A DNA stretch of 64,000 nucleotides. It comes from an uncultured bacterium. Lineage in GTDB: Bacteria; Verrucomicrobiota; Kiritimatiellia; RFP12; UBA1067. Location: the NCBI GenBank assembly GCA_902764415.1, contig CACWVU010000003.1, forward strand, positions 3,857-67,856. The letters are read 5' to 3'. Within the stretch, counting starts at the first letter, position 1; each line of letters starts with the position of its first letter. The notes under the pieces are model-generated. The model was not told where the DNA came from. It did not search any database and saw only the letters and a list, made by a program, of their open reading frames with translations. Below are positions 1 through 64,000 of the stretch, in pieces. Both the position numbers and the translations under genes were made by a program.

Positions 1-1
1 C

Positions 2-1411
2 GGGAAGTCGATCACGCTACCCGTAGCCGCGCTCACGTATTCGGACAAGGGCAAGGGTCAGGTTTCCCGCAACTTCCACCGCTGGGCGCGTCGCCACTGG
101 ATGCCCAACGGCGCGAAGGAGAGGCCGACGCTTCTCAACAACTGGGAGGGGACGGGGCTTCTGTTCGTCGAAAAGGAAATCGTCACGATCATGGACGGCG
201 CGAAGTCCGTCGGTGTTGAAATGTTCGTCCTCGACGACGGCTGGTTCGGGCTCGGCGACCGTGTTCGCAATACCGACGACCGTGGGCTTGGCGACTGGTA
301 CGTGAACAAGGAGAAACTTCCAAATGGACTTGCTGGTCTTGCCGCCGAAGCGAAGAAGCGCGGGCTCAAGTTCGGTTTCTGGGTGGAGCCCGAAATGGCG
401 AACATCGGGAAGTGCGATCTTCTCGCAAAGCACCCCGACTGGGCGCTGCAGGAGAAGGGCCGCCCGATGCGCGGCGGACGCGGCGGCACGCAGGTCGTCC
501 TTGACTTCGTAAATCCTGCCGTGCGCGACGAGATCTGGAGCCAGCTCGACGCGGCGTATTCTTCCGTCCCGGGCCTTGCCTACGTCAAGTGGGACGCGAA
601 CGCGAACATCGACAACGTCGGCTCGACGTATCTCGACGCGGCGCACCAGGGCAACCTCTACTTCGACTACACGATGGGCTACTACGACGTCCTCGCCCGC
701 CAGCGGGCAAAATATCCAAACCTCGACATGCAGGCGTGCTCGTCGGGCGGCGGACACATGGAATACGGCTCGCTCAAGTACTGCGACGAGTTCTGGACTT
801 CTGACAACACCGATCCGCGTGACCGAGTGAAGATGCAGTGGGGCGCGAGCATGTTCTATCCAGCATGCGCGATGGCGAGCCATGTGACCGTTACGGGGCG
901 CCAAGTGCCGTTCAAGTATCGCGTTGACGTTTCGTTCTCCGGGCGCTTTGGCATCGAAATGCAACCGAAGAGCATGAAGCCGAGAGAACTCGATTTCGCC
1001 CGCAACGCCCTCAAGGAATATCATCGCATACGTCCTGTCGTGCAGCAGGGCGACTTGTATCGTCTTGTCTCGCCTTTCGAGCACGACTACGCAGCGCTTA
1101 TGTACGTGAACGAGCAGAAGACCCATGCCATCGTCTGCATGTACGGGCTTTCCCGCGACACGCGCAAGAACTATTTGCCGCCGCTTATCATGCAGGGGCT
1201 CGACCCAAAGAAGCACTATCGCCTTCGTGAATTGAACACCGAGAGCTGGCGCGGGCCGCATTCGCCGCTTCTCGGGAAATGTACTGACTTCGTTGCCGAG
1301 ATGGACGAAAAGATACTCCCGACAGGCGAGGCGCTGATGACTTTCGGCCTTCCTGTTTCGCTTGGCAGCAAGGACTACGACTCCGCCATATTCGAGCTCA
1401 TAGCTGAATAG
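2..1411 (+). CDS. alpha-galactosidase, GH36 family (5' end cut by window edge)
   Basis: The frame is open from nt 2: GKSITLPVAALTYSDKGKGQVSRNFHRWARRHW precedes the listed Met at 101. GH36 hallmarks are FVLDDGWFG, YVKWDAN, CSSGGGHMEYG and FWTSDNTDPRDRVKMQWG. Stop TAG at 1409-1411. Confidence 0.88.
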   Translation, partial: GKSITLPVAALTYSDKGKGQVSRNFHRWARRHWMPNGAKERPTLLNNWEGTGLLFVEKEIVTIMDGAKSVGVEMFVLDDGWFGLGDRVRNTDDRGLGDWYVNKEKLPNGLAGLAAEAKKRGLKFGFWVEPEMANIGKCDLLAKHPDWALQEKGRPMRGGRGGTQVVLDFVNPAVRDEIWSQLDAAYSSVPGLAYVKWDANANIDNVGSTYLDAAHQGNLYFDYTMGYYDVLARQRAKYPNLDMQACSSGGGHMEYGSLKYCDEFWTSDNTDPRDRVKMQWGASMFYPACAMASHVTVTGRQVPFKYRVDVSFSGRFGIEMQPKSMKPRELDFARNALKEYHRIRPVVQQGDLYRLVSPFEHDYAALMYVNEQKTHAIVCMYGLSRDTRKNYLPPLIMQGLDPKKHYRLRELNTESWRGPHSPLLGKCTDFVAEMDEKILPTGEALMTFGLPVSLGSKDYDSAIFELIAE

Positions 1412-1450
1412 TACTGCGGATTATGTGGATGTGCTGACAGTATAGTGAAT

Positions 1451-1797
1451 GAAACTCCGATCCGTATGGCTCTCGCTACCGCTCCGCAGAATATGTTTTG
1501 CTTCGCGCATAGCATTCGTTTTCCACGGCCACTCTTGCCTTGTTTTATATCTGCGGCTTCGCCGCAGTGGGCTCTTATGGGGGTCTGGGGGCTGCGCCCC
1601 CAGTTAAAAAAACCTTTGCGTTCTTTGTGTTCTTTGCGGCTGACAAAACCTGCCGTGGATCTGAATTGGGGTTGCGAGATGCGAAGCTGTGGAGCGGGAA
1701 TGCGCCCGCGCCGAAGGCGTCGGGTTGGCCGAGGGCGAAGCCCAAGCCGCGAAGCGGCCGCAAGGGCACGCGCGAGAACCCCAACCATCGGAGTTTT
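1451..1797. repeat. structured nested-palindrome repeat element, copy A (carries a 72-nt extra segment ~1698-1771)
   Basis: The termini are inverted: aaactccgat..ctcgctaccgctcc at the 5' end pairs with ggagcgg..gcgagaacccc..atcggagttt at the 3' end. Internal hairpins are ctgcggc-ttc-gccgcag and ctgggggc-tgc-gcccccag, and a TTCTTTGnG x3 array is present. A ~170-nt core differs from copy B (26971-27245) at only a handful of positions by eye. Confidence 0.85.
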
Positions 1798-1835
1798 AAA
1801 CACTAAAAACACCGAGGAATCGAAGGGTAATCAAA

Positions 1836-4800
1836 ATGCATAAGTTTATAAAGCTCGTAACTTTTGCCGCGGTGGTTGCGGCGGCGACTGCCGCGGGCGC
1901 TGGCGATGCGTCGCCGTCTTCCTGGGCATGGCTTGGTTTTGTCCGCGAAGGCGGCGCAGTGGTCGCGCCTCGCCCAGACTCTCGCTTCGACTGCCCCATG
2001 CGCGGCAAATCCGTCGCGTGGGAAGCGCGCGACACGTTCAATCCTGCGGCCGCGACGTTCGGCGGAGAACTTGCCATACTCTACCGCGCCGAAGACGCGT
2101 CAGGAGAGGGCATAGGCGAGCGGACTTCGCGCATCGGTCTTGCACTATCGTCCGACGGCTCGTCGTTCAGGCGGCTTGGCAAACCTGTTCTCTTCCCGGG
2201 CAAGGACGGCGCCGAGGAATGGGACGCGCCAGGGGGGTGCGAAGACCCGCGCGTCTGCGAGACGCCCGACGGTCGCTACCTCATGCTCTACACGATGTGG
2301 AACCGGAAAGTTCCACGTCTTGGCGTTGCGACGTCGCGCGACCTTTTGAAATGGACGAAGCACGGCCCTGCCTTTTCAGGACGTTTCCGCGATCTCGCAA
2401 CGAAGTCCGCGTCAGTGGTTTGCGAACGTAAGGGCGATTCTCTCGTTGCGGCGAAAATCGGCGGCAGGTATCTTATGTACTGGGGCGAGGAGTTCGTGAA
2501 CATCGCGACTTCCGACGACCTCGTTAACTGGAGTCCGGTTTGCGACGCGAACGGAGAGCTGCTGCGCGTAATCGAGCCGCGCAAGGGGAAGTTCGACTCG
2601 GCGCTCACCGAGTGCGGCCCGCCGGCGGTCCTGACCCAGAAGGGAATCCTTCTCCTCTACAACGGAAAGAACACGGCGGGGACGGACGGCGACGCGCGCT
2701 ATGCGGCGGGTGCATACTGCGGAGGTCAGGTGCTCTTTTCCGTCGACGATCCGACCAAGGTCGTGGCGCGGCTCGACGAGCCGTTCTTCGTCCCCGAGGC
2801 GGAATACGAGAAGTCGGGGCAGTATCCGGCCGGAACGGTATTCCTTGAGGGCCTGGTTCCGTTCCGCGGCAAGTGGCGGCTTTTCTTCGGCTGCGCCGAC
2901 TCGCGCGTCGGCATGGCGACGCTACCTTGCGACGGAATGGAAAACCGGGCCGCGGGAGTCGTTTCCTTCGCCGACCCCAAGTCCGTTCCGCCCGGGAAGT
3001 TTACTTTCATTTCACCCGGCACTCACCCTTCACTCGGCATTCATGTTTCACCCGGCACTCACCCTTCACCAGCAGGGGTGTGGAATGGCGAGGAGTTCCA
3101 GAAGGATGAAACGTGTGCGTCGTTTTCGAAGTACGTCACAAACGCGGCGGAGGTAAAGCGCGTGGAGGTCTTCGCCACGGCGCTCGGCGCGTTCGAGCTT
3201 TACGTCAACGACTCGCTGGTCAGCGTGGAGGAAGACGGCAACCGGGCCGACTTCCTCAGGCCGGGCGCAACCGACGTGTGGCGCCGGCGGCATTTCCTCT
3301 CCTACGACGTCACGCGCCTTTGGCGGCGCGGCAAAGGCGAGTGGAACGACGTCTCCGCCTTCGTCGCCCGTTCGTGGTTCTCCGACGCCGCCGGCGGTCG
3401 CAAGGACGCAAAGCCCGCCTTGGCCGCAAAGGTGAAGCTGGTGTTCTGCGACGGCTCGAGCGCGATCGTGGAAACCGATCCAAGCTGGGCCGCGAATTTT
3501 TCCGCGCCTTTCGAACGTGCGGGAATCTACTTCGGCGAAGTGTGCGATGCGCATGGACAATATAGCGCCACACACTGCGCCGGAAGCATTTTTTCCGGGG
3601 TGAACACCAATTTCACCGGTGTCGTCACCGCGATGGAAGGCCCTGGCGTGTCGCTGAGGCGCGACCTTGCGCTTGATCCCAAGGAGGCGTACGTCTATTC
3701 GGATGCGGACGTCTCGGGCGCGACGAGCAACGCCTTTGGAACCGTATGCGGGCGGAAGGTCCGGCTGCGGGTCGGCGAGAGCGTCCTGCTCAAGCCCGGC
3801 GAGCGTCTCGTCGTCGACTTCGGCCAGAACGCCGCGGCGGTGCCGGAGATCGTCGCGCGGTCCTACATGGGCTTCGTCCTTTCCTTCCGGGGCGGCGAGA
3901 TGCTGAACGACTTGAACGGCGAAAAGTCGCGCGGCAACGACGGGCCGGGCGGGAGCGTCTACCGCGCAAACCTCCGCAAGCTGGCGGCGGACGGGGCGAT
4001 GGCGAAGTACGTCTTTGCGAGCGACGATGCGGAGCCGGCCGGAATTTGTGTAGCGCGCTACATGCCGTCGTTCACTTTCTTTGGCTATCGCTACGCCGAG
4101 ATTTCCGCCACCGGTCCAGTTGAGATTCTTTCCGTGAGGTCGATTCCGGTGACTTCCATTGCGAAGTCGATGGAGCGCGGCACGATCACGACCGGCAACG
4201 CCGACGTGAACCGCCTGGTCGAGAACGCGCGCTGGGGGATGTACTCCAACTACCTTTCGATCCCGACCGACTGTCCGCAGCGCGACGAGCGGATGGGCTG
4301 GTGCGGCGACACGCAGGTATTCGCGCCGGCGGCGTTTCGTTTCGCCGACGCGTACGGTTTTCTTTCCAAGTGGATGACGGACATGCGCGACGCGCAGGCG
4401 GCCGGCGAGGACGGGCTCTATCCGGCGGTTGCGCCGATGATGAGCTGGGGCGCGGTCATGTGGGGGCGCCTCGGCTGGGCCGACGCCGGCGTCGCCGTGC
4501 CCTGGACGGCGTGGCGCATGACGGGCGACACGCGGATAGTCGAGGAGAACTGGGATTCGATGTCGCGCTATGTCGACAGGATCGCCTTGACGCAACATCG
4601 CACGACCGACGGCTTCCAGTGGGGCGACTGGGTTTCGTACGAGCAGATCACACCGACCGGTTCCTGGCCCGCAGACCACCAGTGGGACGGACGCTACCTT
4701 CTGCCCGAGGCGCAGAAGTACTTCGACTACCTCGGCGGCTGCCAGTGGCTGATGGACGCGCGGCGGATGGCCGACATGGCGAAGGCGACCGGCCGCGGCG

Positions 4801-7418
4801 AAGACGCGACGCGATACTCCAAGATGGCGGACGAGGCGCGGGCGTACCTCAAGGCGAATTTCTTCGAGCAGGACGGGGGGTTGCTAAAGATATTCCGCCA
4901 CCTGCAGACGCCGGCCATCTTCGCGCTGCGGCTGGGGCTCTACGACGGCGCGGCGAAGGACACTGCCGTCGCGGCGCTCCTGAAGAACATCGAAGACCAC
5001 GGCGGATGCCTGCAGACGGGCTTCCTCGGGACGGCGCAGATCCTCGACGCGCTTGCCTACGACGCCAACCGTCCCGACGCCGCGTATTCGCTGCTGCTCC
5101 AGGACAAGGATCCGAGCTGGCTCTTTACGGTGCGCCAGGGCGCCACGACGATGTGGGAGCGCTGGAACAGCTACACGAAGGAGAAGGGGTTCGGTCCCGT
5201 GGACATGAACAGCTTCAACCACTACGCCTACGGATCGTTTGCCGACTGGCTCTTCGGCGCTGCCGCAGGGATCCGCCCCGGTCCCGACGGCGGCTTCGAC
5301 GACCGCTTCGAGCTGGCGCCGCTGCCCGACAGACGGCTTGGAAAAGTTGAGGCGACATACAAGACGAAGAACGGCGTCATCAGGAGCGCGTGGCGCTATT
5401 GCGACGACGGCGCGCTCGTCTGGGAATTCGCCGTGCCGGAGGGTTCCGTCGCGGCGGTGACGTTCAACGGCGAGACGCGCGACTATGCCGCGGGCACTTA
5501 CACGCTTGAGACTGTTCCTCGCCCCCTCCGGCCGCCGGCTGTACCACTCGTGACGTGCGACCCGTTCTTCTCGGTGTGGTCGCCGCACGACCGGCTGACG
5601 GACGGCGAGACGACGCACTGGGCCTCATGGAAAACGCAGCCGCTCAGCATCGTTTTGGATGCGGGGGGGAAGGTGTACCGACTCTGCGGAACCGAGCCCG
5701 CCGATGCTCCGGCGCTTGAACAGGTCGCCTGCGAGGTGCGTCCGCTCACGACGGTCGTGCGGTATGCCGGTGCGGACGGTCTCAGCGCGACGCTCGAGTT
5801 CTTGACCGCGAAGGATCCCGACGACCTAGAGACGTTCTCTCGTCCGGTGACGTACCTCACCGCGTCCGTTGAAGGCGCGAAGACGTGGAAGCTCCGCGTC
5901 TCGTTCGGCGCGAACATCTGCCGCGAGGACGAAAGCGCCGCGGTCGCGACCAACGCGCTGACGGTGGCAGGGCGTCCGGCCGTGCGGCTTGGAAGAGTCG
6001 AGCAGAATCCGCTCGGGAGCTCGGGCGACACGGTGAGATGCGACTGGGGCTATGCCTGGACGGTCGACTGCGGCGACCATTTTATCCTGGCATACGACGA
6101 CGTGAAGTCGATACGTTGGTTCGACCGCGACCTGCCCGCATACTGGCGCAGGCACGGAAAGAGCTTTGAGAAGATGCTGGAGGATGCGGTCGGCGCATAC
6201 GCCGCGGTGCGCAAAGCCGCCCAGGCGAAGGACGCCGCGCTTCTGGCGGCGTTCCGGCGGCGCGGCGGCGAGAAATACGCGCGTCTCTGTGCGCTCGCGT
6301 GGCGGCAGAGCTTCGCCGCGTGCAAGCTCGTGACGGGACCCGGCGGGGAGCTTCTGTACTTTTCGAAGGAGAACGGCTCGAACGGATGCATTGGAACGGT
6401 GGACGTATTCTATCCGCAGCTGCCGCTTCTGCTCTACACCTCGGCCGAACTCACCCGCGCCACGCTGCGCCCGATACTCGAGTACGCCGCGTCGGACAAG
6501 TGGAAATACGACTATGCGCCGCACGACCTCGGGCAGTATCCGCTCGCAACCGGCCAGGTGTACTCGATGGGGACAGACCCCAAGACCGGCAAGCCGTACG
6601 CCGACGCGGACCGGATGCCGGTGGAGGAGTGCGGCAACATGCTCATCGCGCTCGCGGCGCTGGCGCAGAAGGAGGGGAACGCCGGCTTCGCCGAGCAGTG
6701 GTGGCCGACGGTGACGAAGTGGGCGGAATACCTCAAGCGGTTCGGCTTCGATCCCGGGGACCAGCTCTGCACCGACGACTTCGCCGGACACCTCGCGCAC
6801 AACGCCAACCTTTCGCTTAAGTCGATACTCGCCCTCCGTTCGTATGCGATGCTGGTGGAAATGCGCGAGCGGGCCCGCGGCGAGTCGTCTGATGAATCCG
6901 ACCGCCTCAAGCTCGAAGCGCTGATGATGAGCATGCAGTGGGTCAAGGCGGCGAAAGACGGACGTGACGGCGCGACGCGCCTCGCCTTCGACCAGCCGGA
7001 GACGTGGAGCCTCAAGTACAACCTCGTGTGGGACCGCGTGCTTGGGTTCGACCTCTTCCCGGACGAGGTCTTCCGCGGCGAAACCGCCGCGTACATCCGG
7101 TTCGCAAACAAGTTCGGCGTTCCGCTCGACAGCCGCAAGACATACACGAAAGGCGACTGGACGATGTGGTGCGCGGCGATGGCCGACAGTCGCGAGGAAT
7201 TCGACGCGCTCGTGGCGGGCGTATACCGCTTTGCGGACGAAACGCCTTCGCGCGTGCCGCTTTCGGACTGGTACGAGACAGTCGGCGAGGGGAAGATGGT
7301 CGGGTTCCTCGCCCGCAGCGTGGTCGGGGGATTTCTCATGCCGATGCTCACTGCCGCCGCCGAGGACGACGCCCGGCGCGCCAGGCAACCTCATGGCGAA
7401 GGGAGGTGCTCAAGATGA
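1836..7418 (+). CDS. secreted tri-modular glycosidase: GH130-like + GH78 alpha-L-rhamnosidase + DUF4964/DUF5127/DUF4965/DUF1793 'glutaminase-like' module (1,860 aa)
   Basis: N-terminal signal MHKFIKLVTFAAVVAAATAAGAG. GH130-type motifs ~1.9-2.95 kb: DTFNPAA, ILYRAED, SRIGLALSSDG, CEDPRV, DGRYLMLYT. GH78 ~3.08-5.51 kb: ATALGAFELYVND and IPTDCPQRDERMGWCGDTQVF. Third module from ~5.53 kb: LRPPAVPLVTCDPFFSVWSP, DVFYPQLPLLLY, YAPHDLGQYP, MPVEECGNMLI, DDFAGHLAHNANLSLK. It is one ORF with no internal stop. Confidence 0.85.
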   Translation: MHKFIKLVTFAAVVAAATAAGAGDASPSSWAWLGFVREGGAVVAPRPDSRFDCPMRGKSVAWEARDTFNPAAATFGGELAILYRAEDASGEGIGERTSRIGLALSSDGSSFRRLGKPVLFPGKDGAEEWDAPGGCEDPRVCETPDGRYLMLYTMWNRKVPRLGVATSRDLLKWTKHGPAFSGRFRDLATKSASVVCERKGDSLVAAKIGGRYLMYWGEEFVNIATSDDLVNWSPVCDANGELLRVIEPRKGKFDSALTECGPPAVLTQKGILLLYNGKNTAGTDGDARYAAGAYCGGQVLFSVDDPTKVVARLDEPFFVPEAEYEKSGQYPAGTVFLEGLVPFRGKWRLFFGCADSRVGMATLPCDGMENRAAGVVSFADPKSVPPGKFTFISPGTHPSLGIHVSPGTHPSPAGVWNGEEFQKDETCASFSKYVTNAAEVKRVEVFATALGAFELYVNDSLVSVEEDGNRADFLRPGATDVWRRRHFLSYDVTRLWRRGKGEWNDVSAFVARSWFSDAAGGRKDAKPALAAKVKLVFCDGSSAIVETDPSWAANFSAPFERAGIYFGEVCDAHGQYSATHCAGSIFSGVNTNFTGVVTAMEGPGVSLRRDLALDPKEAYVYSDADVSGATSNAFGTVCGRKVRLRVGESVLLKPGERLVVDFGQNAAAVPEIVARSYMGFVLSFRGGEMLNDLNGEKSRGNDGPGGSVYRANLRKLAADGAMAKYVFASDDAEPAGICVARYMPSFTFFGYRYAEISATGPVEILSVRSIPVTSIAKSMERGTITTGNADVNRLVENARWGMYSNYLSIPTDCPQRDERMGWCGDTQVFAPAAFRFADAYGFLSKWMTDMRDAQAAGEDGLYPAVAPMMSWGAVMWGRLGWADAGVAVPWTAWRMTGDTRIVEENWDSMSRYVDRIALTQHRTTDGFQWGDWVSYEQITPTGSWPADHQWDGRYLLPEAQKYFDYLGGCQWLMDARRMADMAKATGRGEDATRYSKMADEARAYLKANFFEQDGGLLKIFRHLQTPAIFALRLGLYDGAAKDTAVAALLKNIEDHGGCLQTGFLGTAQILDALAYDANRPDAAYSLLLQDKDPSWLFTVRQGATTMWERWNSYTKEKGFGPVDMNSFNHYAYGSFADWLFGAAAGIRPGPDGGFDDRFELAPLPDRRLGKVEATYKTKNGVIRSAWRYCDDGALVWEFAVPEGSVAAVTFNGETRDYAAGTYTLETVPRPLRPPAVPLVTCDPFFSVWSPHDRLTDGETTHWASWKTQPLSIVLDAGGKVYRLCGTEPADAPALEQVACEVRPLTTVVRYAGADGLSATLEFLTAKDPDDLETFSRPVTYLTASVEGAKTWKLRVSFGANICREDESAAVATNALTVAGRPAVRLGRVEQNPLGSSGDTVRCDWGYAWTVDCGDHFILAYDDVKSIRWFDRDLPAYWRRHGKSFEKMLEDAVGAYAAVRKAAQAKDAALLAAFRRRGGEKYARLCALAWRQSFAACKLVTGPGGELLYFSKENGSNGCIGTVDVFYPQLPLLLYTSAELTRATLRPILEYAASDKWKYDYAPHDLGQYPLATGQVYSMGTDPKTGKPYADADRMPVEECGNMLIALAALAQKEGNAGFAEQWWPTVTKWAEYLKRFGFDPGDQLCTDDFAGHLAHNANLSLKSILALRSYAMLVEMRERARGESSDESDRLKLEALMMSMQWVKAAKDGRDGATRLAFDQPETWSLKYNLVWDRVLGFDLFPDEVFRGETAAYIRFANKFGVPLDSRKTYTKGDWTMWCAAMADSREEFDALVAGVYRFADETPSRVPLSDWYETVGEGKMVGFLARSVVGGFLMPMLTAAAEDDARRARQPHGEGRCSR
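3010..3072 (+). repeat. degenerate 18-nt tandem repeat (~3.5 units) forming the GH130/GH78 linker
   Basis: tttcacccggcactcacc / cttcactcggcattcatg / tttcacccggcactcacc / cttcaccag. An exact 24-nt direct repeat lies at 3010-3033 and 3046-3069. It translates as SPGTHP-SLGIHV-SPGTHP-SPA. Confidence 0.8.
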
Positions 7419-8569
7419 AGAAGCGCGAGATACTCCTTCTTTCTCCTTCAGCACAGAGAGACCTCACCGACATATTGTCGGGGATTGTGCCGGCTGTCGA
7501 GCGGAATGGCTGGAGCGTCCATGTGGTTGGCGACATCCATTCCCGAAAGAGACTTCTTGCTCTCCTTAAGTTCTGGTCGCCGGACGGCTGCATCGTCCAC
7601 AGTGGACTCAACGACGGAGGAATAGTCCCTGAGGATTTTGGAAGAATTCCCGTCGTGTGGATAGATCGCGATCCGGCGACGCTGCCGCCTTCGGCGCTGT
7701 GTGTCATTCAGGATTCGCGTCCCGCCGGAACACTTGCCGCCAAGGAACTCCTTAGATTCAACCTTGAGTTGTATGCGTTTGTCGACCGGGCGAACCCGCA
7801 GTTTTGGTCCGAGGACCGCCGCAAAGCTTTCCGCGAGGCCGTCGAACTTAACGGGAAAGACTATCGGGAATATACAGAGCCCAGCAAATCGAAGTGGCGC
7901 CGCGGCCTAAAGAAGTTTCTTCTTTCGCTTCCCAGGCCCTGCGGGGTGTTCTGCACAAACGACTCGGTTGCCGTTGAAGTGATGTCGCAGGCGTCAAAAC
8001 TCGGCATAGAGATGCCTGACGAGATGCTGGTTGTTGGAGTTGATGACGTAGATGCGTTTTGCGAGGCCGTTTCGCCGACGCTGACGAGCGTGCACCCCTC
8101 CTTTGCGGCGGCAGGACTTGCTGCTGCGGAGCTTCTCGCGAGAAGCATTGCTAATCCGAAGCTCAAGGGTGTGATCAAGACTTTCGTGGCGCATGAGATA
8201 ACGCGGCGGCAGTCCACGCGCCACATCACTACGAATGGCGGCAACATCGGCCTTGCGCTCGAGATGATCCGAAGGAGGGCGGCGGAGGGCGTTGCCGTCG
8301 ACGAGGTGGTGTCGCTCATGGGGTGTTCTCGGCGTGCCGCAGAACTCCGCTTCAGGCAGTATCTGCACAGCACCATTCTCGACGAGATACATGCTGCGCG
8401 CATCGAACTTGCGAAGAGAATCATATTGAGTGGCAAGTTCAAGATCGGCGGGCTGCACCTTCGCTGCGGCTTCGACTCGCCCGCGACCTTCCGCCGCGTG
8501 TTCAAGTCGGTCACGGGGCTTTCACCGCAGGCATACCTGCAAAAACACCAAGAGGTAACGACAACATGA
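7415..8569 (+). CDS. AraC-family transcriptional regulator with N-terminal LacI/periplasmic-binding-protein-like sugar-binding domain (XylR-type hybrid)
   Basis: ATG 7415 overlaps the upstream TGA (ATGA, 7415-7418) and is preceded by gggagg at 7401-7406. The C-terminal AraC HTH reads VDEVVSLMGCSRRAAELRFRQYL...LHLRCGFDSPATFRRVFKSVTGLSPQAY. The N-terminal part has an alternating beta-alpha PBP-like pattern (VFCTNDSVAVEVM, VVGVDD). The longer ORF start at 7004 lies inside the upstream gene. Confidence 0.82.
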   Translation: MKKREILLLSPSAQRDLTDILSGIVPAVERNGWSVHVVGDIHSRKRLLALLKFWSPDGCIVHSGLNDGGIVPEDFGRIPVVWIDRDPATLPPSALCVIQDSRPAGTLAAKELLRFNLELYAFVDRANPQFWSEDRRKAFREAVELNGKDYREYTEPSKSKWRRGLKKFLLSLPRPCGVFCTNDSVAVEVMSQASKLGIEMPDEMLVVGVDDVDAFCEAVSPTLTSVHPSFAAAGLAAAELLARSIANPKLKGVIKTFVAHEITRRQSTRHITTNGGNIGLALEMIRRRAAEGVAVDEVVSLMGCSRRAAELRFRQYLHSTILDEIHAARIELAKRIILSGKFKIGGLHLRCGFDSPATFRRVFKSVTGLSPQAYLQKHQEVTTT

Positions 8570-10740
8570 AAAACAGAAACAGAATCGCGCCTTTCCTGTG
8601 CGCCGCCTGGGGATCACTGGCGCTCTGCGCCTCGGCCGCGGAGGCGGTGGGATACTGCGCCTACGTCGACCCGTTCATCGGAACCGCCGGCACGGGCCAT
8701 ACATTTCCCTCCGCCTGCGTTCCCTTCGGCCTCGTCCAGGCCGGGCCCGACACGGGCAACGGAGACTGGGCGCACTGCTCCGGCTACAGCTACGAAGACA
8801 AGTCCATCTTCGGCTTCTCGCAGACCCATCTCAACGGCACTGGCTGTCCCGATCTCGGCGACGTGAGGATCCTTCCCTTTGCGGCGGAGTCCGTTCCCGG
8901 GTCGGTGGCCTACGACAAGGCGAGCGAGCGCGCGAAGCCCGGCTTCTACGCCGTCACGCTTGCCGGCGGCGTCAGGGTCGAGGCCTCCGCGACCGAGCGC
9001 TGCGCCATCTACCGCATTTCCTATCCGAAGGGCGCGAAGGGCCGTCTTCTCGTCGACCCCCACTGGTGCATAACGAGGCGCCAGCCCGCCTCCGACTGCA
9101 TCCGCTCCGTCGACGTCGCGCCTGACGGCAGGGCCGGCGTCTCGGGCAAGGTCGCCGTCAACAACTGGGTCGAGCGCACCTACGCCTTCAAGATGGAGTT
9201 CTCCCGGCCGTTCTTGTCGGAGAAGGATCTCGTCTTCGACTTCGGCGAGTCGTCGGGCGAACCGCTCGTGGTGAAGGTCGCGCTCTCCGCGCTGGGCGGC
9301 GTTTCCGACGCCGCGCGCAACCTCGCCGCGGAGATACCCGGCTGGGATTTCGACCGCGTCGCAGCTGCCGCGGACGCGAAGTGGTCGAAGATGCTCTCCT
9401 GCGTGGCGGTCGAGGGCAGCGACGACCAGAAGCGCAACTTCTACACCTCCCTCTACCACCTCTTCATCCAGCCGAACAACATTGCCGATGCCGGCCACAA
9501 GCCCTTCTACTCCACGCTTTCCACCTGGGACACCTTCCGCGCGGCGCATCCGCTCTACACGATCCTCGTTCCCGAGAAGGCGGCGGAATTCGTCGACTCG
9601 ATGCTGGAGCAGGGCCGTCGCACGGGGTATCTTCCGATCTGGACCTTGTGGGGTCGGGACAACCAGTGCATGATCGGCACACATTCCATTCCCGTCATCG
9701 TCGATTGGTTCTTGAAGGATTACTTTAGCCGCAAAGAACGCAAAGAGCACAAAGACTTTGCGGATTCTGCGTCCTTTGCGGCTAAAAAACAATACTGGCT
9801 TGCCGCGTATGAGCAGATCAAGGAGACGCTCACGAAGCGGCACGAGGGGCGCTACAAGGAGCGCTGGGATCTTCTCGACCGGCACGGATACTATCCGTAC
9901 GACGTGATCAGGAACGAATCGGTCTCGCGCACGCTTGAATGCGCCTACGACGACTGGTGCGCGGCGCAGATGGCCGCGAAGCTCGGACACGAGGAGGACG
10001 CGGAGTTCTTCCGCCGCCGGTCGGAGAACTGGCGGAACGTCTTCGATCCGTCGCTCGGACTCATGCGCAGCAAGGACTCGAAAGGCAACTGGCGCGATCC
10101 GTTCGATCCTTCCGCAGTCGGCTACGGCGAAGGCTACGACTTCACCGAGGGGAACTCGTACCAGTACACCTGGCACGTCATGCAGAACCCCGACGGCCTC
10201 GTAGCGGCGATGGGCGGACGCGAGGCGTTCGTGAAGCGGCTTGACTGGCTTTTCGAGCGGCCCGAGGTGGTGAAGGGCGAGGTTTTCGACGTCACGGGGC
10301 TCATCGGGCAGTACGTCCACGGCAACGAGCCGAGCCACCACGTCATCTACTTCTACACGCTTGTCGGCGAGCGCGACAAGGCCGCGCGCAGGGTCCGCGA
10401 CGTGTTCGACAGGTTCTACCTCCCAAAGCCGGACGGGCTCTGCGGCAACGACGACTGCGGACAGATGAGCGCCTGGTACGTCTTTTCGGCGCTCGGGTTC
10501 TATCCGTTCAACCCCTGCGGCGGCACGTACGTCCTCGGCGCGCCGCAGATTCCGAAGGCGACGATAGAGCTTGCGGGCTGCAAGACCCTGACCGTCGTCG
10601 CCAACAACCTCTCCGTCGAGAACAGGTACGTGAAGTCGGTCACGTTCAACGGCAAGCCGCTCGACAAGACGATCGAGCACGCCGACCTCATGTCCGGCGG
10701 CGAGCTCGTCTTTGAAATGACGAACGCCGCGCGAAGATGA
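8566..10740 (+). CDS. GH92 family alpha-mannosidase (secreted), carrying an in-frame palindromic insert
   Basis: ATG 8566 overlaps the upstream TGA (ATGA). Signal MKNRNRIAPFLCAAWGSLALCASAAEA. GH92 hallmarks are YVDPFIGTAGTGHTFPSACVPFGLVQAGPDT, GYLPIWTLWG, GNEPSHHVIYFY and GLCGNDDCGQMSAWYVFSALGFYP. Confidence 0.92.
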   Translation: MKNRNRIAPFLCAAWGSLALCASAAEAVGYCAYVDPFIGTAGTGHTFPSACVPFGLVQAGPDTGNGDWAHCSGYSYEDKSIFGFSQTHLNGTGCPDLGDVRILPFAAESVPGSVAYDKASERAKPGFYAVTLAGGVRVEASATERCAIYRISYPKGAKGRLLVDPHWCITRRQPASDCIRSVDVAPDGRAGVSGKVAVNNWVERTYAFKMEFSRPFLSEKDLVFDFGESSGEPLVVKVALSALGGVSDAARNLAAEIPGWDFDRVAAAADAKWSKMLSCVAVEGSDDQKRNFYTSLYHLFIQPNNIADAGHKPFYSTLSTWDTFRAAHPLYTILVPEKAAEFVDSMLEQGRRTGYLPIWTLWGRDNQCMIGTHSIPVIVDWFLKDYFSRKERKEHKDFADSASFAAKKQYWLAAYEQIKETLTKRHEGRYKERWDLLDRHGYYPYDVIRNESVSRTLECAYDDWCAAQMAAKLGHEEDAEFFRRRSENWRNVFDPSLGLMRSKDSKGNWRDPFDPSAVGYGEGYDFTEGNSYQYTWHVMQNPDGLVAAMGGREAFVKRLDWLFERPEVVKGEVFDVTGLIGQYVHGNEPSHHVIYFYTLVGERDKAARRVRDVFDRFYLPKPDGLCGNDDCGQMSAWYVFSALGFYPFNPCGGTYVLGAPQIPKATIELAGCKTLTVVANNLSVENRYVKSVTFNGKPLDKTIEHADLMSGGELVFEMTNAARR
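9724..9786 (+). repeat. 63-nt palindromic mini-element inserted in frame in the GH92 CDS
   Basis: A perfect 13-bp inverted repeat: tttagccgcaaag (9724-9736) and ctttgcggctaaa (9774-9786). The interior gccgcaaagaacgcaaagagcacaaag matches the reverse complement of the TTCTTTGnG module of elements A/B at 24 of 27 nt. It starts on a codon boundary, spans 21 codons, and translates FSRKERKEHKDFADSASFAAK. Confidence 0.8.
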
Positions 10741-10755
10741 CGGCGAAGGCATGAG

Positions 10756-11799
10756 ATGAAGCGTCTGCGGGGATTTGACTACAAGCGGCCATTCTTCTAC
10801 ATGGTGACGCTGAAGCGGCTGCCGGGGCTGGCCGCCTTCTCGCAGATTTCGGACGAGGCGCCGCCGCCGGGATGGTGCCGGACGGGCCCGGCGCCGCAAA
10901 ACGCGCACGGGCGGCCGCGTTACCTTGTCGAGAACGAGATTACCAAGGCGTTTGCGCGGGTGATCCGCGAATTCGCCGCGAAGTGGTGGGGGCTGTGGCC
11001 GATAGACTGCTTTGTGATCATGCCAGATCACATTCACTTGCTCATTCGCATCAAGGATACCGGCGATCAGATGCCGCTCGGGAGCTATGTCTACCAGCTG
11101 ATGAAGGCGCTGGCAGGGGAGTATTGGCGCCTGACGGGGCAGGCGCCGCAAAACGCGGTGCAGAGGACGGGGGCCGGCGCCGCAAAACGGCTCGAACAGG
11201 GCAAGAGTGTTGCAGGGGCGGCCTCGTCCGCCCCGCCCGCCCCTGTCTTCGAGCGAGCCTGGCATGACTGGATCGTGAAGAAGGATGGCCAGCTCGCGGC
11301 CTTTACGCGCTATATTCGCGAGAACCCGGAGCGGGCTTGGCTCCGCCGCGCCAATCGCCGATATTTTGGCAAGGTGCACAAGGTCTCTTTCCTTGGCCGC
11401 GAGTGGTTCGCGTATGGCAACCTTGCGATTCTCGATCTGCCGGTGCTTGTGGCGGTGAAGGGGCACCGCGCAACGAAGCCGGGCACGCCGGAGTGGAATG
11501 CGCTTGTGGATTCTTGCGCGCGCATCGGGCCGGGCGGCGCAGGCGTGGGAACATTCATGAGCCCGCTGGAAAAGGAATGCGGCAACGCCATCGCCAAGGC
11601 GGGTGGGAAGTGGGTTGTGCTTTCGCCCGAGGGCTTCCACGAGCGGTGGCATCCGCCGCGCGAGAAGGAGCGCTTCTGCGCCGAAGGGCGCATGCTCTTC
11701 CTCTCGCTCTGGCCGCCGATGGAACGGCGGCCGCAAAACGCGGAACTTTACCAGCGCTGCCATGAGATGGGGGACGTCGTGGCAGCGGGGCTGGGGTAG
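10756..11799 (+). CDS. RAYT-like HUH tyrosine transposase homologue (IS200/IS605 TnpA superfamily, COG1943-type) with ~155-aa C-terminal extension
   Basis: HUH motif in FVIMPDHIHLLIRI. Catalytic-Tyr helix AWHDWIVKKDGQLAAFTRYIRENPERAWL. The N-terminal GFDYKRPFFYMVT is typical of the family. The C-terminal half (from ~FLGREWFAYGNL) is of unrecognised family. Confidence 0.7.
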   Translation: MKRLRGFDYKRPFFYMVTLKRLPGLAAFSQISDEAPPPGWCRTGPAPQNAHGRPRYLVENEITKAFARVIREFAAKWWGLWPIDCFVIMPDHIHLLIRIKDTGDQMPLGSYVYQLMKALAGEYWRLTGQAPQNAVQRTGAGAAKRLEQGKSVAGAASSAPPAPVFERAWHDWIVKKDGQLAAFTRYIRENPERAWLRRANRRYFGKVHKVSFLGREWFAYGNLAILDLPVLVAVKGHRATKPGTPEWNALVDSCARIGPGGAGVGTFMSPLEKECGNAIAKAGGKWVVLSPEGFHERWHPPREKERFCAEGRMLFLSLWPPMERRPQNAELYQRCHEMGDVVAAGLG

Positions 11800-11852
11800 G
11801 TGCGTTGCGTATTCTGAGCGGCGATTTTTGCGCGAGTTGAGCGCGTGGGGGG

Positions 11853-11881
11853 TTGCATTGTTCCCCGCGATTTTGTATAAT
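11853..11881 (+). promoter_or_regulatory. sigma70-like promoter for the 3,530-aa gene
   Basis: TTGCAT (11853-11858), a 17-nt spacer, then a perfect TATAAT (11876-11881). GGAGG at ~11900-11904 lies 8 nt before ATG 11913. Confidence 0.55.
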
Positions 11882-11912
11882 ACCGAACAAACAATAATGG
11901 GAGGAATGTAAC

Positions 11913-14900
11913 ATGAAGGTCTCAAAACTGCTCTCCGTTGTGGTGGCGGCCGCTTCCACTTTGTTCGTTGCACTCTCCGCTCGCGCGGAATTTACTTGCG
12001 AGCTTTCGTTCCTGCAGGCGCCGTCAACCGCGCTCGCGAACTTCCCCGTGCTTGTGCGGCTCGCGGAGGACGCGCCGACGGGCTTCTCCTATGCGGACTG
12101 CCCCACGGCGAGCTGCATCTGGTTCACGGACGCGAACGACGACGCGATTCCCTGCGACGTCGATACGTGGGACGATGAAGGCGAGTCGCTGGTCTGGGTC
12201 TCGGTCCCCTCGCTCTCCTCCTCCGCGACAATCAAGATGCACTGGGACGCCGCCGGCGCGCCGGCGGGCCTGCCCGCCTCGTCGCAGGTGTGGTCGCTCG
12301 CGAACTACGTCGGCGTCTGGCACATGAACGAGCTTGTATACGACTCGACCAAGGAAAAGCACTACACGCCCGACTCCTCCGCGAGCGGCTGGAACGCCTA
12401 CAAGGTCACCCAGTCCGATGCCGTCCCGGCGCCCGTCACGACGGCAACCGGCGTCACCGCCAATCCAACGCCGCTCACCGGCACGGCGATGAACATCGCC
12501 TACGGCGCCGGCAAGGACAACGCTGCATTCGGCGGCTTTGCTGTCCCAATGGCCCAGACTTCATCTTTCACGCTGGGCGGCTCCGGATTTACGCTTTCCG
12601 CCATCGTCAACTCCCAGCAGGTCGCCAACGACGGCCGCTGCCGTGTCATCGCCTTTGGCGCTGCCTACAACGAAATGGCGAACCTCTCCATCGGTTGCGA
12701 CAACATCTATGTCATGGGAGGAACCAACCATCTCAAGGCCAATCCCCGCGGCCAGACGGACTGGGTTTACTCGGCTGGCGTCTTCAACTCGCCCCGCTCG
12801 AAGATCTACGCCGACGGCGTCTGCCTTTCCGGTAGCAACGAAGGCAACCCCAGCCTCGCGAGCCTCTCGCTCACGAAGGGCATCGGCCTCGGCTGCTTCA
12901 TCGACGGCAAGAACACCCTTGACGGCTACCTCGATGAAGCCCGCATCCGCAATGTCGCCTCGACCGGCGAATGGGTTGCCGAGGAATACAAGACCGTGAC
13001 GACGGCGAACTATGTCTCCTTCGGCGAGGTGGAGACCGGCGTCGAGGTACTGCGCCTCGGCCCTGTCGCCGTCTCGGACGTGACGCCGACGAACGCGGTC
13101 GTCACGGGCGAGCTGCGCACGCTCGGCGAAGGCGCGACCTCGGCCGACGTCTGGCTCGTCTATACGGACGGCGGCGCCACGACGAACCGCATCGCCCTCG
13201 GGCCGAAGAGCGGCGAACCCTCTGCGCTCTCGGTCACGCTCGAGAACCTCGCCGAGAAGACGACCTACACCTGCTGGTTCACCGCGACGAACAACCTCTC
13301 GGCCGGCGCGGACTCCGCCACGGCGTCGTTCAAGACGAAGCGGATTCCGACTGGAACCGGCATCTACGAGTGCGAGCTTTCCTTCCCCTCCGCGCCCGCG
13401 ACGCCCCTTGAGAACTTCCCCGTCCTCGTGCGTCTTGCCAACGACGCGCCCGAGGGCTTCCTCTACGAGGACTGCCCGACCGCCGCGCACCTCTGGTTCA
13501 CGGACGGATACGATACCGTCCTTCCCTTCGAGGCAGACACGTGGAACACGGCGGGTGAATCGCTCGTCTGGGTTTCGGTGCCGTCCTTCTCGTCGGCGAC
13601 GAAGATCACGATGCACTGGTCGAGCGACGCGGACAGCGTCGAGGATTCGCCCGACGCGCGCGAGGTGTGGACGCGCGCCGGCTACAACGCCGTCTGGCAC
13701 TTTAGCGGCAGCGCGGCGGAGTCCGTGAACGGGCTCAACGCCAGTGTCACAAAGGGCTCACCGACCTACGATGGCAACGCATCCTATCCCGGCCCGCTCG
13801 GCAAGACGCTCTGGCTCGCCAACAACTCCGCGCTCGGCTATGCTGTCGATCCCGCCTGGACGACGCTCGGCGCGAACGCAAGTCTGACCATCTCGTGCCT
13901 GGCGCGGCCAGTCACCGCAAGCCTCGGCGGCTACGCCCGCATGGTCTGCTGCCAGACCTCCTGGGAAGTCAAGCACGGCTACACGTTCGCGGTCCACAGT
14001 CCTATCAGTAAGATCACGCTTGGCTCGTCTGATTCGAGCGAACTCGCGCTGAACAGCGGCACCGGCAATTGGTCCGGCTGGCCCTCCACCGACTGGGTTC
14101 ATCTTACGGCAAGATACGACAACACCGCCGGCGCCATCTTCAAGGACGGCCAGACGGCGATAAGCGGCGCGATCAAGACGCTCGCCACGCCGGAGGGCGT
14201 GCTCTACCTCGGTGCGAACGGCGACGGCAACCAGCGGTTCTGGGTCGGCGGCCTCGACGAAATCCGCATCCGCGCGGCGGCTTCCTCGGACGACTGGGTC
14301 GCGGCGGAATACGCGACGATGGCGACGGCGAACTATGTTTCCTTCGGCGACGTGGAGGAAGCCGCCGCCGGCGTTTCGCTCGAGTTCGGAACGCCGTCCG
14401 TTTCGTCCGTCTCGGCGACGGGCGCGATCATTTCGGCGCGCCTCAAGAGCCTCGGCGAGAACGCGACGTCCGCAAATCTCTGGGTTGTCGTTTCCGGCTT
14501 CGGCCAGACGCGCACCTATCCGCTTGTTCCGGCGACAGGGCCGAAGGTCGTCGAGGCGACGCTTTCGGGCCTCCAGCCCGGCGCGGACTGGACCGCCTAC
14601 CTGACGGCGACGAACAACGCCTCGCCCGCCGTTGGGACGAATTCCGCCGCCGTCGTCTTCTCGACGGATTCCGACGCCGGCGGCCTCGGTGGGGTCGGCC
14701 TCTATCAGGCGGTCACGACCAGCAGCGCGATTCCCGCCGACGCCGCGGCGAACTGGGATATTGCCGCGTCCGGCATCGTTACGCTCGGCCCGCTCGCCAT
14801 GCGCTGCGCCCTGAGCTCAGGAACGCACCAGTGGCAGGCGACGGACGGCTCCAGCTACCAATGGAGCAACAACACGGGCTTCGGCTATGCGGGCTGCATG

Positions 14901-17900
14901 TATATGGAGGCCGGCAAGGACTACTACTTCGGCGGCGCGATCGACGACGCGGGCTGCGTGTGGGTCGATGATGGCGTTGCTGGCTGGGATGCAAAGCGCA
15001 CCGCCTCGCAGCTCGGCGGCTACCAAAGTTGGAACAAGGCAGGCCCCTATACCGTAGCCAAGACCGGCTTCCGCCGCGTGGTCTTCTCCTGCTGGAACGG
15101 TGGCGGCGGCGCCGGCGCGGAATCCGGCGGTTCAGTCACCAGCGAACAGGCGGCGCTCCGCTACGCGGCAGTCGCGAACGGCGCGGCCGCGCCAGGCAAG
15201 GACGACGCCTCCTGGCTTCCCGCGGTCGATCCGGGCGACGGCTCGCTCTTCCGCCTCAGCGTCGGTGTGCTCCGCGGGGTCTCCGTTCTTTCGGCGGTGC
15301 GCGACGGCACGCTCCTCTCCGCACGGGTCGCCGTGGACGCGGCGGCTCCCGGTGAAATAAGCAAGCTCAGGTATGTCTTCGGCGCGACGCACGGCGGGTT
15401 CAACCCTGCGGACTGGGAGGGCGGCTCGCTCGTCGTGTCGTCGCTCCCGGCGACGGCGGCGACGAACGACTACATCGTCGGCATCGCGGCGGACACGCGC
15501 TACGTGCGCTTCTACATCGACGACGACGGCGCGATCGGCTGGTCGGCCACGATTTCGCTCGACTGGGCCGGCGAAACGACGATAGCGGACGACTTCCTCT
15601 TCATCGGGGACCCCGAAGTCCTGTCCGTAGGCGCCGACAAGGCGACCGTTTCGGCGGTTCTCAACGCGCCCGGCGACGGCGCGACGGCGGCCCAGGCCTG
15701 GTTTGTCGTCACCGGCGGCGGCGAGACTTTCACCGTTCCGGCCGGCACGGCCACATCGCGGACGAACCTCACGGTTGAAGTTACCGGTCTTGTGCCAGAG
15801 ACGGAATATTCAATCTGGTGCACTGCGACGAACAACGCCGCCGAGCCCGCCGGCGCCGATACCCCGGCCGCGACCTTCACGACCGGCCCCAAGTTTTCCG
15901 GCTGGACGCCGGGGCAGACCGCGTTCAAGCAGAACGGAAAGTCGTTCTCCGCGACAGTCCCGATTCTCAACCTCGGCGTCGGCACGACGACCCTCTACCT
16001 GATGACGGGACCGGGCAACGGCAACGTCCCGAACATTTCGGCGACTAAGGTCGTGACGGGAACCGGTGAGCAGACGATTACCGCCGACTTCTCCGCCCTG
16101 CCGTGGGGCACGAAGTACTACTACGGGCTCATGATGGTGAGCGGGACGGCCGAGGAGGCCGTCACCAACGGTCCCTTCACCGCCAGCGGAGAGATCTTCA
16201 GCAACAAATCCTTCGAGCTCCAGGACAACTCGACCTACACATGGGTCGGCGGGGCGACGGGCGTCTGGAACGACGCCGGCAACTGGGAGCGGACTGCGGC
16301 GGGGTCGAACGCCACCACGCTCTACGCCGGCTATCCGGTCTACGGCTCGACGGCGGTCTTCGCGACAAATGTCCAGGTGACCGTGACCATTCCCGCAACG
16401 GAGGGAACGACGACGGTCTCCGGCGGCGTTCCGTCCTGGTCGGTCTCGAATGTTAACCTGACCAATATGGATGCGCCGCTTGTCTTCACACCTGGGCCGC
16501 AGGGCCAGACGAGCATCTTCTACATCGTCGGAAGCATCGTCGCGAGCAGGACATCGAACCGGCTTGTCTTTGACAACTGCCTGTGCCAGCTCCCCAAGCT
16601 CCAGGACACAGGCGCAAACGCCTACAATGCCGAGAACGGCGGAAACCTCGTCGTCACCATTACGGGCGGGTCAGAGGCGTCGTTTAGTTCCATTGAGCCG
16701 AACTATCCGGGCGTCAAGCTCCGCATCGAGGACGGATCGCTCGTGAAATCCGGGACTATTTGCGGCGGCTCCGGCAACACGTCTTATCCGGCGGTGATCG
16801 AAATCGAGGACGCGGAGCTGCGCTCGACGGGGTATATCCAGCCTGACTATCGGGGGATTGGCGGTACGGTCTTCCGGTTCCTCGGCCGCAACCCGAAGCT
16901 TCTGTCCAGCTACTACGCGACCAAGAACTCCGACACCCCGTCCGCCTTCGAGTTTGTCGTGCCGGCCGGTGGCTACTTTACGCCGCCGCTCCACTTCTAC
17001 GGCGACAGCATCCTCGCGTCCGGCGGAAGCAAGGCGATTCTGCTACGCGTCTCCGCCGATTCGCCCGCGCTGGCGACGGGTGTCGGGACGACGACCCGAT
17101 TTGTGAATGCGAAGATCGCGGCCGGCTCCTCCACCGCGCGTGTGGACTTCGACCTGCCTACCGGCGTGACGACGTCAACCTACACGGACGCAAACGGCAA
17201 CGCCGACGGCTATGTCGTCACGATTCCGGCCGGCGACGGCCCGGCGCTTTCGGATGTCGCGCTCGCCTACGCGGGCAACGGCAGCTTCGACGTGGCGGGG
17301 TCGGTTGACCCAGGTTCCGCAGGCAGCGCCACCGTGAAGGTCTATCTGGCGGAAGGGGAGGGCGATTTCGCCGCGGCCGCGACGACGAACGTCACCGCCG
17401 CGGGCGCCTTCCGTCTGCGGGTTTCCGGGCTGACGGACGGAACGGCGTATCGCTGGTATGCCGAGGCCGTTTCCGCGTCGGGCAGCCACGCGACCGAACC
17501 TGAAAGCGTCACCTTCCAGTCCGGCATCGCGAGCGTTTCCGCCGCGACGGTGGAGCCGCATCCCGTCTTGAACGGCGATACGGTCTACACGTTCACCGAT
17601 TCGACCGCCCCCGGCTCAATTACTTTCTCGCAGGGCGGCCTCGTCGAAGTCCTCGTCGTCGGTGGCGGCGGCGCGGGCGGCAACAGCGCCGGCGGCGGCG
17701 GCGGCGGCGGCGCGTTCCTCCATCGCCGTGCCTTCGTTCCCGCCGGAACGTATGCGGTCACCGTCGGCAAGGGCGGCTACAACGCGACGGTAGCCAACAA
17801 CGTTTTGCCGGTCGATGCGGAATCCTCCGCGCTCGGCGCTCTCTTCGTCGCGGCCGGCGGTGGCGCGGGCGGATGCTGGGATATCCCGAGCGGCACGTCG

Positions 17901-20900
17901 CTCGGCGGCAGCGCCGGCGGCAACAGCGACAAGGTTGGAACGCCCACCACCTCCGGCATGTATCCCTTCGGACACGATGGCGGCGTGGTGCCGGTCTTCG
18001 GCAATAAATTTTTCGCGGCCGGCGGCGGCGGCGCGGGCGGCGTCGGCGGCGACGGGCGCATCTGGAACAATGTCTACATTGGCGGCTATGGCGGCGACGG
18101 CGTTGCCTGCGACATCACCGGCGAGAGCGTCGTCTACGCGGCTGGCGGCGGCGGTGGCGCGGGTACGGCGGGCTTTATCAGCGGCGCCGCGGGGCTTGGC
18201 GGTGTTCCCGGCTGCGGCCCTGCGGAACAGGTGCGCGTGCAGGATGCGCCCGCCAACACCGGCGCGGGCGGCGGCGGCGGCAACTTTGGCTCCAACTACT
18301 TGAAGCAGGGCGGTGCGGGCGGCAGCGGCATCGTCGTGGTGCGCGTCCTGAGCGGCGCGGACGACGGCACGGATGCGCTCGACGTGAAGACGCTCACGGC
18401 GGATGTCGTCGGCGATTCCGCGACGATCTCGGGCTCGCTCCTCAATCTCGGCGCGGGCGCGACGTCCGCGAACGTGTGGCTGGTCGTGACGGGCGGCGGC
18501 GAGACGCGGAGCATCGACCTCGGCACGACGAATGCCGTCCCTGCGGCTTTCACCTATACGGTCGAGGGGCTTGACTACGGCACGGCATATACGTTCTACT
18601 TCACGGCGACGAACAACTTCGGCGTCGGCGCGGGCGAGGCGTCAGGCGCGGCTTCGGCGGCGACGCCCGGTAACGAACTCTACTATTCGGAAATCTCCTT
18701 CCCGACCGCGCCGGCGACGCCGCTCGAGAACTTCCCGGTGCTTTTGCGGATTTCCTCCACGTCGCCGGTTGGCTTCTCCTACGCGAACTGCCCGACGGCG
18801 GACAAGCTCTGGGTTCTCGACGACACCGGCGCAGTGCTGCCGTTCGAGGTCGATACCTGGAACCCCGAGGGCGAATCGCTCCTCTGGGTCTCGGTGCCTA
18901 ACTTCTCCGCTGACACGACGCTCACGCTGCAGTGGGCCGTCGACGGGCACTCGCGTCCGGCAGTCCCGGCGGCCACGGAAGTCTGGTCGCGCGCGAACTA
19001 CGTTGGCGTCTGGCACATGAACGAGCTCCTTACGGACGGCACCGGCACCTATACGCCGGATGCCACCGTTAACGGCTGGAAGGCCTACAAGGCGAACGAG
19101 GCCGACGCCTTCCCGCTTGCGGACACAGTATCGTCCTACGCCGCCTCCACGCCGCCGACGGGCCGCGCGATGATCAGCCAGCTCGGCGACGACACCTTCA
19201 CGACGGGCGGCTTCCTCGTTCCGGCGTCCCTCACCTCGGAAACGACGATCGGGCCGTTCTCGATCTCCATCTTCGAGGCCTACGTCCAACCGTACAACAA
19301 CAAGTACTCCAGTCTCGTCTCCTTTGCGTCGGCCTACAACACGCTGGCCAGCATGCGGATCAAGCTGGACACCTGCTGGATCTACAACGGCGGCAGCAAC
19401 CCGTCGTTCAGCCTGACCGCCGACGGCCAGGCCTACAGCGCCTGGCGCCACCTCGGCGGCGTGTGGGACGCCGTCCCCTACGGCTACCTCAACGGCGAGG
19501 CGAGGTACCTGAACCAGAAGAACTGGGACGTCTCCAAGACGCTCTCGAACGGCATCGGCCTTGGCACGCTCACCGGCCATACGGAGACGCAGCAGGGCTA
19601 CATGGACGAAGTCCGCATCCGCAACGCCGCCTCGTCCGCCGACTGGATGGCCGCCGAATACGCCACGGTGATGGATCATGGCTACGCGGTCTTCGAGGAC
19701 GCCGAAATCGACACGGGCGCGCCGCGCGTCGGCAAGCCGGCCATCGTCGAGGCATCCGGGACGAGCGCGACGCTCGCCGCGACCGTTGTGAAGCTCGGCG
19801 ACAATGCGACGGAAGCCGACATCTGGCTCGTCCTCGAGGGCGGAACGAAAACACTGACCTATCCCGTCGGGAAGGCGACGGCGCCGCTCCAGTCCTTCAC
19901 GAACACGGTCACCGGCCTTGCCAACTCCACCGTCTACACCGCGTACTTCACGGTGACGAACAATGCCGAGCCCGCCGCCAGCTCCGACTCCAAGACGGTA
20001 TCGTTCGAGACCGAGACCTTGCCGGCCAACTGGAACACCGGCTCGTTTGCGCTCTCCGGCAGCGGGAAGTCGCTTACGACATCCATCGACGTTACCGACC
20101 TCGGCACCGGCACGACAACGCTCTATCTCATGACGGGCCCCGGTTGGAATAGCGAGAACATCGTCTCCGCAACGAGTGTCCTCACCAACACGGGCGTGCA
20201 TTCGTTTACCCTTGACTACCCGGACATGCCGTGGGGAAAATCGGTCTACGTTTCGTTCCTGCTCGTGAACGGCACGGAGCAGAACGCGATCACCAACGGC
20301 CCCTATACCGCAAACGGCCAGGCGTTCTACAACAAGTACGTCACGTTCCAGGACAACTCGACCTACACCTGGATCGGCGGCGCGGCGGGCGACTGGAACG
20401 ACCCGACCAAGTGGGAGCTGACGACGAAGGGCAGCGCTGCGGGTGAGACGCCGGCCGGCTACCCGGTTTATGGCTCGACGGCATACTTCAAGACGAACAT
20501 CGCAGTGACCGTCGCGATTCCCGCTACGGCCGGCACCTCGGTTTCGGGCGGCACGCCGTGCTGGTATGTCGGCTCGCTCAACATGAGCAACATGTCCGCG
20601 CCGCTCACGTTCGTCTCGACTTCAATCGCAGACGAATGCCGCATCCAGGCGGGCGGCATCAGCGCGGACAACGCGAACCTCGACGTCACCTTTGATGGTT
20701 GCTACTTCAACACAGGCTCGGCGCCGCACATCGGTGCCAACGCAACTGTTGACGGGCGCAATACCGTCTTGACGTTCAAGAACGGCGCGCGCGGTTATTT
20801 CAACCAGCTCTGGGTCGACAAGCCGGCCGCGAAGGTGCGCGTCCTGAGCGGGTCGCTTCTTGAAGACGGCTACCTGCTGTGCGGCACCAATGTCGCGGGC

Positions 20901-22505
20901 GACGAGAACAAGCCAGTGCTTGAAGTCGAGGACGCTGAATACATAAACAGGCAGAATTCGGTTGCCTTTGACTACAACAACACTACCAACGGCTTGCTGA
21001 TCCGCCTTCTTGGTAGGCACCCGCGCGTCTCATCCCCGAACTTCAATCTGGCCCGTGCCTCCGGCGGCTGCATCGAGTTTGTCGTCCCGGCGGGTGGCTA
21101 TGCGGATGCGCCAATCCATTTCCTCTCGAACGGCGAGTTCAACTCGGCCAAGAATGCGCCGATCCGGCTTAGAGTCTCGCCTGACTCGCCGGCGCTTAAG
21201 GCCGGGTTTGCCACGACGACGCGCCTTGTGGATGCGAAGCTCGTCGTCGTGTCCGAGGAGTCCGCGGCGGTTTCGTTCGAGCTGCCGTCGGGCGTGACGA
21301 CGTCGCGCCACACCAACGAGGACGGCCACGAGGAGGGCTATGACTGCTCGATTCCCGCGGGGACCGGGCCGACGCTCTCCGATGTCAGGGTCGTCGCGTG
21401 CGGCGACGCCTCCTTCACGGTCAACGGCACGGTGGCCACGCACAACGACGAGGCTGCCACCATCAGGGCCTACGTTGCCGCGGACGGTGGCGACTTCGCG
21501 GCAAAGGGCGCCGCGGTTGCCGCCGCCGGACAGTTTGCCGTCAAGGCCAAGAACCTGACGGCCGGAACCAGGTATCGCTGGTATATCGAGGCCACGACGG
21601 CCTCCGGCTCGCACTGCACCGAGGCGCAGGAGCTGACGTTCCGTCCCGGCAAGGCGTCCGTTGCGTCGGCGAGCGAGGAGCCGATTCTGGTGGGCGGCGA
21701 AAAGGTCTATGTCTTCACCAATTCCACCGAGGCCGGCTCGATCACCTTCGCGCAGGGCGGCCTCGTCGAGGTGCTGGTCATCGGCGGCGGCGGCGCGGGC
21801 GGCAACGCCATGGGCGGCGGCGGCGGCGCGGGCGCGTTCCTGCACCGCTACGACTTCATCCCGGCCGGCACCTACGAGGTGACCGTCGGCAAGGGCGGCT
21901 ACAACACCGGCAACAACCAGGGCAGCGATGCGGTTCCGGCGGAGGCCTCTTCGATCGGCGACGTCTTCGTGGCGCCGGGCGGCGGCGCGGGCGGACGCTG
22001 GGGCGCGCAGGGCAAGGTGCAGGGCGGCAGCGCCGGCGGCAACAGCGGCAACGCCAATGTTCCGGCGGTCGGCATCGGCATCTATCCGCTCGGCCGCGAC
22101 GGCGGCTCGCAGACAACCGGCAACGCGTATATCGGCGCGGGCGGCGGCGGCGCAGGCAGCGCGGGACATGACTCCCGGACATGGGGCGGCATTTACTACG
22201 GCGGGCGCGGCGGCGACGGCGTCGCCTGCGACATCACCGGCGTGAGCGTCGTCTACGCGGCCGGCGGCGGCGGCGGCGCGGGCACGGTGGGCTACATCCC
22301 CGGCTCGGCGGGACTGGGCGGCGTCCGCGGCTGCGGCAGAAGCGACACAGAAATCTTCAACGCGCCCGACAACACCGGCTCCGGCGGCGGCGGCGGCAGC
22401 TATCAGACAGGCACGTACCAAATGGGCGGCGCGGGCGGCAGCGGCATCGTCGTCATCCGTGTCAAGGAGTTCTTCCGGCCCGGTACGGTGTACTACATCC
22501 GGTAG
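11913..22505 (+). CDS. giant secreted DUF2341/LamG/Fn3-like/glycine-rich-domain protein (3,530 aa)
   Basis: Sec signal MKVSKLLSVVVAAASTLFVALSARA. Three DUF2341-type modules (..NFPVLVRL..ESLVWVSVP..) are each followed by a LamG-type jelly roll ending (G)Y(L/M)DE(A/V)RIRN..EY. Five Fn3-like units end in TATNN/TVTNN. A PA14-like stretch lies at ~14.7-15.1 kb. There are two NSTYTW(V/I)GGA.G.WND..(N/K)WE units and two glycine-rich domains. It is an uninterrupted ORF with high G/C-ending codon use. Confidence 0.9.
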   Translation: MKVSKLLSVVVAAASTLFVALSARAEFTCELSFLQAPSTALANFPVLVRLAEDAPTGFSYADCPTASCIWFTDANDDAIPCDVDTWDDEGESLVWVSVPSLSSSATIKMHWDAAGAPAGLPASSQVWSLANYVGVWHMNELVYDSTKEKHYTPDSSASGWNAYKVTQSDAVPAPVTTATGVTANPTPLTGTAMNIAYGAGKDNAAFGGFAVPMAQTSSFTLGGSGFTLSAIVNSQQVANDGRCRVIAFGAAYNEMANLSIGCDNIYVMGGTNHLKANPRGQTDWVYSAGVFNSPRSKIYADGVCLSGSNEGNPSLASLSLTKGIGLGCFIDGKNTLDGYLDEARIRNVASTGEWVAEEYKTVTTANYVSFGEVETGVEVLRLGPVAVSDVTPTNAVVTGELRTLGEGATSADVWLVYTDGGATTNRIALGPKSGEPSALSVTLENLAEKTTYTCWFTATNNLSAGADSATASFKTKRIPTGTGIYECELSFPSAPATPLENFPVLVRLANDAPEGFLYEDCPTAAHLWFTDGYDTVLPFEADTWNTAGESLVWVSVPSFSSATKITMHWSSDADSVEDSPDAREVWTRAGYNAVWHFSGSAAESVNGLNASVTKGSPTYDGNASYPGPLGKTLWLANNSALGYAVDPAWTTLGANASLTISCLARPVTASLGGYARMVCCQTSWEVKHGYTFAVHSPISKITLGSSDSSELALNSGTGNWSGWPSTDWVHLTARYDNTAGAIFKDGQTAISGAIKTLATPEGVLYLGANGDGNQRFWVGGLDEIRIRAAASSDDWVAAEYATMATANYVSFGDVEEAAAGVSLEFGTPSVSSVSATGAIISARLKSLGENATSANLWVVVSGFGQTRTYPLVPATGPKVVEATLSGLQPGADWTAYLTATNNASPAVGTNSAAVVFSTDSDAGGLGGVGLYQAVTTSSAIPADAAANWDIAASGIVTLGPLAMRCALSSGTHQWQATDGSSYQWSNNTGFGYAGCMYMEAGKDYYFGGAIDDAGCVWVDDGVAGWDAKRTASQLGGYQSWNKAGPYTVAKTGFRRVVFSCWNGGGGAGAESGGSVTSEQAALRYAAVANGAAAPGKDDASWLPAVDPGDGSLFRLSVGVLRGVSVLSAVRDGTLLSARVAVDAAAPGEISKLRYVFGATHGGFNPADWEGGSLVVSSLPATAATNDYIVGIAADTRYVRFYIDDDGAIGWSATISLDWAGETTIADDFLFIGDPEVLSVGADKATVSAVLNAPGDGATAAQAWFVVTGGGETFTVPAGTATSRTNLTVEVTGLVPETEYSIWCTATNNAAEPAGADTPAATFTTGPKFSGWTPGQTAFKQNGKSFSATVPILNLGVGTTTLYLMTGPGNGNVPNISATKVVTGTGEQTITADFSALPWGTKYYYGLMMVSGTAEEAVTNGPFTASGEIFSNKSFELQDNSTYTWVGGATGVWNDAGNWERTAAGSNATTLYAGYPVYGSTAVFATNVQVTVTIPATEGTTTVSGGVPSWSVSNVNLTNMDAPLVFTPGPQGQTSIFYIVGSIVASRTSNRLVFDNCLCQLPKLQDTGANAYNAENGGNLVVTITGGSEASFSSIEPNYPGVKLRIEDGSLVKSGTICGGSGNTSYPAVIEIEDAELRSTGYIQPDYRGIGGTVFRFLGRNPKLLSSYYATKNSDTPSAFEFVVPAGGYFTPPLHFYGDSILASGGSKAILLRVSADSPALATGVGTTTRFVNAKIAAGSSTARVDFDLPTGVTTSTYTDANGNADGYVVTIPAGDGPALSDVALAYAGNGSFDVAGSVDPGSAGSATVKVYLAEGEGDFAAAATTNVTAAGAFRLRVSGLTDGTAYRWYAEAVSASGSHATEPESVTFQSGIASVSAATVEPHPVLNGDTVYTFTDSTAPGSITFSQGGLVEVLVVGGGGAGGNSAGGGGGGGAFLHRRAFVPAGTYAVTVGKGGYNATVANNVLPVDAESSALGALFVAAGGGAGGCWDIPSGTSLGGSAGGNSDKVGTPTTSGMYPFGHDGGVVPVFGNKFFAAGGGGAGGVGGDGRIWNNVYIGGYGGDGVACDITGESVVYAAGGGGGAGTAGFISGAAGLGGVPGCGPAEQVRVQDAPANTGAGGGGGNFGSNYLKQGGAGGSGIVVVRVLSGADDGTDALDVKTLTADVVGDSATISGSLLNLGAGATSANVWLVVTGGGETRSIDLGTTNAVPAAFTYTVEGLDYGTAYTFYFTATNNFGVGAGEASGAASAATPGNELYYSEISFPTAPATPLENFPVLLRISSTSPVGFSYANCPTADKLWVLDDTGAVLPFEVDTWNPEGESLLWVSVPNFSADTTLTLQWAVDGHSRPAVPAATEVWSRANYVGVWHMNELLTDGTGTYTPDATVNGWKAYKANEADAFPLADTVSSYAASTPPTGRAMISQLGDDTFTTGGFLVPASLTSETTIGPFSISIFEAYVQPYNNKYSSLVSFASAYNTLASMRIKLDTCWIYNGGSNPSFSLTADGQAYSAWRHLGGVWDAVPYGYLNGEARYLNQKNWDVSKTLSNGIGLGTLTGHTETQQGYMDEVRIRNAASSADWMAAEYATVMDHGYAVFEDAEIDTGAPRVGKPAIVEASGTSATLAATVVKLGDNATEADIWLVLEGGTKTLTYPVGKATAPLQSFTNTVTGLANSTVYTAYFTVTNNAEPAASSDSKTVSFETETLPANWNTGSFALSGSGKSLTTSIDVTDLGTGTTTLYLMTGPGWNSENIVSATSVLTNTGVHSFTLDYPDMPWGKSVYVSFLLVNGTEQNAITNGPYTANGQAFYNKYVTFQDNSTYTWIGGAAGDWNDPTKWELTTKGSAAGETPAGYPVYGSTAYFKTNIAVTVAIPATAGTSVSGGTPCWYVGSLNMSNMSAPLTFVSTSIADECRIQAGGISADNANLDVTFDGCYFNTGSAPHIGANATVDGRNTVLTFKNGARGYFNQLWVDKPAAKVRVLSGSLLEDGYLLCGTNVAGDENKPVLEVEDAEYINRQNSVAFDYNNTTNGLLIRLLGRHPRVSSPNFNLARASGGCIEFVVPAGGYADAPIHFLSNGEFNSAKNAPIRLRVSPDSPALKAGFATTTRLVDAKLVVVSEESAAVSFELPSGVTTSRHTNEDGHEEGYDCSIPAGTGPTLSDVRVVACGDASFTVNGTVATHNDEAATIRAYVAADGGDFAAKGAAVAAAGQFAVKAKNLTAGTRYRWYIEATTASGSHCTEAQELTFRPGKASVASASEEPILVGGEKVYVFTNSTEAGSITFAQGGLVEVLVIGGGGAGGNAMGGGGGAGAFLHRYDFIPAGTYEVTVGKGGYNTGNNQGSDAVPAEASSIGDVFVAPGGGAGGRWGAQGKVQGGSAGGNSGNANVPAVGIGIYPLGRDGGSQTTGNAYIGAGGGGAGSAGHDSRTWGGIYYGGRGGDGVACDITGVSVVYAAGGGGGAGTVGYIPGSAGLGGVRGCGRSDTEIFNAPDNTGSGGGGGSYQTGTYQMGGAGGSGIVVIRVKEFFRPGTVYYIR
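11988..13000 (+). other. DUF2341 + LamG module 1 of the 3,530-aa protein
   Basis: FTCELSFLQAPSTALANFPVLVRLAEDAP..GESLVWVSVPSL..IKMHW, then GVWHMNE...GYLDEARIRNVASTGEWVAEEYKTV. Confidence 0.7.
13365..14322 (+). other. DUF2341 + LamG module 2
   Basis: YECELSFPSAPATPLENFPVLVRLANDAP..GESLVWVSVPSF..ITMHW, then AVWHFSG...GGLDEIRIRAAASSDDWVAAEYATM. Confidence 0.7.
17634..18355 (+). other. glycine-rich domain 1 (phage-tail-fibre-like 'glycine-rich domain' family)
   Basis: GGLVEVLVVGGGGAGGNSAGGGGGGGAFLHRRAFVPAGTYAVTVGKGGYN ... AAGGGGGAG ... NTGAGGGGGN ... GGAGGSGIVVVRV. Confidence 0.65.
18679..19670 (+). other. DUF2341 + LamG module 3
   Basis: YYSEISFPTAPATPLENFPVLLRISSTSP..GESLLWVSVPNF..LTLQW, then GVWHMNE...GYMDEVRIRNAASSADWMAAEYATV. 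Confidence 0.7.
21754..22470 (+). other. glycine-rich domain 2 (paralogue of 17634-18355)
   Basis: GGLVEVLVIGGGGAGGNAMGGGGGAGAFLHRYDFIPAGTYEVTVGKGGYN ... NTGSGGGGGS ... GGAGGSGIVVIRV. It is collinear with domain 1. Confidence 0.65.
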
Positions 22506-22522
22506 GCGGGCATACGCCCGCC
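22505..22522 (+). terminator. GC-rich stem-loop immediately after the stop of the 3,530-aa gene (possible terminator, no U-tract)
   Basis: ggcgggc-atac-gcccgcc gives a 7-bp stem and 4-nt loop, overlapping the last base of TAG 22503-22505. No T-run follows. Confidence 0.3.
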
Positions 22523-22608
22523 GAAGGGACGGAAGGGACAAAAGGGACAGAAGGGACAAACATGACCAGCCAGTCGCTTAAGTCGCTTTTGTCGCTCTCG
22601 TCCCTTGA
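22522..22608. repeat. hairpin built from two phased 9-mer arrays (4 x nnAAGGGAC / 4 x GTCsCTnnn)
   Basis: The left array is cgaagggac ggaagggac aaaagggac agaagggac (22522-22557). A 15-nt loop follows. The right array is gtcgcttaa gtcgctttt gtcgctctc gtcccttga (22573-22608). The arms are imperfect reverse complements, with a recurrent central mismatch per unit. Confidence 0.8.
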
Positions 22609-22687
22609 ATGGGGCTCAAATGGGACCAAAGGGACAAACATGACCAGCCAGTCGCTTAAGTCGCTTTTGTCGCTCTCGTCCCTTGAA
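22551..22687. repeat. two exact 59-nt direct repeats (22551-22609 and 22629-22687, period 78 nt)
   Basis: aagggacaaacatgaccagccagtcgcttaagtcgcttttgtcgctctcgtcccttgaa occurs twice, identical by eye. The second copy ends 10 nt before ATG 22698. Confidence 0.85.
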
Positions 22688-22697
22688 GAGGTCCCCA

Positions 22698-23384
22698 ATG
22701 GCTGAAGTTCCGAAGATCGTTTTGCCGCATGGCGGCTACCGCAACCTCATCGTCTACCGCAAGAGCGACGTGATCTACCAGGGCACCGTCGCATTCTGCC
22801 GCCGCTTTCTGCCGGCGCGCGGCGACCGCACGGTCGACCAGATGACGCAGGCCGCGCGCTCCTGCAAGCAGAACATCGCCGAAGGGTCGGCGGCGAGCGG
22901 CACCTCGAAGGAGACGGAGATTAAGCTGACCAACGTCGCCCGGGCGACGCTTGACGAACTCCTCGAAGACTATCTCGACTACCTGAAGTCACATGGCGCC
23001 GGGGAATGGCCGGCCGCCAGCGAGAAGAAGGCGGCGGCGCGCGACTTCGCGAAGAGCCACGCCGACTGGGACGACTGGAAGCCGTTCTTCGAGTCGCGCT
23101 CGGCGGAGACGCTCTGCAATCTGATGATCGTCGTCATCCAGCAGACGAAATACCTGCTCGACAAGATGATTGCCGCGCAGGAAGAGGACTTCAAGCTGCA
23201 TGGCGGCGTCCGCGAGCGGATGCACGCGGCGCGAACCGCCGCGCGCGGCGAAGACTGGGACGGGGCGATCTATTCGCGGCTTGACGGCGCGGCGTCCGCC
23301 GAAGAGCTCGCCGCTCGCGCCGCCGAGATGCGCGAGCGCATATCCAAGGCAGTCTGGGGCATAAAGCAGCGGAAGGGCTGGTAG
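22698..23384 (+). CDS. four-helix-bundle protein ('23S rRNA intervening-sequence protein' family) with C-terminal suffix domain
   Basis: YRNLIVYRKSDVIYQGTVAFCRRF...QMTQAARSCKQNIAEGSAASGTSKETEIKLTNVARATLDELLEDYLDYL is the typical core of this family. ATG 22698 is preferred over the TTG at 22683, which lies inside the repeat. Confidence 0.8.
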   Translation: MAEVPKIVLPHGGYRNLIVYRKSDVIYQGTVAFCRRFLPARGDRTVDQMTQAARSCKQNIAEGSAASGTSKETEIKLTNVARATLDELLEDYLDYLKSHGAGEWPAASEKKAAARDFAKSHADWDDWKPFFESRSAETLCNLMIVVIQQTKYLLDKMIAAQEEDFKLHGGVRERMHAARTAARGEDWDGAIYSRLDGAASAEELAARAAEMRERISKAVWGIKQRKGW

Positions 23385-23386
23385 GC

Positions 23387-23558
23387 CAAAGGGACGGAAG
23401 GGACAGAAGGGACGAAAGGGACGGGCCAGGGCTTGGCGGTGCCTGGGCCGGGCTGCCCAGGGCTTGCGGGCCAGGGCCGGGCTGGCCAAGGCTTTGCAGG
23501 GCCGGGCTTGGCGGGCTTGGCGGTCGCTTAGGTCCCTTCTGTCGCTTTTGTCCCTTTT
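23387..23558. repeat. long hairpin: 4 x nnAAGGGAC array + ~100-nt GC-rich degenerate repeat loop + 4 x GTCsCTTnn array
   Basis: The left array is caaagggac ggaagggac agaagggac gaaagggac (23387-23422). The middle is made of gggcc(a/g)gggct(t/g)gc-type units. The right array is gtcgcttag gtcccttct gtcgctttt gtccctttt (23523-23558). It begins 2 nt after stop TAG 23382-23384. Confidence 0.8.
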
Positions 23559-23614
23559 CGCGGCGGTTTGCGTAAACCGAGCGGAAAATTTTGCGTAGAA
23601 TGGGCGGCGCGTCA

Positions 23615-23644
23615 TTGCCAACGCCATTGCCGTTGTGATATAAT
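23615..23644 (+). promoter_or_regulatory. sigma70-like promoter with extended -10, positioned for a leaderless transcript of the 23651 gene
   Basis: TTGCCA (23615-23620), an 18-nt spacer, then TGaTATAAT (23636-23644). Only 6 nt (atcgcc) separate the -10 from ATG 23651, and no Shine-Dalgarno is present. Confidence 0.4.
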
Positions 23645-23650
23645 ATCGCC

Positions 23651-26600
23651 ATGAAGATCAACTATCGCTTTTTCGCCTTGGCTTGCGCTGCCGCCTGCTG
23701 TCCGCTTGCGGGCTTTGCCGCGGCTGCGGCGGCCACGTTTTCGTTTGGCGAGGTCAAGGTCGACTGCGAGGAGCGCGACGGCTGGAAGCTTGCGTTTTCC
23801 CGCGAAGTCGCGCCTGATGGCGCGGAGATCGCGAAGATCGCGCTCGACTGCGCGGAGGCGAAGACGCCGCCGAAGACGCGGCTGTCGCTCGCCGTCCCGC
23901 AGGTCGGCATGGACTACGCCTGGAACGTCAACACTGGCGACTGCGGCATGCGCCCGAACTGGGGCGCGAACTCGAGCACCGAGGTCGCGCAGGGGATGCC
24001 GGTCTTCGTCTACTTCGACGGCAACGACACGAGCCATTTCTCCGTCGCGGCCGAGGAGTGCGTGCACCACCTCAACTACAAGGGCGGCGTCCGCGAGGAG
24101 GGGAGCCTCCTCGAGATCGGCATCGGCTGGTTCGAGACGCCCGAGGCCCCGATCTCGCACTACGAGACGCGCGTGAGGTTCGACGCGCGCGCGAGGGGAT
24201 TCGCCGACGCGGTGCGCGAGGCCGTCGCGTGGATCGAGCGGACGGCGGGCATCGCGCCGTGCCGCGTTCCCGCGTCCGCGTGCGACCCGCTCTACTCGAG
24301 CTGGTACTGCTTCCACCAGGACGTCCACGCCGCCGACATCGAGGCGGAGCTCGCGATCGCGGCGAAGCTCGGCATGAAGACGTTCATCCTCGACGACGGT
24401 TGGCAAATGGAGGATACGAGCCGCGGTTATGCGTTCTGCGGCGACTGGCAGGTGGCGCCGCGGCTTTTCCCGGACATGGCCGCGCACGTGAAGAGAGTGC
24501 AGGACATGGGGGTAAAGTACATGGTGTGGTACTCCGTCCCGTTCGTCGGGCAGAAGAGCGTGAACTACGAGCGGTTCAAGGGCAAGTACCTCTACGAGAA
24601 CCCCGGCATCGGCGCCGCCGTCCTCGACCCGCGCTTTCCGGAGGTGAGGCAGTTCCTCGTCGATACGTACGTGAAGGCGCTCAAGGACTGGAACATCGAC
24701 GGCTTCAAACTTGACTTTATTGATTCGTTCGCGATCTGGGGAGAGGATCCTGCCGCAAAGGAGAATTACGCAGGGCGCGACATCAAGTCGCTTCCGCTCG
24801 CGGTAGACGCCCTGATGACCGAGGTCAAGAACGCGCTTACGGCGATAAAGCCCGACATTCTCGTCGAGTTCCGCCAGAGCTACGTCGGACCCGCGATCAG
24901 GAAGTACGGCAACATGCTGCGCGTGGGCGACTGCCCCGGCAACCTCCGCCGCAACCGCTTCGCGATCGCGAACCTGCGCCTCGCGTCGGGCGGGACGGCG
25001 GTCCATTCCGACATGCTGGAGTGGAACTTCGCGGACAGCCCCGAGCACGCCGCGCTCTACGTGATCAACTCCATGTTCGGCGTCGTGCAGTATTCGGTCA
25101 TGCTCCGCGACGCGCCGAAGGAGCACCTCGCGATGGTGGAGAAGTGGATCAAGTTCTCGCAGGACCACCGCGACACTCTGCTCAACGGCAAGTTCACGCC
25201 GCGCCATCCCGAGCTCCAGTATCCCGTCATCGAGGCCGAGGGCGACGACGAGGTCGTCATCGGGCTCTACGACGACGGCCGCGTAGTGGACGTTCCCGAG
25301 GGGAAGAGGACGTTCGTGATGAACGCGTCGGGCAAGGACTCCTTCGTCGTCCGCCGCGGCGGAAAGCTCTCCGAAGTCGCCTGCAAGTCGGGCGACTGGA
25401 TCGAGTTCCGCGCGCCGCCGCCGCCCGAGACCGACTGGATGGCCGGCAAGATCGGCGCGTTTGTCCACTACTGGCCGGGCCTCGCCGGGCACGAGGCGAA
25501 GAAGTTCGACGTCGAGCAGCTGAAGCGCGACCTCGTCGCCGCGGGCGTGGACTACTTCTTCCTCACGCTCGGCCAGAACGCGGGGACGTACATCGCGCCC
25601 AACGAAACCTACGATCGCCTCACGGGCCACAAGCGCGGCGAGGCGACGGCGGCCTGCAATGGTCGCGACATTCCGCGTGAAGTCATCGAGGCGCTCAAGG
25701 GCACCGGCATCAAGTTCTGCCTCTACCTTCCCTGCCGCGGCCCCGGGCGCGCGCCGGAGGACTGCGAGAAGCTGGGCTACATCCCTTCGCGCGACGACCA
25801 CTCGGACTGCACCGACACGCCCGAGGGCCTCGAGAACTGGTGCAAGGTCATCGCGGAGTGGAGCGAGCGCTACGGCCGCGACGTCCACGCCTGGTGGTTC
25901 GACGGCGCGGGCGGCCCCGGCTTCGGCGGCGACCGCGAGACGCTGGCGATCCGCGCCGCCGCGCGCCGCGGCAATCCCGACGCGGTCTGCGCCTTTGCGA
26001 AGAAGATCGTCGACTACGACCACGGCTTCCGCTGGGTGCTGGGCATGGACCGCAAGGAGGGCCGCGAGCTCGATACGCTCTTCACCGACTACAACTGCCG
26101 CGGCGAGGCGAGGCACGACGTGTGGGCGGGATGCGACTTCACGGCCGGCGAGGCGACTAACCCGATGCGCCTTCCCTGCGACGGACGCGAGGTGCTTGGC
26201 CGCCAGTGGTTCACGCTCACCTACCTGGGCGGCATGTGGGGATGGACGGACGTCCGCCACACCGACAATGTCTGGTCTGACTGGATGAAGCGCGTCATTC
26301 CGCTCGGCGCGAGCGTCTGCTTCGACGTCGGCTTCGTCCACGAGGACGGCAGGATGTCGCCGGCGCAGGTCGCGCAGCTCAGGCGCATCGTCGCGCTCGC
26401 GCGCGGCAAACCTGACGCGGAGACCGCCGCGCGGCACGAGCGCGAGACGAAGGTCGTCAGCGCGCTCAGGGACGTCGAGCTGGCGTATGGACGCGGATGC
26501 GAGAATCCGCTCTGTCTTGAAGACAGGGACACGGGCGACGCCGAGATCCGCGCCGCGCTCGACAAGGACGGCGCGGTGTTCGTGAACGAGCGCGCGAAGG

Positions 26601-27247
26601 CGACGGTGATCGGAAGCGATCTCGTGCTGAAGCAGGGGCAGGTGTTCATCGGCGACAAGGATTCGAAGTTCGCCGCGCCGGAAGGGAAGCGCGTCACGGT
26701 GAAGCTGGCGGACGGCGTGATGTTCGAGGGCGGCACCTGGAAGGGCGTCGACTTCGACCTCAGGGGCTGCAGGCACTTCATCTTCCGCCGCGTGTGGACG
26801 GAGGACTGCCGCGTGCTCACGGACGGCGCGTCAGAGTGCGTGATAGAATACCTCACATCGCCGAATCCGACACCGAAGCAGGTTTTCGAGATAATCTGCT
26901 CGGGGGAGGAAGCATCACACAGAGTCACAGAGACACAGAGGGCTAGGGGCCTGTGTGCGGCGCTGTGTATGAAACTCCGATCCGTGGGGCTCTCGCTACC
27001 GCTCCGCAGAATGGACTATGCTTCGCATTTGACATTCGTCATTACACGGACACTCTTACCGTGTTTTATATCTGCGGCTTCGCCGCAGGGGGCTCTTATG
27101 GGGGTCTGGGGGCTGCGCCCCCAGTTAAAAAAAACTTTGCGTTCTTTGTGTTCTTTGCGGCTGACAAAACCTGCCGTGGATCTGAATTGGGGTTGCGAGA
27201 TGCGAAGCTGTGGAGCGGTAGCGAGAACCCCAACCATCGGAGTTTAA
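23651..27247 (+). CDS. secreted two-domain glycosidase: clan GH-D (GH27/GH36-like) alpha-galactosidase-type barrel + second GH29-like domain; the last ~110 codons are translated repeat element (true 3' end uncertain)
   Basis: Signal MKINYRFFALACAAACCPLAGFAAA. Clan GH-D motifs are FILDDGWQ, GFKLDFIDSF and NMLRVGDCP. The second domain runs from ~25.43 kb (WMAGKIGAFVHYWPG ... HAWWFDGAGG). The ORF reads through outer IR 26916-26941 and element copy B to TAA 27245-27247. Confidence 0.75.
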   Translation: MKINYRFFALACAAACCPLAGFAAAAAATFSFGEVKVDCEERDGWKLAFSREVAPDGAEIAKIALDCAEAKTPPKTRLSLAVPQVGMDYAWNVNTGDCGMRPNWGANSSTEVAQGMPVFVYFDGNDTSHFSVAAEECVHHLNYKGGVREEGSLLEIGIGWFETPEAPISHYETRVRFDARARGFADAVREAVAWIERTAGIAPCRVPASACDPLYSSWYCFHQDVHAADIEAELAIAAKLGMKTFILDDGWQMEDTSRGYAFCGDWQVAPRLFPDMAAHVKRVQDMGVKYMVWYSVPFVGQKSVNYERFKGKYLYENPGIGAAVLDPRFPEVRQFLVDTYVKALKDWNIDGFKLDFIDSFAIWGEDPAAKENYAGRDIKSLPLAVDALMTEVKNALTAIKPDILVEFRQSYVGPAIRKYGNMLRVGDCPGNLRRNRFAIANLRLASGGTAVHSDMLEWNFADSPEHAALYVINSMFGVVQYSVMLRDAPKEHLAMVEKWIKFSQDHRDTLLNGKFTPRHPELQYPVIEAEGDDEVVIGLYDDGRVVDVPEGKRTFVMNASGKDSFVVRRGGKLSEVACKSGDWIEFRAPPPPETDWMAGKIGAFVHYWPGLAGHEAKKFDVEQLKRDLVAAGVDYFFLTLGQNAGTYIAPNETYDRLTGHKRGEATAACNGRDIPREVIEALKGTGIKFCLYLPCRGPGRAPEDCEKLGYIPSRDDHSDCTDTPEGLENWCKVIAEWSERYGRDVHAWWFDGAGGPGFGGDRETLAIRAAARRGNPDAVCAFAKKIVDYDHGFRWVLGMDRKEGRELDTLFTDYNCRGEARHDVWAGCDFTAGEATNPMRLPCDGREVLGRQWFTLTYLGGMWGWTDVRHTDNVWSDWMKRVIPLGASVCFDVGFVHEDGRMSPAQVAQLRRIVALARGKPDAETAARHERETKVVSALRDVELAYGRGCENPLCLEDRDTGDAEIRAALDKDGAVFVNERAKATVIGSDLVLKQGQVFIGDKDSKFAAPEGKRVTVKLADGVMFEGGTWKGVDFDLRGCRHFIFRRVWTEDCRVLTDGASECVIEYLTSPNPTPKQVFEIICSGEEASHRVTETQRARGLCAALCMKLRSVGLSLPLRRMDYASHLTFVITRTLLPCFISAASPQGALMGVWGLRPQLKKTLRSLCSLRLTKPAVDLNWGCEMRSCGAVARTPTIGV

Positions 27248-27275
27248 AACCTCTGTGTCTCCGTGCCTCTGTGTG
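26916..27275. repeat. nested-palindrome repeat element copy B (26971-27245) enclosed by an outer 26-nt inverted repeat of CACAGAG-type words
   Basis: The outer arms are cacacagagtcacagagacacagagg (26916-26941) and cctctgtgtctccgtgcctctgtgtg (27250-27275), complementary at 24 of 26 positions. The inner element is collinear with copy A (1451-1797) and lacks its 72-nt segment. Confidence 0.85.
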
Positions 27276-27333
27276 AACAAAATCCGTCAAGGTTTTAAAG
27301 AACTAAACAATCAAACAGAAAGGAAAACAAAAC

Positions 27334-28554
27334 ATGATCAGCAGAAGGTCGTTTATTGGCGCGGGGTCCGCGCTTCTCGCTGTCGCCGGGTGCGCGACCG
27401 CCGGCAAGGATGAGAAGAAAGAGGTGATGCAGGGCTTCGACGAGAACTTCGCCGGAAAGCTCTCCGGAACGGAGTGGAAGCCGTTCTCCGACAAGAAGGT
27501 CCGCGTCGGCATCGCGGGCGAGGGCGTGTGCAACTTCGGCTCCGCCTTCGCCTACCAGACGCACCCGAACGTCGAGGTGGTCGCAGTCACCGACCTCGAT
27601 CCCGAAAAGTGCAAGCAGCTCCAGGAGCGCACGAAGGCGCAGAAGACCTATCCGAGCTGCGAGGAGCTCATCAAGAACGCCGCGGCGGACAAGATCGAGG
27701 CGCTCTACATCGCCACGGACGCGCCGAGCCATGCGCGACTTGCGATCATGGCGCTCGAGCACGGGCTCAACGTCGCGAGCGCCGTGCCGGCGTTCTTCGG
27801 CAAGGACCAGCTTGAGCTCGTCCCGAAGATCGTCGAGGCGGCGAAGAAGAGCGGCAAGCTCTATATGATGAACGAGACGACGGCGTTCCGTCCCGAATGC
27901 GTCGCGATGCGCGCGCTCTTCGAGGGCGGGGCGCTCGGCAAGCACGTCTACACCGAGGGCGAATACTTCCACTACTGGGGGCAGAACGGGATCGCGTCGT
28001 ACAACGGCTGGCGCCACGGCCTGCCGCCGCAGTACTATCCGACGCACTCGAACGGCTTCTACACCTGCTCGACTCACGGCTCGTTCACCGAGGTCATGTG
28101 CGTCGGCATCACGAGCGACCTCCCCGACTTCAAGGATGGGAAGAATCCCCACAAGAACCCGTTCGGCTCGGAAGTCGCGCTCTTCAAGACGTCCGACGGC
28201 GGCGCGGCGCGCATGGGGGTCATGTGGGACGCGCCCGGCTACCACGGCGAGACGGGACGCATCAACGGCTCCAAGGGGAGCTACGGCACCTACACGTCCA
28301 ACTACGAAGGACAGGAGAAGGCGCTCGCCGCGAAGATCAACATCCTGAAGGCCCCGCTGCCGCCCGGCGTCAATGCCGGCTGGCACGGCGGTTCGCACGC
28401 GTACCTTACGGACGACTTCATCCGCGGCATTCTCGTTCCCGGGCACAAGGTGTGCTGCGGCCTCAAGACGGCGCTTGACACGACGATCGCCGGCGTGTAT
28501 GCGCACATGTCGGCGCTCAAGGGCGGCGAGACCCTGAAGATCCCCCAGATCTGA
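27334..28554 (+). CDS. Gfo/Idh/MocA-family NAD(P)-dependent oxidoreductase with twin-arginine signal (possible GH109-like enzyme)
   Basis: TAT-type N-terminus MISRRSFIGAGSALLAVAGCATAG. Rossmann start KVRVGIAGEGVCNFG, then HPNVEVVAVTDLDPEKCKQL. ATG 27334 follows aaaggaaaa. Confidence 0.85.
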   Translation: MISRRSFIGAGSALLAVAGCATAGKDEKKEVMQGFDENFAGKLSGTEWKPFSDKKVRVGIAGEGVCNFGSAFAYQTHPNVEVVAVTDLDPEKCKQLQERTKAQKTYPSCEELIKNAAADKIEALYIATDAPSHARLAIMALEHGLNVASAVPAFFGKDQLELVPKIVEAAKKSGKLYMMNETTAFRPECVAMRALFEGGALGKHVYTEGEYFHYWGQNGIASYNGWRHGLPPQYYPTHSNGFYTCSTHGSFTEVMCVGITSDLPDFKDGKNPHKNPFGSEVALFKTSDGGAARMGVMWDAPGYHGETGRINGSKGSYGTYTSNYEGQEKALAAKINILKAPLPPGVNAGWHGGSHAYLTDDFIRGILVPGHKVCCGLKTALDTTIAGVYAHMSALKGGETLKIPQI

Positions 28555-28559
28555 AGGCG

Positions 28560-29936
28560 ATGAGAAACCTCTGCGGAACGATCCTTGCCGCGGCGATGCT
28601 CGCGGCAGGGATCGGATGCGGTCGGCGCGGCGACGAGGCCAGCTTCGCGACGTTCGACGCCAGGGCGAGGGCGGGCGAGAGCCTTACCGTCGCCTACTTC
28701 GGCTGCTCGCTCATGTGGAGCGCAAACGCCTCCGAGCCGAACGAGACCGGGTTCCGCGGGCTCATGTCGCGCTATCTGGAGAAGCGGTATCCCAAGGCGC
28801 ATTTCCGCTTTGTGGATGCCTCGGTCGGCGGCACGGGCGCGATGCTGGGCGTGTTTCGTCTCGAAAGGGACGTCCTGTCCAGGCAGCCGGATCTCGTGTT
28901 CCTCGACTTCGCGTGCAACGACGGCTGGGACGGCAAGGCGCTGGCGACGACCTGCTGCTACGAGTCAATCGTCCGGCGACTGGTCGGCGACGGCATTCCC
29001 GTGATGCAGATGTTCTTCACCTTCCGGTTCTGGCTCGAGGGGTCGCTTGAGCCGGGAGCCGAGACGGCCGTCCACCAGCGGATAGTGCCGTACCGCCGCC
29101 TTGCGGAGGAGTACGCGACCGGCGTCGGCGACGTGTACCGGGACTCGCCGCTCGTCGCCGACCTGAAAAGCGGCAAGACCACGTTCGACGCCGTGTGGCC
29201 GATCGACGGCGGGCACCCCGCCGACCTCGGCTACCACTACTTCGCGGAAGCCGCCTTTGCCGGCTTCGAGCGGGCGGTCAGGGAGGGAACAGTCTGCCGC
29301 GTTCCGGAAAAGCCGGTGTTCGGGACGGTGGCGGATGTGCAAAGACTTGATTTTAGCCACAACCACCTTCGCCATCCGCCTACGCAAAGACTACGGCGGA
29401 CAAGAGGCTACGGTGGTCAAGAAGAACGCAAAGAACGCAAAGGGATTTGCGGCAATGGATTTGTGGCTGGCGCAAACACAAATTCCTGGCGCAGGGCGCT
29501 TACGTACCGCACTTCGCTTTGGTACGACGGGCTTTCCTCGCGGTGGATGGACGATGTGCTGGCATTCTCCGGCACGAACCGCGCGCCCGTGTCCGTGGAG
29601 GCGGCGGGCAACATGCTGGGCGTGTTCGGCGAGGCGGACGAGAACGCGCTGACGGCGGCGATTCTCTGCGACGGGGAGAAGATCGCGGACTTCAACGCCT
29701 ACCACAACGCCGGCAAGGGGCGGCTCTTCTTCTGGCGGGACGTGCTGCTGAAGGATTATGCGAAAGGGGAGTCCGCGGCGCATAAATGGATCGTCGACCC
29801 CGTCCCCGACGGCAAGGGAGAGTTCCGGATCGGCGCCATCTGCACGGCGACGATCAAGCCGGAGGCGGAATTCGCCGGCGACGCCGGCTCAGATTTCGAC
29901 ATCTCCGCCATCGACCATGCCCGCGGCGTGAAGTAA
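28560..29936 (+). CDS. SGNH/GDSL-family hydrolase (lipoprotein-like signal) + C-terminal beta-rich domain, with in-frame repeat insertion in the linker
   Basis: Signal/lipobox MRNLCGTILAAAMLAAGIGCG. SGNH blocks are VAYFGCSLMWS, DLVFLDFACNDG and WPIDGGHPADLGY. ATG 28560 lies 5 nt after the upstream TGA, with gaagg as SD. Confidence 0.8.
   Translation: MRNLCGTILAAAMLAAGIGCGRRGDEASFATFDARARAGESLTVAYFGCSLMWSANASEPNETGFRGLMSRYLEKRYPKAHFRFVDASVGGTGAMLGVFRLERDVLSRQPDLVFLDFACNDGWDGKALATTCCYESIVRRLVGDGIPVMQMFFTFRFWLEGSLEPGAETAVHQRIVPYRRLAEEYATGVGDVYRDSPLVADLKSGKTTFDAVWPIDGGHPADLGYHYFAEAAFAGFERAVREGTVCRVPEKPVFGTVADVQRLDFSHNHLRHPPTQRLRRTRGYGGQEERKERKGICGNGFVAGANTNSWRRALTYRTSLWYDGLSSRWMDDVLAFSGTNRAPVSVEAAGNMLGVFGEADENALTAAILCDGEKIADFNAYHNAGKGRLFFWRDVLLKDYAKGESAAHKWIVDPVPDGKGEFRIGAICTATIKPEAEFAGDAGSDFDISAIDHARGVK
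29355..29468 (+). repeat. composite palindromic repeat inserted in frame in the SGNH gene linker
   Basis: The inverted repeat agccacaa (29355-29362) / ttgtggct (29461-29468) spans 114 nt, or 38 codons. The interior aagaacgcaaagaacgcaaagg matches the reverse complement of elements A/B at 21 of 22 nt. It is followed by tttgcgg, and ctacggcgg/ctacggtgg is a direct repeat. It translates ..HNHLRHPPTQRLRRTRGYGGQEERKERKGICGNGFVA.. Confidence 0.7.
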
Positions 29937-29977
29937 GGCACGAAGCGCTGGCGAAAAGTTGTCTACAGCTGGAATTG

Positions 29978-30010
29978 TCAAGGGGTAGATTATTGTAGAT
30001 AGCCCCTTGA
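29978..30010 (+). promoter_or_regulatory. stem-loop between the SGNH gene and the giant-gene operon (weak terminator or operator), overlapping the -35 box
   Basis: tcaagggg (29978-29985) and ccccttga (30003-30010) form an 8-bp stem around a 17-nt loop (tagattattgtagatag). Confidence 0.3.
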
Positions 30011-30035
30011 TTCCAACAGTATATTTTGGTATTAT
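30007..30035 (+). promoter_or_regulatory. sigma70-like promoter upstream of the small gene and the 10,451-aa gene
   Basis: TTGATT (30007-30012), a 17-nt spacer, then TATTAT (30030-30035), inside the only AT-rich tract of the region (29.94-30.09 kb). Confidence 0.45.
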
Positions 30036-30088
30036 GCACATTGTTTGATGGGGGCATAGTGTCTTCATCAGGCGCGACATGTAGATAA

Positions 30089-30559
30089 ATGATGAAAAAC
30101 ACGAGTAGATATCTCGTGCCAATTGTGCTTGGCGCAGTTGGCGTAGGGGTGGTTTGTCTCCTTTGTTTTCGCGGCTGCGGCAAAGGCGGCGAGTCCGACA
30201 ATGCGGCGGCGCAGGCGGCCTTGGCCGAGGCGCGCAAGGCGGAGCTGGACGCGAAGATGCGTGAGTCGTACGAACGCCGCATCGAGATCGCGCAGGTGCG
30301 CGAGGTGATTGCCGAGCAGATGCGGAAGATGGTCGACGCGATGCGCGAGAAGATGCCGGGCGCGAGCGACGACGAGGTGCTCGCGGCGCTGGAGAAGGAG
30401 CAGGAGTGGCGCTCGCTCCGCCGCCGGATAGTCGATTTGGAAACGGCTAACGCCGACAACCGGCGCAGGACCGGCGAGGTTCTGCGCGAGTACAAGGACG
30501 TCGCTGCGCCGACGCCGGAGAAGTCTCCGGCGGATGGCGACGGCGGCGAAGGAAAGTAG
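30089..30559 (+). CDS. small membrane-anchored coiled-coil protein (156 aa), unknown function, probably co-transcribed with the giant gene
   Basis: N-terminal TM helix YLVPIVLGAVGVGVVCLLCF. A charged heptad-like helical region follows (AAAQAALAEARKAELDAKMRESYERRIEIAQVREVIAEQMRKMVDAMREK). Codon use is G/C-ending like the neighbours. The stop lies 10 nt before ATG 30570. There is no obvious SD. Confidence 0.65.
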   Translation: MMKNTSRYLVPIVLGAVGVGVVCLLCFRGCGKGGESDNAAAQAALAEARKAELDAKMRESYERRIEIAQVREVIAEQMRKMVDAMREKMPGASDDEVLAALEKEQEWRSLRRRIVDLETANADNRRRTGEVLREYKDVAAPTPEKSPADGDGGEGK

Positions 30560-30569
30560 GTAGTAATCT

Positions 30570-33500
30570 ATGAAGCTTTCGATGACGATGAAGAAGACGA
30601 GGAGGACAGGCATGATCAAGCGTTTCGCGGCATTCGCGTTCGCGGCATTCGTCGCGTTCGGCGCCCAGGCGGTGGAGGGTGAAGGCGACATCCGCTCGGT
30701 GGAGGCGGTGTACAACCTCTCTGCCGGCTACAGCTACCCCAACGACGTCTCGCCCCACAAGGTGGGCGAGACGTTCTACATCCTGGTGCGGCTCCTCAAC
30801 GAAGACTACCGCAACCTTAACACCAACCACCAGTGGCAGATTGTGCAGAGCGCCAACGGCGTTGCCATCGGCAATGCGCAGGCCTCGGTGTTCTGGCCGG
30901 GCCTCAGGATCGCCATCGGCTCCCAGATCCGGACTGCCGACTTCTCCTCCACCGGTCCGAACGGCGAGATGTCGGGTCCGAACCTCGAGTTCCCGTACTA
31001 CACCGACTTCTACTTCAAGTACACGGTGCAGGAGGGTGAGCTTGGGCTGCCGGTAAGATTAGTCAACTCCAAGGAGCAGATCATCAACTCCGCGACCATT
31101 TCCGGCTCCTATAGCCTAAAGTTCGTGAACGTCAACACGCTCAACAACTCCAACGGCTACTACTGGAACTTGGTCAACGACAAGGGCACCATGGCCTCGT
31201 TCTGGTTTGGGCCAGATGTGCCGGATCCGGAGCCGTTTGACTACCCAACCGAGCCTTCGCCGGGCACTGGCAATGGGCATATCTTCCCAGTATACATCTA
31301 TCCCGGCCTTTATGTGCAAACTATCGACTTCGAGCCCACCTACGCCGATGCCACTGATCCCGCCAACAAGATCTGGCGCGACGTCTATCAGGGCATTTCT
31401 GACAGCCCGGGCAAGGATCCGGCGATCGTCGGCACCGCCCAGGACGAAGGCGGCGCCACCACCGTCTACATCTGGAGCGAGGACGAGAGCATCTTCTCGG
31501 TGGCCGGCATCCCGGGCGAGACGGTGTCGTACCGCGTCAAGGGCGAGCTGGTGTCGCGGACGGTCTATCCGGTGCAGCTGACGGCGAACGGCCTCTCTTC
31601 CTTCAAGCTCATGGGCGGGGCGTCGGCCGAGGTGGGCGCGTGGACCAACATCGTCCTTTGCGCCACCAAGATCCCGGCGATCAACGCCAACGAGGAGATT
31701 GTGGATGGCTGCCTGGTGACCCGCCGCGTGCGCGTCGTGGCCGCCCCGGCGCCGTTCATCACGTTCTCCGACGCGGACGGCAACCGATCCGTCTCGCTGG
31801 AGGCGACGAGCGCCTACACGGTCGGCTCGCAGATGAAGATGACCTTCTCCAAGGCGTTTGACGACTACGACGTGAAGGTGAAGCTGATGATGAGCGTCGG
31901 CTCGACGTCGATCGACCTGGTGGCGGAGAAGTACATCCTTGTTTCCGACTCCGACGGCGCCGACCCGGCGAGCACCGCGTCCCTCGCCGAGATCACGATG
32001 CCGCGCGGCCAGACCGAGACCTACTTCTACATCTACCCGCTTGGCACCTGCAAGGAGCTGAAGACGATCGGCATAGTCGTCTCCAACAGCATCGACCAGG
32101 CGACGCAGCCGGAGGCTTACGAGCAGTTCAAGGACGGCACCCACCGCAACATGACGGTGAAGGTGACCGACCAGAAGCCGGTCGTCACCGCCTCCATCCC
32201 GTCCTCGGGCTTCAAGAACGACACGGTGAACGTCGACGTCACCGTGGGCGACAACTGGCGTGACCTCTCCGAGCAGAACACCAATGGCTACAGGGTCGTC
32301 ATCATCCTCGGCGGCACCAAGGTGTACGAGACGAACGTGGTCCATTTCGCCGAGAACGAGCAGATTTCCTTCCCGGTCGTCATCCCCGCCGAGGGCAATC
32401 CGCTCAAGGGCACGGTGCAGGTGTGGGACCAGATGGGCAACGCCAGCGACACCTCCCTGGAGGGCTCGATCCTCACCATCGAGGCCCTGGCGCCGCTCAC
32501 GGTGATGGCCGGCACCTTCCAGAGCCGCGACAAGAGCGTCGCGCCCGACACCGACGCGACCTACGCCGAAGGCCAGCAGGTCTACGTCGGCGCGGTGCTC
32601 TCGTCGCCGGCGGCGACCAAGATGTACGCGTTCATCGTGCCGATGGACGCGGCAAGCTCCAACCTCGTCTACACCTCGGCGACGACGAACGGCCTCGAGA
32701 TCAACACCTCGGGCGACAACGCCCAGTACTCGGTGAGGGCGCCGATCAAGCTCCTGGACGGCGACGTCGAGGGGCGCCGCGTCAACCTTGGCGTGGTGCT
32801 GAAGGACAAGCAGGACTGGTTTGACCCTGGCGCCAAGGTGGTCGACACCTACTCCCTGGGCGGCACCTGGACCCTTACCGTCACCAACGTCCCGCCGACC
32901 TACGCGTCCGACGGCGTCTGGGGCGGCGAGGAGACGAACCGCATCGAGGTGGCCAACGGCGCGCGCTATCCCGGTCGCGTCTCCGCGACGACGCCGGTGC
33001 AGTTCAGCGTCAAGGTGGCAGATCCCGGCGTCATTGACGCGACGAGCGGCACCACCCGCGTCAGGTGGACCTGGACCGACGGTCCTGCCGACGACCGCTT
33101 CACGCAGAGCCAGATCACCACGGTCGACGCCAACGGCATCGCCACCGCCACGTTTATCTTCGAGGAAGAGGGGCAGGTTCAGAATGTCTCCCTGCAGCTG
33201 CAGGACCGCGACATGCGGGCGGACAACCCGAACGTCTTCGGTGACGACAAGTATTTCTTCTCTGTGGCAGTCGGCGACGTGCCGACCGTGATTATCGACT
33301 TTGCCAAGAGCGATGGCCCGAACTATGTGGAAACTGCCAACAAGAACCACAACTTCTTCACGGTCAAGATGTCCGAGTGGCCTACTGCCAGCGTGCCCGG
33401 CCGCGAGCGTCTCGGCCTCACCAACCCGCTGTATGTTAAAGTGACGCTGCCGACCGACTACCAGGACGACTCGCGCGCGGTCCTCCATCTCGTCGACACC

Positions 33501-36500
33501 AACGGCGTGGTACAGGTGGACGACGACGAAGGCATCGTGATTACCTTCAAGACGGCGAAGCAGGCCACCCGCGACGGCATCAAGGTCTATTTCGACCTCG
33601 ACAGCCAGAACGGCGGCTCCGGCCCGGTGATGGATCCCTCCGCGTTTCTCGTCAAGGCCGAGGTGATCACCGACACCGCAGCCAGCGACTACCAGACCTG
33701 GGCCGAGTACTACGCCTCGATCGAGGAGCAGGTCACGCTCATGAACGACAATCCGTCGAAGTTCACGCTCGACATGGCCGGCACCCAGGACTGGGCCGGC
33801 TACGCGGGCGCCACCAACGAATGGACGGCGGGCGAGACGATCAAGCTCACGTGGTCCTACACCGACATCGCGCCTGACGTCACCAACCAGGACGCCACCA
33901 TCTCCTGGACGCTCGCCGACGTCAACAACAAGCGCTCGGTGAAGGTCATCGCCGCCACGAACTCGATTACCTATTCCACAAAGTCGCCGAAGGTCGCCAC
34001 CGCCACCGGCACCTACGAGTTCAAGGTGCCGAACGCCAAGTACACCAAGGTCACGGTGACGGCGCGCGACGGCGACGGCGGCGAGGCGGCGTACGAGTTC
34101 TGGATCCACGTCATCCCGACCAAGAACGTAATCATCAACCCCTACGGCCCGAGCCCGACGACCAGCACCAAGTACGGCACCGCCTCCGGCCTCGGCCGCG
34201 GCCACATCTACGTCGAGGGCTCCACCAAGCAGTACACGATGCGCCAGTTCCAGCAGACCTGGCTGTACTCCGAGAGCGACCCCCAGGCGTTCCTCTACGC
34301 GGCCGGCTATCCGGCCACCAATACCGTCGCCTACGACGACGGCACGCTCGGCATCGCCGCCGGCTTCGAGCTCGCGGCGGAGCCGAACGCGCAGGGCGGC
34401 AAGTGGGCAACCGCGCAGGGCGAGTCCACCCGCTACAGCTACGGTCCGAGCGAGTACGACAACTACTTCTACTGCTGGCTGATGAAGAACCAGGACAGCG
34501 GCGGCTGGGAGATCCAGGTGGTCAACCCGCTGACCAGCCCCGCGACGGCCCAGCCATTCAACCCGATGCTGCCGGCCACCGACGCCAACAACAACGGCGC
34601 TTATCCGTCCATCGAGGTGGAGGCGGTCTTCGCGCGCGAGTACTACCCCTCCGACAACCTCGGCGACATCAACGCCGACGGGATCCCCGACGCCTACGTG
34701 AAGCTCTACCCCGGCTTCGGCGTCTTCGACGACGGCGGCGCGCTCACCGGCAACGACCTCAGCCGGCTTGACAACTTCAATGTCGACGAGGACTACCTGC
34801 CCGCGGCGGAGTCGGTGGAGTACGCGAAGTTCATCCCCGGCAACGCGGCCGACTGGGTGATGCGCGGCGTGCCGTTCAACGCGCGGCGCGAGATCCGCGG
34901 CTGGGACTACCACCTCAACAACGGCCCCGCCATCTCCGGCGTGCTCAACTCCGCGCCCGAGCGCCGCTACACCAATCCGAAGGAAGACGCCGACTCCACC
35001 CTCTCCGCGCTCGAGTACATGGGCTTCCTCACTTGGTGTGCGAAGAACGGGCATGACGCGGCGGACGAGGCTTCGTGGCTGCTCTGGTCGCCCGAGAACC
35101 CGACTGACCCGACGCTGGCCGACACCGACGGCGACAAGATTCCCGACGGCTACGAGTACTACATCTGGTACCGCGCCCATGTCGGCTACATCGACTACGA
35201 CGGCCAGTACCGCCGCCTGATCGGCCGCCGCTACAACACCGAGAACCCAGCCGAGCCGACGGTGATTCCGTCCGAGGAAATCGAAAGCATCTACAACCCC
35301 AACGTGCCAAACGACCTGCTCGCCTACGTCGACACCGACGGCGACGGCCTCAACGACCTCATCGAGTTCGAGCTGGGCACCAATCCGGTCGACTTCGACT
35401 CCGACGGCGACGGCCTGCCCGACGGCTTCGAGGTGTTCATCTCCAAGACCGACCCGCTTATCGCCGACCTCATGACCTCCAACCCCGACGGCGACGCCAA
35501 GGCCGAGCTGGTGGTCGAGAACCTCTCCGTAATCGGCATCCTCAATAGCGACGGCAAGGTGGAAAGGTACACGATCCTCAACCCCGACCTCGGCGAGAGC
35601 TTCGACGTCAGCGATGAGACGGTCGACGGCGACTGGACGTACATCCTGAACCTCTCCGACGGCGGCCGCGTCACCAACGCCTACGTGACGGCGACGGCGA
35701 ACGTCGTGACCAACGGCTACTTCGGCTCCATGACCGGTGCTGGCACCTACCTCGTCAGCTACCTGCCGTCCGAGTCGACCTGGAAGTGCGTCGACGTGGG
35801 CGACGGAGCCTACTACCTCGGCGAGCCGGTCGAGGTGAACCCCGGGCTCAGGATCAACTTCATCAAGGCCGGCGTCACCGCCAAGCGGACGACCCTCGCC
35901 GCGGCCCCGAAGATGGCCTACAGCGTCTGGAAGTACGACTACAGCGGGCGGCTGGTGCTCGGCCAGGAGCTGCACGAGAAGTGGACGCCCATCTTCCTGC
36001 CCGCCGGATCGACGGTCGTGGAGCGCCCAGCCGCGAAGAACGTCACGCTCCTCCACCACCATGTCTACCAGTACCGCGGGCTCGCCAAGGACAAGCTTGA
36101 CCGCTCCCGCAAGGTCTGGGTGCCCGTCAAGGCGTTCGATCCGCGCACCGCGTGGCGCGTCGCCGGCGGAGCCAACACCTCGGCGTTCTCCACCTACGAC
36201 GAGTTCATGTACCCGCACTTCCTGCTGCAGGACTCCTACCGCTACTCCGCCGGGGCGGCGCTCTATACCGGCGGCTGGTCGGTGTCGCTCTCCGAGCTCA
36301 CCCCGAACAACGACCACGGCACCCGCGTGAGCATCTGGGAGCGCTACTGTCCCGACCCGCTGAACGCCGACACCGACGGCGACGGCTGCCCCGACGGCTG
36401 GGAGGCGTACCTCTTCGACGGCCCGCCCGTGTATCTACCGGACAATGACGAAAACTTCCCGGGCGAGCGCGTCTATTCCGTGGTGCTCACGCCCTCCATC

Positions 36501-39500
36501 TACAACATCGGCTGCAAGGTCGCGGCGGGCTCGCCGGTCTCCTCCTCGGTCGCCGAGGACGGCTCCTCCAGCTGGGCCGACGAATACGCCGGCTACGACT
36601 CCACCGGCGCCTATCCCGACTGCCCGACGATCGTCAACGGCAACCGCTTCCCGGACTGGACCAACAAGGCGTGGCCGACCGATCCGTGGCAGGACGACAC
36701 CGACGGCGACGGCATCCCCGACATGGCCGAACGCGACTTCTTCCGCTACGGCAACGCGACCGCCCCCGGCGCGGGCGGCGGCCTCAACCCGCTTTCGTGG
36801 GACACCGACCAGGACGGCCTGCCCGACCCGTGGGAGGCCGAGTTCGCCGGAACCTACACCCCAGGAGACGAGAAGACGACCGCCACCACCGTCGCCGTGG
36901 ACGAGAACGGCAACACCAACACCACCGTCTCGGTCACCCGTGCCGGCGGCACCTGGTCCGGCGGCATGGACGGCACCGTCAACGACGCGACGCTCGACTA
37001 CGACCACGACGGTCTCCAGAACTGGCAGGAGTACCTCGTTGGCGCGATGCGCTGCTGGCGCTACGACGACACCATCTCCGAGTGGGACAACAACGTATTC
37101 AACGAGATGGCTCTGCAAGCCGCGATAGACAATCTGTCAGGCGTTGCCGATGTTGCCGACGCCAATGTCTGGAACGCGTTCTGGACCGACCGTCTGGTGA
37201 GCGATGCCCAGCAGGGCGCCAACCCCGACGGCCAGTATCCGGTCGGCAAGGGCTACAGCCCGGACCACGCCGGCTACAACCCGCGTATCACGGTTGACGG
37301 CTTTTTCGACTGCAGCGCCAGCTACTTCTCGCTCTGCGAGAACGAGTGGGACCCCGTCGCCGGCAGCTGGTACATGTTCCGCGACGGCATCAACCACGAC
37401 CTCTCCAACCCCGGCGAGGAGTGGACGTTCCTTGAGGGTTCGACGCTCGTCCAGTGCAACCGCTTCACCTGGCGCCCGTACTACGAGGCGCTATCCGGCA
37501 GCTCGCCAAAGAGCCTCGGCGACGACTCGATGTCCGGCGGCTACGACTTCGGCACGTTCCCGAGCTACGTCATCGCGCCAGACAGGTACATCTGCTGCGA
37601 CCCGACCCTCGCCGACACCGACGGCGACGGCATGGACGACTACTACGAGCTCTACCACGGCATGAACCCGCTGCTCGGCATCGCTGGCGCGAGCGAACGC
37701 AGCAACGGCGGCTACGACCTCGTCTTCGCCGCGTACGGCGGCGGACAGGGCACCCCCGGTTCCGAGGAGCCTCCGCCCGCCTCCGCCGATGTCAACTACT
37801 GGAAAAAGCGGCCGACGGACGGCACCCAGAGCCCCAACCCCTGCTGGCGCATCAACCAGACCCGGCGCATTGGCACGGGCCTGAGCGACTACGACTACGA
37901 GGCCTATCCCTGGCTCAACGGCCTCGCCTACGCCGACCCCGACGGCGACGACCTGCGCAACCAGACCGAGTCGATCATGTCTGACATGCAGGCCCAGTCG
38001 ACCTGGCTCCACTCCGACCCGACGCCGCTGTGGATGACCGATCTCGACTACGAGGGGTCGATTACCCACCGCTACTACATCCCCACGGAGGTCCGCGGCC
38101 TCATCATCCTCGGCGCGCCCGACGGCTTCTTCGACCCCGAGACCCTGAAGGAGTACAAGTTCAACGACTTCATGGGCTACACCTGGGTTGACGGCGAGCC
38201 GCCGACACTCTCCATCGCCGGCGTCGACCTCAACCTCGGCAATGTCTTTGACGTCGCGTACGACTTCGAGGAGAACGAGGGCTACGACACCGACCACGAC
38301 TACATTTCCGACCACGACGAGGCCGCCGGCAAGACCAAGAGCGCCTCCGACCCGCAGGACTCCGACTCGCCGCTGCGCCGCCAGGCGATGTACTTCCCCG
38401 GCGAGGACTCGCTTCTCGAGACCACCCTCGAGGACCCCGAGTACTCGGCCGTTGGCGCGATCATCGGCAACGACCTGCCGTTCCTCTACTACACCGTCGA
38501 GTGCTGGGCCAAGCCCGAGGGCGACCTCACCCGCGACCAGACGGTGGTTGAGCGCGCGGTCTACACCGGCAAGTCGAACCTCGGCGACGAGCAGTTCCTC
38601 CGCAAGAACTTCCTCATCGGCATCAAGAACGGCCGCTGGTACACGATGTACGACTCGGCCGGCACCTCCGTCAACGATCCGCAGCAGATTCTCGACGGCC
38701 CGTTCGCGACCACCAACTGGACGCACGTCGCGGCGACCTTCGACGGCGAATACCTGAGCCTCTACATCAACGGCGTCAAGTACAAGCAGATCAAGACCAG
38801 CCTCCGGCCCGAAAACGGCGTCGCCGCGGTCGGCACCGACGTCGGCGGACGGCTCGAAGGCCGGTCCGACTGGGGCAACTACGCCGCCATCCTCGTGGGC
38901 GCGTCGGCGACGACCTTCGAGGGCGTCGTGATGGACAGCCTCTACCGCCAGCTTTCGATGGTCGGCACCAAGTTCAGCGACTACGACCGCTACTTCCGGG
39001 GCTACGTCGACGAAGTCAGGGTATGGGACGGCGCGCGCGCCGAGAGCGAGATCCGCGCCGACTACAAGAAGCGCTACACCCGCGCCGACGCGCTCGCCAA
39101 CCGCGAGGCCGTCTGGGAGGTCTGGAGCCAGGGCATCGTCAACCGCTCGCCGTCCACCGAGAACCTGCTCCCGGCCGAGCTCAGGCGCCACTGGACGTTC
39201 GACCACATGCCCGGCGGCGTCAGCACCGACGTGGTGATGCGCAGCCCCGCCGGCTTTACCACCGCCGAGGGCGTCGTCGACGCCAAGGCCATCTGGTCGC
39301 GACCCAAGGAATGGGAGAGCCCGTGGTGGACCTCGGTTGAAGTCCGCTCGACCGTCTACAAGGAGCATTACGAGGCCTGGATTCCGTGGATTTCCGACAC
39401 CGTCGGCCATCTGCCGCGGTTCGACAAGACCACCACCGACTCCAAGTACTGGAGCGAGGACATGATTGGCGGCGAGTTCGCCTCCACCTTCGGCTATTCG

Positions 39501-42500
39501 CAGGTCTCCTTCCCGCGCTCGGCCGAGCCCTGGAGCCGCTGGCGCCAGGCGCTGCACCGCACGGTCCCCGCGACCGCCATCGACGAGCGCTACAACTGGA
39601 TCTCCGAGGATCCAGCCCTCCTGCTCACCTACTACTTCACCATGCGCTATCGCCTGAAGGAGGGCTTCGACCTGCTGCCGCTCGGCGGCGCCTACGCCAA
39701 GCGCATATCCGCCGCCGAGGGCGGCATGTGGGACGACGGAACCGCCGCCGACGCCTGGGCCGAGACCGGCGCCGACGCCGACTTCGACCGCCTGCCCGAC
39801 TGGTGGGCCGACTACGCGCGCAACAACTACTGCGACCCGCTCGACCCGCCGGAGCGCATCGGCTGGGACACCGCCGTCAACTACGACGGCATCGTCATGG
39901 CCGCCTGGGCCGCCTACCTGCGCGACCTCGCCCGCGGCATGCTCTCCGACGGCAAGTACCACCCCGAGTTCGCCGACAACCGCGACCTCGACCACGACGG
40001 CATCCCCGACTGGTGGGAGGACATGTACAAGATCAACACCGGCTCGAAGGACGACGCCGTCGCCGACCCCGACCACGACGGCCTCTCCAACTACCAGGAG
40101 TACCTCATCTCCGAGGTCGACCGCATCGTCGCGCTCGATCCGACCCTCGCCCACTCCATCACCGAGGACGTGGTCGACTACTACGTCCAGACCACCAACT
40201 CGCTCGGCGAGACCGTCTACCTCGGCGAGCTCTACGCCGACCACGACTTCATGGAGGACCTCGAGGAGGACGCGAACGGCCTCGACCGCACCCGCTACGA
40301 CGCCAACACCGACGCCGACGAGGACGGCTGGTCGGCCTGGAGCGAGCTGCGCTACTCCGACTACAAGCTGACGACCGCCCAGAAGTTCGTCTCGCACCTC
40401 GCCGGCGTCGAGGAGGTCGAGGACTACCCGGTCCCGGTCGTCCACGCCACCCTGCGCTACAACGGCTCCAAGGTGCCAGTCGGCTCCACCGCGCCGGTCA
40501 TCGTCTACGCCTACTCCGGCAACAACCTCCAGAACGAGCCCAACGCCGTCTACACCGTCACCCCGGGCGCCAGCGAGACCCGCTACCTCTACCTCGGCTT
40601 CTTCGAGGACCGCGTCTTCCACGGCACCCTCACCCCGGGCTGGGTGGTCAACAACCTCGGCTCGTTCTCGCTCCAGGTGGCGCATGCCCAGCCCGACGAC
40701 ATCTTCAGCTGGGAGATCTTCGACGACGAAGGCAACAGCCTCGGCCTCTACTCCGGCACCTACGATGAGATGCGGGCGGCGGTCACCACCTACGGCAGCC
40801 GTTGCAAGGTGAAGACGAAGGAGTTTGTCTGGTCCGACACCCTCGCCTCCGGCAACGGCGGCACCAGCGACGACGAGTTCGCCCTCAAGATCGCCTCCGT
40901 CGACAGCACGATGAAGGGCCATATCCTGCTCTTCAACAAGCGCGTGGGCGACATCGATCTCATCACCGGCGACTTCGACCTCGACGTCAGCGTGCTCAAG
41001 TCGTATTTCATGACCTATGGCATCGCGCTGCCGCAGCACTTCCTGCGTCTCATGTACCAGTCCCAGCTGCCGACGCTGCAGACCAAGGACCTCCAGGTCT
41101 CGCTCGCCCGGCCCGACCGCGGCAAGCTCACCGAGGGCGTCACCGCCTTCGTCGCGTTCATCGATGCTGACGGCGACGGCGCCTTCACCCCCGGCACCGA
41201 CCCGATCGGCTTCATGAAGGACGTCGAGGTCGGCTGGGACCAGGTGCCCTCGCTCGTCATCGAGATGACCGACTCCTCGCAGGCCGCCGGCGAGCGCTTC
41301 GCCTACGGCGGCGGCTCCAACACCGTCGACACCCTGCGCATCATCCGCACCTCGGTTAACGGCTCCGAGGAGGGCGTCAAGCGCCGCATCGTCTACAGCC
41401 GCGAGACCGGCGACGTCAAGCGCAACACCGTCTACGAGGGCGACCTCGTCACCTCCGGCAAGTTCGGCCTCGACTGGTCCAGCCTGCGCGCCGACCTCAA
41501 GGCGATGGAGACGGTCGCGTTCGACGACGTCACCGAAGTCGGCTACACCGTCACCCTCGGCGGCGGCTCGGTGCAGAACATCAACCCGGCGAATGTGGCC
41601 CGCACGTTCACGGTGGAGTACACCACCAAGCCGGTCAAGCCCACCCTCTACTCGCCGAGCGCCCTCGCCGACCCGAAGGTCGAGACCGCGCGGCCCGAGT
41701 TCAAGTGGTCCGGCGCCGACGGCTACACCTCCTTCATCCTCCAGATCTGGAACGCCGAGACGAACGTCTACGCCTCGCCGCTCACCGCGCTGCCGCCGAC
41801 CGACTCCTTCGGCCGCTACTTCTGGACGCCGCCGGTCTACATCGGCAACGACATAAGCGACGACGCCTGGGCGCTCAACAACAACACCAACTACCGCTGG
41901 CGCGTGGCGATGTTCAACGCCAAGTTCTCCGACACCAACGCCGCGGACGTGGCGTGGAGCGACTTCGCCGCCTTCGAGACCCGGCTCGCCCCGGCGAACG
42001 ACTTCTCGACCCGCCTCGGCCGCGCCGACGTCAAGGTGCGCTACTACGGCCCGGCCACCAACGAGCTCGGCACGGTGATCGTGCAGCTCTTCCGCAACGC
42101 CGACTTCGCCGGTGTCCCCGCCGCGCAGACCCGCCTCTACGCCGCCGACCTCGCCGCCGAGGCGAACTCGCTCACCAACGCCGCGGCCGTCTCCTTCCTC
42201 GGCCTCGACGCCGACGAGTACTTCGCGGTCGCCTTCATCGACCGCAACGGCAACGCCAAGCGCGAGCCCTACGAGACCTGGGGCTACTCCGCCCAGGTCG
42301 GCCATTCGCTGCCGGCCATCTGGCGTCCGCTCGGCGCCAAGGTCGACCCGACCAGCTCCGAGGTTTCGACGGTCGAGGTGTTCATGGAGGACACCGACGT
42401 CAACCGCGACGACATCCTCGACTGGAACCAGGACGAGTCGCTGCTCGCCACCGCCGCGTCCGGCACCGCCTCCGGCGCCGACACGAGCGACGTCGACCTT

Positions 42501-45500
42501 GACGGCCTCACCGGCGACGAGGAGACCGGCGACACCTACACCAACAGGCAGCGGTGGGACACCGACGGCGACGGCATGCCCGACGGCTGGGAGGCCCGCT
42601 TCGCCGACACCGACCCGCTCATGGCCGACGCCGAGCTCGCCGCGGACGGCGACCTGATGGCATTCGCCGTCACCAACGGCATCTACCGCCTCGTCACCGA
42701 CGCCGCCGGCGCGCGCTACCTCGTGCGCGACACCAACTCCGCCTACCGCGTGGGCGACGTGATCTCGACCACCAACCTCGTCACCACCTACGACTACATG
42801 ACGGTAGTCGCCGACGAGACCGGCACCAACTTCGTCACCGTCACCTACGCCGGCCTCGGCACCAATGTCCTCGCGACCGGCACCTTCAAGATCGACACCA
42901 TCTCGCCGGTGTCGGTGGCGCTCGTCCACGCCCAGGTCTACGACGAGTTCGGCTACTGGCAGTCCACCGCGGTCGACCCCGCCGACCCGCTCACCAAGCC
43001 GTTCACCGCGCTCGACAAGTACATGCTCGCGCGCTACTTCGAGGCGATCGGCTTCACCGGCGTCCGTGAGGAGGCGATGAACGTCTCGAAGACGTGGAAG
43101 GACTTCACCCTCAAGCCGCTCGACGCCGACTGCGACCGCGACGGCGTGGCCGACGGCTGGGAGCTCTACCTCATGTTCGGCACCAACGGCGTCGCCACCG
43201 CCCAGACCCTCGCGACGCCGGCCGCCGCCGAGATCAGCCCGTGGAAGTACGCCGACCGCGACGCTGACATCGATGGCGACGAACTCTCGCTCGTCGACGA
43301 ATACGCCCAGGGCCGCACCCCGTCCGATCCGTGGAACAAGTACTCGGTCTACGAGGAGCTGCTCGCCGCCGGCGTCGTGCCGGAGGACGCCGACAAGTTC
43401 ACCGACGCCAAGGCCCGCCGCTTCGCGATCGCCGCGGCCGACTACGACGAGGACTGGGACCTCGACCAGATATCCAATGTCCAGGAGATGTGGGCGTACT
43501 ACCGCGACATGGCGCGCCTCGCCGACATCGACCCGGAGAACCCGCGGTCCGACGGCTTCACGCCCGACTACTTCCGCATGATCGGCACCAACAGCTACCT
43601 TGGCGCCTACTACAACGGCGCCGAGTTCGTCGAGCGCGCCGCCCGCAGCATGCTCGACATCACCGACCTCAGGATGGCCGGCACCCGCGACCTCTACCAC
43701 TCCGGCTGGGACCTCTGGTCGATCGTCCGCTACTCCTACGCCAAGCAGGAGGAGAGCGGCGAGGAGTTCTCCGAGGAGCTGAGCGTCGCCAACAAGTACA
43801 CCTATGTGATGTTCGAGGGCTACGAAGGCGTCACCGAGGACGCGCTCGTCAAGTTCCACCACGACGATCTTGGCCATGCCACCTGCGGCTCGCTTGCCGG
43901 AGTGATAACCACCCACGGCGGCCTCGAGCAGATGAAGGAGGAAATCCGCCAGCGCTCGGTGAGCGCCCTTGACGCCTCCGGCTTCGATACACCCGAGCCG
44001 ATGGTGAAGTTCACCTTCCGGTATACCGGCTTCGGCATGCGCGACGTGATCGTCGACGTCTGGCAGACCTCGTCGATCTACCCCGAGCGCGGCGAGCAGG
44101 TTGCATCCTCCTTCGCGCTCCAGCCCGCCTTCGACGCCGGCGTCGCCTACGCACGGGCGAAGTTCCCCGCGCGCGGCACCCTCAAGCAGGGCCCGGCGAA
44201 GTTCGTCGCCTACATCGACGCGGACGAGTCCGGCACGCTCTCGCCCGGCGAGACCTTCGGCGTCGCCGAGGCCAACGTGGGCTACTCCGACCTCGACCTT
44301 ACCATCCGGCTCGGCGACGGCAATCCGGCCCTGCCGACCATCAACCTCGTCGCCAACGGCACCAACGACACCGAGCGTCCGATCCAGACGGTGGCGATCG
44401 TCCGCACCAAGGTGAACGGCCAGTACGTCTCGCCGCGCGGCGTGATGCTCAAGCGCTACGACAACAACGTCAACCGCACCGCCATCTACCCGAGCGACTG
44501 GATCAACGAGACCGACGGCTTCATCGGCGTCGACAAGTACCTCGCCTTCGACGCGCAGGCCGACATCGACCCGAGCGACGAAACGCTGCCGGCGGTCGAG
44601 GAGGTCACCTACGAGATCGTGAAGCTCCGCCGCTCGTTCCTGATCGACAGCGACGACGGCACCAAGATCAGCAACACCAACCTCAACCACTACGTCTACA
44701 CCGAGGTGGTCGAGGACGAGGAGACCGGCGACAGCTCCAACGTCTACCACACCGTCGACCAGCAGGTGAACGAGGAGTTCACCCTCCGCTACTCGGTCGC
44801 GCGCGACGTCCCGCTCGAGGTGACCGGTTCCGCCGCCTCGAAGGCGAGCGACACCGTCGTCTCGTTCCTGGTCCCGGCCGACCGCGCGGTCACCAAGTTC
44901 TGGCTCGACATCGACGGCTCCGTCAAGGGCGGCGACTCCGACCGCGGCTTCCTGCTCGCGAACCTGGTGACGGGCGACGTCCTCAACACCGCCCCCGGCC
45001 TGACTGGCCAGTACACGAGCCGCCGCGTCATCCTCGACGGCGACTGGTTCCGCGAGAACGGCATCGCGTTCACCGAGGGCGAGCACGGCGTGCGCGTAGC
45101 GCTCGGCAACGACAAGTTCCCGGCCGCCCCGACCGAAGCGGCGGAATGGTCCGAGCGGGCAGAGTTCAGCGTCGCCGCGGACGCCGTCTTCAAGGGCATG
45201 GTTGCGGTGCGGGCGGTTCACCCGGTCGTCACCAACGAGAACGCCTTCACCACCATCACCGTCGCCGCCTACGAGCAGCCGGACCTCGCCAACCCGGTGG
45301 CGACCGCGACCAGCGTCACCAACGGCGCGGCGGTGGTGCTCGGCGGCCTCAGGACCGGCCGCAAGTACTACCTCGCCGCCTGGTACGTGAAGGACGCCGC
45401 CGACGGACGCAGCGGCTCCTCCGCCGCCGATCCGAAGGTGCGCATGCCCTACGACACCTGGGGCTACCTGACGATGCTCGGCGAGGCCACCAATGGCTTC

Positions 45501-48500
45501 AACGCCGCGGCGATCGTGGCGACCGAGAAGTCGGTGCCGACGAACACCATCTGGATGCAGGACACCGACTGGAACGACAACGGCGTCGCCGACCGCGAGG
45601 AGAACCTCACCATCAAGTCGATCCCCGGCTTTACCCCGTCCGAGGCGCCGGAGTGGGAGGACGTCGACTGCGACGGCATCCCGGACCAGGACGACGAGGA
45701 CCCGGTCTTCGACAACTCGACGAAGTCGATCGAGGGCGACGTGATGGCCAAGGCGACGCTGAAGATGCTCACGGTGAGGATCGGCACGGTGGAGCTCGAG
45801 ACCAACTGGGTCACCTACGTCGTCTACGACCCCGATCAGGAGACCGCGACCAGGCTCGACGGCGACACCATCGTCATCCCGCGCGGCACCCCGGCGAGCG
45901 CGCTCACGAGCCTCTACACCACCTACCTCTACGGCCGCAAGAAGAGCGCTCCGCTCGGCATCGGCGTGGCGACGAACCTCGCGGAGGGCGTCGTCTACGA
46001 GCACGAGTGGAAGGACGTCGCGCTCGTCCACCACCAGGTCTACGAGCGCTTCGGCTTCAACCCGAACACCGCGAACGCGCTTGCCTCGCCCTCGAACTGG
46101 GTGAACACCGCCAAGTTCACCGCGCTCGACAAGTACATCGTGACCAACTACCTCTACGCGATCGGCGCGGTCGTCGACCCCGCCTCGTTCACCAACTGGA
46201 CGCTGAACGCCCGCCGCGTCGACTTCGACTACGACGGCCTCACCGACGGCTGGGAGCTCTACACGATGTTCGGCACCAACGCCGTCCAGGCGCTCGACAA
46301 GACCGCCAAGGCCTCGGTCATCAACGCCTGGGTGGCGGGCGACCGCGAGCTCGACCCCGACGGCGACGGCCTCACCAACCTCCACGAGTACAACGGCGGC
46401 TTCGAGCCGACGGATCCGTGGAACAAGTACACGTTCGATTTCGGCACCCCGTTGCCGGGTGGAGCGTTGCCGCTTACTGACTATGAAGCCCGCCGCTTCG
46501 ACATTGGCTCGGCGGAAAAGCAGCTTGCCGACGATGACAATGACGGCCTCTCGAACTGGGCGGAACTGCTCGCGACGCGCAACGGAGCGTTCGGCGAGTT
46601 CGACGTCAAGAAGGACTTCACCGTCACCAACCAGTTCGACTACTTCCGGACGAACGGACTCGAGGGCGTCGCGCGCCGCTACGCCGGCTTTGTCGTGACC
46701 GACCATGACTTTGTCGGCGACGCCTGGGAAGATGCGCATGATCTCACGGTGGCGAACCGCTACGTCTACGACGCCCACACCGACTACGATGACAACGGCT
46801 GGTCGCTCTGGAGCGAGGCCACCGCCGCCGCCATGTGGAAGCCCGAGGTGATCACCAACACCTACGACATGGGCGACGAGGTCTACACCTGGGTCTACAC
46901 CAACGGAGTCGAGTTCACCGGCACGCCGCTGCCGAAGGTGAACCTCGTGGCCATCGGCGACGTCGGTGACAAGAACTATTCGTACCAGCAGGTCGAAAAC
47001 GAGGGCACGACCAACGCGGTGACCAACACCGTCTGGGCGACGTATCCCGTCACGCTCAAGGCGTACCGCGGCAATGACCTTGGTAGCGCCTACAGAACGT
47101 TCTACGTGGACGGCACGGTGAAGGACGGCGTTCTCGTCGCCTCCTTCGACGGTGAGGGATTGGTGGAGGGCCTCAACACCTTTGTTCTTGAGAACGGCGA
47201 TGCGTCCGGATTCTGCAAGGCGATGGTTGGCTTCGACCGCGTCGATCTCGAGATCTCCATTGATTCCGGCGAAAGCGTCATTCCACCGCGCACCGTCTAC
47301 GGCTGGGGCGATGCGGTCTCCATCCGCCGCACGGAGATCAACGGCCGCACGTGCCCGATGCGTTATGTCTGGTCCGGCTCGGTCGACGGCTATGTCACGG
47401 CGGCGGACGTTCTCAAGTCCGGCGCGATCGATCTCGACGCGCGCTATTTGGTCGAGGACGCGGCGGCGATGGGCATCGCCAACACCAACATCGCGAGTGT
47501 GACCTATGAGGTCTCCGGCTGGTACGGCCAGACGTTCACCAAGACTTTCGCCGCGAAACGGCCGGTGGCGATCCCGGTTTCGCCCACCATCGGCAAGGCG
47601 TACACGGTAAGGACGCGCAAGCCGGTCTTTGCGTTCGCGGGGCTTGACGGCGCCACCGCGTTCGCGTTGCAGATCTCCATTTCCACGAACGCGGCAGACG
47701 TCTTCCTCGCCACGACCAATCTCCTGCCGGCCGCCAACTCCGCTGGGAGTCGCATCTTCAAGAGCGATTGGCAGATTGGCGAGGGACTCGACCTCAACGA
47801 CAGTTCCAACTACTTCTGGCGCGTCGTCGGTCTCAGCGCGAAGTGGCCGGAAGTTGAGGAGAGCGGAGCATCCGCGTGGGCCGAGTTCAAGACGTCCGTC
47901 GACTCTACGAAGGCGAACACCGGCTACGGCAAGATTGCGGCCGAGGTTCGCTACTACGGGGCGGCGACGAACGACACCGCCAGCGTAATCGTGGGCGTCT
48001 GGCGCGACGCCGCCTTCGCGGGAACACCGGTGGCTATGAAGCACCTCGCGGCCGGCGACTTCGCCGCACTCGCGGTACAGAAGGAAGAGAGCGAATTCTT
48101 CAAGCCGACTGCGAGCGTGGAGTTCGACGGCATCGAACCCGGCAACTACTACGTGATGGCCTACAACGATCTGAACGGCAACGGGAAGCGCGACGCTTGG
48201 GAGAGCTGGGGCTATAAGAACAAAGTCGGCACGGATGAGCCCGATCTTTATGCGCCGGTGGCGCTTACCGTCGTTTCCACCAAGGCGGCGACGCCGACGG
48301 CGCTCGTCTTTATGGAGGATACCGACATCAACGACAACGGCATCCCGGATTGCGTAGAGGACATTGATTTCTGCGGCGAAGATCCATCCTCGGTGTCCGG
48401 GAGCATGGATCTGGACGGCGACGGTCTTGACGAGTCCGACGAAATCTGGAACGAGCACCTCTATGGCACCGACCCGCTGGTCTGGGACACCGACGGCGAC

Positions 48501-51500
48501 GGTCTCCCCGACGGTTACGAGGTCTGGGCCGGACTCGACCCGGTCAGCGAGTACGATATCATGCTGACGCGTACCTACGCCGACACCAACGGTGTCGAGC
48601 AGACATACACCTATCGGACGTCCGCGGCGGAGAATGCGGAGGATGGCGACGTGATGGCCTACGCGATGATCGTGCGCAGGGCGCTTGTCGTCGCCGATGC
48701 AGTCGGCGGGGAGACCGTCACGCTCGTCGTCGATCCTGCCGACACGACGGACTACCGCGTCGGCGGCAAGCTGAAGGCCGGTGGCGTTACGAGCTTCGCG
48801 ACCGCCGTGCCCTATGCGACGCTGCCTTCCGCCGACTGGAACGAATACACCGAGAAGGAGTACTACGTGCTCTCCACGAACGTCTACGAGGCGACGGACA
48901 ACGACTTCGTGGTTGATGTCGTCGACGAGTTCGAGATCATGCTCATGCACTGGCAGGTGTACGGCGCGTTCGGCTTCGAGTCGGGCGTCGCGACGCCCGG
49001 CGATACGGAAAAGCGCGCGGACGGACAGGTCCATACGCGTCCGATGTACGGCATCGACAAGTACCTCGTCTCGGCGCTCCTCGGCATCGAAGAAGACATG
49101 AACCAGAATCGCCGCTGGGGACAGGGCCTCACCTGCCTCAAGCCCGGTGTCAGCGACTACGATGGCGACGGCATCCCGGACGGCTGGGAGCTTTATATGA
49201 TGTTCCCGGGCGCGAAGGCAGGCCGCTACGAGCCGGCGATGAATCCTTGGAAGCCGTTCGACGGCTACACGCCAGGCGCCGGCGGAATGACCTGGACCGG
49301 CCTCGACTACTACGACAAGGACGGCAACCTCCACACCGCCGGTGATGCCGACTGGACGCCGGCCGACTGGTACAACGGCGGCGCTAACGCGGCCTCGCCG
49401 TACACGGCCAACGACGGCAACACGTTCTACGTGGACATCGACGACAAGACGGCGCGCCAGTGGAACATCGAGTCGGTGACGAACCAGCTTGCGGACGTGG
49501 ACAACGATGGCCTCTCCAACATGGACGAGTATCTCGCCGCGCGCGACACGCTCGTGCCCGGAGCCGCCGACCTGGACGTCAGGAACAACTTCTCCAACGG
49601 CACGACTCTCGACTACTTCCGCACCAACGGAGTCTCTGGCGCCGGACGCCGCTACCTCGGCGAGATCGCGACCGACCACGACTTCATCGAGGACTGGTAC
49701 GAAGACTTCTACAACACCGACTCCGCCAGCCGCAACCGCTACGATGCGTACAACGACCGCGAGGAGGACGGATGGTCGAACTGGAGCGAGGCCCGCGCCG
49801 GCACCAACCCCGAGCTCTTCGGCACGCTCTCCCTCGTCCGCTACGACCTTACCGAGGACAATGTGGTCGCCGAGTATCCGATCCCCACCATCGGCGTGAC
49901 GCTCACCTACCAGACGATGGATACGTTCGATAGCTCCATCGTCTTGAAGGCGTGGCACGGCGACACGGCGGCGGGGACGCCCGACGCGGTTTGGACCGTG
50001 TCTGGTGCGGCGAACGGATCGACGATCAGCAAGCGCTTCCTCGGCCTCAACCCGAACCGCAGGGTCGACTTCAACATTGGCCCGGGCGACATCGCCGAGC
50101 ACCATGTCAAGATCCGCTGGTACGACCCAGACTACTACATCGAAACTATCAACTATGAAACGAACGGCACGATAAAGTCGATCGTCTACACCATCCATGA
50201 CATCGACTCCTCGCGCTGGTCGACACCGCCATACTTCGGCGATGACGTGCTGGATCAGTCCAACGGCAAGTACACTGCAGCGATTCCCGGCGGTTGGGTG
50301 AACTACAAGACCGGAGACATCTCAATCGACTTCTCCGATCCCGCCTACCGGGACACCGACTACACCTACCACGAGAGGGTCGACGACAACCAGAAGATCA
50401 TTCACCACTGGAACCTCACGCGCTCGTTCTTCAACGTCGAGTACATGAGCCGCATCGTCTCGAGCGGCAACCGCAAGACGTTCTCGCTCTCCAAGCCGAT
50501 GGAGGCCGACGCGAACTCCAAGGGCCGCCTCGTCGAGGGCAGGACGATCTTCATCGCCTTCGCTGATGTGAACGGCAACGGCGTGCTGGATCCCGGCGAG
50601 CCCTTCGGCTACCAGAAGGGCGTCGAGGTCGGCTGGGACAAGGTCGCCGATTTGAGGATTGAACTCACCGACGAGGCGCCGGCGCTGCCGCGCGTCGCTC
50701 TCGGAGGCATTTCCTCCAACGCCTGGCTGAGCATTCGTCGCCAGGTGGTGAATGATTCCGTCCGCAGAGGTATAGAGAAGGTCGTCTGGACCGGCCGTGC
50801 GCCGTCGTCCGGCAGCCTGACCGAGGCCGACATCCTGCTGGAAGCGGGTGGTTACGTGTTCGACGGCAGTCTTACGAACGATGCCGTCAAGGCCGGCCTC
50901 GGACAGGTCTACAGCTCCTGCTACGGCCTCTATGCCGACGGCGACCTGATTGCAGCCTTCACCAACGTCTTCGACCTGGCGCGCGATGTGCCGGTGCCGG
51001 TCTCGCCGAGCGATAAAAACGGCTATCTTGTCCGCACGGCAAGGCCGACATTCGTCTTCAACGGCGACCGTTCGAAGTACACGGCGTTCGCAATCCAGAT
51101 TGCCGACGCGGCAGGCGACGTCGTCTGGACGTCGACAACCAACGTGTTCCCGGCCGCTACCGCCTCTGGCAGCGAATATGTCGCCCCCGTCTACATCGGC
51201 CAGGGCCAGTTGCTCGCCGACGGCACGAACTACCTCTGGCGCGTCGCGCAGTTCAACAGCAAGTTCCCGACGGCCGAGGATGACGCGGACTGGAGCGATT
51301 GGACTCCGTTCAAGACCGCCGTCGATTCGACGGACGGCGATACGGGCTACGGCAAGCTCTCCGCTGAGATCCGCTACTACGGCGCCGCGACCTCCGCGCT
51401 GACGAACGTGATCGTGGGTGTCTATGATACGGCCGACTTCACGGGCGAGCCGATTGCGAAGGCGACGCTTCTCGGCGACGGCACCGTGCAGGATCTCGCG

Positions 51501-54500
51501 AGGATTCCCGACGCTGGCAAGGGCTTCATGAACATCGAGACAAATGTCGTCTTCGACGGCGTCTCGGCCGGTCCCCGCTATGTCATGGCGTACATCGACG
51601 TGAACGGCAACGGCCGCCGCGACCGCTACGAGCCGTGGGGCTACTACAACAACGTCGGCACCGATACCAAGGCGCTCTACACGCCGATGTCGCTGGCCGT
51701 CAGCGCGGCCAAGGCGGATGCACCGAGCTGCATCGTCTTCATCGAGGACACCGATGTCAACGACAACGGCATCCCGGACAGCGCCGAAGACACGTCGTCC
51801 TGGACGGATCCGCTTCCCGCCAGCGCCGATCTCACCGACGCCGATGGCGACGGGCTGACTGCATTTGACGAAATCAACCTCTACGGCACCAATCCGTACT
51901 GCGCGGACACCGACGGCGACGGCATGGACGACGGCTGGGAAGTCGCGAACGGGCTGAACCCGCGCGTGGACGACTCGGATGTTGTCGGTGCCGACGATGT
52001 CATGGCCTATGCCGAGGTTGAGGCGCAGATTGCGGTTTCGAACGACACGGTCTATGTGGTGATGACGGTTGTTGATGGATACGGCAAGGTCGTCGCGACG
52101 AACCTCTACGACACGTTCACGCTGGGCGACGGCAGGATCGCGGTCGGCAAGAAGTCCGACGCGGTGGTGGTGCCTGGACAGTTCTATGCGACGATTTCCA
52201 CGAACGTGGTGCTGATCCACTCCGCCGTCTACGACTGGTTCGGTTTCGACCCGACCACGGCGAACCCGCGCGCCACTGCGGCGGAGGACGAAGGCGGCGA
52301 GGACGGCAACGGCCTCGGTCGGAACACGGTTCCGTTCACCGCGTATTGGAAATTCGTCACTGAAAAGCACTACCTCAAGGAACTCTTCGGGGTCGACTGG
52401 TCGCTCAAGACCGCAGCGATTGATTCCAACGCCAACGGTCTGCCAGACGGCTGGGAGCTCTATGTCGCGTTCGCCACCAAGACGGTCGATCCGAACACCA
52501 ACACCGGCTTCCCGCTCGCCGGCGACATACTGGTCGACGCCATCGCCAACTTCAACGAAGGCGTCGACGAGTCCGATCCGTGGAACCGGTACTACTTCTA
52601 CGAGCAGCTTGGCAGCACGAATGGCGTAGTCCGCTACACCAATGCCGAGGCGCGCAAGTACGATCTCGCCAACGGCGACCTCACCAATGACGAGGACTTC
52701 GACGGGCTCTCCAACTACTCCGAGTTCCTCGCCTCGAAGTTGACGCCTGCCATTGAACTGGATGTCACCAATCCCGTCACCGACGGCGTGACCCCGGACT
52801 ACTTCCGCAAGGCCGGCGACGACTATATGGGCCTCCTCTTCAACGGCGGCGAGTTCATCGAACCGGAACTGCGGAGGGTGATGGGCATCGCCACGCAGAC
52901 TGGTGCCGGTACGCAAGACTACAAGGACACCGGCTGGGATGCTTGGGCGACGGCGCGCTACTCCATCTACAACATGGATCAGACCGTCGACATCTCCGGC
53001 GTCGTGAGCGACGAGTTGATGCTCCTTATTCGCTACTGGAATGTGATCAGGCCCGGCGAGTTCACGGGCACGACCGTGAAAGAAGCTCTGGACTTCTTCC
53101 ATGAGGTCTGGGAAGGCGTCATCCGCCTGATCGACAGCGAGGGCAACATCCTAATCGACGGCAAGGACGCGAGCGTGAGCGGTCCCGGCACCATTCATCA
53201 GGCAGACGCCGCGCAGACGACCACGCAGGTCGTGGCCTTCTTCGGCGGCCAGGCGAAGATGGAGGAGGTCATCGCCCGGAACAAGAAGGACATCGCGGCG
53301 GACCAGATCGTCAAGCCGGAGCCGGAAGTCAAGCTCTTGCTCAAGTACGCCGGCAACGGATCGCACAATGTCGTCATCGAGGCATACCAGCTCAACCCGG
53401 CGTATCCAGAATACGGCGAGCAGATGACGGCGCAGTGGACGACGCCGGTGACGTTCTCCGCAGGCATCGCGCAGACTGTTCTCGCCACGACCCCGGCGTC
53501 CGGCGCGCTCCTGCAGGGTCCGGCGAGGTTCGTCGCCTACATCGACCAGGACGGCAGCAACTCGCTTTCGGCCGGCGACATCTTCGGCGAGACGTCCTGC
53601 GAAGTGGGCTACCTCGGCTGCAACCTCGAGATTGCGCTCGGCGAGGCCAACCCGGCCCTCCCGGCGCTGCGCCTCGCCGACGGCACGAATGCTGTCAACA
53701 CGATTGCACTCGTCCGCACGGCGATCAACGGCAAGCCGCTCTACAATAACGCGAAGGGCGTGTTCATCGTCCAGTTCCCGAACAACGCCGCGCGCGAGTC
53801 GCTGTATCCCGACGAGTACGACTCGGGCGACTACATCGGCATCGACCAGGGGCTCTCGACGCTGGTGAACATCAAAGACGAGCACGGCGTCGTGACGAAC
53901 GGCATTGAGAGCGTGACCTATGAGGTGCTGCGGCTCACGCCTTACGAAATTGCGGGGCTCTCCATCACGAACCTCAACCACTACATACTGGTCGAGACGA
54001 ACGGCGAGTCGTCCGTCACCTCCAACTTCGTGAATCAGTCGGTGAACGAGGAGATCACGATTAAGTACTCGCTCATACGCGACGTCGCGAAATCCATCGC
54101 GTGCGCGGGTTCGACGGCGGATGACCTCACGTTCACCTTCACGGTGCCGACCGACACCGCAAACACCAAGTTCTGGCTGAAGACCGTGTCCGGTGTCGAA
54201 ACGAACATCCTCGGTGGCACAAAGGGATTCATCCTCAATGACATTCGCGACGGCGTGGTCGTACTTGACAAGCAATGGTTCAAGAAGAACAATGTCGCGA
54301 TCCCGACGGGACGCGTCAAGTTCGGCGTGGTTCTCGGCAACGACAGGTTTGGCAGGCCCGGAGACAGTTCCGACGACTGGAATTGCGCGTTGGCTGAGGT
54401 GTTCGTCAACGAAGGCGCGTCCTTCGACGGCAAGCTCGCGGTCGTGGTCAAGCATCCGACGGCGACACTGGGATCGAAGTTGACGATTGCCGCGTACGAG

Positions 54501-57500
54501 AGCTCTGACCTCGCGAACGCGGTCGCGGTCACGAACAATGTTGCCGCCAGTACGGCGGTCGAGCTCACGGGCCTCCGTCCTGGCGCGAGCTACTATATCG
54601 CCGCGTGGTACGTCAACGACGAGAATGACGGTCGCGGCAGCGACAAGAGCGGCAACAAGTACCGCATGCCCTACGACACCTGGGGCTACTACTGCAAACT
54701 CGACGTCACGAATGCGCTTGGGGTTGCGTCGTCGATGGCGTTCGATCCGGTGGCGGTCATCGCGGCGACGAATGCGTCCGAGATCACGATCTATCTGCAA
54801 GACACCGATTGGAACGCCAACAACATCGTTGATCGCGAAGAGAACTTCCGCGCCATCAACGGCGATTACGACCGCTCGGTCGACCCGAAGTACGGCTTCG
54901 ATATCGCTGGCATCGACGAGGTGGAACTCTTCAGCGACGCAGGCGAGAACGACGTCTTCGCGTACGCCGAGGTCCCGTTCTACTGCGTGATGGCGAATGT
55001 CGGCGGCGCCGAGATGTGGTTCGCGGTGACCAATCTCGACGAGGAGACCGTCTCCGACAAGATTGTTCCCGGCATTCCTGTCGGCGCATTGCTCAAGGAT
55101 CTCATTACGCTCAAAGCGACCTACTTCTATGACTTCGGCAAGACGAAGCCCACCCGCCTCGCGCTCGGCACTAACATCGTCTGGACCGGCGAGGAGAAGG
55201 TGGTGAAGGCGGTGGAGAGCAAGTCGCTCATCCTCGTCCACGGCCAGGTGTACGACTACTTCAAGTTCAACCCGAACACGGCGAACGGGCGCATCGCCAA
55301 GTCCGGGTGGGTGAACACCAGATCGTTCACGAGCGCGGACAAGAGCTACGTCACCAACTACCTTGCGAACGTCCTCGGCGAAACGGATGTTTCGGGGAAG
55401 GCACTTCCGATCGACTATCCCGACGCAGATGAGGTCGTGAACGGACGAGGCGACGGCATCCTCGACGGCTGGGAGCTCTATGTCAAACACAGCCCGTGGG
55501 ACTTCACCGACCGCACGTTTGACGCGGATGAAGACGGTCTTGACCAACTCCACGAGTACGACGGCGGCTTCGAGCCGACCGACCCGTGGGACGCGTATTC
55601 GGTGTACAACAACTTCTTCGAGAACGGGCTGCTCCTGCCTGGCACGCCGAAGTTTACCGACGCCGAGGCGCGCAGGTTCGGCATCGCCGAGGCCGACGTA
55701 GACAAGGACGACGACAACGACCTCCTTACCAATCTCCAGGAGATCCAGGCGTACTACTACGACCGGACGGGCCTTGACGACATCGACCCGGAGAAGGCGT
55801 GGAGCGACGGCGCGACGCCGGACTACTTCCGCGCGGTCGGCTCGACCTACCTCGGCCTCCTCTTCAACGGCGGCGAGTTCATCGAGCCAGAAGCCCGCAA
55901 GGCGCTTGGCATCGGCGTCTTCAGCCAGGTGGGCACACGCGACCACGCCATGACCGGCTGGGACAACTGGTCTACGGTGCGCTACAGCATCGCCAAGAAG
56001 GAGGGCACGCTGTCCGTCTCTGGCGTCAGCGAGGAGCTGATGCTGGTCATCCGCTACCTGAACGTGATCCGTCCCGGCGAGTTCCAGGGCGGCACGCTCG
56101 AGGAGGTGCTCGAGTTCTTCCACAGCAACTGGGAGGGCGTGACCCGCGCCATCGACAGCGAGGGCAATGTCGTGGTCGAGGCCAAGGACAAGGAAGTCCA
56201 CGGCGGCGCGTACATCGTCGACGCCGACGCGGTGTCCACCACCGAGGGGCTGATTCGCTTCTTCGGCGGCGTCGACCGGATGCAGGCCGACATCGCTGCG
56301 AACAAGAAGGTGCTGACCGACGCCGACATCGCCACTCCGGAGGTTGAGGTCGTCCTCACGCTCAAGTACGCAGGCAACGATTCGCAGAATATTGCAGTCG
56401 AGGCGTACCAGGTCAACCCGGCGTATCCTGAGTACGGAATGCAGCAGACGGCCAAGTGGAACGTGTCCGAGAAGTTCTCGGCCGGCGTCGCCCAGATCGT
56501 TCTTCCCTCCACTCCGGCGGCGGGCGCGCTCGTCCAGGGACCTGCGCGGTTCGTGGCGTACATCGACCAGGACGGCGACAACAAGCTCTCGGCCGGCGAC
56601 ATCTACGGCACCACCGACGTCGAGGTCGGCTACCTCGGCGCCAAGCTGACTATCAGGATGGGCGGCGAGCAGGACTACGCCTATCCGCTCGTCCGCGTGC
56701 AGGCGACCAACGACTGCTCGATTGTGGCGCTCGTCCGCTCCAAGATCAACGACGTGCCGCTCTACAGCCAGGTCGCCGGCGTCTACTACTGCTATCTGCA
56801 GAACAACGCCGCTCGCGAGGCGATCTACCCGATCGAGTTCTTCACCGAGGAGCACACCGGCCTTGACAAGGACCTTGCCCTCGACTACGGCGGGGAGCTG
56901 GAGCAGATCGAGTCGGTCACCTACGAAATCCTCCACCTCGACCTCGCGGGGCTCAACGACGTCAACGTCACCAACCTCAACCACTACCTCTGGATAGAGG
57001 AGGTCGAGACCGACGACGGCGTATCCAACGTCGTGCACTTCGTGGAGCAGTCCCTCAACGAGGAGGTCACCTTCCGCTACTCCAACACCCGCGACAAGGC
57101 GGACGTTTGGGGCGTCGCCGACGCGGTGAAGGGGAACGTCACCGTCTCGTTCACCGTCCCGAACGACGGCTACGCCAACACGCGCTTCTGGCTCAAGGTC
57201 AACGGAGCCGTCTACGACGGCGAGCACGGCAACGGCTTCCTGATCCCGCCGGTCGCCGACCACGTGGTCGTGCTCGACCAGGAGTGGTTCGACAACGAGG
57301 GCAAGGACGTCGTCTTCGACGTCGGCGAGAATAAGGTGCAGGTGCTGCTCGGCAACGACAAGTACGCGTACACTGAAGATGTTGCCGAGTGGTCCGAAGA
57401 GGCCCGGTTCAGCGTCGACGCCGCACCGATCCGCACCGGCAAGCTCGCGGTTGAGGTGAAGCATCCGCTTACCAACTTCACCAGTGGCGTCACCATCGCG

Positions 57501-60500
57501 GCCTACGAGACCGCCGACCTCGTGAACCCGGTCGTGGTCTCCAACAACGTCGCGTCCGACGCCGCGGTCGTCCTCGAAGGCCTCCGTCCCGGCGCGAAGT
57601 ACTATGTCGCCGCATGGTACGCGAAGGAGCCCGATGACGGCCGTCTCAACGCCGACACGCGCATGCCGTGGGACAGCTGGGGCTACTACTGCAACCTCAC
57701 TCATACCAATGCGCTCCAGATTGCCGGCACCTACGGCTTCGACCCGGTGGCGATTGCCGCGGGCGACACGCTGGTATCGACGAACGCCGTCTGGCTGCAG
57801 GACACCGACTTCAACGACAACGGCGTGGCCGACCGCGAGGAGGACTTCTTGGACGTGCCGGCTTTCTACGACCGCGAGCTTGAGGTCGCCTATTACTTCG
57901 ACATCGCCGGCGCCGAGGAGCGCCACACCAGCGGCGGCGGCGGCTCGACGGCCACGCACTGGGCGATGGCCTATGCTGTGGTGCCGTACGCGACGGTGGC
58001 GACGACCAACGAGCGCGGCGCGGTGGTCTGGTACGCGGTCGTTGTCGACCCCGCCGACCCCTCGTCCTCCAACGTCACCAGCGTCGGCATCGCGGTGGGC
58101 ACGCCGCTCTCCGAGCTCAAGCTCGCCTCCACCTACTACTACGGCAAGGAGCTGGCGCTCGGCACCAACGTCTCCTTCGCCGCCGACTCGGAGTGGAAGG
58201 TGACCGAGTCGCGGGTGCAGGACGTCGTGCTCGTCCATGCCCAGGTGCTCGACCGCTTCGGCTTCGACCCGGCGACAGCCAACAGCGCCATCGCGACCGG
58301 CGAGCGCGTGAACTCGAAGGAATTCACCAAGCGCGACAAGTCCAGGTACCTCGCCGACTACCTCGAGAACGCGCTCGGCGTCACCAACGCCGCCGCCTAC
58401 GTGCTCAACACCACCGTCGACGACTCCGACCCGGTCTACGGCGGCATGGGCGACGGCATCGCCGACGGCTGGGAGCTCTACATGATGTTCAAGCCCGACG
58501 GCGTGAGGGACGGCATCGTCGGCACGGTCGCCGACCTCACCAACGAGCTGGTCAGGCTCTCGCCGTGGAACTACGACGACCGCGACGGCGACCTCGACGG
58601 CGATGGGCTCTCCAACCTCCTCGAGTACGACGGCGGCCACTTCCCGACCAACCCCTACGACGTCGACACCGACGGCGACGGAATCACCGACCTCTACGCC
58701 TGGAAGTACATGCTCAAGGGTGGCGAAGCCGACGGCGACACCGACGGCGACCGGCTCTCCAACTACGCCGAGTACCTCATCAGCGAGGTCTTCCAGTTCT
58801 GCGACCTCGATCCGCGCAACCCGAAGACCGACGGCGCGTGCGTCGACTACTTCCGCAAGGTTGGCAACCTCTACCTCGGCGAGCTCTTCACCGACCACGA
58901 CCAGGTCTCCGACCGCTGGGAGGCGCAGTATGCGACCGAGAAGTCCAATACCGGCGACATCTGGGCGAACCGCTACGTCTACGATCCCGAGAAGGACCTC
59001 GACGGCGACGGCTGGTCGAACTACGCCGAGTCGCGCGCCGGCACGAGTCCGGAGGTGGCCGACTCCATCGGCATCGACCAGATGACGCTGGCCGAGCACC
59101 CGGTCCCGATCATCGAGGCGACGGTAGTCTACAACGGCTACGACCCGATCTACGGCCCGATCGTCTTCCGCGCCTGGAACCAGAAGTACGACCCGGAGAT
59201 GATGCACGCGCCCGATGCGATCTGGACGGTGCCCTCGAGCGTCTCCCGCGGCAGCGACGGCAACGGCACCACGACGGACGCCGGCGCGCAGGTCCTGGAG
59301 GCCGCCAAGTATGTCGGCGTCAAGCCGGCCGGCCGCGTCGTCTACAGCCTCGGCCCGGGCTCGGTGACGCCCGGCTCGGTGAAGATCTACTTCCGCGATC
59401 CGGCCTTCCGCCGCGCGGTGGTGCGCGACAGGACCGAAGTCTACGTCTCCGACGCCGGCGTCTCGCAGGCGAAGTGGTATGCGCTCGTCCAGGACAAGAA
59501 CGGCGAGCTCGTCACCTCCATCACCAACCAGACCGCCGTCGCGGTTGGCTCGATCGACTACACCACCGGCAAGGTCGAGATCGACTTCGGCTCCGCCGCG
59601 CTCAGCGGCAGCGTCTACGCCCAGATGATCAACGCGACGAGCGGCAACGAGAAGATCGACTCCGACATCACCCACTCGCTCCAGTACTTCAACTGCGAGA
59701 AGCTCAACCTCGACGCAAGCTACGTGAAGCTCGAGTGGAACCGCACCCGCGTCGGCACCAACGTCGGCGGCGTCTACTACCTCGGCGACGCCGACCCGGC
59801 GACCGGCGAATCCTCCGGCGGCAGCTCCGGCGGCAACCCGTTCAGCTCCGGCGGCAACTCCACCAGCTTCACCTCCATGAGCAAGGGCTACGTGCGCGAG
59901 GGCCTGAACAGCTTCGTCGTCTACGCCGACCAGGACGGCGACGGCGACTACACGCCCGGCGAGCCCTTCGGCTTCGTGCGCGACGTCGACGTCGGCTGGC
60001 AGGGCGCCAAGTTCTCGGTCGAGCTCTCCGAGACCTCGCCGATCTTCGCCCGCGTCAACGTCCGGACCGAGGAGAACGACCGCGTCAACCTCTACGGCGT
60101 CTACAGCGACACGATGTTCATCACCAACATCATGGACCTCGCCACCGCCCAGAGCGTCGACGAAGCCTCCATGACCGACGGCGGCCGCTACATCCACGTC
60201 CGGATCGACCGCTACGCCGTCAACGGCGTGCAGCTCGGTGTCGGCGCCGGCCAGCTCAACATCGACGACCGCGTGCTGGTCGACAAGTACATCGACGGCA
60301 ACGTCCGCAGCGTCTTCCACGAGGGCGACTTCCTAAAGGAGGGCGAGTTCGACATCGACTGGTCCACCTTCGAGGAAATCTCCGAAAGCCCGGAAATCGC
60401 GGAGAAGCTCGGCAACAACCCCGACATCACCTCCGTCGCCTACCGCATCGTGGTCGACAACGCGCTGGTGGTGAGCCCGGCCACGAACAACCTCTCGCTC

Positions 60501-61925
60501 GCCTGCGTGTTCACCCGCCGCTTCGACGCCGACGACGGCGTGTCCCGCCAGATCCCGACCGACCTTGAGGACGTCGTCTGCCACGGCGCACGGCCGACCT
60601 TCAGCTGGTCGATGGGCTCCAAGAACACCTACACCGCCTTCCAGCTGCAGATCCTCGACGGCGGGTCGGTGGTCTACGACAGCGGTGTCCAGCTCGCTCC
60701 GTGCAGGAGCCCGGATGGCAAGTACACCTGGACCGCCCCGATCTCCGTCGGCGACCAGATGCCCAGCGGCCAGATCCTCTCCACGACCGGCAACTACACC
60801 TGGCGCGTCGCGATGTACAACGCCAAGTTCAAGCCCCATCCCTTCGTCGACGCCTTCTCGCAGAAAGCCTCGTTCCGCACCGACGTCGACGCCCAGCAGG
60901 ACACGGACGACGACGGCTTCAACGCCATCAACGTCTGCGTGAAGTACACCGGCCCCGTGGACGTGCTCGCTTTCTGCGACGACGCCTCCGTCAAGGGCAA
61001 GGTGCGCCTCCAGGCGTTCACCACCGCCGACTTCAGCGGCAAGGCGCGCTTCCAGGAGGCCGGATCCACCGACACCAAGATCGTCAGCGTGCCGGCCTCG
61101 CAGACCATCGTCACCGGCAAGGACGAGATCGCCGACGCCTCGCACACCATGGCGAACGCGCGGCTGATCGGCCTCCCCGCCGGCACCTACTACATCCGCG
61201 CCTACATCGACACCAACGGCAACTTCGAAAAGGACGACTGGGAGTCCTGGGGTCAGGCCACGGTGCCAGTCACCGTCGGTGCTGGGCTTGTTGCGCCGGT
61301 CGTCGGTCTCTACATCGAGGACGCCGACACCAACCAGGACTGGGTGCCAGATGCGCTTGAGTTCGACAACGACGGTCAGCTGAAGGACGAGTACAAGGGC
61401 AAGACGACCATCTCCGGCGAGTTCCTGATGTCGAAGAACCTCGCGGCGGCAATGTCCGGCAACACCCTGGAGGCCGGCATCTCCACCGGCATCTCCGGCG
61501 CCACCATCACGGCGTTCCAGTATGTCAACGCGATGGGTACGCTGCTCGGCGCCAACTCGAGCGGCAAGACGACGACGATCGACGCCATCCGCGAGGCGGT
61601 GGAGAAGAAGGTCAAGGACGGCACGGTGAAGATCACGTCGATCGCCTTCGACCCGGTCGACAAGAAGGTGGTGCTGGCGGTCGACGCCGAGGTGGCGGAC
61701 TCGGTGGCGGGCGAGCTCTTCTCGAAGATCTACGAGTTCCCGTCCGACGACGAGGCGAAGGTGACGGTCAAGGTCTACCGCAAGGATTCGCTGGTGCAGG
61801 CCGACTGGGTGCTCGTCCACACCGAGGCTAACGTCGCGGTCGGCAAGCACAGCCAGTACGTGGAGGTGGACCTCCCCGACGGCGACTACACCAGCGGCTT
61901 CTACCGCGTCGAGATCGAGCAGTAG
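30570..61925 (+). CDS. giant secreted multi-repeat protein, 10,451 aa (LamG + dozens of TSP3-like Ca-binding repeats + ~1,000-aa super-repeats)
   Basis: 31,356 nt with no stop. Signal ..MIKRFAAFAFAAFVAFGAQA. An alternative start is ATG 30612, preceded by gaggagg at 30598-30604. TSP3-like motifs occur throughout 34.6-61.4 kb: DTDGDGIPDGWE, DTDGDGLPDGYE, DPDHDGLSNYQEYL, DSDGDGLPDGFE. Coding periodicity is strong: G/C-ending codons were 20/20, 15/20, 14/20 and 19/20 in four spot samples. Confidence 0.9.
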   Translation: MKLSMTMKKTRRTGMIKRFAAFAFAAFVAFGAQAVEGEGDIRSVEAVYNLSAGYSYPNDVSPHKVGETFYILVRLLNEDYRNLNTNHQWQIVQSANGVAIGNAQASVFWPGLRIAIGSQIRTADFSSTGPNGEMSGPNLEFPYYTDFYFKYTVQEGELGLPVRLVNSKEQIINSATISGSYSLKFVNVNTLNNSNGYYWNLVNDKGTMASFWFGPDVPDPEPFDYPTEPSPGTGNGHIFPVYIYPGLYVQTIDFEPTYADATDPANKIWRDVYQGISDSPGKDPAIVGTAQDEGGATTVYIWSEDESIFSVAGIPGETVSYRVKGELVSRTVYPVQLTANGLSSFKLMGGASAEVGAWTNIVLCATKIPAINANEEIVDGCLVTRRVRVVAAPAPFITFSDADGNRSVSLEATSAYTVGSQMKMTFSKAFDDYDVKVKLMMSVGSTSIDLVAEKYILVSDSDGADPASTASLAEITMPRGQTETYFYIYPLGTCKELKTIGIVVSNSIDQATQPEAYEQFKDGTHRNMTVKVTDQKPVVTASIPSSGFKNDTVNVDVTVGDNWRDLSEQNTNGYRVVIILGGTKVYETNVVHFAENEQISFPVVIPAEGNPLKGTVQVWDQMGNASDTSLEGSILTIEALAPLTVMAGTFQSRDKSVAPDTDATYAEGQQVYVGAVLSSPAATKMYAFIVPMDAASSNLVYTSATTNGLEINTSGDNAQYSVRAPIKLLDGDVEGRRVNLGVVLKDKQDWFDPGAKVVDTYSLGGTWTLTVTNVPPTYASDGVWGGEETNRIEVANGARYPGRVSATTPVQFSVKVADPGVIDATSGTTRVRWTWTDGPADDRFTQSQITTVDANGIATATFIFEEEGQVQNVSLQLQDRDMRADNPNVFGDDKYFFSVAVGDVPTVIIDFAKSDGPNYVETANKNHNFFTVKMSEWPTASVPGRERLGLTNPLYVKVTLPTDYQDDSRAVLHLVDTNGVVQVDDDEGIVITFKTAKQATRDGIKVYFDLDSQNGGSGPVMDPSAFLVKAEVITDTAASDYQTWAEYYASIEEQVTLMNDNPSKFTLDMAGTQDWAGYAGATNEWTAGETIKLTWSYTDIAPDVTNQDATISWTLADVNNKRSVKVIAATNSITYSTKSPKVATATGTYEFKVPNAKYTKVTVTARDGDGGEAAYEFWIHVIPTKNVIINPYGPSPTTSTKYGTASGLGRGHIYVEGSTKQYTMRQFQQTWLYSESDPQAFLYAAGYPATNTVAYDDGTLGIAAGFELAAEPNAQGGKWATAQGESTRYSYGPSEYDNYFYCWLMKNQDSGGWEIQVVNPLTSPATAQPFNPMLPATDANNNGAYPSIEVEAVFAREYYPSDNLGDINADGIPDAYVKLYPGFGVFDDGGALTGNDLSRLDNFNVDEDYLPAAESVEYAKFIPGNAADWVMRGVPFNARREIRGWDYHLNNGPAISGVLNSAPERRYTNPKEDADSTLSALEYMGFLTWCAKNGHDAADEASWLLWSPENPTDPTLADTDGDKIPDGYEYYIWYRAHVGYIDYDGQYRRLIGRRYNTENPAEPTVIPSEEIESIYNPNVPNDLLAYVDTDGDGLNDLIEFELGTNPVDFDSDGDGLPDGFEVFISKTDPLIADLMTSNPDGDAKAELVVENLSVIGILNSDGKVERYTILNPDLGESFDVSDETVDGDWTYILNLSDGGRVTNAYVTATANVVTNGYFGSMTGAGTYLVSYLPSESTWKCVDVGDGAYYLGEPVEVNPGLRINFIKAGVTAKRTTLAAAPKMAYSVWKYDYSGRLVLGQELHEKWTPIFLPAGSTVVERPAAKNVTLLHHHVYQYRGLAKDKLDRSRKVWVPVKAFDPRTAWRVAGGANTSAFSTYDEFMYPHFLLQDSYRYSAGAALYTGGWSVSLSELTPNNDHGTRVSIWERYCPDPLNADTDGDGCPDGWEAYLFDGPPVYLPDNDENFPGERVYSVVLTPSIYNIGCKVAAGSPVSSSVAEDGSSSWADEYAGYDSTGAYPDCPTIVNGNRFPDWTNKAWPTDPWQDDTDGDGIPDMAERDFFRYGNATAPGAGGGLNPLSWDTDQDGLPDPWEAEFAGTYTPGDEKTTATTVAVDENGNTNTTVSVTRAGGTWSGGMDGTVNDATLDYDHDGLQNWQEYLVGAMRCWRYDDTISEWDNNVFNEMALQAAIDNLSGVADVADANVWNAFWTDRLVSDAQQGANPDGQYPVGKGYSPDHAGYNPRITVDGFFDCSASYFSLCENEWDPVAGSWYMFRDGINHDLSNPGEEWTFLEGSTLVQCNRFTWRPYYEALSGSSPKSLGDDSMSGGYDFGTFPSYVIAPDRYICCDPTLADTDGDGMDDYYELYHGMNPLLGIAGASERSNGGYDLVFAAYGGGQGTPGSEEPPPASADVNYWKKRPTDGTQSPNPCWRINQTRRIGTGLSDYDYEAYPWLNGLAYADPDGDDLRNQTESIMSDMQAQSTWLHSDPTPLWMTDLDYEGSITHRYYIPTEVRGLIILGAPDGFFDPETLKEYKFNDFMGYTWVDGEPPTLSIAGVDLNLGNVFDVAYDFEENEGYDTDHDYISDHDEAAGKTKSASDPQDSDSPLRRQAMYFPGEDSLLETTLEDPEYSAVGAIIGNDLPFLYYTVECWAKPEGDLTRDQTVVERAVYTGKSNLGDEQFLRKNFLIGIKNGRWYTMYDSAGTSVNDPQQILDGPFATTNWTHVAATFDGEYLSLYINGVKYKQIKTSLRPENGVAAVGTDVGGRLEGRSDWGNYAAILVGASATTFEGVVMDSLYRQLSMVGTKFSDYDRYFRGYVDEVRVWDGARAESEIRADYKKRYTRADALANREAVWEVWSQGIVNRSPSTENLLPAELRRHWTFDHMPGGVSTDVVMRSPAGFTTAEGVVDAKAIWSRPKEWESPWWTSVEVRSTVYKEHYEAWIPWISDTVGHLPRFDKTTTDSKYWSEDMIGGEFASTFGYSQVSFPRSAEPWSRWRQALHRTVPATAIDERYNWISEDPALLLTYYFTMRYRLKEGFDLLPLGGAYAKRISAAEGGMWDDGTAADAWAETGADADFDRLPDWWADYARNNYCDPLDPPERIGWDTAVNYDGIVMAAWAAYLRDLARGMLSDGKYHPEFADNRDLDHDGIPDWWEDMYKINTGSKDDAVADPDHDGLSNYQEYLISEVDRIVALDPTLAHSITEDVVDYYVQTTNSLGETVYLGELYADHDFMEDLEEDANGLDRTRYDANTDADEDGWSAWSELRYSDYKLTTAQKFVSHLAGVEEVEDYPVPVVHATLRYNGSKVPVGSTAPVIVYAYSGNNLQNEPNAVYTVTPGASETRYLYLGFFEDRVFHGTLTPGWVVNNLGSFSLQVAHAQPDDIFSWEIFDDEGNSLGLYSGTYDEMRAAVTTYGSRCKVKTKEFVWSDTLASGNGGTSDDEFALKIASVDSTMKGHILLFNKRVGDIDLITGDFDLDVSVLKSYFMTYGIALPQHFLRLMYQSQLPTLQTKDLQVSLARPDRGKLTEGVTAFVAFIDADGDGAFTPGTDPIGFMKDVEVGWDQVPSLVIEMTDSSQAAGERFAYGGGSNTVDTLRIIRTSVNGSEEGVKRRIVYSRETGDVKRNTVYEGDLVTSGKFGLDWSSLRADLKAMETVAFDDVTEVGYTVTLGGGSVQNINPANVARTFTVEYTTKPVKPTLYSPSALADPKVETARPEFKWSGADGYTSFILQIWNAETNVYASPLTALPPTDSFGRYFWTPPVYIGNDISDDAWALNNNTNYRWRVAMFNAKFSDTNAADVAWSDFAAFETRLAPANDFSTRLGRADVKVRYYGPATNELGTVIVQLFRNADFAGVPAAQTRLYAADLAAEANSLTNAAAVSFLGLDADEYFAVAFIDRNGNAKREPYETWGYSAQVGHSLPAIWRPLGAKVDPTSSEVSTVEVFMEDTDVNRDDILDWNQDESLLATAASGTASGADTSDVDLDGLTGDEETGDTYTNRQRWDTDGDGMPDGWEARFADTDPLMADAELAADGDLMAFAVTNGIYRLVTDAAGARYLVRDTNSAYRVGDVISTTNLVTTYDYMTVVADETGTNFVTVTYAGLGTNVLATGTFKIDTISPVSVALVHAQVYDEFGYWQSTAVDPADPLTKPFTALDKYMLARYFEAIGFTGVREEAMNVSKTWKDFTLKPLDADCDRDGVADGWELYLMFGTNGVATAQTLATPAAAEISPWKYADRDADIDGDELSLVDEYAQGRTPSDPWNKYSVYEELLAAGVVPEDADKFTDAKARRFAIAAADYDEDWDLDQISNVQEMWAYYRDMARLADIDPENPRSDGFTPDYFRMIGTNSYLGAYYNGAEFVERAARSMLDITDLRMAGTRDLYHSGWDLWSIVRYSYAKQEESGEEFSEELSVANKYTYVMFEGYEGVTEDALVKFHHDDLGHATCGSLAGVITTHGGLEQMKEEIRQRSVSALDASGFDTPEPMVKFTFRYTGFGMRDVIVDVWQTSSIYPERGEQVASSFALQPAFDAGVAYARAKFPARGTLKQGPAKFVAYIDADESGTLSPGETFGVAEANVGYSDLDLTIRLGDGNPALPTINLVANGTNDTERPIQTVAIVRTKVNGQYVSPRGVMLKRYDNNVNRTAIYPSDWINETDGFIGVDKYLAFDAQADIDPSDETLPAVEEVTYEIVKLRRSFLIDSDDGTKISNTNLNHYVYTEVVEDEETGDSSNVYHTVDQQVNEEFTLRYSVARDVPLEVTGSAASKASDTVVSFLVPADRAVTKFWLDIDGSVKGGDSDRGFLLANLVTGDVLNTAPGLTGQYTSRRVILDGDWFRENGIAFTEGEHGVRVALGNDKFPAAPTEAAEWSERAEFSVAADAVFKGMVAVRAVHPVVTNENAFTTITVAAYEQPDLANPVATATSVTNGAAVVLGGLRTGRKYYLAAWYVKDAADGRSGSSAADPKVRMPYDTWGYLTMLGEATNGFNAAAIVATEKSVPTNTIWMQDTDWNDNGVADREENLTIKSIPGFTPSEAPEWEDVDCDGIPDQDDEDPVFDNSTKSIEGDVMAKATLKMLTVRIGTVELETNWVTYVVYDPDQETATRLDGDTIVIPRGTPASALTSLYTTYLYGRKKSAPLGIGVATNLAEGVVYEHEWKDVALVHHQVYERFGFNPNTANALASPSNWVNTAKFTALDKYIVTNYLYAIGAVVDPASFTNWTLNARRVDFDYDGLTDGWELYTMFGTNAVQALDKTAKASVINAWVAGDRELDPDGDGLTNLHEYNGGFEPTDPWNKYTFDFGTPLPGGALPLTDYEARRFDIGSAEKQLADDDNDGLSNWAELLATRNGAFGEFDVKKDFTVTNQFDYFRTNGLEGVARRYAGFVVTDHDFVGDAWEDAHDLTVANRYVYDAHTDYDDNGWSLWSEATAAAMWKPEVITNTYDMGDEVYTWVYTNGVEFTGTPLPKVNLVAIGDVGDKNYSYQQVENEGTTNAVTNTVWATYPVTLKAYRGNDLGSAYRTFYVDGTVKDGVLVASFDGEGLVEGLNTFVLENGDASGFCKAMVGFDRVDLEISIDSGESVIPPRTVYGWGDAVSIRRTEINGRTCPMRYVWSGSVDGYVTAADVLKSGAIDLDARYLVEDAAAMGIANTNIASVTYEVSGWYGQTFTKTFAAKRPVAIPVSPTIGKAYTVRTRKPVFAFAGLDGATAFALQISISTNAADVFLATTNLLPAANSAGSRIFKSDWQIGEGLDLNDSSNYFWRVVGLSAKWPEVEESGASAWAEFKTSVDSTKANTGYGKIAAEVRYYGAATNDTASVIVGVWRDAAFAGTPVAMKHLAAGDFAALAVQKEESEFFKPTASVEFDGIEPGNYYVMAYNDLNGNGKRDAWESWGYKNKVGTDEPDLYAPVALTVVSTKAATPTALVFMEDTDINDNGIPDCVEDIDFCGEDPSSVSGSMDLDGDGLDESDEIWNEHLYGTDPLVWDTDGDGLPDGYEVWAGLDPVSEYDIMLTRTYADTNGVEQTYTYRTSAAENAEDGDVMAYAMIVRRALVVADAVGGETVTLVVDPADTTDYRVGGKLKAGGVTSFATAVPYATLPSADWNEYTEKEYYVLSTNVYEATDNDFVVDVVDEFEIMLMHWQVYGAFGFESGVATPGDTEKRADGQVHTRPMYGIDKYLVSALLGIEEDMNQNRRWGQGLTCLKPGVSDYDGDGIPDGWELYMMFPGAKAGRYEPAMNPWKPFDGYTPGAGGMTWTGLDYYDKDGNLHTAGDADWTPADWYNGGANAASPYTANDGNTFYVDIDDKTARQWNIESVTNQLADVDNDGLSNMDEYLAARDTLVPGAADLDVRNNFSNGTTLDYFRTNGVSGAGRRYLGEIATDHDFIEDWYEDFYNTDSASRNRYDAYNDREEDGWSNWSEARAGTNPELFGTLSLVRYDLTEDNVVAEYPIPTIGVTLTYQTMDTFDSSIVLKAWHGDTAAGTPDAVWTVSGAANGSTISKRFLGLNPNRRVDFNIGPGDIAEHHVKIRWYDPDYYIETINYETNGTIKSIVYTIHDIDSSRWSTPPYFGDDVLDQSNGKYTAAIPGGWVNYKTGDISIDFSDPAYRDTDYTYHERVDDNQKIIHHWNLTRSFFNVEYMSRIVSSGNRKTFSLSKPMEADANSKGRLVEGRTIFIAFADVNGNGVLDPGEPFGYQKGVEVGWDKVADLRIELTDEAPALPRVALGGISSNAWLSIRRQVVNDSVRRGIEKVVWTGRAPSSGSLTEADILLEAGGYVFDGSLTNDAVKAGLGQVYSSCYGLYADGDLIAAFTNVFDLARDVPVPVSPSDKNGYLVRTARPTFVFNGDRSKYTAFAIQIADAAGDVVWTSTTNVFPAATASGSEYVAPVYIGQGQLLADGTNYLWRVAQFNSKFPTAEDDADWSDWTPFKTAVDSTDGDTGYGKLSAEIRYYGAATSALTNVIVGVYDTADFTGEPIAKATLLGDGTVQDLARIPDAGKGFMNIETNVVFDGVSAGPRYVMAYIDVNGNGRRDRYEPWGYYNNVGTDTKALYTPMSLAVSAAKADAPSCIVFIEDTDVNDNGIPDSAEDTSSWTDPLPASADLTDADGDGLTAFDEINLYGTNPYCADTDGDGMDDGWEVANGLNPRVDDSDVVGADDVMAYAEVEAQIAVSNDTVYVVMTVVDGYGKVVATNLYDTFTLGDGRIAVGKKSDAVVVPGQFYATISTNVVLIHSAVYDWFGFDPTTANPRATAAEDEGGEDGNGLGRNTVPFTAYWKFVTEKHYLKELFGVDWSLKTAAIDSNANGLPDGWELYVAFATKTVDPNTNTGFPLAGDILVDAIANFNEGVDESDPWNRYYFYEQLGSTNGVVRYTNAEARKYDLANGDLTNDEDFDGLSNYSEFLASKLTPAIELDVTNPVTDGVTPDYFRKAGDDYMGLLFNGGEFIEPELRRVMGIATQTGAGTQDYKDTGWDAWATARYSIYNMDQTVDISGVVSDELMLLIRYWNVIRPGEFTGTTVKEALDFFHEVWEGVIRLIDSEGNILIDGKDASVSGPGTIHQADAAQTTTQVVAFFGGQAKMEEVIARNKKDIAADQIVKPEPEVKLLLKYAGNGSHNVVIEAYQLNPAYPEYGEQMTAQWTTPVTFSAGIAQTVLATTPASGALLQGPARFVAYIDQDGSNSLSAGDIFGETSCEVGYLGCNLEIALGEANPALPALRLADGTNAVNTIALVRTAINGKPLYNNAKGVFIVQFPNNAARESLYPDEYDSGDYIGIDQGLSTLVNIKDEHGVVTNGIESVTYEVLRLTPYEIAGLSITNLNHYILVETNGESSVTSNFVNQSVNEEITIKYSLIRDVAKSIACAGSTADDLTFTFTVPTDTANTKFWLKTVSGVETNILGGTKGFILNDIRDGVVVLDKQWFKKNNVAIPTGRVKFGVVLGNDRFGRPGDSSDDWNCALAEVFVNEGASFDGKLAVVVKHPTATLGSKLTIAAYESSDLANAVAVTNNVAASTAVELTGLRPGASYYIAAWYVNDENDGRGSDKSGNKYRMPYDTWGYYCKLDVTNALGVASSMAFDPVAVIAATNASEITIYLQDTDWNANNIVDREENFRAINGDYDRSVDPKYGFDIAGIDEVELFSDAGENDVFAYAEVPFYCVMANVGGAEMWFAVTNLDEETVSDKIVPGIPVGALLKDLITLKATYFYDFGKTKPTRLALGTNIVWTGEEKVVKAVESKSLILVHGQVYDYFKFNPNTANGRIAKSGWVNTRSFTSADKSYVTNYLANVLGETDVSGKALPIDYPDADEVVNGRGDGILDGWELYVKHSPWDFTDRTFDADEDGLDQLHEYDGGFEPTDPWDAYSVYNNFFENGLLLPGTPKFTDAEARRFGIAEADVDKDDDNDLLTNLQEIQAYYYDRTGLDDIDPEKAWSDGATPDYFRAVGSTYLGLLFNGGEFIEPEARKALGIGVFSQVGTRDHAMTGWDNWSTVRYSIAKKEGTLSVSGVSEELMLVIRYLNVIRPGEFQGGTLEEVLEFFHSNWEGVTRAIDSEGNVVVEAKDKEVHGGAYIVDADAVSTTEGLIRFFGGVDRMQADIAANKKVLTDADIATPEVEVVLTLKYAGNDSQNIAVEAYQVNPAYPEYGMQQTAKWNVSEKFSAGVAQIVLPSTPAAGALVQGPARFVAYIDQDGDNKLSAGDIYGTTDVEVGYLGAKLTIRMGGEQDYAYPLVRVQATNDCSIVALVRSKINDVPLYSQVAGVYYCYLQNNAAREAIYPIEFFTEEHTGLDKDLALDYGGELEQIESVTYEILHLDLAGLNDVNVTNLNHYLWIEEVETDDGVSNVVHFVEQSLNEEVTFRYSNTRDKADVWGVADAVKGNVTVSFTVPNDGYANTRFWLKVNGAVYDGEHGNGFLIPPVADHVVVLDQEWFDNEGKDVVFDVGENKVQVLLGNDKYAYTEDVAEWSEEARFSVDAAPIRTGKLAVEVKHPLTNFTSGVTIAAYETADLVNPVVVSNNVASDAAVVLEGLRPGAKYYVAAWYAKEPDDGRLNADTRMPWDSWGYYCNLTHTNALQIAGTYGFDPVAIAAGDTLVSTNAVWLQDTDFNDNGVADREEDFLDVPAFYDRELEVAYYFDIAGAEERHTSGGGGSTATHWAMAYAVVPYATVATTNERGAVVWYAVVVDPADPSSSNVTSVGIAVGTPLSELKLASTYYYGKELALGTNVSFAADSEWKVTESRVQDVVLVHAQVLDRFGFDPATANSAIATGERVNSKEFTKRDKSRYLADYLENALGVTNAAAYVLNTTVDDSDPVYGGMGDGIADGWELYMMFKPDGVRDGIVGTVADLTNELVRLSPWNYDDRDGDLDGDGLSNLLEYDGGHFPTNPYDVDTDGDGITDLYAWKYMLKGGEADGDTDGDRLSNYAEYLISEVFQFCDLDPRNPKTDGACVDYFRKVGNLYLGELFTDHDQVSDRWEAQYATEKSNTGDIWANRYVYDPEKDLDGDGWSNYAESRAGTSPEVADSIGIDQMTLAEHPVPIIEATVVYNGYDPIYGPIVFRAWNQKYDPEMMHAPDAIWTVPSSVSRGSDGNGTTTDAGAQVLEAAKYVGVKPAGRVVYSLGPGSVTPGSVKIYFRDPAFRRAVVRDRTEVYVSDAGVSQAKWYALVQDKNGELVTSITNQTAVAVGSIDYTTGKVEIDFGSAALSGSVYAQMINATSGNEKIDSDITHSLQYFNCEKLNLDASYVKLEWNRTRVGTNVGGVYYLGDADPATGESSGGSSGGNPFSSGGNSTSFTSMSKGYVREGLNSFVVYADQDGDGDYTPGEPFGFVRDVDVGWQGAKFSVELSETSPIFARVNVRTEENDRVNLYGVYSDTMFITNIMDLATAQSVDEASMTDGGRYIHVRIDRYAVNGVQLGVGAGQLNIDDRVLVDKYIDGNVRSVFHEGDFLKEGEFDIDWSTFEEISESPEIAEKLGNNPDITSVAYRIVVDNALVVSPATNNLSLACVFTRRFDADDGVSRQIPTDLEDVVCHGARPTFSWSMGSKNTYTAFQLQILDGGSVVYDSGVQLAPCRSPDGKYTWTAPISVGDQMPSGQILSTTGNYTWRVAMYNAKFKPHPFVDAFSQKASFRTDVDAQQDTDDDGFNAINVCVKYTGPVDVLAFCDDASVKGKVRLQAFTTADFSGKARFQEAGSTDTKIVSVPASQTIVTGKDEIADASHTMANARLIGLPAGTYYIRAYIDTNGNFEKDDWESWGQATVPVTVGAGLVAPVVGLYIEDADTNQDWVPDALEFDNDGQLKDEYKGKTTISGEFLMSKNLAAAMSGNTLEAGISTGISGATITAFQYVNAMGTLLGANSSGKTTTIDAIREAVEKKVKDGTVKITSIAFDPVDKKVVLAVDAEVADSVAGELFSKIYEFPSDDEAKVTVKVYRKDSLVQADWVLVHTEANVAVGKHSQYVEVDLPDGDYTSGFYRVEIEQ
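38380..39080 (+). other. single LamG/concanavalin-A-like domain inside the giant protein
   Basis: RRQAMYFPGEDS...YTVECWAKPEGDLTRDQTVVERA...NWTHVAATFDGEYLSLYINGVKY...FRGYVDEVRVWDGARAESEIRADYKKRY is the typical Laminin_G_3 pattern. Confidence 0.75.
39700..61330 (+). repeat. seven divergent ~3-kb (~1,000-aa) coding super-repeats of two architectures (order A-B-A-A-B-B-A)
   Basis: The in-frame anchor motif L(V/M/I)H.QV(Y/L)..FG(F/Y) sits at nt 42921, 46023, 48942, 52212, 55233 and 58230, giving spacings of 1034, 973, 1090, 1007 and 999 aa. Type A units carry DHDF..NRY.Y...D(G/E)DGWS.WSE, F.AF.D..G.G...PG.P.G....VEVGW, RP.F.(W/F).G...Y.WRVA.FN.KF, RYYG.AT and Y.(V/I).AY.D.NGN(G).(K/R)(R/D)..E.WGY. 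Type B units carry PDYFR..G..Y.G..(Y/F)NG.EF(V/I)E, FVAYID.D....LS.G..(F/Y)G....VGY, NLNHY, KFWL, AAYE..DLAN(P/A)V, YY.AAWY and RMP(Y/W)D(T/S)WGY. Confidence 0.8.
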
Positions 61926-61926
61926 T

Positions 61927-61975
61927 GTTCGTGGTTCGTGGCTCGTGGTTCGTGATTCGCGGGCTGTGGATTGTG
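61927..61975. repeat. seven exactly phased heptamers (consensus GyTCGTG) directly after the giant-gene stop codon
   Basis: gttcgtg gttcgtg gctcgtg gttcgtg attcgcg ggctgtg gattgtg. It starts 2 nt after TAG 61923-61925 and ends 21 nt before ackA ATG 61996. No inverted partner lies nearby. Confidence 0.8.
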
Positions 61976-61995
61976 AAAAAGGGAAAAAGGAGAAA

Positions 61996-63135
61996 ATGAA
62001 GCAGAAGGAAATCAGAAAGGTGCTGGTGGTGAACTCCGGTTCGAGTTCGCTCAAGTACCAGCTCTTCGACATGAAGTCCGAGACGCGCCTCGCCAAGGGG
62101 CTCGTCGAGCGCATCGGCTGCGGCGGCCCCAAGGACCACGCCGCGGCCTTGGCGCAGGTCGTCGCCGATCTCGGCGACGCCGCGAAGGGGATCGACGCCA
62201 TCGGCCACCGCATCCTCCACGGTGGTGAGGTGTTCACCGACTCCGCGCTGATGACCAAGGCGAACATGGCGAAGGCGAAGAAGCTCGTGAAGTTCGGCCC
62301 CCTGCACATGCCCGCCAACCTCGGCGGCATCGAGGCGTGCGAGAAGATCTTCAAGGGTGTCCCCAACGTCGGCGTCTTCGACACCGCCTTCCACATCGCG
62401 ACGATGCCCGACTGCGCCGGCATGTACGCGATCGACCCGAAGTACTACAAGAAGATGGGGATCCGCAAGTACGGCTTCCACGGAACCTCGCACAAGTTCA
62501 TCACCCAGGCGGCGGCGAAGTTCCTGAAGAAACCGGTCTCCAAGGTCAACCTCGTCACCTGCCACCTCGGCAACGGATCCTCGCTCGCGGCGATCAAGAA
62601 CGGCGGCGTCGTGGACACCTCGATGGGCCTCACCCCGCTCGCCGGCATGGTGATGGGCACCCGTTGCGGCGATATCGACGCGGCGGCTGTGCTCGCGATC
62701 ATGGAGGCTGAGAAGCGCACCCCCGCCGAGATGGACACCATCCTCAACAAGAAGTCGGGCCTCCTCGCGCTCGCCGGCTCCAGCGACTGCCGCGACATCT
62801 GCGCCAAGGCGGAGAAGGGCGACAAGGCGGCCGAGCTCGCGCTCGAGATGCTCGCCTACCGCGTGGCGCTCTACATCGGCGCCTACAACACCGTCATCGG
62901 CGGTGCCGACGCGATCGTGATGACCGGCGGCATCGGCGAGAACTCCAAGGAGGTGCGCGAGCGGATCATCCGCCGTCTCGGCGCGCTCGGGATCAAGCTC
63001 GACCCCAAGGCCAACCAGGTCCGCGGCGAGGTCAAGGTCATCTCCGCCAAGGGCTCCAAGATCCCGGTGGTGGTCATCCCCACCAACGAGGAGCTCATGA
63101 TCGCCAGGGATACGGTGAAGGTTCTAGGCGCCTAG
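61996..63135 (+). CDS. ackA: acetate kinase
   Basis: MKQKEIRKVLVVNSGSSSLKYQLFD, HRILHGG, FDTAFH, YGFHGTSH, ITCHLGNG-type (VTCHLGNGSS), TSMGLTPLAG..MGTRCGDID and MTGGIGENS. SD aggag lies 4 nt upstream of ATG 61996. Confidence 0.95.
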   Translation: MKQKEIRKVLVVNSGSSSLKYQLFDMKSETRLAKGLVERIGCGGPKDHAAALAQVVADLGDAAKGIDAIGHRILHGGEVFTDSALMTKANMAKAKKLVKFGPLHMPANLGGIEACEKIFKGVPNVGVFDTAFHIATMPDCAGMYAIDPKYYKKMGIRKYGFHGTSHKFITQAAAKFLKKPVSKVNLVTCHLGNGSSLAAIKNGGVVDTSMGLTPLAGMVMGTRCGDIDAAAVLAIMEAEKRTPAEMDTILNKKSGLLALAGSSDCRDICAKAEKGDKAAELALEMLAYRVALYIGAYNTVIGGADAIVMTGGIGENSKEVRERIIRRLGALGIKLDPKANQVRGEVKVISAKGSKIPVVVIPTNEELMIARDTVKVLGA

Positions 63136-63172
63136 AAACCTAGAATCCTAGAAATCTAGAAGTCTATAAAAA
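63123..63172. repeat. phased CTAG octamer array spanning the ackA stop codon
   Basis: ttctaggcg cctagaaa cctagaat cctagaaat ctagaagt ctataaaa. TAG triplets sit at 63125, 63133 (the ackA stop), 63141, 63149 and 63157, exactly 8 nt apart, so all three frames are hit. CTAG is palindromic, so the same holds on the minus strand. Confidence 0.85.
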
Positions 63173-63184
63173 CAGAGATCAGCC

Positions 63185-64000
63185 ATGAACGCAATCAAGG
63201 AAATCATCGAAAAGGCCTCGAAGCTGAACGGCACCGTCGTTCTGCCCGAGGGCATGGACCCCCGTGTCGTCACCGCCGCCTGCGCCTGCGTCGACCGCAA
63301 GATCTGCACCCCGGTCGTCCTGGGCACTGCCGCGGAGATCGCCGCGGCCGAGGAGAAGGCGGGCCTCAAGCTCGTCGACCGCGGCATCAAGACCATCGAC
63401 TACACTTTAGGCGACGCCGAGCTCGAGAACGCCTACCTCGAGGCGTGGAACGCCAAGGAGTCGAAGAAGCCAGCCGAGAAGCAGAAGATCATCGACCTCG
63501 CCGGCGCCCAGAAGACGCTCCGCACCAAGCGCATCTACTTCGGCGGCATGATGGTGAAGCTCGGCCGCGTCGACGGCCTCGTCGCCGGCTCGATTGCCTC
63601 CACCGGCGACATGCTCCGCGCCGCCTTCCACACTCTCGGCACCCAGAAGGGCGTCAAGACCGCGTCAAGCTGCTTCATCCTCGACCTCAAGACGCCGACG
63701 GCCTCCGGCGACGGCGTGCTCGCCTTCGGCGACTGCGCGGTCATCCCCGACCCCACCGCCGAGCAGCTTGTGGACATCGGCCTCGCCACCGCGCAGACCT
63801 ACCGCGACCTCACCGGCAAGGAGCCGAAGGTCGCCTACCTCTCCTTCTCCACCAAGGGCTCCGCGGCGGGCCCGCTGGTCGAGAAGGTGCAGAAGGCGGT
63901 CGAGCTCGCCAAGCCCCGCTTCGCCGAGGCCGGCATCAAGATGGACGGCGAACTCCAGTTCGACGCGGCGGTCGTCCCCGCGACCGGCAGGCAGAAGAAC
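63185..64000 (+). CDS. pta: phosphate acetyltransferase (3' end beyond window)
   Basis: Hand translation from ATG 63185: MNAIKEIIEKASKLNGTVVLPEGMDPRVVTAA...IYFGGMMVKLGRVDGLVAGS...SSCFILD...GVLAFGDCAVIPDPTAEQLVDIG...PKVAYLSFSTKGSA...DGELQFDAAVVP. It is open to nt 64000. It is absent from the ORF track, which I assume is because no stop is reached. Confidence 0.92.
   Translation, partial: MNAIKEIIEKASKLNGTVVLPEGMDPRVVTAACACVDRKICTPVVLGTAAEIAAAEEKAGLKLVDRGIKTIDYTLGDAELENAYLEAWNAKESKKPAEKQKIIDLAGAQKTLRTKRIYFGGMMVKLGRVDGLVAGSIASTGDMLRAAFHTLGTQKGVKTASSCFILDLKTPTASGDGVLAFGDCAVIPDPTAEQLVDIGLATAQTYRDLTGKEPKVAYLSFSTKGSAAGPLVEKVQKAVELAKPRFAEAGIKMDGELQFDAAVVPATGRQKN

What the first reader, a model, noticed from the sequence alone, without database searches (positions are those of the whole stretch)
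22522..23558. Four-helix-bundle ('IVS protein') gene bracketed by matching AAGGGAC / GTCsCTT 9-mer-array hairpins: an IVS-like cassette outside rRNA
Upstream (22522-22687) and downstream (23387-23558) of the gene lie hairpins built from the same phased nonamer words. The upstream one is partly duplicated as two exact 59-nt repeats. The left array at 22522-22557 could also pair with the right array at 23523-23558, enclosing the whole gene in a ~1-kb stem-loop. This protein family was first noted inside 23S rRNA intervening sequences, which are excised at flanking stems by RNase III. Here the same kind of gene sits in a stem-bounded cassette between two large protein genes. It may therefore be a mobile or processed unit.
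Basis: partly seen in the sequence, partly recalled or inferred. Interest (0 to 1): 0.6.

Follow-up and report, generated by a model that had tools for sequence, protein, structure and literature searches.

The report
Repeat-armed hairpins bracket four-helix-bundle gene
A small, well-conserved gene of the '23S rRNA intervening-sequence / Avd-like' family sits between two hairpins whose arms are tandem 9-base words; relatives of the gene in many other bacteria carry the same kind of bracket, which gives this long-orphan family a candidate nucleic-acid partner.

Summary
A 228-aa gene (22698-23384, four-helix bundle plus 'suffix' domain) lies between two hairpins whose arms are phased NNAAGGGAC / GTCsCTT nonamers. 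These are the only period-9 arrays in the 64 kb.

The bracket is typical of the gene family. Of 76 metagenomic homologues (40-82% identity), 53 have period 6-12 tandem arrays within 300 nt. That is a 12-fold enrichment over the rest of the same contigs. The words are specific to each protein clade, and half the loci show significant flank-to-flank symmetry.

The gene is under purifying selection (dN/dS 0.03-0.22). The arrays abut the start and stop codons so closely that they must lie in the transcript. They also vary between near-identical strains (one or two copies of a 78-nt unit).

The cassette is fixed within the species, but a syntenic relative lacks it. In other lineages it sits inside type I restriction-modification operons.

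The closest known thing is the S23p-bearing 23S rRNA intervening sequence, whose stem also holds copy-variable tandem heptamers. RNase III processing and mobility are not shown. Gene-less AAGGGAC hairpins exist in several phyla.

Two tools (genome search, the fetch from genomes) were closed, so the window's own genome could not be surveyed.

The parts
22506..22521 (+). Small GC hairpin GCGGGC-ATAC-GCCCGC, directly after the stop (22503-22505) of the 3,530-aa gene. Its 3' half (CCGCCG) can also extend the outer long-range stem by pairing with CGGCGG at 23563-23568.
   Evidence: Sequence; folds.
22522..22557 (+). Array A1: four phased nonamers NNAAGGGAC. It is the 5' arm of the upstream hairpin and has four G3 tracts with 6-nt spacers.
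22573..22606 (+). Array B1: four phased nonamers (GTCGCTT x2, GTCGCTC, GTCCCTT). It is the 3' arm of the upstream hairpin, with a 15-nt loop at 22558-22572, and is 79% complementary to A1. There is a G.G mismatch in the middle of three of the four words.
   Evidence: I4; dG -55.4, z -7.0.
22617..22694 (+). Second copy of a 78-nt tandem unit (first copy 22539-22616). It holds two + words (one degenerate), the loop and arm B1' (22651-22684). The exact 59-nt copies are 22551-22609 and 22629-22687. The unit is absent in some near-identical strains.
   Evidence: The single-copy form is in contig L223 and in a contig of run X12.
22685..22691 (+). Shine-Dalgarno-like GAAGAGG, 6 nt before the ATG and directly after the last repeat word. 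This leaves no room for a promoter between the arrays and the ORF.
   Evidence: Sequence; no sigma-70-like site in 22505-22698.
22698..23384 (+). Four-helix-bundle 'suffix domain' gene, 228 aa (PF05635/TIGR02436 N-terminal bundle plus TIGR04258 suffix). It is under purifying selection.
   Evidence: AF2 model has pLDDT 89.9 and is all-helical. Best fold matches are 2gsc and 2rld. dN/dS is 0.03-0.22. About 8,000 or more homologues.
23387..23422 (+). Array A2: four phased nonamers NNAAGGGAC, starting 3 nt after the stop codon. It is the 5' arm of the downstream hairpin.
23423..23522 (+). GC-rich loop of the downstream hairpin, with its own internal repeats (GGGCCGGGCTG..., GGGCTTGGCGG). It is replaced or shortened in related strains.
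   Evidence: D5, D8, D9. Runs X12, X6 and X25 have 39, 82 and 80 other letters here.
23523..23556 (+). Array B2: GTCGCTT, GTCCCTT, GTCGCTT, GTCCCTT. It is the 3' arm of the downstream hairpin and also the best partner of A1 (24/25 over 22533-22557 / 23532-23556).
   Evidence: I1, I6, I7; z -5.6.

Best explanation
This is one copy of a widespread two-part module. The first part is a conserved PF05635-superfamily gene (four-helix bundle plus TIGR04258 suffix). The second part is its own flanking stem-loops, whose arms are tandem arrays of a short word. Here the word is a 9-mer with the core GGGAC/GTCsC.

The module has the anatomy of the S23p-bearing intervening sequence of 23S rRNA, but it sits between two protein genes.

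Most likely mechanism (inferred): the arrays are transcribed with the gene as its immediate 5' and 3' untranslated regions. They fold either into two local hairpins or into one nested stem that encloses the ORF. This double-stranded RNA is a processing and insulating element, cut by RNase III as in rRNA IVSs and in phage polycistronic mRNAs. Processing would separate the cassette transcript from the read-through transcript of the upstream giant gene and cap the ends of the cleaved RNAs with stem structures.

The tandem-word build lets the arms pair in several registers. It also makes them expand, contract and re-homogenise by slippage, which explains the strain-to-strain length variation.

The protein's own role is unknown. 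As an Avd/S23p-like oligomer it may bind these arrays.

Shown: the association, the architecture, the hypervariability, selection on the ORF, and the fact that the arrays must be in the mRNA.

Inferred: RNase III cleavage, insulation, and any protein-array contact.
For: 1. Family-wide association. 53 of 76 homologous loci have a period 6-12 array within 300 nt of the gene. The density is 2.62 per kb there, against 0.22 per kb elsewhere in the same contigs. 34 of 68 loci have flank-to-flank similarity at z >= 4: 27 inverted and 27 direct.
2. Words differ by protein clade: AAGGGAC, ACGGGAC, GACCTTAAA, CCTAGGAAAG, GGCTTAGAAA, TCCGAGTGC, TCGGAAGATT. They are kept across hosts of 36-65% GC.
3. Position. 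Where arrays are present, upstream ones end as close as 10-40 nt to the start codon and many downstream ones begin 0-2 nt after the stop. In the window there are 13 nt between the last word and the ATG and no promoter. In L121/L122 a TGGTATAAT box precedes the 5' array. The arrays therefore lie in the mRNA.
4. The stems are long enough for RNase III, with 25-34-bp arms, and very stable: z -7.0 and -5.6, and the outer stem is -62 kcal/mol.
5. Published precedent. The Coxiella IVS has a 28-bp terminal stem, an S23p ORF, and tandem GACAGAT heptamers of variable copy number before the start codon. RNase III cuts it in the stem (PMC4990558).
6. Variation between near-identical strains is confined to the arrays and loops.
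7. The ORF has dN/dS of 0.03-0.22.
8. Metatranscriptome contigs cover the gene and the arrays.
9. Inverted pairing is specific to this word. 26 of 130 AAGGGAC arrays in genome contigs have an inverted partner array, against 0 of 348 for three permuted words in viral contigs.
Against: - There is no direct RNA evidence. Only assembled contigs of RNA runs were served, at depths like those of the neighbouring genes, so DNA carry-over cannot be excluded and RNA ends cannot be mapped.
- Arm mismatches show no wobble signature on the sense strand: 123 G.U against 128 A.C.
- In this locus most word pairs carry a G.G mismatch (GGGAC opposite GTCGC). This weakens the duplex and the model does not explain it.
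- Roughly a third of homologues have no arrays, so the bracket is not obligatory.
- Some flank pairs are direct, not inverted.
- The same window has single tandem-word arrays abutting other stop codons with no such gene. Part of the array phenomenon is therefore genome-wide.
- The RNase III model does not explain why the arms are tandem words.
Confidence: 0.42

Rival explanations
1. Protein-array system. The four-helix-bundle protein is a sequence-specific nucleic-acid-binding oligomer, and the arrays are its cognate binding sites (about one word per subunit). Binding could serve autoregulation. It could also act on the gene-less hairpins of the same word scattered in the genome.
For: - Word type follows protein clade across hosts with very different GC content.
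- Gene-less AAGGGAC hairpins occur in several copies per genome in Planctomycetota, Acidobacteriota, Verrucomicrobiota, Victivallales and Parachlamydiaceae.
- The purine array is the 5' arm in 14 of 15 hairpins, and the first upstream array is purine-rich on the sense strand 19 times against 5 pyrimidine-rich. Pairing energy alone does not explain either bias.
- Relatives (Avd, Xcc0516) are toroidal pentamers. Avd works with an RNA and a reverse transcriptase.
Against: - The clade-word correlation can equally come from vertical descent of the whole cassette.
- The protein is not markedly basic (pI 8.4).
- Only 3 of 120 AAGGGAC loci hold the gene within about 8 kb.
- Roughly a third of homologues have no arrays.
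Confidence: 0.22
2. DNA-level mobile or recombining cassette. The inverted arrays act as terminal repeats, either for a trans-acting recombinase or through hairpin/cruciform-mediated recombination. The gene is cargo or helper, and the gene-less hairpins are MITE-like derivatives.
For: - A syntenic relative (giant gene, GH gene, GFO gene; 83-85% nt identity) has 31 nt where the window has the 1.05-kb unit.
- Only 45 of 3,003 locus pairs share a neighbour homologue.
- The gene sits between hsdM, hsdS and hsdR genes in about 10 loci, and next to cas genes in others.
- An identical protein occurs with two different left flanks.
- Contigs carrying the family are typically short, as expected of repeats.
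Against: - The cassette is fixed at the same site in all 23 contigs with the identical protein and in the three runs holding related strains. The same holds for all 20 contigs of the P0051 locus.
- No excision or inversion joints were seen.
- There is no transposase or integrase next to it, and no target-site duplication.
- Copies share only the word arrays, not the loops or the ends.
- There is one hit in 72,556 plasmid records and none in 50,697 phage records.
- The L121/L122 breakpoint lies at a repeated promoter module, not at the arrays.
Confidence: 0.15
3. The arrays are slippage-prone simple repeats, possibly G-quadruplex-forming, that accumulate in gene-end spacers of these genomes. 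As A-tract / GC-stem / T-tract hairpins they act as partial, bidirectional transcription terminators. Their link to this gene is secondary.
For: - Other tandem-word arrays abut stop codons in the same window: (TTCGTGG)x7 at 61926 and (CTAGAANN)x5 at 63127. The relative L221 has one at 9778.
- The hairpins sit 0-21 nt behind gene ends. None of the 7 classifiable ones lies between divergent genes.
- The order of purine 5' arm and T-rich 3' arm resembles an intrinsic terminator on either strand.
- Each + array here is G3N6 x4. G-rich heptamer arrays in Xanthomonas form G4 structures and occur as 70 inverted pairs (PMC4692102).
Against: - A 12-fold enrichment at this family and clade-specific words are not expected of a generic spacer feature.
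- If the upstream hairpin terminated efficiently, a gene under purifying selection would be left without a promoter.
- Many clades use words with only GG and with no T-tract.
- The terminator scan finds none at these hairpins.
Confidence: 0.15

Closest known systems
S23p-type intervening sequences (IVS) of 23S rRNA (Coxiella burnetii, Leptospira, Brucella, Xanthomonas; PMC4990558)
   Same: An ORF of the same superfamily lies in the loop of a stem formed by terminal inverted repeats. Short tandem repeats (heptamers in Coxiella) sit directly before the start codon and vary in copy number between strains. The unit is compact, about 0.4-1 kb. It tolerates being inside a host transcript.
   Different: This cassette is not in rRNA; it lies between a giant surface-protein gene and a glycosidase gene. 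The protein carries the extra TIGR04258 suffix domain (228 aa against about 120). Both arms are whole arrays of nonamers. There are two hairpins rather than one, with the nested stem as an alternative fold. The ORF is under purifying selection, whereas the Coxiella ORF is decaying. RNase III cleavage is shown for the IVS and is untested here.
G-rich heptamer simple-sequence repeats of Xanthomonas (GGGAATC) and Nostoc (GGGGAYT) (Rehm et al. 2015, PMC4692102)
   Same: These are intergenic tandem arrays of a short G3-containing word. In Xanthomonas they often occur as convergent inverted pairs that can form stem-loops. Their length varies between relatives while their position is conserved. They have G-quadruplex potential.
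   Different: They are heptamers, present at hundreds of sites per genome, and that paper reports no link to a gene family. Here the arrays are nonamers tied to one gene family, and many clades use words without G3.
REP/BIME elements with their RAYT gene (REPtrons)
   Same: A gene is flanked by inverted copies of a short repeat that is also scattered, without the gene, in intergenic spacers near gene ends.
   Different: RAYT is an HUH tyrosine transposase with a known DNA-cleaving chemistry. The four-helix-bundle protein has no catalytic motif known to me. REPs are single imperfect palindromes, not tandem-word arrays.
Avd, the accessory variability determinant of diversity-generating retroelements (PDB 4DWL; PMC10053308)
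   Same: It has a related four-helix-bundle fold and family (CDD cd16375 / PF05635-like). It is an oligomeric nucleic-acid-associated accessory protein.
   Different: No reverse transcriptase or template/variable repeat pair was noted at this locus. No suffix domain is described for Avd. Avd genes are not known to be bracketed by word arrays.

Membership tests
Four-helix-bundle suffix-domain proteins (TIGR04258 with TIGR02436; PF05635 superfamily) | The sequence matches the family models above their curated cut-offs. | tested here: met
   TIGR04258 scores 64.5 bits (cut-off 40) over residues 136-183. TIGR02436 scores 30.4 bits (cut-off 24) over residues 19-89. PF05635 scores 29.4 bits, below its 33.8 cut-off.
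Four-helix-bundle suffix-domain proteins (TIGR04258 with TIGR02436; PF05635 superfamily) | An all-helical bundle fold like the solved S23p-family structures. | tested here: met
   The AF2 model has pLDDT 89.9 and eight helices. The best Foldseek matches are 2gsc (Xcc0516; probability 1.0, target TM 0.7-0.8) and 2rld (BT_0352), although E-values are only 0.06-0.7. A profile search of PDB sequences also gives 2gsc first, at E 0.067.
23S rRNA intervening sequence (IVS) | Inserted in a helix of the 23S rRNA gene. | tested here: not met
   No Rfam family, rRNA included, reaches its gathering score in the 64-kb window. The flanks are a 3,530-aa protein gene and a GH gene.
23S rRNA intervening sequence (IVS) | Terminal inverted repeats form a stable stem around an S23p-family ORF. 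| tested here: met
   The outer arms 22533-22557 / 23532-23556 are 24/25 complementary, with a duplex energy of -62.4 kcal/mol. The whole-cassette MFE uses this nested pairing.
23S rRNA intervening sequence (IVS) | Excised from the precursor RNA by RNase III. | not testable with these tools
   Only assembled contigs of RNA runs were served, so no read ends were available.
MITE / insertion-sequence-like mobile element | Terminal inverted repeats with target-site duplication, a transposase in cis or trans, and presence/absence polymorphism. | tested here: inconclusive
   The inverted arrays are present. No transposase is adjacent and none recurs next to the arrays. No target-site duplication was recognised. 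The cassette is fixed within the species. It is absent in one syntenic relative, but that junction is otherwise rearranged.
Diversity-generating retroelement (Avd component) | Reverse transcriptase and a template/variable repeat pair next to the Avd-like gene. | not tested
   The two genes that flank the cassette are a giant surface-protein gene and a GH gene, neither with a reverse-transcriptase domain. No reverse-transcriptase family is among the 25 commonest Pfam families of the 119 neighbour ORFs of homologues. The rest of the window was not scanned for a reverse transcriptase or for template/variable repeats.
Known anti-phage defence or phage protein families | Match to a PADLOC or PHROGs model. 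| tested here: not met
   No family reaches E <= 0.01 in either library.

The most novel reading that the evidence does not exclude
PF05635-superfamily proteins and arrays of a cognate short word form a cross-phylum two-component system that has not been recognised. The oligomeric protein would read its own tandem words in hairpin DNA or RNA. The gene travels inside a hairpin built of those words. Gene-less hairpins of the same word are its scattered targets. The classical S23p-bearing rRNA intervening sequences are just the copies that landed in rRNA.
Probability: 0.25. Interest if true: 0.85.

Novelty: new variant of a known kind. Interest (0 to 1): 0.62.

Why it matters
It has had no assigned function since the IVS ORFs were first seen.

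This family is systematically bracketed by hairpins made of clade-specific tandem words. That holds outside rRNA, inside restriction-modification operons and between ordinary genes. The link gives the family a concrete nucleic-acid partner to test, by binding assays, RNase III assays and RNA end mapping.

It also connects two unexplained features of bacterial genomes: rRNA intervening sequences and inverted short-tandem-repeat arrays. In addition, it explains recurrent assembly breaks and spurious N-terminal 'GSPGSP' extensions in annotated members.

I found no paper that makes this link. Earlier agents of this scan noted the same design in other genomes. It is therefore a recurring pattern rather than a one-off.

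Tried and rejected
- **Rfam.** Nothing was found at gathering thresholds in the window. There were only chance-level hits in 22300-23800.
- **RNA processing.** Every RNA run found was served as contigs. They show the gene and arrays at about the depth of the neighbours and break at the repeats just as DNA contigs do. No conclusion is possible on ends or on excision.
- **Empty sites by exact-protein look-ups.** All contigs with the identical 4HB protein (23) and all with the right-hand neighbour of the P0051 locus (20) keep the cassette.
- **G.U against A.C mismatch asymmetry as a test for RNA-level selection.** No asymmetry was seen.
- **'AAGGGAC is a specially favoured word'.** Rejected as stated. 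Three permuted words are as common or commoner as 3-unit nonamer arrays in viral contigs (41 against 108, >=119 and >=119 loci), mostly inside long open frames. About 45% of the genome hits for AAGGGAC also lie in long stop-free stretches. Only the inverted-pair arrangement is specific.
- **Integron attC, CRISPR and DGR readings.** No integrase, cas gene or reverse transcriptase is adjacent to the cassette here. The arrays have no unique spacers.
- **Recurrent partner gene next to gene-less AAGGGAC arrays.** None was found beyond small clusters.
- **PADLOC, PHROGs, plasmids and phages.** There were no hits, apart from one Prevotella nigrescens replicon.
Full report
**What is there.**
- The 3,530-aa gene ends at 22505. 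A 1,198-aa glycosidase gene starts at 23651 and has its own strong promoter at 23615-23644.
- Between them lies one small gene, ATG 22698 to TAG 23384, 228 aa. It matches TIGR04258 ('four helix bundle suffix domain', 64.5 bits) and TIGR02436 (30.4 bits), and matches PF05635 weakly (29.4 bits, below its cut-off).
- An AlphaFold model built on 27 homologues is confident (pLDDT 89.9) and all-helical. Its best structural matches are the two solved S23p-family proteins, 2gsc and 2rld.

**The repeats.**
- AAGGGAC occurs 15 times in the window against 6.7 expected, and 13 of the 15 flank this gene.
- Upstream there are four phased NNAAGGGAC words (A1, 22522-22557), a 15-nt loop, and four reverse-complement words (B1, 22573-22606).
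- A 78-nt tandem duplication repeats the end of A1, the loop and B1. Its exact copies are 22551-22609 and 22629-22687.
- Downstream, starting 3 nt after the stop, come four more NNAAGGGAC words (A2, 23387-23422), a 100-nt GC-rich loop and four reverse-complement words (B2, 23523-23556).
- No other period-9 array exists in the 64 kb.
- Each hairpin folds much better than shuffled sequence, with z of -7.0 and -5.6.
A1 and B2 are 24/25 complementary over 25 nt, spacers included. The nested fold (A1:B2 at -62.4 plus B1:A2 at -48.2 kcal/mol) is nearly iso-energetic with the two local hairpins (-47.6 and -64.7). The MFE of the whole cassette uses the nested form.
- One oddity is unexplained. All ten + words are GGGAC. 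Ten of the fifteen reverse-complement words are GTCGC rather than GTCCC, which gives a G.G mismatch every 9 nt.

**Is the bracket a property of the gene family?** Yes.
Most are on short contigs from rumen and gut Kiritimatiellia and Victivallales.
- I fetched 80 metagenomic loci with homologues of 40-82% identity, plus loci of an identical-protein cluster.
- By TRF, 53 of 76 loci carry a period 6-12 tandem array within 300 nt of the gene. The density is 2.62 arrays per kb there and 0.22 per kb in the rest of the same contigs.
- In 34 of 68 loci the two flanks resemble each other far beyond shuffles. 27 are inverted and 27 direct; many words are themselves near-palindromic.
- The words differ but follow the protein tree:
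  - GGGAC-type nonamers in the clade that holds the window, across contigs of 36-65% GC
  - GACCTTAAA
  - TCCGAGTGC
  - GGCTTAGAAA (period 10)
  - CCTAGGAAAG (period 10)
  - TCGGAAGATT
  - ATAGGACTT
- Where arrays are present, upstream ones end as close as 10-40 nt to the start codon and many downstream ones begin 0-2 nt after the stop.
- Roughly a third of the homologues have no recognisable arrays. Some show only relics, for example L208.

**The ORF is functional and the arrays are in its transcript.**
- dN/dS between homologues is 0.03-0.22.
- In the window only 13 nt, holding a GAAGAGG ribosome-binding site, separate the last repeat word from the ATG. No sigma-70-like promoter lies between the upstream stop and the ATG.
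- In the P0051 lineage an extended -10 box (TGGTATAAT) lies upstream of the 5' array. Homology between two different genomic contexts begins about 35 nt before that box.
- The arrays are therefore the immediate 5' and 3' untranslated regions.
- Contigs from four metatranscriptomes cover the gene and arrays. Their depth is like that of the neighbours, and being contigs they say nothing about RNA ends.

**Dynamics.**
- The identical protein is on 23 or more contigs from many rumen samples, always at this site.
- Strains 95-98% identical (runs X6, X7 and X12) also keep it there.
- What varies is the repeat part. Contig L223 and a contig of run X12 have one copy of the 78-nt unit instead of two. 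The downstream loop is shortened or replaced in X12, X6 and X25. Two scaffolds have gaps exactly in the arrays.
- A more distant syntenic relative (L221: giant gene, GH gene 83% nt identical, GFO gene 85%) has only 31 nt between the giant gene and the GH gene. It has no homologue and no arrays there. The giant gene's 3' half also differs, so insertion and deletion cannot be told apart and no boundaries can be read.
- Across the family the neighbourhoods are unrelated: 45 of 3,003 locus pairs share a neighbour homologue.
- About ten loci have the gene wedged between hsdM, hsdS and hsdR of type I restriction-modification operons. Others are next to cas genes or housekeeping genes.
- There is almost nothing on plasmids (one Prevotella nigrescens 568-kb replicon, with CCTAGG-type words downstream) and nothing in phages.

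**Arrays without the gene.**
- A scan of one genome per species for three phased AAGGGAC words hit its 120-locus limit. Only three loci (Pirellulaceae, Roseibacillus and one more) hold the gene.
- Many loci are compact hairpins: AAGGGAC array, then a 20-50-nt loop, then a GTCCCTT array. They occur in Planctomycetota, Acidobacteriota, Verrucomicrobiota, Victivallales and Parachlamydiaceae, often several per genome.
- The purine array is the 5' arm in 14 of 15 hairpins. The hairpins sit 0-21 nt behind gene ends.
- A control tempers this. Three permuted words are at least as frequent as 3-unit nonamer arrays in viral contigs, mostly inside open frames, and about 45% of the AAGGGAC genome hits are also in long stop-free stretches. 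The word count alone therefore means little.
- The inverted-partner arrangement is specific: 26 of 130 for AAGGGAC against 0 of 348 for the permuted words.
- The window also has single tandem-word arrays abutting two other stop codons, and L221 has one as well. Tandem words at gene ends are therefore partly a general habit of these genomes.

**Comparison with what is known.**
- The Coxiella burnetii IVS is a 428-nt element in 23S rRNA helix 45. It has a 28-bp terminal stem, an S23p ORF in the loop, and two or three tandem GACAGAT heptamers just upstream of the start codon whose number differs between strains. RNase III cuts in the stem, at the first repeat (PMC4990558).
- This is the same anatomy as here, but the present cassette is outside rRNA. 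It carries the longer suffix-domain protein, has whole arrays as both arms, and is under purifying selection.
- Rehm et al. described G-rich heptamer arrays in Xanthomonas, 70 of them as inverted pairs, without linking them to any gene (PMC4692102).
- I found no paper that links PF05635-family genes to flanking tandem-word arrays.
- Notes of earlier agents in this scan describe the same design in other genomes. I treated these as leads. My own family survey reaches the same description independently. I saw none of the excision or flipping that one of those notes claims.

**Mechanism.**
- Best supported (confidence about 0.4): the arrays act in the RNA as long stems that insulate and process the cassette transcript, as in rRNA IVSs. 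The tandem-word build gives register-tolerant pairing and fast slippage-driven turnover.
- No RNA evidence could be obtained. The wobble test was neutral: 123 G.U against 128 A.C.
- The G.G mismatches, the 5'-purine chirality and the tandem nature itself are better explained if a protein, perhaps the encoded one, reads the words (rival, about 0.2).
- A DNA-level mobile element (about 0.15) and generic terminator or G4-prone simple repeats (about 0.15) remain possible. The four readings are not mutually exclusive.

**Verdict.** This is a clear, well-preserved member of an undescribed extension of the S23p-IVS design to protein-coding neighbourhoods. The association is solid; the mechanism is open.

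Noticed in passing
window 61926-61974 and 63127-63170: There are other tandem short-word arrays abutting stop codons, with no four-helix-bundle gene. (TTCGTGG)x7 starts 2 nt after the stop of the 10,451-aa gene. (CTAGAANN)x5-6 runs across the stop of the next gene. Both are single arrays without an inverted partner.
   Followed up: partly
window 23615-23651: A near-consensus promoter, TTGCCA-18 nt-TATAAT with a TG extension, ends only 6 nt before the ATG of the glycosidase gene. This suggests a leaderless or very short-leader mRNA. In the syntenic relative L221 the same gene has an ordinary GAGGAA ribosome-binding site and no promoter.
   Followed up: no
L152, L173, L159, L183, L205/L208, L150, L193 (metagenome loci): The suffix-domain four-helix-bundle gene sits inside type I restriction-modification operons: between hsdM and hsdS, or before hsdR. 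In L173, L159 and L183 it has word arrays filling the spacers up to the neighbouring genes' stop and start codons.
   Followed up: partly
L121 2173-2222 and 2785-2834; L122 2692-2742: A roughly 50-nt promoter-like module (TCTGTCGNTTCGGGA...AATGGTATAAT) is repeated upstream of two different genes in one contig. It marks the point where two otherwise different left flanks of the identical cassette become homologous.
   Followed up: partly
P0065 (homologue): The database protein has a 35-residue N-terminal extension ending in GSPGSPGSPGSRGSPG. This is the upstream nonamer array read in frame by the gene caller. It is a likely annotation artefact that recurs in longer 'members' of the family (255-294 aa entries).
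   Followed up: no
L221 9778-9818: A heptamer array (TCCTAAC/TCCTACC) overlaps the stop of the 475-aa FAD-oxidoreductase gene in the relative that lacks the cassette. This is another gene-end word array in this lineage.
   Followed up: no
L232 4640-4710 (Prevotella nigrescens NZ_CP082843.1, gene K8O81_RS09930): A cultured species carries a suffix-domain four-helix-bundle gene with CCTAGG-type 9-10-nt words just downstream and none recognisable upstream. It is a possible experimental model.
   Followed up: partly
viral contig loci L274-L580: Three-unit nonamer arrays of arbitrary purine-rich words are common in IMG/VR contigs (more than 100 loci per word). About 60-70% lie in long open frames, which is consistent with tripeptide-repeat coding. 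None has an inverted partner array.
   Followed up: partly

Follow-up and report, generated by a model that had tools for sequence, protein, structure and literature searches.

The palindromic element that we studied in rumen Kiritimatiellae is best explained as a REP/BIME/MITE-like repeat with a nested, composite structure, and we give this reading a probability of roughly 0.58. On this reading, the element is non-coding and has no function that the host requires, and the strain-specific junk tail that it lends to a sugar-cleaving enzyme seems to arise by accident. The initial annotation had left open whether the element is a MITE/REP-like mobile element selected to be translatable, a structured RNA or a genuine C-terminal tag. 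The first of these is the best fit, but it needs amending: the element is a nested composite, it has no target-site duplication, and its apparent selection for translatability is better described in terms of stop-free 9-nt units.

In the 64-kb stretch of DNA that was analyzed (hereafter, the window), full copies of the element are found only as copy A (1451-1797, + strand, 347 nt) and copy B (26971-27245, + strand, 275 nt), with E = 4e-103 and 2e-93 in nhmmer. Both are bounded by terminal inverted repeats. A 25-nt pattern from the core also has 2 matches in the window, where 0.00 are expected. The two copies had been placed correctly by the initial annotation; they are 91.7% identical over 254 nt (BLAST), additionally have a common 3' end, and are predicted to fold very stably. 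Because the identity begins and ends at the ends of the terminal inverted repeats, we dismissed a segmental duplication of a gene plus its spacer. Copy A lies between the stop codon of a GH36 alpha-galactosidase (1409-1411) and the start of an 1860-aa glycosidase (1836). The element's G+C content is 54-59%, and its size is 275-347 nt, or about 405 nt at a third locus described below.

The terminal inverted repeat arms of the element read CTGYGGAGCGGTAGCGAGARCCCC...ATCGGAGTTTC, and copy B itself has the ends GAAACTCCGAT...ATCGGAGTTT. The arms in copy B (26967-27009 and 27208-27250) measure 43 nt and are 84% complementary, within the range of ~35-45 nt that had been proposed; they contain the tetranucleotides CTAC (26996-26999) and GTAG (27218-27221). 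Around copy B there is an outer inverted repeat, whose left arm (26915-26941, + strand) consists of 8-nt CACAGAGN units and is translated within the tail of a glycosidase, and whose right arm is at 27250-27276 (+ strand). These outer arms are 27 nt long, one more than originally noted, and 93% complementary. They enclose a segment (26942-27249) that is composed of a 28-nt leader, copy B and AAAA, and that is found in both orientations among strains. The core module, which lies at 27100-27162 (+ strand) in copy B and at 1579-1641 in copy A, combines a GGGGGTCTGGGGGC-TGC-GCCCCCAG hairpin with an A-run and with 9-nt repeats of the TTTGCGTTC type, which read GCAAAGAAC on the - strand. An inner tccacgg/ccgtgga stem, which had been listed as a common feature, is not conserved between variants.

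The length difference between the copies is explained by a single GC-rich block in copy A (1698-1773, + strand), which consists of 76 nt of GAA-triloop mini-hairpins and stands where copy B has TAGC, for a net gain of 72 nt. Its insertion site, in the 3' arm, is GCGG^TAG^CGAG. The claim that the 72-nt difference preserves the frame is correct only downstream of an extra 1-nt indel in the 5' third, as a result of which the +1 frame of copy B continues as the +0 frame of copy A.

In our interpretation, the element is built from at least four types of module. The first is an outer hairpin with a stem of three 8-nt CACAGAGN units. The second is a terminal-inverted-repeat layer of ~40 nt (GAAACTCCGAT...CTGYGGAGCGGTAGCGAGA), and the third is the core, i.e., a GC hairpin, an A-run and the 9-nt repeats. 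The fourth consists of small arrays of GAA-triloop hairpins that sit in either arm at the one fixed site.

The element's effect on coding sequence is most evident in a melibiase-family glycosidase ORF (23651-27247, + strand, 1198 aa), which does run through copy B, as the initial annotation stated. Similarity to an ortholog stops near residue 1081 (about 26893-26896), and the final ~116 codons are, to judge by these comparisons, read-through of repeat DNA. The ortholog, P0002, is 86% identical and lacks the tail altogether: it terminates '...QVFEIK*', and the next gene follows 37 nt on. Within a cluster at 90% identity there are four mutually unrelated tails, which give proteins of 1198, 1202, 1187 and 1145 aa in total; the differences stem from inversion, swapping or truncation of the DNA that encodes them. 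The tail, which includes the peptides LSLPLR and TLLPCFISAASPQGALMGVWGLRPQLK, has no Pfam domain match. A search of the concatenated six-frame translation against 5.8 billion proteins recovered only the 1198-aa protein's own cluster, with no other translated copies. The tail-less ortholog and the unrelated strain tails thus rule out a genuine C-terminal tag or domain.

We propose that insertion at locus B, the site of copy B, took away the stop codon of the glycosidase, and that each structural variant thereby acquired its own meaningless tail. As the units contain few stops and have a 9-nt period, the ORF would run on for 63-120 codons. This periodicity would also explain the preserved frame, since such units fit length changes of 72, 30, 33 and 9 nt, and selection on translation need not be invoked. 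The initial annotation's statement that several frames are open holds in that 2 of 6 frames are fully open in each copy, where dinucleotide shuffles give about 0.27 (P = 0.03-0.04). However, the underlying depletion of stop codons, although genuine, is modest: copy A has 8 stops where 16.6 are expected (P = 0.001), and copy B has 13 where 17.3 are expected (P = 0.09). A point against the REP/BIME/MITE reading is that chance does not fully explain this depletion, nor the fact that both orientations of the segment are open in the glycosidase's entry frame.

Related modules are found inside neighboring genes. A palindrome of ~64 nt (9727-9790, + strand; AGCCGCAAAGAAC...TTTGCGGCT) lies in frame within a GH92 gene and encodes SRKERKEHKDFADSASFAAKK, in a loop that is absent or differently filled in close homologs. 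Among GH92 homologs, an inserted peptide, SPTPT[Q/R]NSN, occurs at two different positions. A palindromic stretch with GCAAAGAAC repeats (29390-29470, + strand) is in frame within a GDSL lipase gene and exhibits in-frame length polymorphism among strains. Overall, the window has 7 matches to the 9-mer repeat, where 0.2 are expected; they are spread over 4 loci, two of which lie in frame inside genes.

These observations raise the possibility that the palindromes are translated modules selected for in-frame insertion, similarly to Rickettsia palindromic elements (RPEs), for which there is precedent (PMC10969869), and that the resulting tail and loops are tolerated or even useful. The strain-variable palindromes in the GH92 loops and the lipase agree with this idea, as does the peptide found at two GH92 positions. 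Stops are depleted even in copy A, which is untranslated, and the length changes at locus B (-33, -9 and +30 nt) are all multiples of 3. However, the 9-nt unit alone accounts for multiples of 3, and locus A, the untranslated site of copy A, also exhibits a change of -34 nt. Moreover, the tails of different variants have neither a common sequence nor a known domain, and both copy A and the copy at the third locus are wholly untranslated. We consider selection for translation to be quite improbable.

Comparison of strains revealed that the loci are highly variable. A metagenome scan with a 22-mer from one core variant, which other variants lack, gave one match, at locus B of another strain, and this match brought an inversion to light. 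Positions 26942-27249 have to be reverse-complemented to align to contigs L127 (291/308 identical) and L133 (281/308), and the flanks are collinear at 96% and 95%, respectively. The inverted lineage has GAG where the window's copy has TAG, and the ORF is open in both orientations. It is unlikely that the inversion is an artefact of assembly, as the final k-mer sizes that assemblers typically use (k141 in some contig names) exceed the 27 nt of the repeats, and two independent assemblies concur on the inversion and have SNPs in common. In total, locus B has four structural forms among strains. The core module is exchanged in L130 and, at locus A, in L137; one of its 9-nt units is missing in L133, and other strains have deleted half of the segment.

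The main rival to a composite repeat is that the segment is a programmed inversion switch, in which a site-specific recombinase flips the 308 nt to toggle the C-terminus of the glycosidase and/or transcription of the operon downstream. This operon encodes a GFO oxidoreductase, a lipase and a 10,451-aa surface protein, and such a giant surface protein is a typical target of phase variation. The 27-nt inverted repeats are as expected of a switch, each orientation occurs in nature, with the flanks collinear and the ORF open, and the same type of repeat wraps the core module at another locus (A). In addition, partial-intergenic and intragenic invertons that recode proteins have been documented (10.1101/2023.03.11.532203). 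However, both orientations were seen between assemblies only, and the two inverted contigs have private SNPs in common, so a single ancestral inversion in one sublineage suffices. We found no tyrosine or serine recombinase among the window's genes and no promoter consensus within the segment. A switch is also disfavored by strains in which half of the segment is deleted, and by a relative (86%) that has no such segment yet keeps the operon. Finally, both tails resemble junk, and repeats of 27 nt could allow rare inversion by homologous recombination or template switching. A programmed switch is thus rather unlikely in our estimation.

The other loci indicate that modules are combined in several ways. 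At locus A, a 273-nt form in L138-140 has no 72-nt block, and L137 carries another inner module. In L141 and L177/178, a different small element is present instead; in L141 and L177, this whole element is the core alone, wrapped by CACAGAG arms of the type found in the outer repeat of copy B. A third locus (locus C) was found in L179 (6934-7338), with perfect 11-nt ends. There, a CACAGAG hairpin is nested within the terminal-inverted-repeat element, which is the opposite nesting to that of locus B. A strain of the window's type has only a 27-nt spacer before the same downstream gene, although its upstream gene is a different one. The 72-nt block reappears in one arm of the locus C copy. More generally, blocks of +72 or +30 nt occupy the single site GCGG^TAG^CGAG, and different arms and loci have the same two inserts at their GTAG/CTAC site. 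GTAG/CTAC, present in both arms, is the recurrent insertion site, in arms that are not self-palindromic.

At three intergenic loci, the modules are seen singly or nested, in one order or the other. Strains with >90% identity in the flanking genes differ in whether the modules are there at all, and in whether they are inverted, truncated or swapped. The initial annotation had named only two copies without signatures of mobility as a refuting outcome; we instead found the third locus and polymorphisms in presence, orientation and nesting. It had also suggested looking for target-site duplications, and none is present at loci A, B or C (flanks GTGAAT|AAACAC, GTGTAT|AAACCT and TGGTTT|TTAGAA). The lack of such duplications, and of a clean empty/filled pair among the compared strains that would define the element's ends, counts against the REP/BIME/MITE reading. 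A further point against it is that the three documented loci lie within about 30 kb, and therefore local recombination or gene conversion could explain their spread without transposition.

We also considered the possibility of a structured RNA or other cis-acting element, acting either as a 3' stabilizer or terminator of the glycosidase mRNA or as a leader of the downstream gene. The predicted folds are extremely stable (z = -9 to -11). In addition, at all three loci the element follows a stop codon and precedes the next start codon by 35-90 nt; G-U pairs are tolerated in the closing helix of the + strand; and transcripts of MITEs and REPs are known to form such structures (PMC10969869). However, the two strands of copy B fold about equally well (+ strand, -138.7 kcal/mol, z = -9.3; - strand, -127.6 kcal/mol, z = -10.7), as is expected of DNA palindromes. 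RNAalifold gave a covariation term of +1.19; just one two-sided change separates the two locus types, and variants disrupt the ACACGG/CCGTGT helix. Rfam covariance models had 0 matches in the whole window at gathering thresholds, and relaxed thresholds yielded only chance-level matches (E >= 2; JUMPstart, 14.9 bits vs. 35; GA-cis, 14.5 vs. 34.7). We dismissed the weak JUMPstart match, which involves an ops-like GCGGTAG, as chance. Scans for sigma-70 promoters and intrinsic terminators found none inside copy A or copy B, and there is no terminator-like U-tract at the element. Furthermore, the element sits in both orientations relative to neighboring genes, and relatives dispense with it. For these reasons, a function as RNA seems improbable to us.

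Hairpins with the CACAGAG outer repeat are also found at 34 loci in IMG/VR, with loops of 8-97 nt, often right after long open stretches, a position that would also suit an RNA. The (CACAGAG)3 stem sequence is conserved across many unrelated viral contigs, and this hairpin may represent a widespread, undescribed family; an exact-sequence literature search for the CACAGAG arm gave no papers. Scans of viral contigs with both terminal inverted repeat arms gave 0 matches. A scan of genome contigs with GGGGGTCTGGGGGCNNNGCCCCCAG, a GC hairpin that Streptomyces also has, found at least 119 loci, almost entirely in contigs of high-G+C actinobacteria (mostly Streptomyces) and Rhodobacteraceae, and the element was not among the matches listed (119 loci).

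A candidate for the enzyme that mobilizes the repeats is encoded in the same region. The gene at 10756-11799 (+ strand) encodes a 347-aa RAYT-like protein with an N-terminal Y1/HUH domain of the REP-associated (RAYT) or IS200-like tyrosine transposase type and a C-terminal region that is weakly DprA-like. The protein matches the NCBIfam model REP_Tyr_transpos (NF047646) with E = 8.8e-9 at 35 bits, below the curated cutoff of 80, and Pfam Y1_Tnp with E = 0.004. Of 26 homologs, 25 match the RAYT model at E <= 0.001, and H92, H94, Y186 and N190 are unchanged in all 26. A profile of the family matches ISDra2 TnpA (2XO6, E = 6e-5) and DprA (3UQZ, E = 2e-4). A single-sequence AlphaFold model (pLDDT 47.6) was too poor for a fold search. 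However, the sub-threshold score is a caveat for the REP/BIME/MITE reading, as is the fact that no cognate repeats flank the gene in its 15-nt upstream or 113-nt downstream spacer; the nearest related palindrome is about 1 kb upstream, inside GH92. In tblastn, the protein also had no matches in the viral loci with CACAGAG hairpins. No insertion sequence was found in the window. The presence of an Avd-like 23S_rRNA_IVP gene (22683-23384) prompted us to consider a diversity-generating retroelement, but there is no reverse transcriptase in the window, and differences between copies A and B are not restricted to adenines.

Our working model is that the modules form hairpins as single-stranded DNA and are copied or moved in that state, with no duplication of the target; the RAYT-like protein may carry this out. 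The palindromes would also cause the segment to invert between the 27-nt outer repeats, the 9-nt units to slip and the hairpin loops to flip. A more specific and unlikely version is that a domesticated Y1/HUH-DprA-like protein inserts stop-free hairpin modules of 8- to 9-nt periodicity site-specifically as single-stranded DNA. If this were true, insertions would reach hairpin loops, gene ends and the surface loops of secreted glycosidases, and the result would be strain-specific in-frame protein variation and invertible segments. This would amount to an RPE-like process with an identifiable enzyme, possibly including a true inversion switch ahead of an operon for a giant adhesin.

For annotation, the implication is that the final ~116 residues of the alpha-galactosidase-like protein would be read as repeat read-through and not as a domain, and likewise the strain-variable loops of neighboring proteins; gene callers and protein clustering take such read-through as real sequence. 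Based on a literature search by phylum name and "palindromic", palindromic interspersed repeats are apparently undescribed in Kiritimatiellota. The locus could serve the study of how repeats grow and move, as it offers a compact natural series in which the site is empty or the element is small, nested, inverted or truncated, along with a recurrent insertion site and a candidate Y1 enzyme.

Among known systems, bacterial MITEs such as Correia, ERIC, QMITE and Chunjie resemble the element. By published criteria of length, terminal inverted repeats and direct repeats (PMC10969869), the element is <500 bp and has terminal inverted repeats; like MITEs, it also has a stable stem-loop, intergenic positions, size variants and truncated copies, and gives rise to ORF fusions on insertion. 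However, no direct repeats flank the 3 copies, although such repeats decay in old copies (PMC10969869). The G+C content of 54-59% contrasts with the AT-richness of MITEs, the terminal inverted repeats are longer than the typical 4-30 bp, and no parent insertion sequence with matching ends was found. Invertons also have a ~300-bp segment bounded by inverted repeats, here of 27 nt, that occurs in both orientations, overlaps the 3' end of an ORF and recodes its C-terminus, but in our case neither an invertase nor an internal promoter was found, and orientation tracks sublineage.

The likeness to RPEs is that palindromes are translated as in-frame additions to unrelated enzymes, in this case the glycosidase tail, the GH92 loop and the lipase segment. 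The differences are that there is no conserved RPE-like peptide, that the large element is C-terminal read-through instead of an internal insertion, and that the lineage, sequence and architecture of 9-nt tandem units are all distinct. REP, BIME and REPIN-RAYT systems are typified by short imperfect palindromes with a conserved GTAG head, in hundreds of copies. By comparison, the arms of ~40 nt are not the short palindromes of classical REPs, and at 275-400 nt the element far exceeds classical REPINs in size and has a deeper nesting. The candidate enzyme likewise differs from RAYTs in its sub-threshold score, its extra DprA-like region and the lack of flanking repeats. The element is like these systems in being a hairpin-forming extragenic repeat built as a mosaic of modules, with GTAG/CTAC in its arms, inverted doublets that give one long hairpin, no target-site duplication, positions right after gene ends and, in the same region, a RAYT-like gene of the Y1/HUH type in which the HUH and Tyr residues are conserved.

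Copies A (1451-1797) and B (26971-27245) of the element are both real, as the initial annotation had claimed. They are 91.7% identical over 254 nt and also have a common 3' end, and when the 64-kb window was searched with a five-variant profile, these two were the only full copies (E = 4e-103 and 2e-93). The claimed inverted repeats are likewise present: the terminal arms of copy B are 43 nt long and 84% complementary, and the outer repeat (26915-26941 / 27250-27276), previously put at 26 nt, is 27 nt long and 93% complementary. The ORF at 23651-27247, encoding a 1198-aa Melibiase-family glycosidase, does pass through copy B. Judging by its neighbouring proteins and by source records, the window belongs to rumen Kiritimatiellae metagenome-assembled genomes. 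The sequence GAGCGGTAGCGAG, found in both arms (27210-27225, 26990-27005), resembles the enterobacterial ops/JUMPstart core GGCGGTAG; we judged this to be a chance resemblance, with an Rfam score of 14.9 bits vs. a threshold of 35 (E = 2.1).

Each strand folds much more stably than shuffled controls. For copy B, the values are -138.7 kcal/mol on the plus strand (z = -9.3) and -127.6 kcal/mol on the minus strand (z = -10.7). Strong folding on both strands is the behaviour of DNA palindromes. The proposal of a structured RNA was not upheld: Rfam contains no family for the element at any threshold, and the covariation term from RNAalifold is +1.19; the variants show a single two-sided change, and one helix is broken among them. 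Neither a sigma-70 promoter nor an intrinsic terminator consensus was found within copy A or B.

Strain variation, which we read from assembled contigs, shows how the modules are combined. The spacer between the glycosidase gene and the GFO oxidoreductase gene has four architectures in related assemblies. The first (V1: the window and L001-006) has copy B inside the 27-nt outer repeats. In the second (V2: L127, from a JGI metagenome, and L133, from GCA_017502825.1), the entire 308-nt segment between the outer repeats is inverted; it matches only as the reverse complement (291/308 and 281/308 identities) within collinear flanks (96% and 95%), and L133 also lacks one 9-nt unit. In the third (V3: L130-132), a different 60-nt inner module replaces the 93-nt one, and the loop of the GC hairpin is flipped, reading GCA instead of TGC. 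In the fourth (V4: L128, L129), the 5' half is missing, and with it the 5' arm, and there is a net 30-nt insertion at GCGG^TAG^CGAG, which is the position of copy A's 72-nt block. At locus A, the 72-nt block is missing from L138-140, which have a 273-nt form, and L137 contains a third inner module; L141, L177 and L178 have, instead of the TIR-bounded element, a ~130-nt element whose CACAGAG arms enclose a GC hairpin, an A-run and 9-mer repeats. A third locus, upstream of a GH36 gene (L179, 6934-7338), contains another TIR-bounded copy, which is oppositely oriented and whose 11-nt ends are perfect (GAAACTCCGAT / ATCGGAGTTTC). Here the CACAGAG hairpin lies inside the TIR element, so that the nesting is opposite to that of locus B, and both insert blocks are present, one per arm, again at the GTAG/CTAC site. 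A window-type strain has a 27-nt spacer before the GH36 gene (L134:275-303), and its upstream gene is not the one in L179.

The main rival explanation is that locus B is a programmed inversion switch, i.e., a partial-intergenic inverton, whose geometry it formally has. However, the inverted state follows sublineage, and both an invertase and a promoter were looked for and not found; the 64-kb window contains no recombinase gene. We therefore regard a programmed switch as a rival rather than as the explanation. A diversity-generating retroelement is not indicated, and there is no reverse transcriptase near 22683-23384. The protein encoded in this interval (233 aa) matches 23S_rRNA_IVP, a four-helix-bundle, Avd-like family, below threshold.

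We infer that the repeat modules may be handled as single-stranded DNA. Y1 enzymes (IS200/IS605, RAYT) act on single-stranded hairpin substrates, recognise a short tetranucleotide, e.g., GTAG, and leave no target duplication. These properties fit our element, because insertions recur at the GTAG site and target-site duplications are absent from loci A, B and the third locus. A candidate RAYT-like enzyme is the 347-aa ORF directly downstream of the GH92 gene (10756-11799). It matches the NCBIfam model 'REP-associated tyrosine transposase' with E = 8.8e-9, although its 35 bits do not reach the cutoff of 80, and it also matches Pfam Y1_Tnp weakly. It has 1058 relatives in a representative library. 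In an alignment of 26 sequences drawn from these, H92, H94, Y186 and N190 are invariant, and would be the HUH and catalytic-Tyr motifs; 25 of the 26 match the RAYT model (E <= 0.001). The resulting profile matches ISDra2 TnpA (2XO6; E = 6e-5), and its C-terminal part has weak similarity to DprA (3UQZ; E = 2e-4). The gene is 98% conserved in the related strains L177 and L178. Because no repeats flank the gene, its link to the repeats is one that we infer. A 3,530-aa ORF occupies 11913-22505.

Related modules also occur inside genes. The 9-mer GCAAAGAAC in tandem has seven matches at four loci in the window, vs. 0.2 matches expected, and two of these loci lie within genes. A ~64-nt palindrome in the GH92 gene (9727-9790, in 8566-10740) encodes the loop SRKERKEHKDFADSASFAAKK, which is absent from the solved homolog 7ZGM. 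In GH92 proteins that are >90% identical over the rest of the sequence, this loop is missing or its position is filled by other insertions, and in-frame insertions differ at three or four loop positions; peptides of the type SPTPT[Q/R]NSN occupy two different positions in different homologs. At the DNA level, the insertions are palindromic hairpins of tandem units. The GDSL lipase gene (28560-29936) similarly has a palindromic stretch with GCAAAGAAC repeats at about 29390-29470, to which length polymorphism is limited: in-frame indels of 9, 30 and 60 nt distinguish strains, with proteins of 458, 448, 445 and 438 aa. Beyond it, a 10,451-aa ORF (30570-61925) encodes dozens of calcium-binding repeats of the DxDxDG (thrombospondin type-3-like) type and also has internal repeats of ~3 kb; its gene calls vary by assembly (10,437 aa, 6,238 aa, or split).

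The 72-nt difference between the copies, which had been taken to preserve frame, is a single block (1698-1773) that replaces TAGC; a further 1-nt indel puts the 5' third out of frame with the remainder. Similarly, the depletion of stop codons is real but only modest. Recorded length changes are +72, +30, -33 and -9, with an additional -34 at untranslated locus A, and the units behind them are 9-nt periodic. By eye, GCAAAGAAC is stop-free in six of six frames and CACAGAGN in most. This periodicity and the largely stop-free units account for the multiples of three and for most of the missing stops, and thus for the frame, with no need for selection on the tail. Earlier residence within ORFs may nonetheless have had some filtering effect, given that untranslated copy A is stop-depleted and locus B is open in both orientations.

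The glycosidase's read-through tail is no protein domain, contrary to the idea of a genuine C-terminal tag. P0002 (86% identity), the nearest ortholog that falls outside the 90% cluster, lacks the tail: the protein ends in '...PTPRQVFEIK*', the next gene begins 37 nt after the stop, and no repeat of any kind is found at the gene end. Within the cluster, proteins of 1198, 1202, 1187 and 1145 aa have mutually unrelated tails. A Pfam search of the 1198-aa protein's tail found no domain, and when the element was translated in six frames and compared with 5.8 billion proteins, only the glycosidase cluster matched.

The outer-repeat motif CACAGAGNCACAGAGNCNCAGAGG occurs in 34 IMG/VR contig stretches (L142-L175), where a rough estimate of the chance expectation is well under one match. 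For 23 of 41 arm matches, the complementary arm is no more than 220 nt away, and the loops measure 8-97 nt (e.g., L143:9821-9905, L150:6342-6440, L164:4966-5109). The stem is conserved and comprises three CACAGAGN units (CCACAGAGrCACAGAGrCACAGAGG ... CCTCTGTGyCTCTGTGyCTCTGTGG), while loops are variable. Many of these hairpins directly follow a long open stretch, and they often sit immediately behind gene ends. The hairpin sequence had no match in the literature by exact sequence. The GC hairpin pattern GGGGGTCTGGGGGCNNNGCCCCCAG (22 specified bases) matches >119 genome-contig stretches (L007-L125 among the matches listed); those listed are mainly from Streptomyces and other actinomycetes, with some Rhodobacteraceae, which suggests that these genomes have a GC-hairpin repeat of their own, unrelated to the present one.

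What makes the element interesting is chiefly that its nested forms make a natural series, that insertions fall at a fixed site, that there is a candidate Y1 enzyme, and that the CACAGAG hairpin is widespread. The MITE/REP-like reading holds as a likeness, not as strict membership. The element fails strict MITE criteria, having no duplication, no AT-richness and no known parent IS, and strict REPIN membership is unproven, as neither arm is a palindrome in itself and the RAYT match is below threshold. It behaves like REP/BIME/REPIN sequences and MITEs, the mosaic, hairpin-forming interspersed repeats of bacteria (PMC10969869), and its translated modules resemble the Rickettsia palindromic elements (PMC10969869).

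What the first reader, a model, noticed from the sequence alone, without database searches (positions are those of the whole stretch)
29355..29468. Second in-frame repeat insertion, in the SGNH hydrolase interdomain linker
An inverted-repeat-bounded 114-nt (38-codon) segment contains aagaacgcaaagaacgcaaagg, which matches the reverse complement of the intergenic element at 21 of 22 nt. It also contains additional direct and inverted sub-repeats. It translates into a low-complexity, basic stretch (..RLRRTRGYGGQEERKERKGICGNG..) between the SGNH domain and the C-terminal domain. Together with the GH92 case, two of the roughly ten non-giant genes in this window carry the same module in the same orientation. 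It is read in the same frame in both, yielding a shared RKERKE / ERKERK-type peptide.
Basis: partly seen in the sequence, partly recalled or inferred. Interest (0 to 1): 0.6.

Follow-up and report, generated by a model that had tools for sequence, protein, structure and literature searches.

The report
Nested hairpin repeats inside SGNH linker
A 114-base stretch inside a gut bacterium's esterase gene is selfish hairpin-repeat DNA stacked three layers deep and translated as a floppy 38-residue linker; closely related strains preserve each smaller version and a version lacking the repeat, which shows how such repeats grow inside proteins.

Summary
Window 29355-29468 is an in-frame, 38-codon, lineage-specific insert in the linker of an SGNH/GDSL hydrolase of a rumen/gut Kiritimatiellia bacterium.

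It has three nested layers. Module A is a hairpin built from 9-nt GCAAAGAAC units with TTTAGCC/GGCT ends, the same family as the GH92 insert and the motif inside two MITE copies. Module B is a 30-nt REP-like hairpin sitting seamlessly in A's left arm. Module B' is a second 30-nt B-type hairpin in B's loop.

Orthologues 90-96% identical outside the linker show no insert, A with 2 units, A with 3 units, A+B, and A+B+B' (the window). Every step is a multiple of 3.

A and B are dispersed. The A word occurs in at least 119 genome stretches from many phyla, B in 108 metagenome stretches, and a 75-nt exact copy of the A/B/B' core lies in another contig.

The AlphaFold2 model places the insert in a disordered interdomain linker. 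The shared reading frame is real but is one of only two stop-free forward frames.

This is tolerated selfish DNA that behaves like Rickettsia palindromic elements and REP elements. How it moves is inferred, not shown.

The parts
28560..29936 (+). Host gene: SGNH/GDSL hydrolase, 458 aa. N-terminal catalytic domain, linker, C-terminal beta-sandwich domain.
   Evidence: ORF. Pfam Lipase_GDSL_2 at residues 60-226, E 1.3e-09. 381 homologues, some labelled Kiritimatiellia SGNH/GDSL hydrolase. AF2 model pTM 0.80, with domains at about residues 40-264 and 310-434.
29355..29468 (+). The whole in-frame composite insert: 114 nt, residues 266-303.
   Evidence: Absent from the orthologue in L003/L004. pLDDT is below 50 at residues 268-304.
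29352..29362 (+). Module A, left terminus TTTAGCCACAA (family terminus TTTAGCCRCAA).
   Evidence: The same terminus is found in the GH92 element, in SGNH alleles L006/L008 and in many genome contigs copies.
29363..29374 (+). Module B (outer 30-nt hairpin), left arm CCACCTTCGCCA.
   Evidence: L005 has B alone at this position. L006 lacks exactly these 30 nt. B is dispersed: 108 metagenome stretches.
29375..29404 (+). Module B' (inner 30-nt B-type hairpin), TCCGCCTACGCAAAGACTACGGCGGACAAG, sitting in the loop of B.
   Evidence: A clean 30-nt gap separates the window from L005. The stem is CCGCC/GGCGG, against CCACC/GGTGG in B. The same B(B') doublet occurs in L166, L201 and L209, and in diverged form in L144 and L207.
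29405..29422 (+). Module B, right arm and tail AGGCTACGGTGGTCAAGA.
29423..29442 (+). Module A, remainder of the left array: two 9-nt units, (AG)AACGCAAAG AACGCAAAG.
   Evidence: L008 has one unit fewer than L006.
29443..29468 (+). Module A, degenerate right arm GGATTTGCGGCAATGGATTTGTGGCT, containing a 14-nt tandem pair and ending in TTGTGGCT.
   Evidence: repeats D4 and I7. Constant in L005, L006, L008 and the window.
9724..9786 (+). Sister copy of module A: a 63-nt near-perfect palindrome in frame in the GH92 gene, read FSRKERKEHKDFADSASFAAK.
   Evidence: pair I12. DNA fold z = -5.16. GH92 confirmed. Orthologues with an empty site or with other cassettes.
1609..1641 (-). Half-array of module A inside a MITE-like element (about 1452-1795).
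   Evidence: pairs I3, I6, I17.
27130..27162 (-). Half-array of module A inside the second MITE-like copy (26967-27250, 43-nt terminal inverted repeats).
   Evidence: pairs I1, I8. This half-array is missing from the orthologous MITE copy in L001/L008.
10756..11799 (+). RAYT-like (Y1 HUH transposase-like) gene. It is a candidate mobilising enzyme only; no link to modules A or B was shown.
   Evidence: NCBIfam REP_Tyr_transpos scores 35.4 bits, below the cut-off of 80. Pfam Y1_Tnp E 0.0044. HIH motif at 11028-11036.

Best explanation
The segment is a three-level nested composite of short, dispersed, hairpin-forming repeat modules. It lodged in frame in a disordered interdomain linker and is tolerated there as selfish or neutral DNA.

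Layer 1 is module A, a hairpin built from tandem 9-nt units (GCAAAGAAC) with TTTAGCC...GGCT(AAA) ends. Layer 2 is module B, a 30-nt REP-like hairpin (CCACC...GGTGG stem, CAAG tail). It sits seamlessly, with no target duplication, between AGCCRCAA and AGAACGC in A's left arm. Layer 3 is B', a second B-type 30-nt hairpin placed seamlessly in B's loop.

Shown:
- The three-layer anatomy.
- An allele lacking the insert, and each intermediate allele, in close relatives.
- The multi-copy, dispersed nature of A, B, A+B and A+B+B'.
- The disordered linker context.

Inferred:
- The insert grew or shrank by slippage of the 9-nt unit.
- It also changed by site-specific, seamless gain or loss of 30-nt hairpins. 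A single-strand (IS200/IS605- or REP/RAYT-like) cut-and-paste process is the most plausible route.
- Selection on the host protein retains only versions that are multiples of 3 and stop-free.

The confidence given applies to what the segment is (the shown parts). The enzymatic route is much less certain; see the first rival.
For: Anatomy and chance:
- Searches give the coordinates; the A word occurs 4 times in the window against 0 expected.

Allele series at one locus:
- No insert: L003/L004, 424 aa.
- A with 2 units: L008, 435 aa.
- A with 3 units: L006, 438 aa.
- A+B: L005, 448 aa.
- A+B+B': the window, 458 aa.
- The steps are 9, 30 and 30 nt, and the locus-specific right arm is unchanged.
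- Window, L005, L006 and the truncated L007 form one clade with branch lengths of 0.02 or less, so turnover is fast relative to point substitution.

Dispersal of A:
- At least 119 stretches carry the 19-nt A word, from Kiritimatiellia, Thermoguttaceae, Verrucomicrobia, Chloroflexota, Acidobacteriota, Desulfobacterota, Bacteroidota and others.
- The two R positions are homogenised: 87 GG, 25 AA, 16 mixed, against about 49 mixed expected (Fisher p = 4e-13).
- The opposite arm covaries: GG goes with C-type partner units, AA with T-type (p = 2e-7).

Dispersal of B:
- 108 metagenome stretches.
- The same A|B junctions occur at other loci (L130, L142, L149, L172/L205, L186).
- B(B') also occurs inside a different hairpin family (L166, L201).
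- L209 shares 75 nt exactly with window 29360-29434 in a different, apparently intergenic, context.
- In four gut metagenomes summed contig word-depth over 29354-29445 peaks at about 2-11 times the flanks (up to 7-11 times in X3, X6 and X11). Other contigs carry 38-48-nt pieces with unrelated flanks.
- A GH92 orthologue (P0165) carries A with B nested, in frame.

Protein context:
- pLDDT is 25-30 across the insert, between two confident domains.
- In-frame A copies lie in bona fide genes elsewhere: CarB, a GT4 glycosyltransferase, an EcoRI-type methylase, HsdS, an AraC-type regulator and a lactonase.
Against: - No enzyme is tied to A or B.
- The RAYT-like gene in the window scores below its family cut-off and is not flanked by A or B.
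- tblastn found no RAYT-like gene near the other copies fetched.
- The composite as a whole does not fold better than shuffles (z = -1.43).
- The alleles lacking the insert nest inside the filled clade with moderate support (87-94), and their flanks also differ. The first arrival of A therefore cannot be read as a clean insertion. Loss, or replacement by recombination, is equally possible.
- Identical composites at other loci could spread by gene conversion rather than transposition.
- The whole-genome census could not be run.
Confidence: 0.78

Rival explanations
1. The anatomy is the same, but the modules spread by homologous recombination or gene conversion between dispersed copies, plus replication slippage. 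No dedicated transposition enzyme is involved.
For: Identical composites (A+B, A+B+B') exist at other loci and could serve as donors. Units within an element are homogenised, as expected from conversion or slippage. No cognate enzyme was found. Both linker hot spots show cassette-like replacement by unrelated repeat families.
Against: At the SGNH locus the left homology available for converting B in is only about 8-12 nt (TTTAGCCRCAA). The locus-specific right arm stays untouched. B also sits, with equally sharp ends, inside an unrelated hairpin family (GTTGCCAA..), where A homology is absent.
Confidence: 0.3
2. The insert is a selected, functional linker. The basic RKERK-rich, variable-length peptide would tune spacing or surface binding of the esterase, and length variation would be adaptive.
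For: The linker site is occupied by some insert in most close relatives. In a sister clade a different 9-nt-unit repeat, read NPVNPVNPV, occupies it. All versions keep the frame.
Against: The same DNA modules occur in apparently non-coding contexts and in unrelated genes, in two different frames, so the conserved entity is the DNA, not a peptide. Orthologues without the insert are intact. The predicted structure is disordered.
Confidence: 0.08
3. The segment arose locally by duplication and slippage within the linker, and its resemblance to other repeats is coincidental.
For: Tandem sub-repeats of 9, 14 and 17 nt are present. One allele step is a simple change in 9-nt unit number.
Against: There is a 75-nt exact match to another contig. 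Module B occurs in 108 other stretches and the A word in at least 119. Depth is raised about 2-11-fold across four runs.
Confidence: 0.02
4. The segment is an assembly artefact: repeat-induced mis-joining created the insert.
For: Contigs in public runs break inside the insert because it is repetitive.
Against: Overlapping contigs from two bovine-gut runs match the window with 0 differences on both sides. Graded alleles come from many independent assemblies (ENA, JGI, NCBI, Logan). The frame is kept in every one.
Confidence: 0.02

Closest known systems
Rickettsia palindromic elements (RPEs; Ogata et al. 2000/2002, as summarised in PMC10969869)
   Same: These are palindromic, dispersed repeats found both between genes and in frame inside unrelated housekeeping genes. 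They are translated as extra peptide segments at positions the fold tolerates.
   Different: RPEs are about 100-150 bp, restricted to Rickettsia, and each family encodes a conserved peptide. Here the modules are 30-63 nt, built of 9-nt units or REP-like hairpins, nested within each other, read in more than one frame, and found in Kiritimatiellia and many other phyla.
REP / REPIN elements with RAYT (TnpA_REP) transposases
   Same: B is a 30-nt imperfect palindrome, multi-copy and found mostly in non-coding contexts, with compensatory stem changes. Its gain or loss is seamless with no target duplication, as expected for HUH single-strand transposition. A RAYT-like gene lies in the same window.
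   Different: The RAYT-like gene is below the family cut-off and is not flanked by A or B. No conserved 5' GTAG arrangement was demonstrated. B sits inside other hairpins and inside genes.
Small dispersed repeats (SDR) of heterocyst-forming cyanobacteria (Elhai et al. 2008, Genome Research; cited from memory, paper not retrievable here)
   Same: These are very small (about 20-30 nt) mobile repeats that insert into other copies or palindromes, giving nested sets, and sometimes land in genes.
   Different: They come from a different phylum and have different sequences. The similarity rests on my recollection and was not tested.
Modular MITE-like repeats such as pneumococcal BOX and intragenic ERIC (PMC10969869)
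   Same: They have a modular build with a variable number of internal units and hairpin potential, and occasionally give in-frame intragenic copies.
   Different: BOX and ERIC modules are longer and are not nested hairpin within hairpin. They have no 9-nt unit arrays.

Membership tests
Rickettsia palindromic elements (RPE) | Palindromic dispersed repeat inserted in frame in protein-coding genes | tested here: met
Rickettsia palindromic elements (RPE) | Belongs to one of the RPE sequence families of Rickettsia (about 100-150 bp, conserved encoded peptide) | tested here: not met
   The host is Kiritimatiellia. Modules are 30-63 nt. The same DNA is read as SRKERK or AAKNAK in different genes. No direct sequence comparison with RPEs was made.
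REP/REPIN-RAYT | Short (20-40 nt) imperfect palindrome, many dispersed copies, mostly extragenic | tested here: met
   B is 30 nt and occurs in 108 metagenome stretches. Most of the contexts inspected look non-coding, though coding status was not classified systematically. Summed contig word-depth is about 2-11 times the flanks. Outside one clonal context, stem pairs are G-C 17, A-T 10, mismatched 5 (Fisher p = 1.4e-4).
REP/REPIN-RAYT | Cognate RAYT gene in the genome, typically flanked by its REPs | tested here: inconclusive
   The gene at window 10756-11799 hits REP_Tyr_transpos at 35.4 bits, below the cut-off of 80. No A or B copy flanks it.
REP/REPIN-RAYT | Conserved GTAG tetranucleotide 5' of the hairpin, recognised by the RAYT | tested here: inconclusive
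   B contains CTAC (GTAG on the other strand), but inside the hairpin next to the stem rather than 5' of it. Its significance is unknown.
MITE (DDE-transposase derived) | Terminal inverted repeats | tested here: met
   A has TTTAGCC...GGCTAAA termini.
MITE (DDE-transposase derived) | Target-site duplication flanking the element | tested here: not met
   Gain or loss of B and B' is seamless, 30 nt exactly, with no duplicated flank. For A the flanks have diverged too far to judge.
MITE (DDE-transposase derived) | Related autonomous IS with the same ends | not tested
Intragenic tandem repeat (VNTR) evolving by slippage | Alleles differ by whole repeat units | tested here: met
   L008 and L006 differ by exactly one AACGCAAAG unit. 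This explains only one of the steps.
Known structured RNA family (Rfam) | Match at gathering score | tested here: not met
   0 matches in the whole window.

The most novel reading that the evidence does not exclude
A and B may belong to an undescribed, cross-phylum class of 'coding-compatible' hairpin elements. Their features would be 9-nt-unit arrays and 30-nt hairpins, all modules a multiple of 3 nt, the core array word free of stop codons in all six frames, and seamless insertion into the arms and loops of one another. A single-strand HUH (RAYT-like) enzyme would drive this. Nesting would then be the normal mode of growth, and disordered protein linkers would be a regular habitat rather than an accident.
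Probability: 0.2. Interest if true: 0.75.

Novelty: new variant of a known kind. Interest (0 to 1): 0.55.

Why it matters
In-frame colonisation of genes by selfish palindromic repeats is best known from Rickettsia. Here it appears in free-living gut Kiritimatiellia, with an unusually complete record. Public metagenomes hold a version of the gene lacking the insert and every intermediate state: two units, three units, one nested hairpin, two nested hairpins.

That makes this locus a natural experiment on three questions:
- how short repeats lengthen protein linkers,
- how fast this happens relative to point mutation,
- which constraints filter the outcome (multiples of three, stop-free frames, disordered sites).

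The 9-nt-unit hairpin word also occurs across many phyla, and its arms covary. This points to a widespread repeat class that I could not find described. Such repeats also break metagenome assemblies and inflate 'hypothetical' low-complexity peptides in annotation.

Tried and rejected
I substituted collection scans and contig depth.
- Rfam: no family matches in the window.
- ORF-spanning census: a crude census of the 136 A copies was confounded by long spurious ORFs in high-GC DNA. I kept only cases whose host ORF has a Pfam domain.
- Candidate enzymes: tblastn with the window's RAYT-like and four-helix-bundle proteins against all 236 fetched loci found only the syntenic orthologues. No enzyme association was seen.
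- Folding: the whole 114-nt composite folds no better than shuffles (z = -1.43), unlike the GH92 palindrome (z = -5.16).
- B stem covariation: not significant over all copies (p = 0.23), because 17 near-clonal copies carry an A.C mismatch. It is significant outside that context.
- Viral contigs: only 11 A hits and 2 B hits, so there is no clear phage vector.
- Monophyly: the tree does not support a single clean insertion, because the alleles lacking the insert nest within the filled ones.
- Earlier notes: a search by sequence found nothing.
- Literature: searches for the cyanobacterial SDR paper and for repeats linked to four-helix-bundle genes found nothing usable.

Full report
**Observation**

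The segment is as described. AGCCACAA (29355-29362) and TTGTGGCT (29461-29468) bound 114 nt. It is in frame in ORF 28560-29936 (458 aa) and reads FSHNHLRHPPTQRLRRTRGYGGQEERKERKGICGNGFVAG.

The 22-mer AAGAACGCAAAGAACGCAAAGG (29422-29443) recurs with up to 3 mismatches at 1613-1634(-), 27134-27155(-) and 9734-9755(+). None was expected in 100 shuffles.

The two minus-strand copies lie inside two copies of a MITE-like element with 43-nt terminal inverted repeats. The plus-strand copy is the left arm of a 63-nt near-perfect palindrome in frame in a GH92 gene.

**Anatomy**

Comparing orthologue DNA resolves the 114 nt into three nested modules:

- Module A: 29355-29362 (AGCCACAA, with TTT just upstream), plus 29423-29442 (two 9-nt units, AACGCAAAG), plus a degenerate right arm at 29443-29468.
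- Module B: 29363-29374 plus 29405-29422. It is a 30-nt hairpin (CCACCTTCGCCA / AGGCTACGGTGGTCAAGA) between AGCCRCAA and AGAACGC.
- Module B': 29375-29404 (TCCGCCTACGCAAAGACTACGGCGGACAAG). It is a second B-type 30-nt hairpin in B's loop. Its stem is CCGCC/GGCGG where B has CCACC/GGTGG.

**Orthologue series**

The protein has 381 homologues, and the named ones are Kiritimatiellia SGNH/GDSL hydrolases. Synteny is conserved: Melibiase-like gene, GFO/IDH/MocA gene, SGNH gene, a small gene, then a giant gene.

Outside the linker the close orthologues are 90-96% identical. At the linker they differ as follows:

| Locus | Length | State at the linker |
|---|---|---|
| L003/L004 | 424 aa | no insert |
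| L008 | 435 aa | A with two units |
| L006 | 438 aa | A with three units |
| L005 | 448 aa | A+B |
| window | 458 aa | A+B+B' |
| L001/L002 | 440 aa | A with another right arm |
| L007 | 429 aa | truncated A |

A sister clade (L009) carries a different 9-nt-unit repeat at the same site (AATCCTGTN x3, read NPVNPVNPV). More distant orthologues have a short linker.

In a tree built without the linker columns, the window, L005, L006 and L007 proteins form one tight clade (support 99/97, branch lengths 0.02 or less). The two alleles lacking the insert nest among filled alleles with only moderate support. Module turnover is therefore fast, and the first arrival of A cannot be reconstructed as one clean event.

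**Dispersal**

The 19-nt A word AGCCRCAAAGAACRCAAAG has at least 119 hits in species-representative genomes. These span Kiritimatiellia, Thermoguttaceae, Verrucomicrobia, Chloroflexota, Acidobacteriota, Desulfobacterota, Bacteroidota and others. Of 128 matches, 37 have at least two complementary units within 200 nt. The variable purine is homogenised within an element, and the partner arm covaries with it. The hairpin is therefore the maintained feature.

Module B has 108 hits in metagenome contigs. In rumen-type contigs it sits in A at the same junctions as in the SGNH gene (L130, L142, L149, L172/L205, L186). It also sits in an unrelated GTTGCCAA-type hairpin upstream of genes. The B(B') doublet recurs in L166, L201 and L209, and in diverged form in L144 and L207.

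L209 shares 75 nt exactly with window 29360-29434 in a different, apparently intergenic, setting.

Contigs of four gut metagenomes laid on the region give summed word-depth peaking at about 2-11 times the flanks over 29354-29445 (up to 7-11 times in X3, X6 and X11). They include pieces with unrelated flanks, and two bovine-gut runs reproduce the window allele exactly.

GH92 orthologues show the same hot-spot behaviour. Some have an empty site, some carry A, some carry A with other right arms, and some carry the NPVNPV family. One (P0165) has A with B nested, in frame.

**Protein context**

AlphaFold2 (pTM 0.80) gives two confident domains. pLDDT is 25-30 across residues 268-304, which coincides with the insert at 266-303.

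**Frame and orientation**

The core A word has no stop codon in any of the six frames. The TTTTAGCC end closes one forward frame with TAG. In-frame A copies in Pfam-verified genes of other genomes use both remaining frames:

- SRKERK: the lactonase in L102. The L029 ORF also uses this frame but has no Pfam hit.
- AAKNAK/ATKNTK: CarB in L113, GT4 in L012, an EcoRI-type methylase in L061, HsdS in L080, and an AraC-type regulator in L082.

The frame shared by GH92 and SGNH is real but not informative.

**Mechanism**

What is shown: presence or absence of exact 9-nt and 30-nt modules at one locus, identical junctions at unrelated loci, the multi-copy status of the modules, and a tolerant disordered site.

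What is inferred: slippage accounts for the unit changes. A seamless, site-specific single-strand process (IS200/IS605- or REP/RAYT-like) accounts for B and B'. Selection on the host protein keeps only stop-free versions that are multiples of 3.

A RAYT-like gene is present at 10756-11799 but scores below its family cut-off and is not linked to A or B. Gene conversion between copies remains a serious alternative.

**Comparison with known elements**

The behaviour matches Rickettsia palindromic elements (PMC10969869) and REP/REPIN elements. The nesting recalls cyanobacterial small dispersed repeats, which I cite from memory only. It is not a member of the RPE families, and membership in a RAYT system is unproven. 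No Rfam family matches.

**Limits**

Depth figures come from assembler contigs of mixed communities and are not copy numbers.

Noticed in passing
window 26915-27276 and ORF 23651-27247; L001, L003, L008: The last ~100 codons of the Melibiase-like gene are encoded by a CACAGAG-type 8/9-nt array plus the MITE-like element, so the ORF simply runs through them. In L003 the MITE lies in the opposite orientation and gives a different C-terminal tail. In L001 and L008 the MITE copy lacks the A half-array.
   Followed up: partly
window 22523-23558: A four-helix-bundle gene (22683-23384; TIGR02436 plus the TIGR04258 suffix domain; '23S rRNA IVS protein' type) is flanked on both sides by hairpins made of 9-nt GGGAC-type arrays. 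It sits at the same place as in L001 and L008. This may be a gene cassette associated with array hairpins.
   Followed up: partly
window 10756-11799: A RAYT-like Y1 HUH gene lies directly downstream of GH92. It contains several in-frame GCCGCAAAACGCG words that resemble the start of module A.
   Followed up: partly
alignment A1, columns ~380-390 (proteins P0012-P0014): Three SGNH orthologues carry a second short in-frame insert (..SAPLRENKCAGL..) inside the C-terminal domain. It has the look of another repeat family.
   Followed up: no
L113 (RUG572, labelled Lentisphaerae), CarB ORF 3-3605(-): The essential carbamoyl-phosphate synthase large subunit carries a full A hairpin in frame (LAAKNAKRAKKEKSAQSQESLCGLCDLCGI). 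About 90 residues later it has a second repeat-derived insert (..GNTGNIGNTGNIGNIGK..).
   Followed up: partly
L080 (Kiritimatiellia MAG), HsdS ORF 6841-7998: A type I restriction specificity subunit carries A plus a CGCGGAG-type hairpin in frame, twice, at the two equivalent linker positions of its duplicated architecture.
   Followed up: no
window 61927-61976 and 63131-63161: Just after the 10,451-aa ORF lie a GTTCGTG heptamer array (4.7 copies) and a CCTAGAAA octamer array. These are further short-unit repeat families in this genome.
   Followed up: no
L147, L161, L167, L200, L213 and others (rumen metagenome contigs): Module B nested in a GTTGCCAAT-type hairpin recurs immediately upstream of a ribosome-binding site and an ATGAAGAAA start codon in many different genes. 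This suggests a portable 5'-region module.
   Followed up: no
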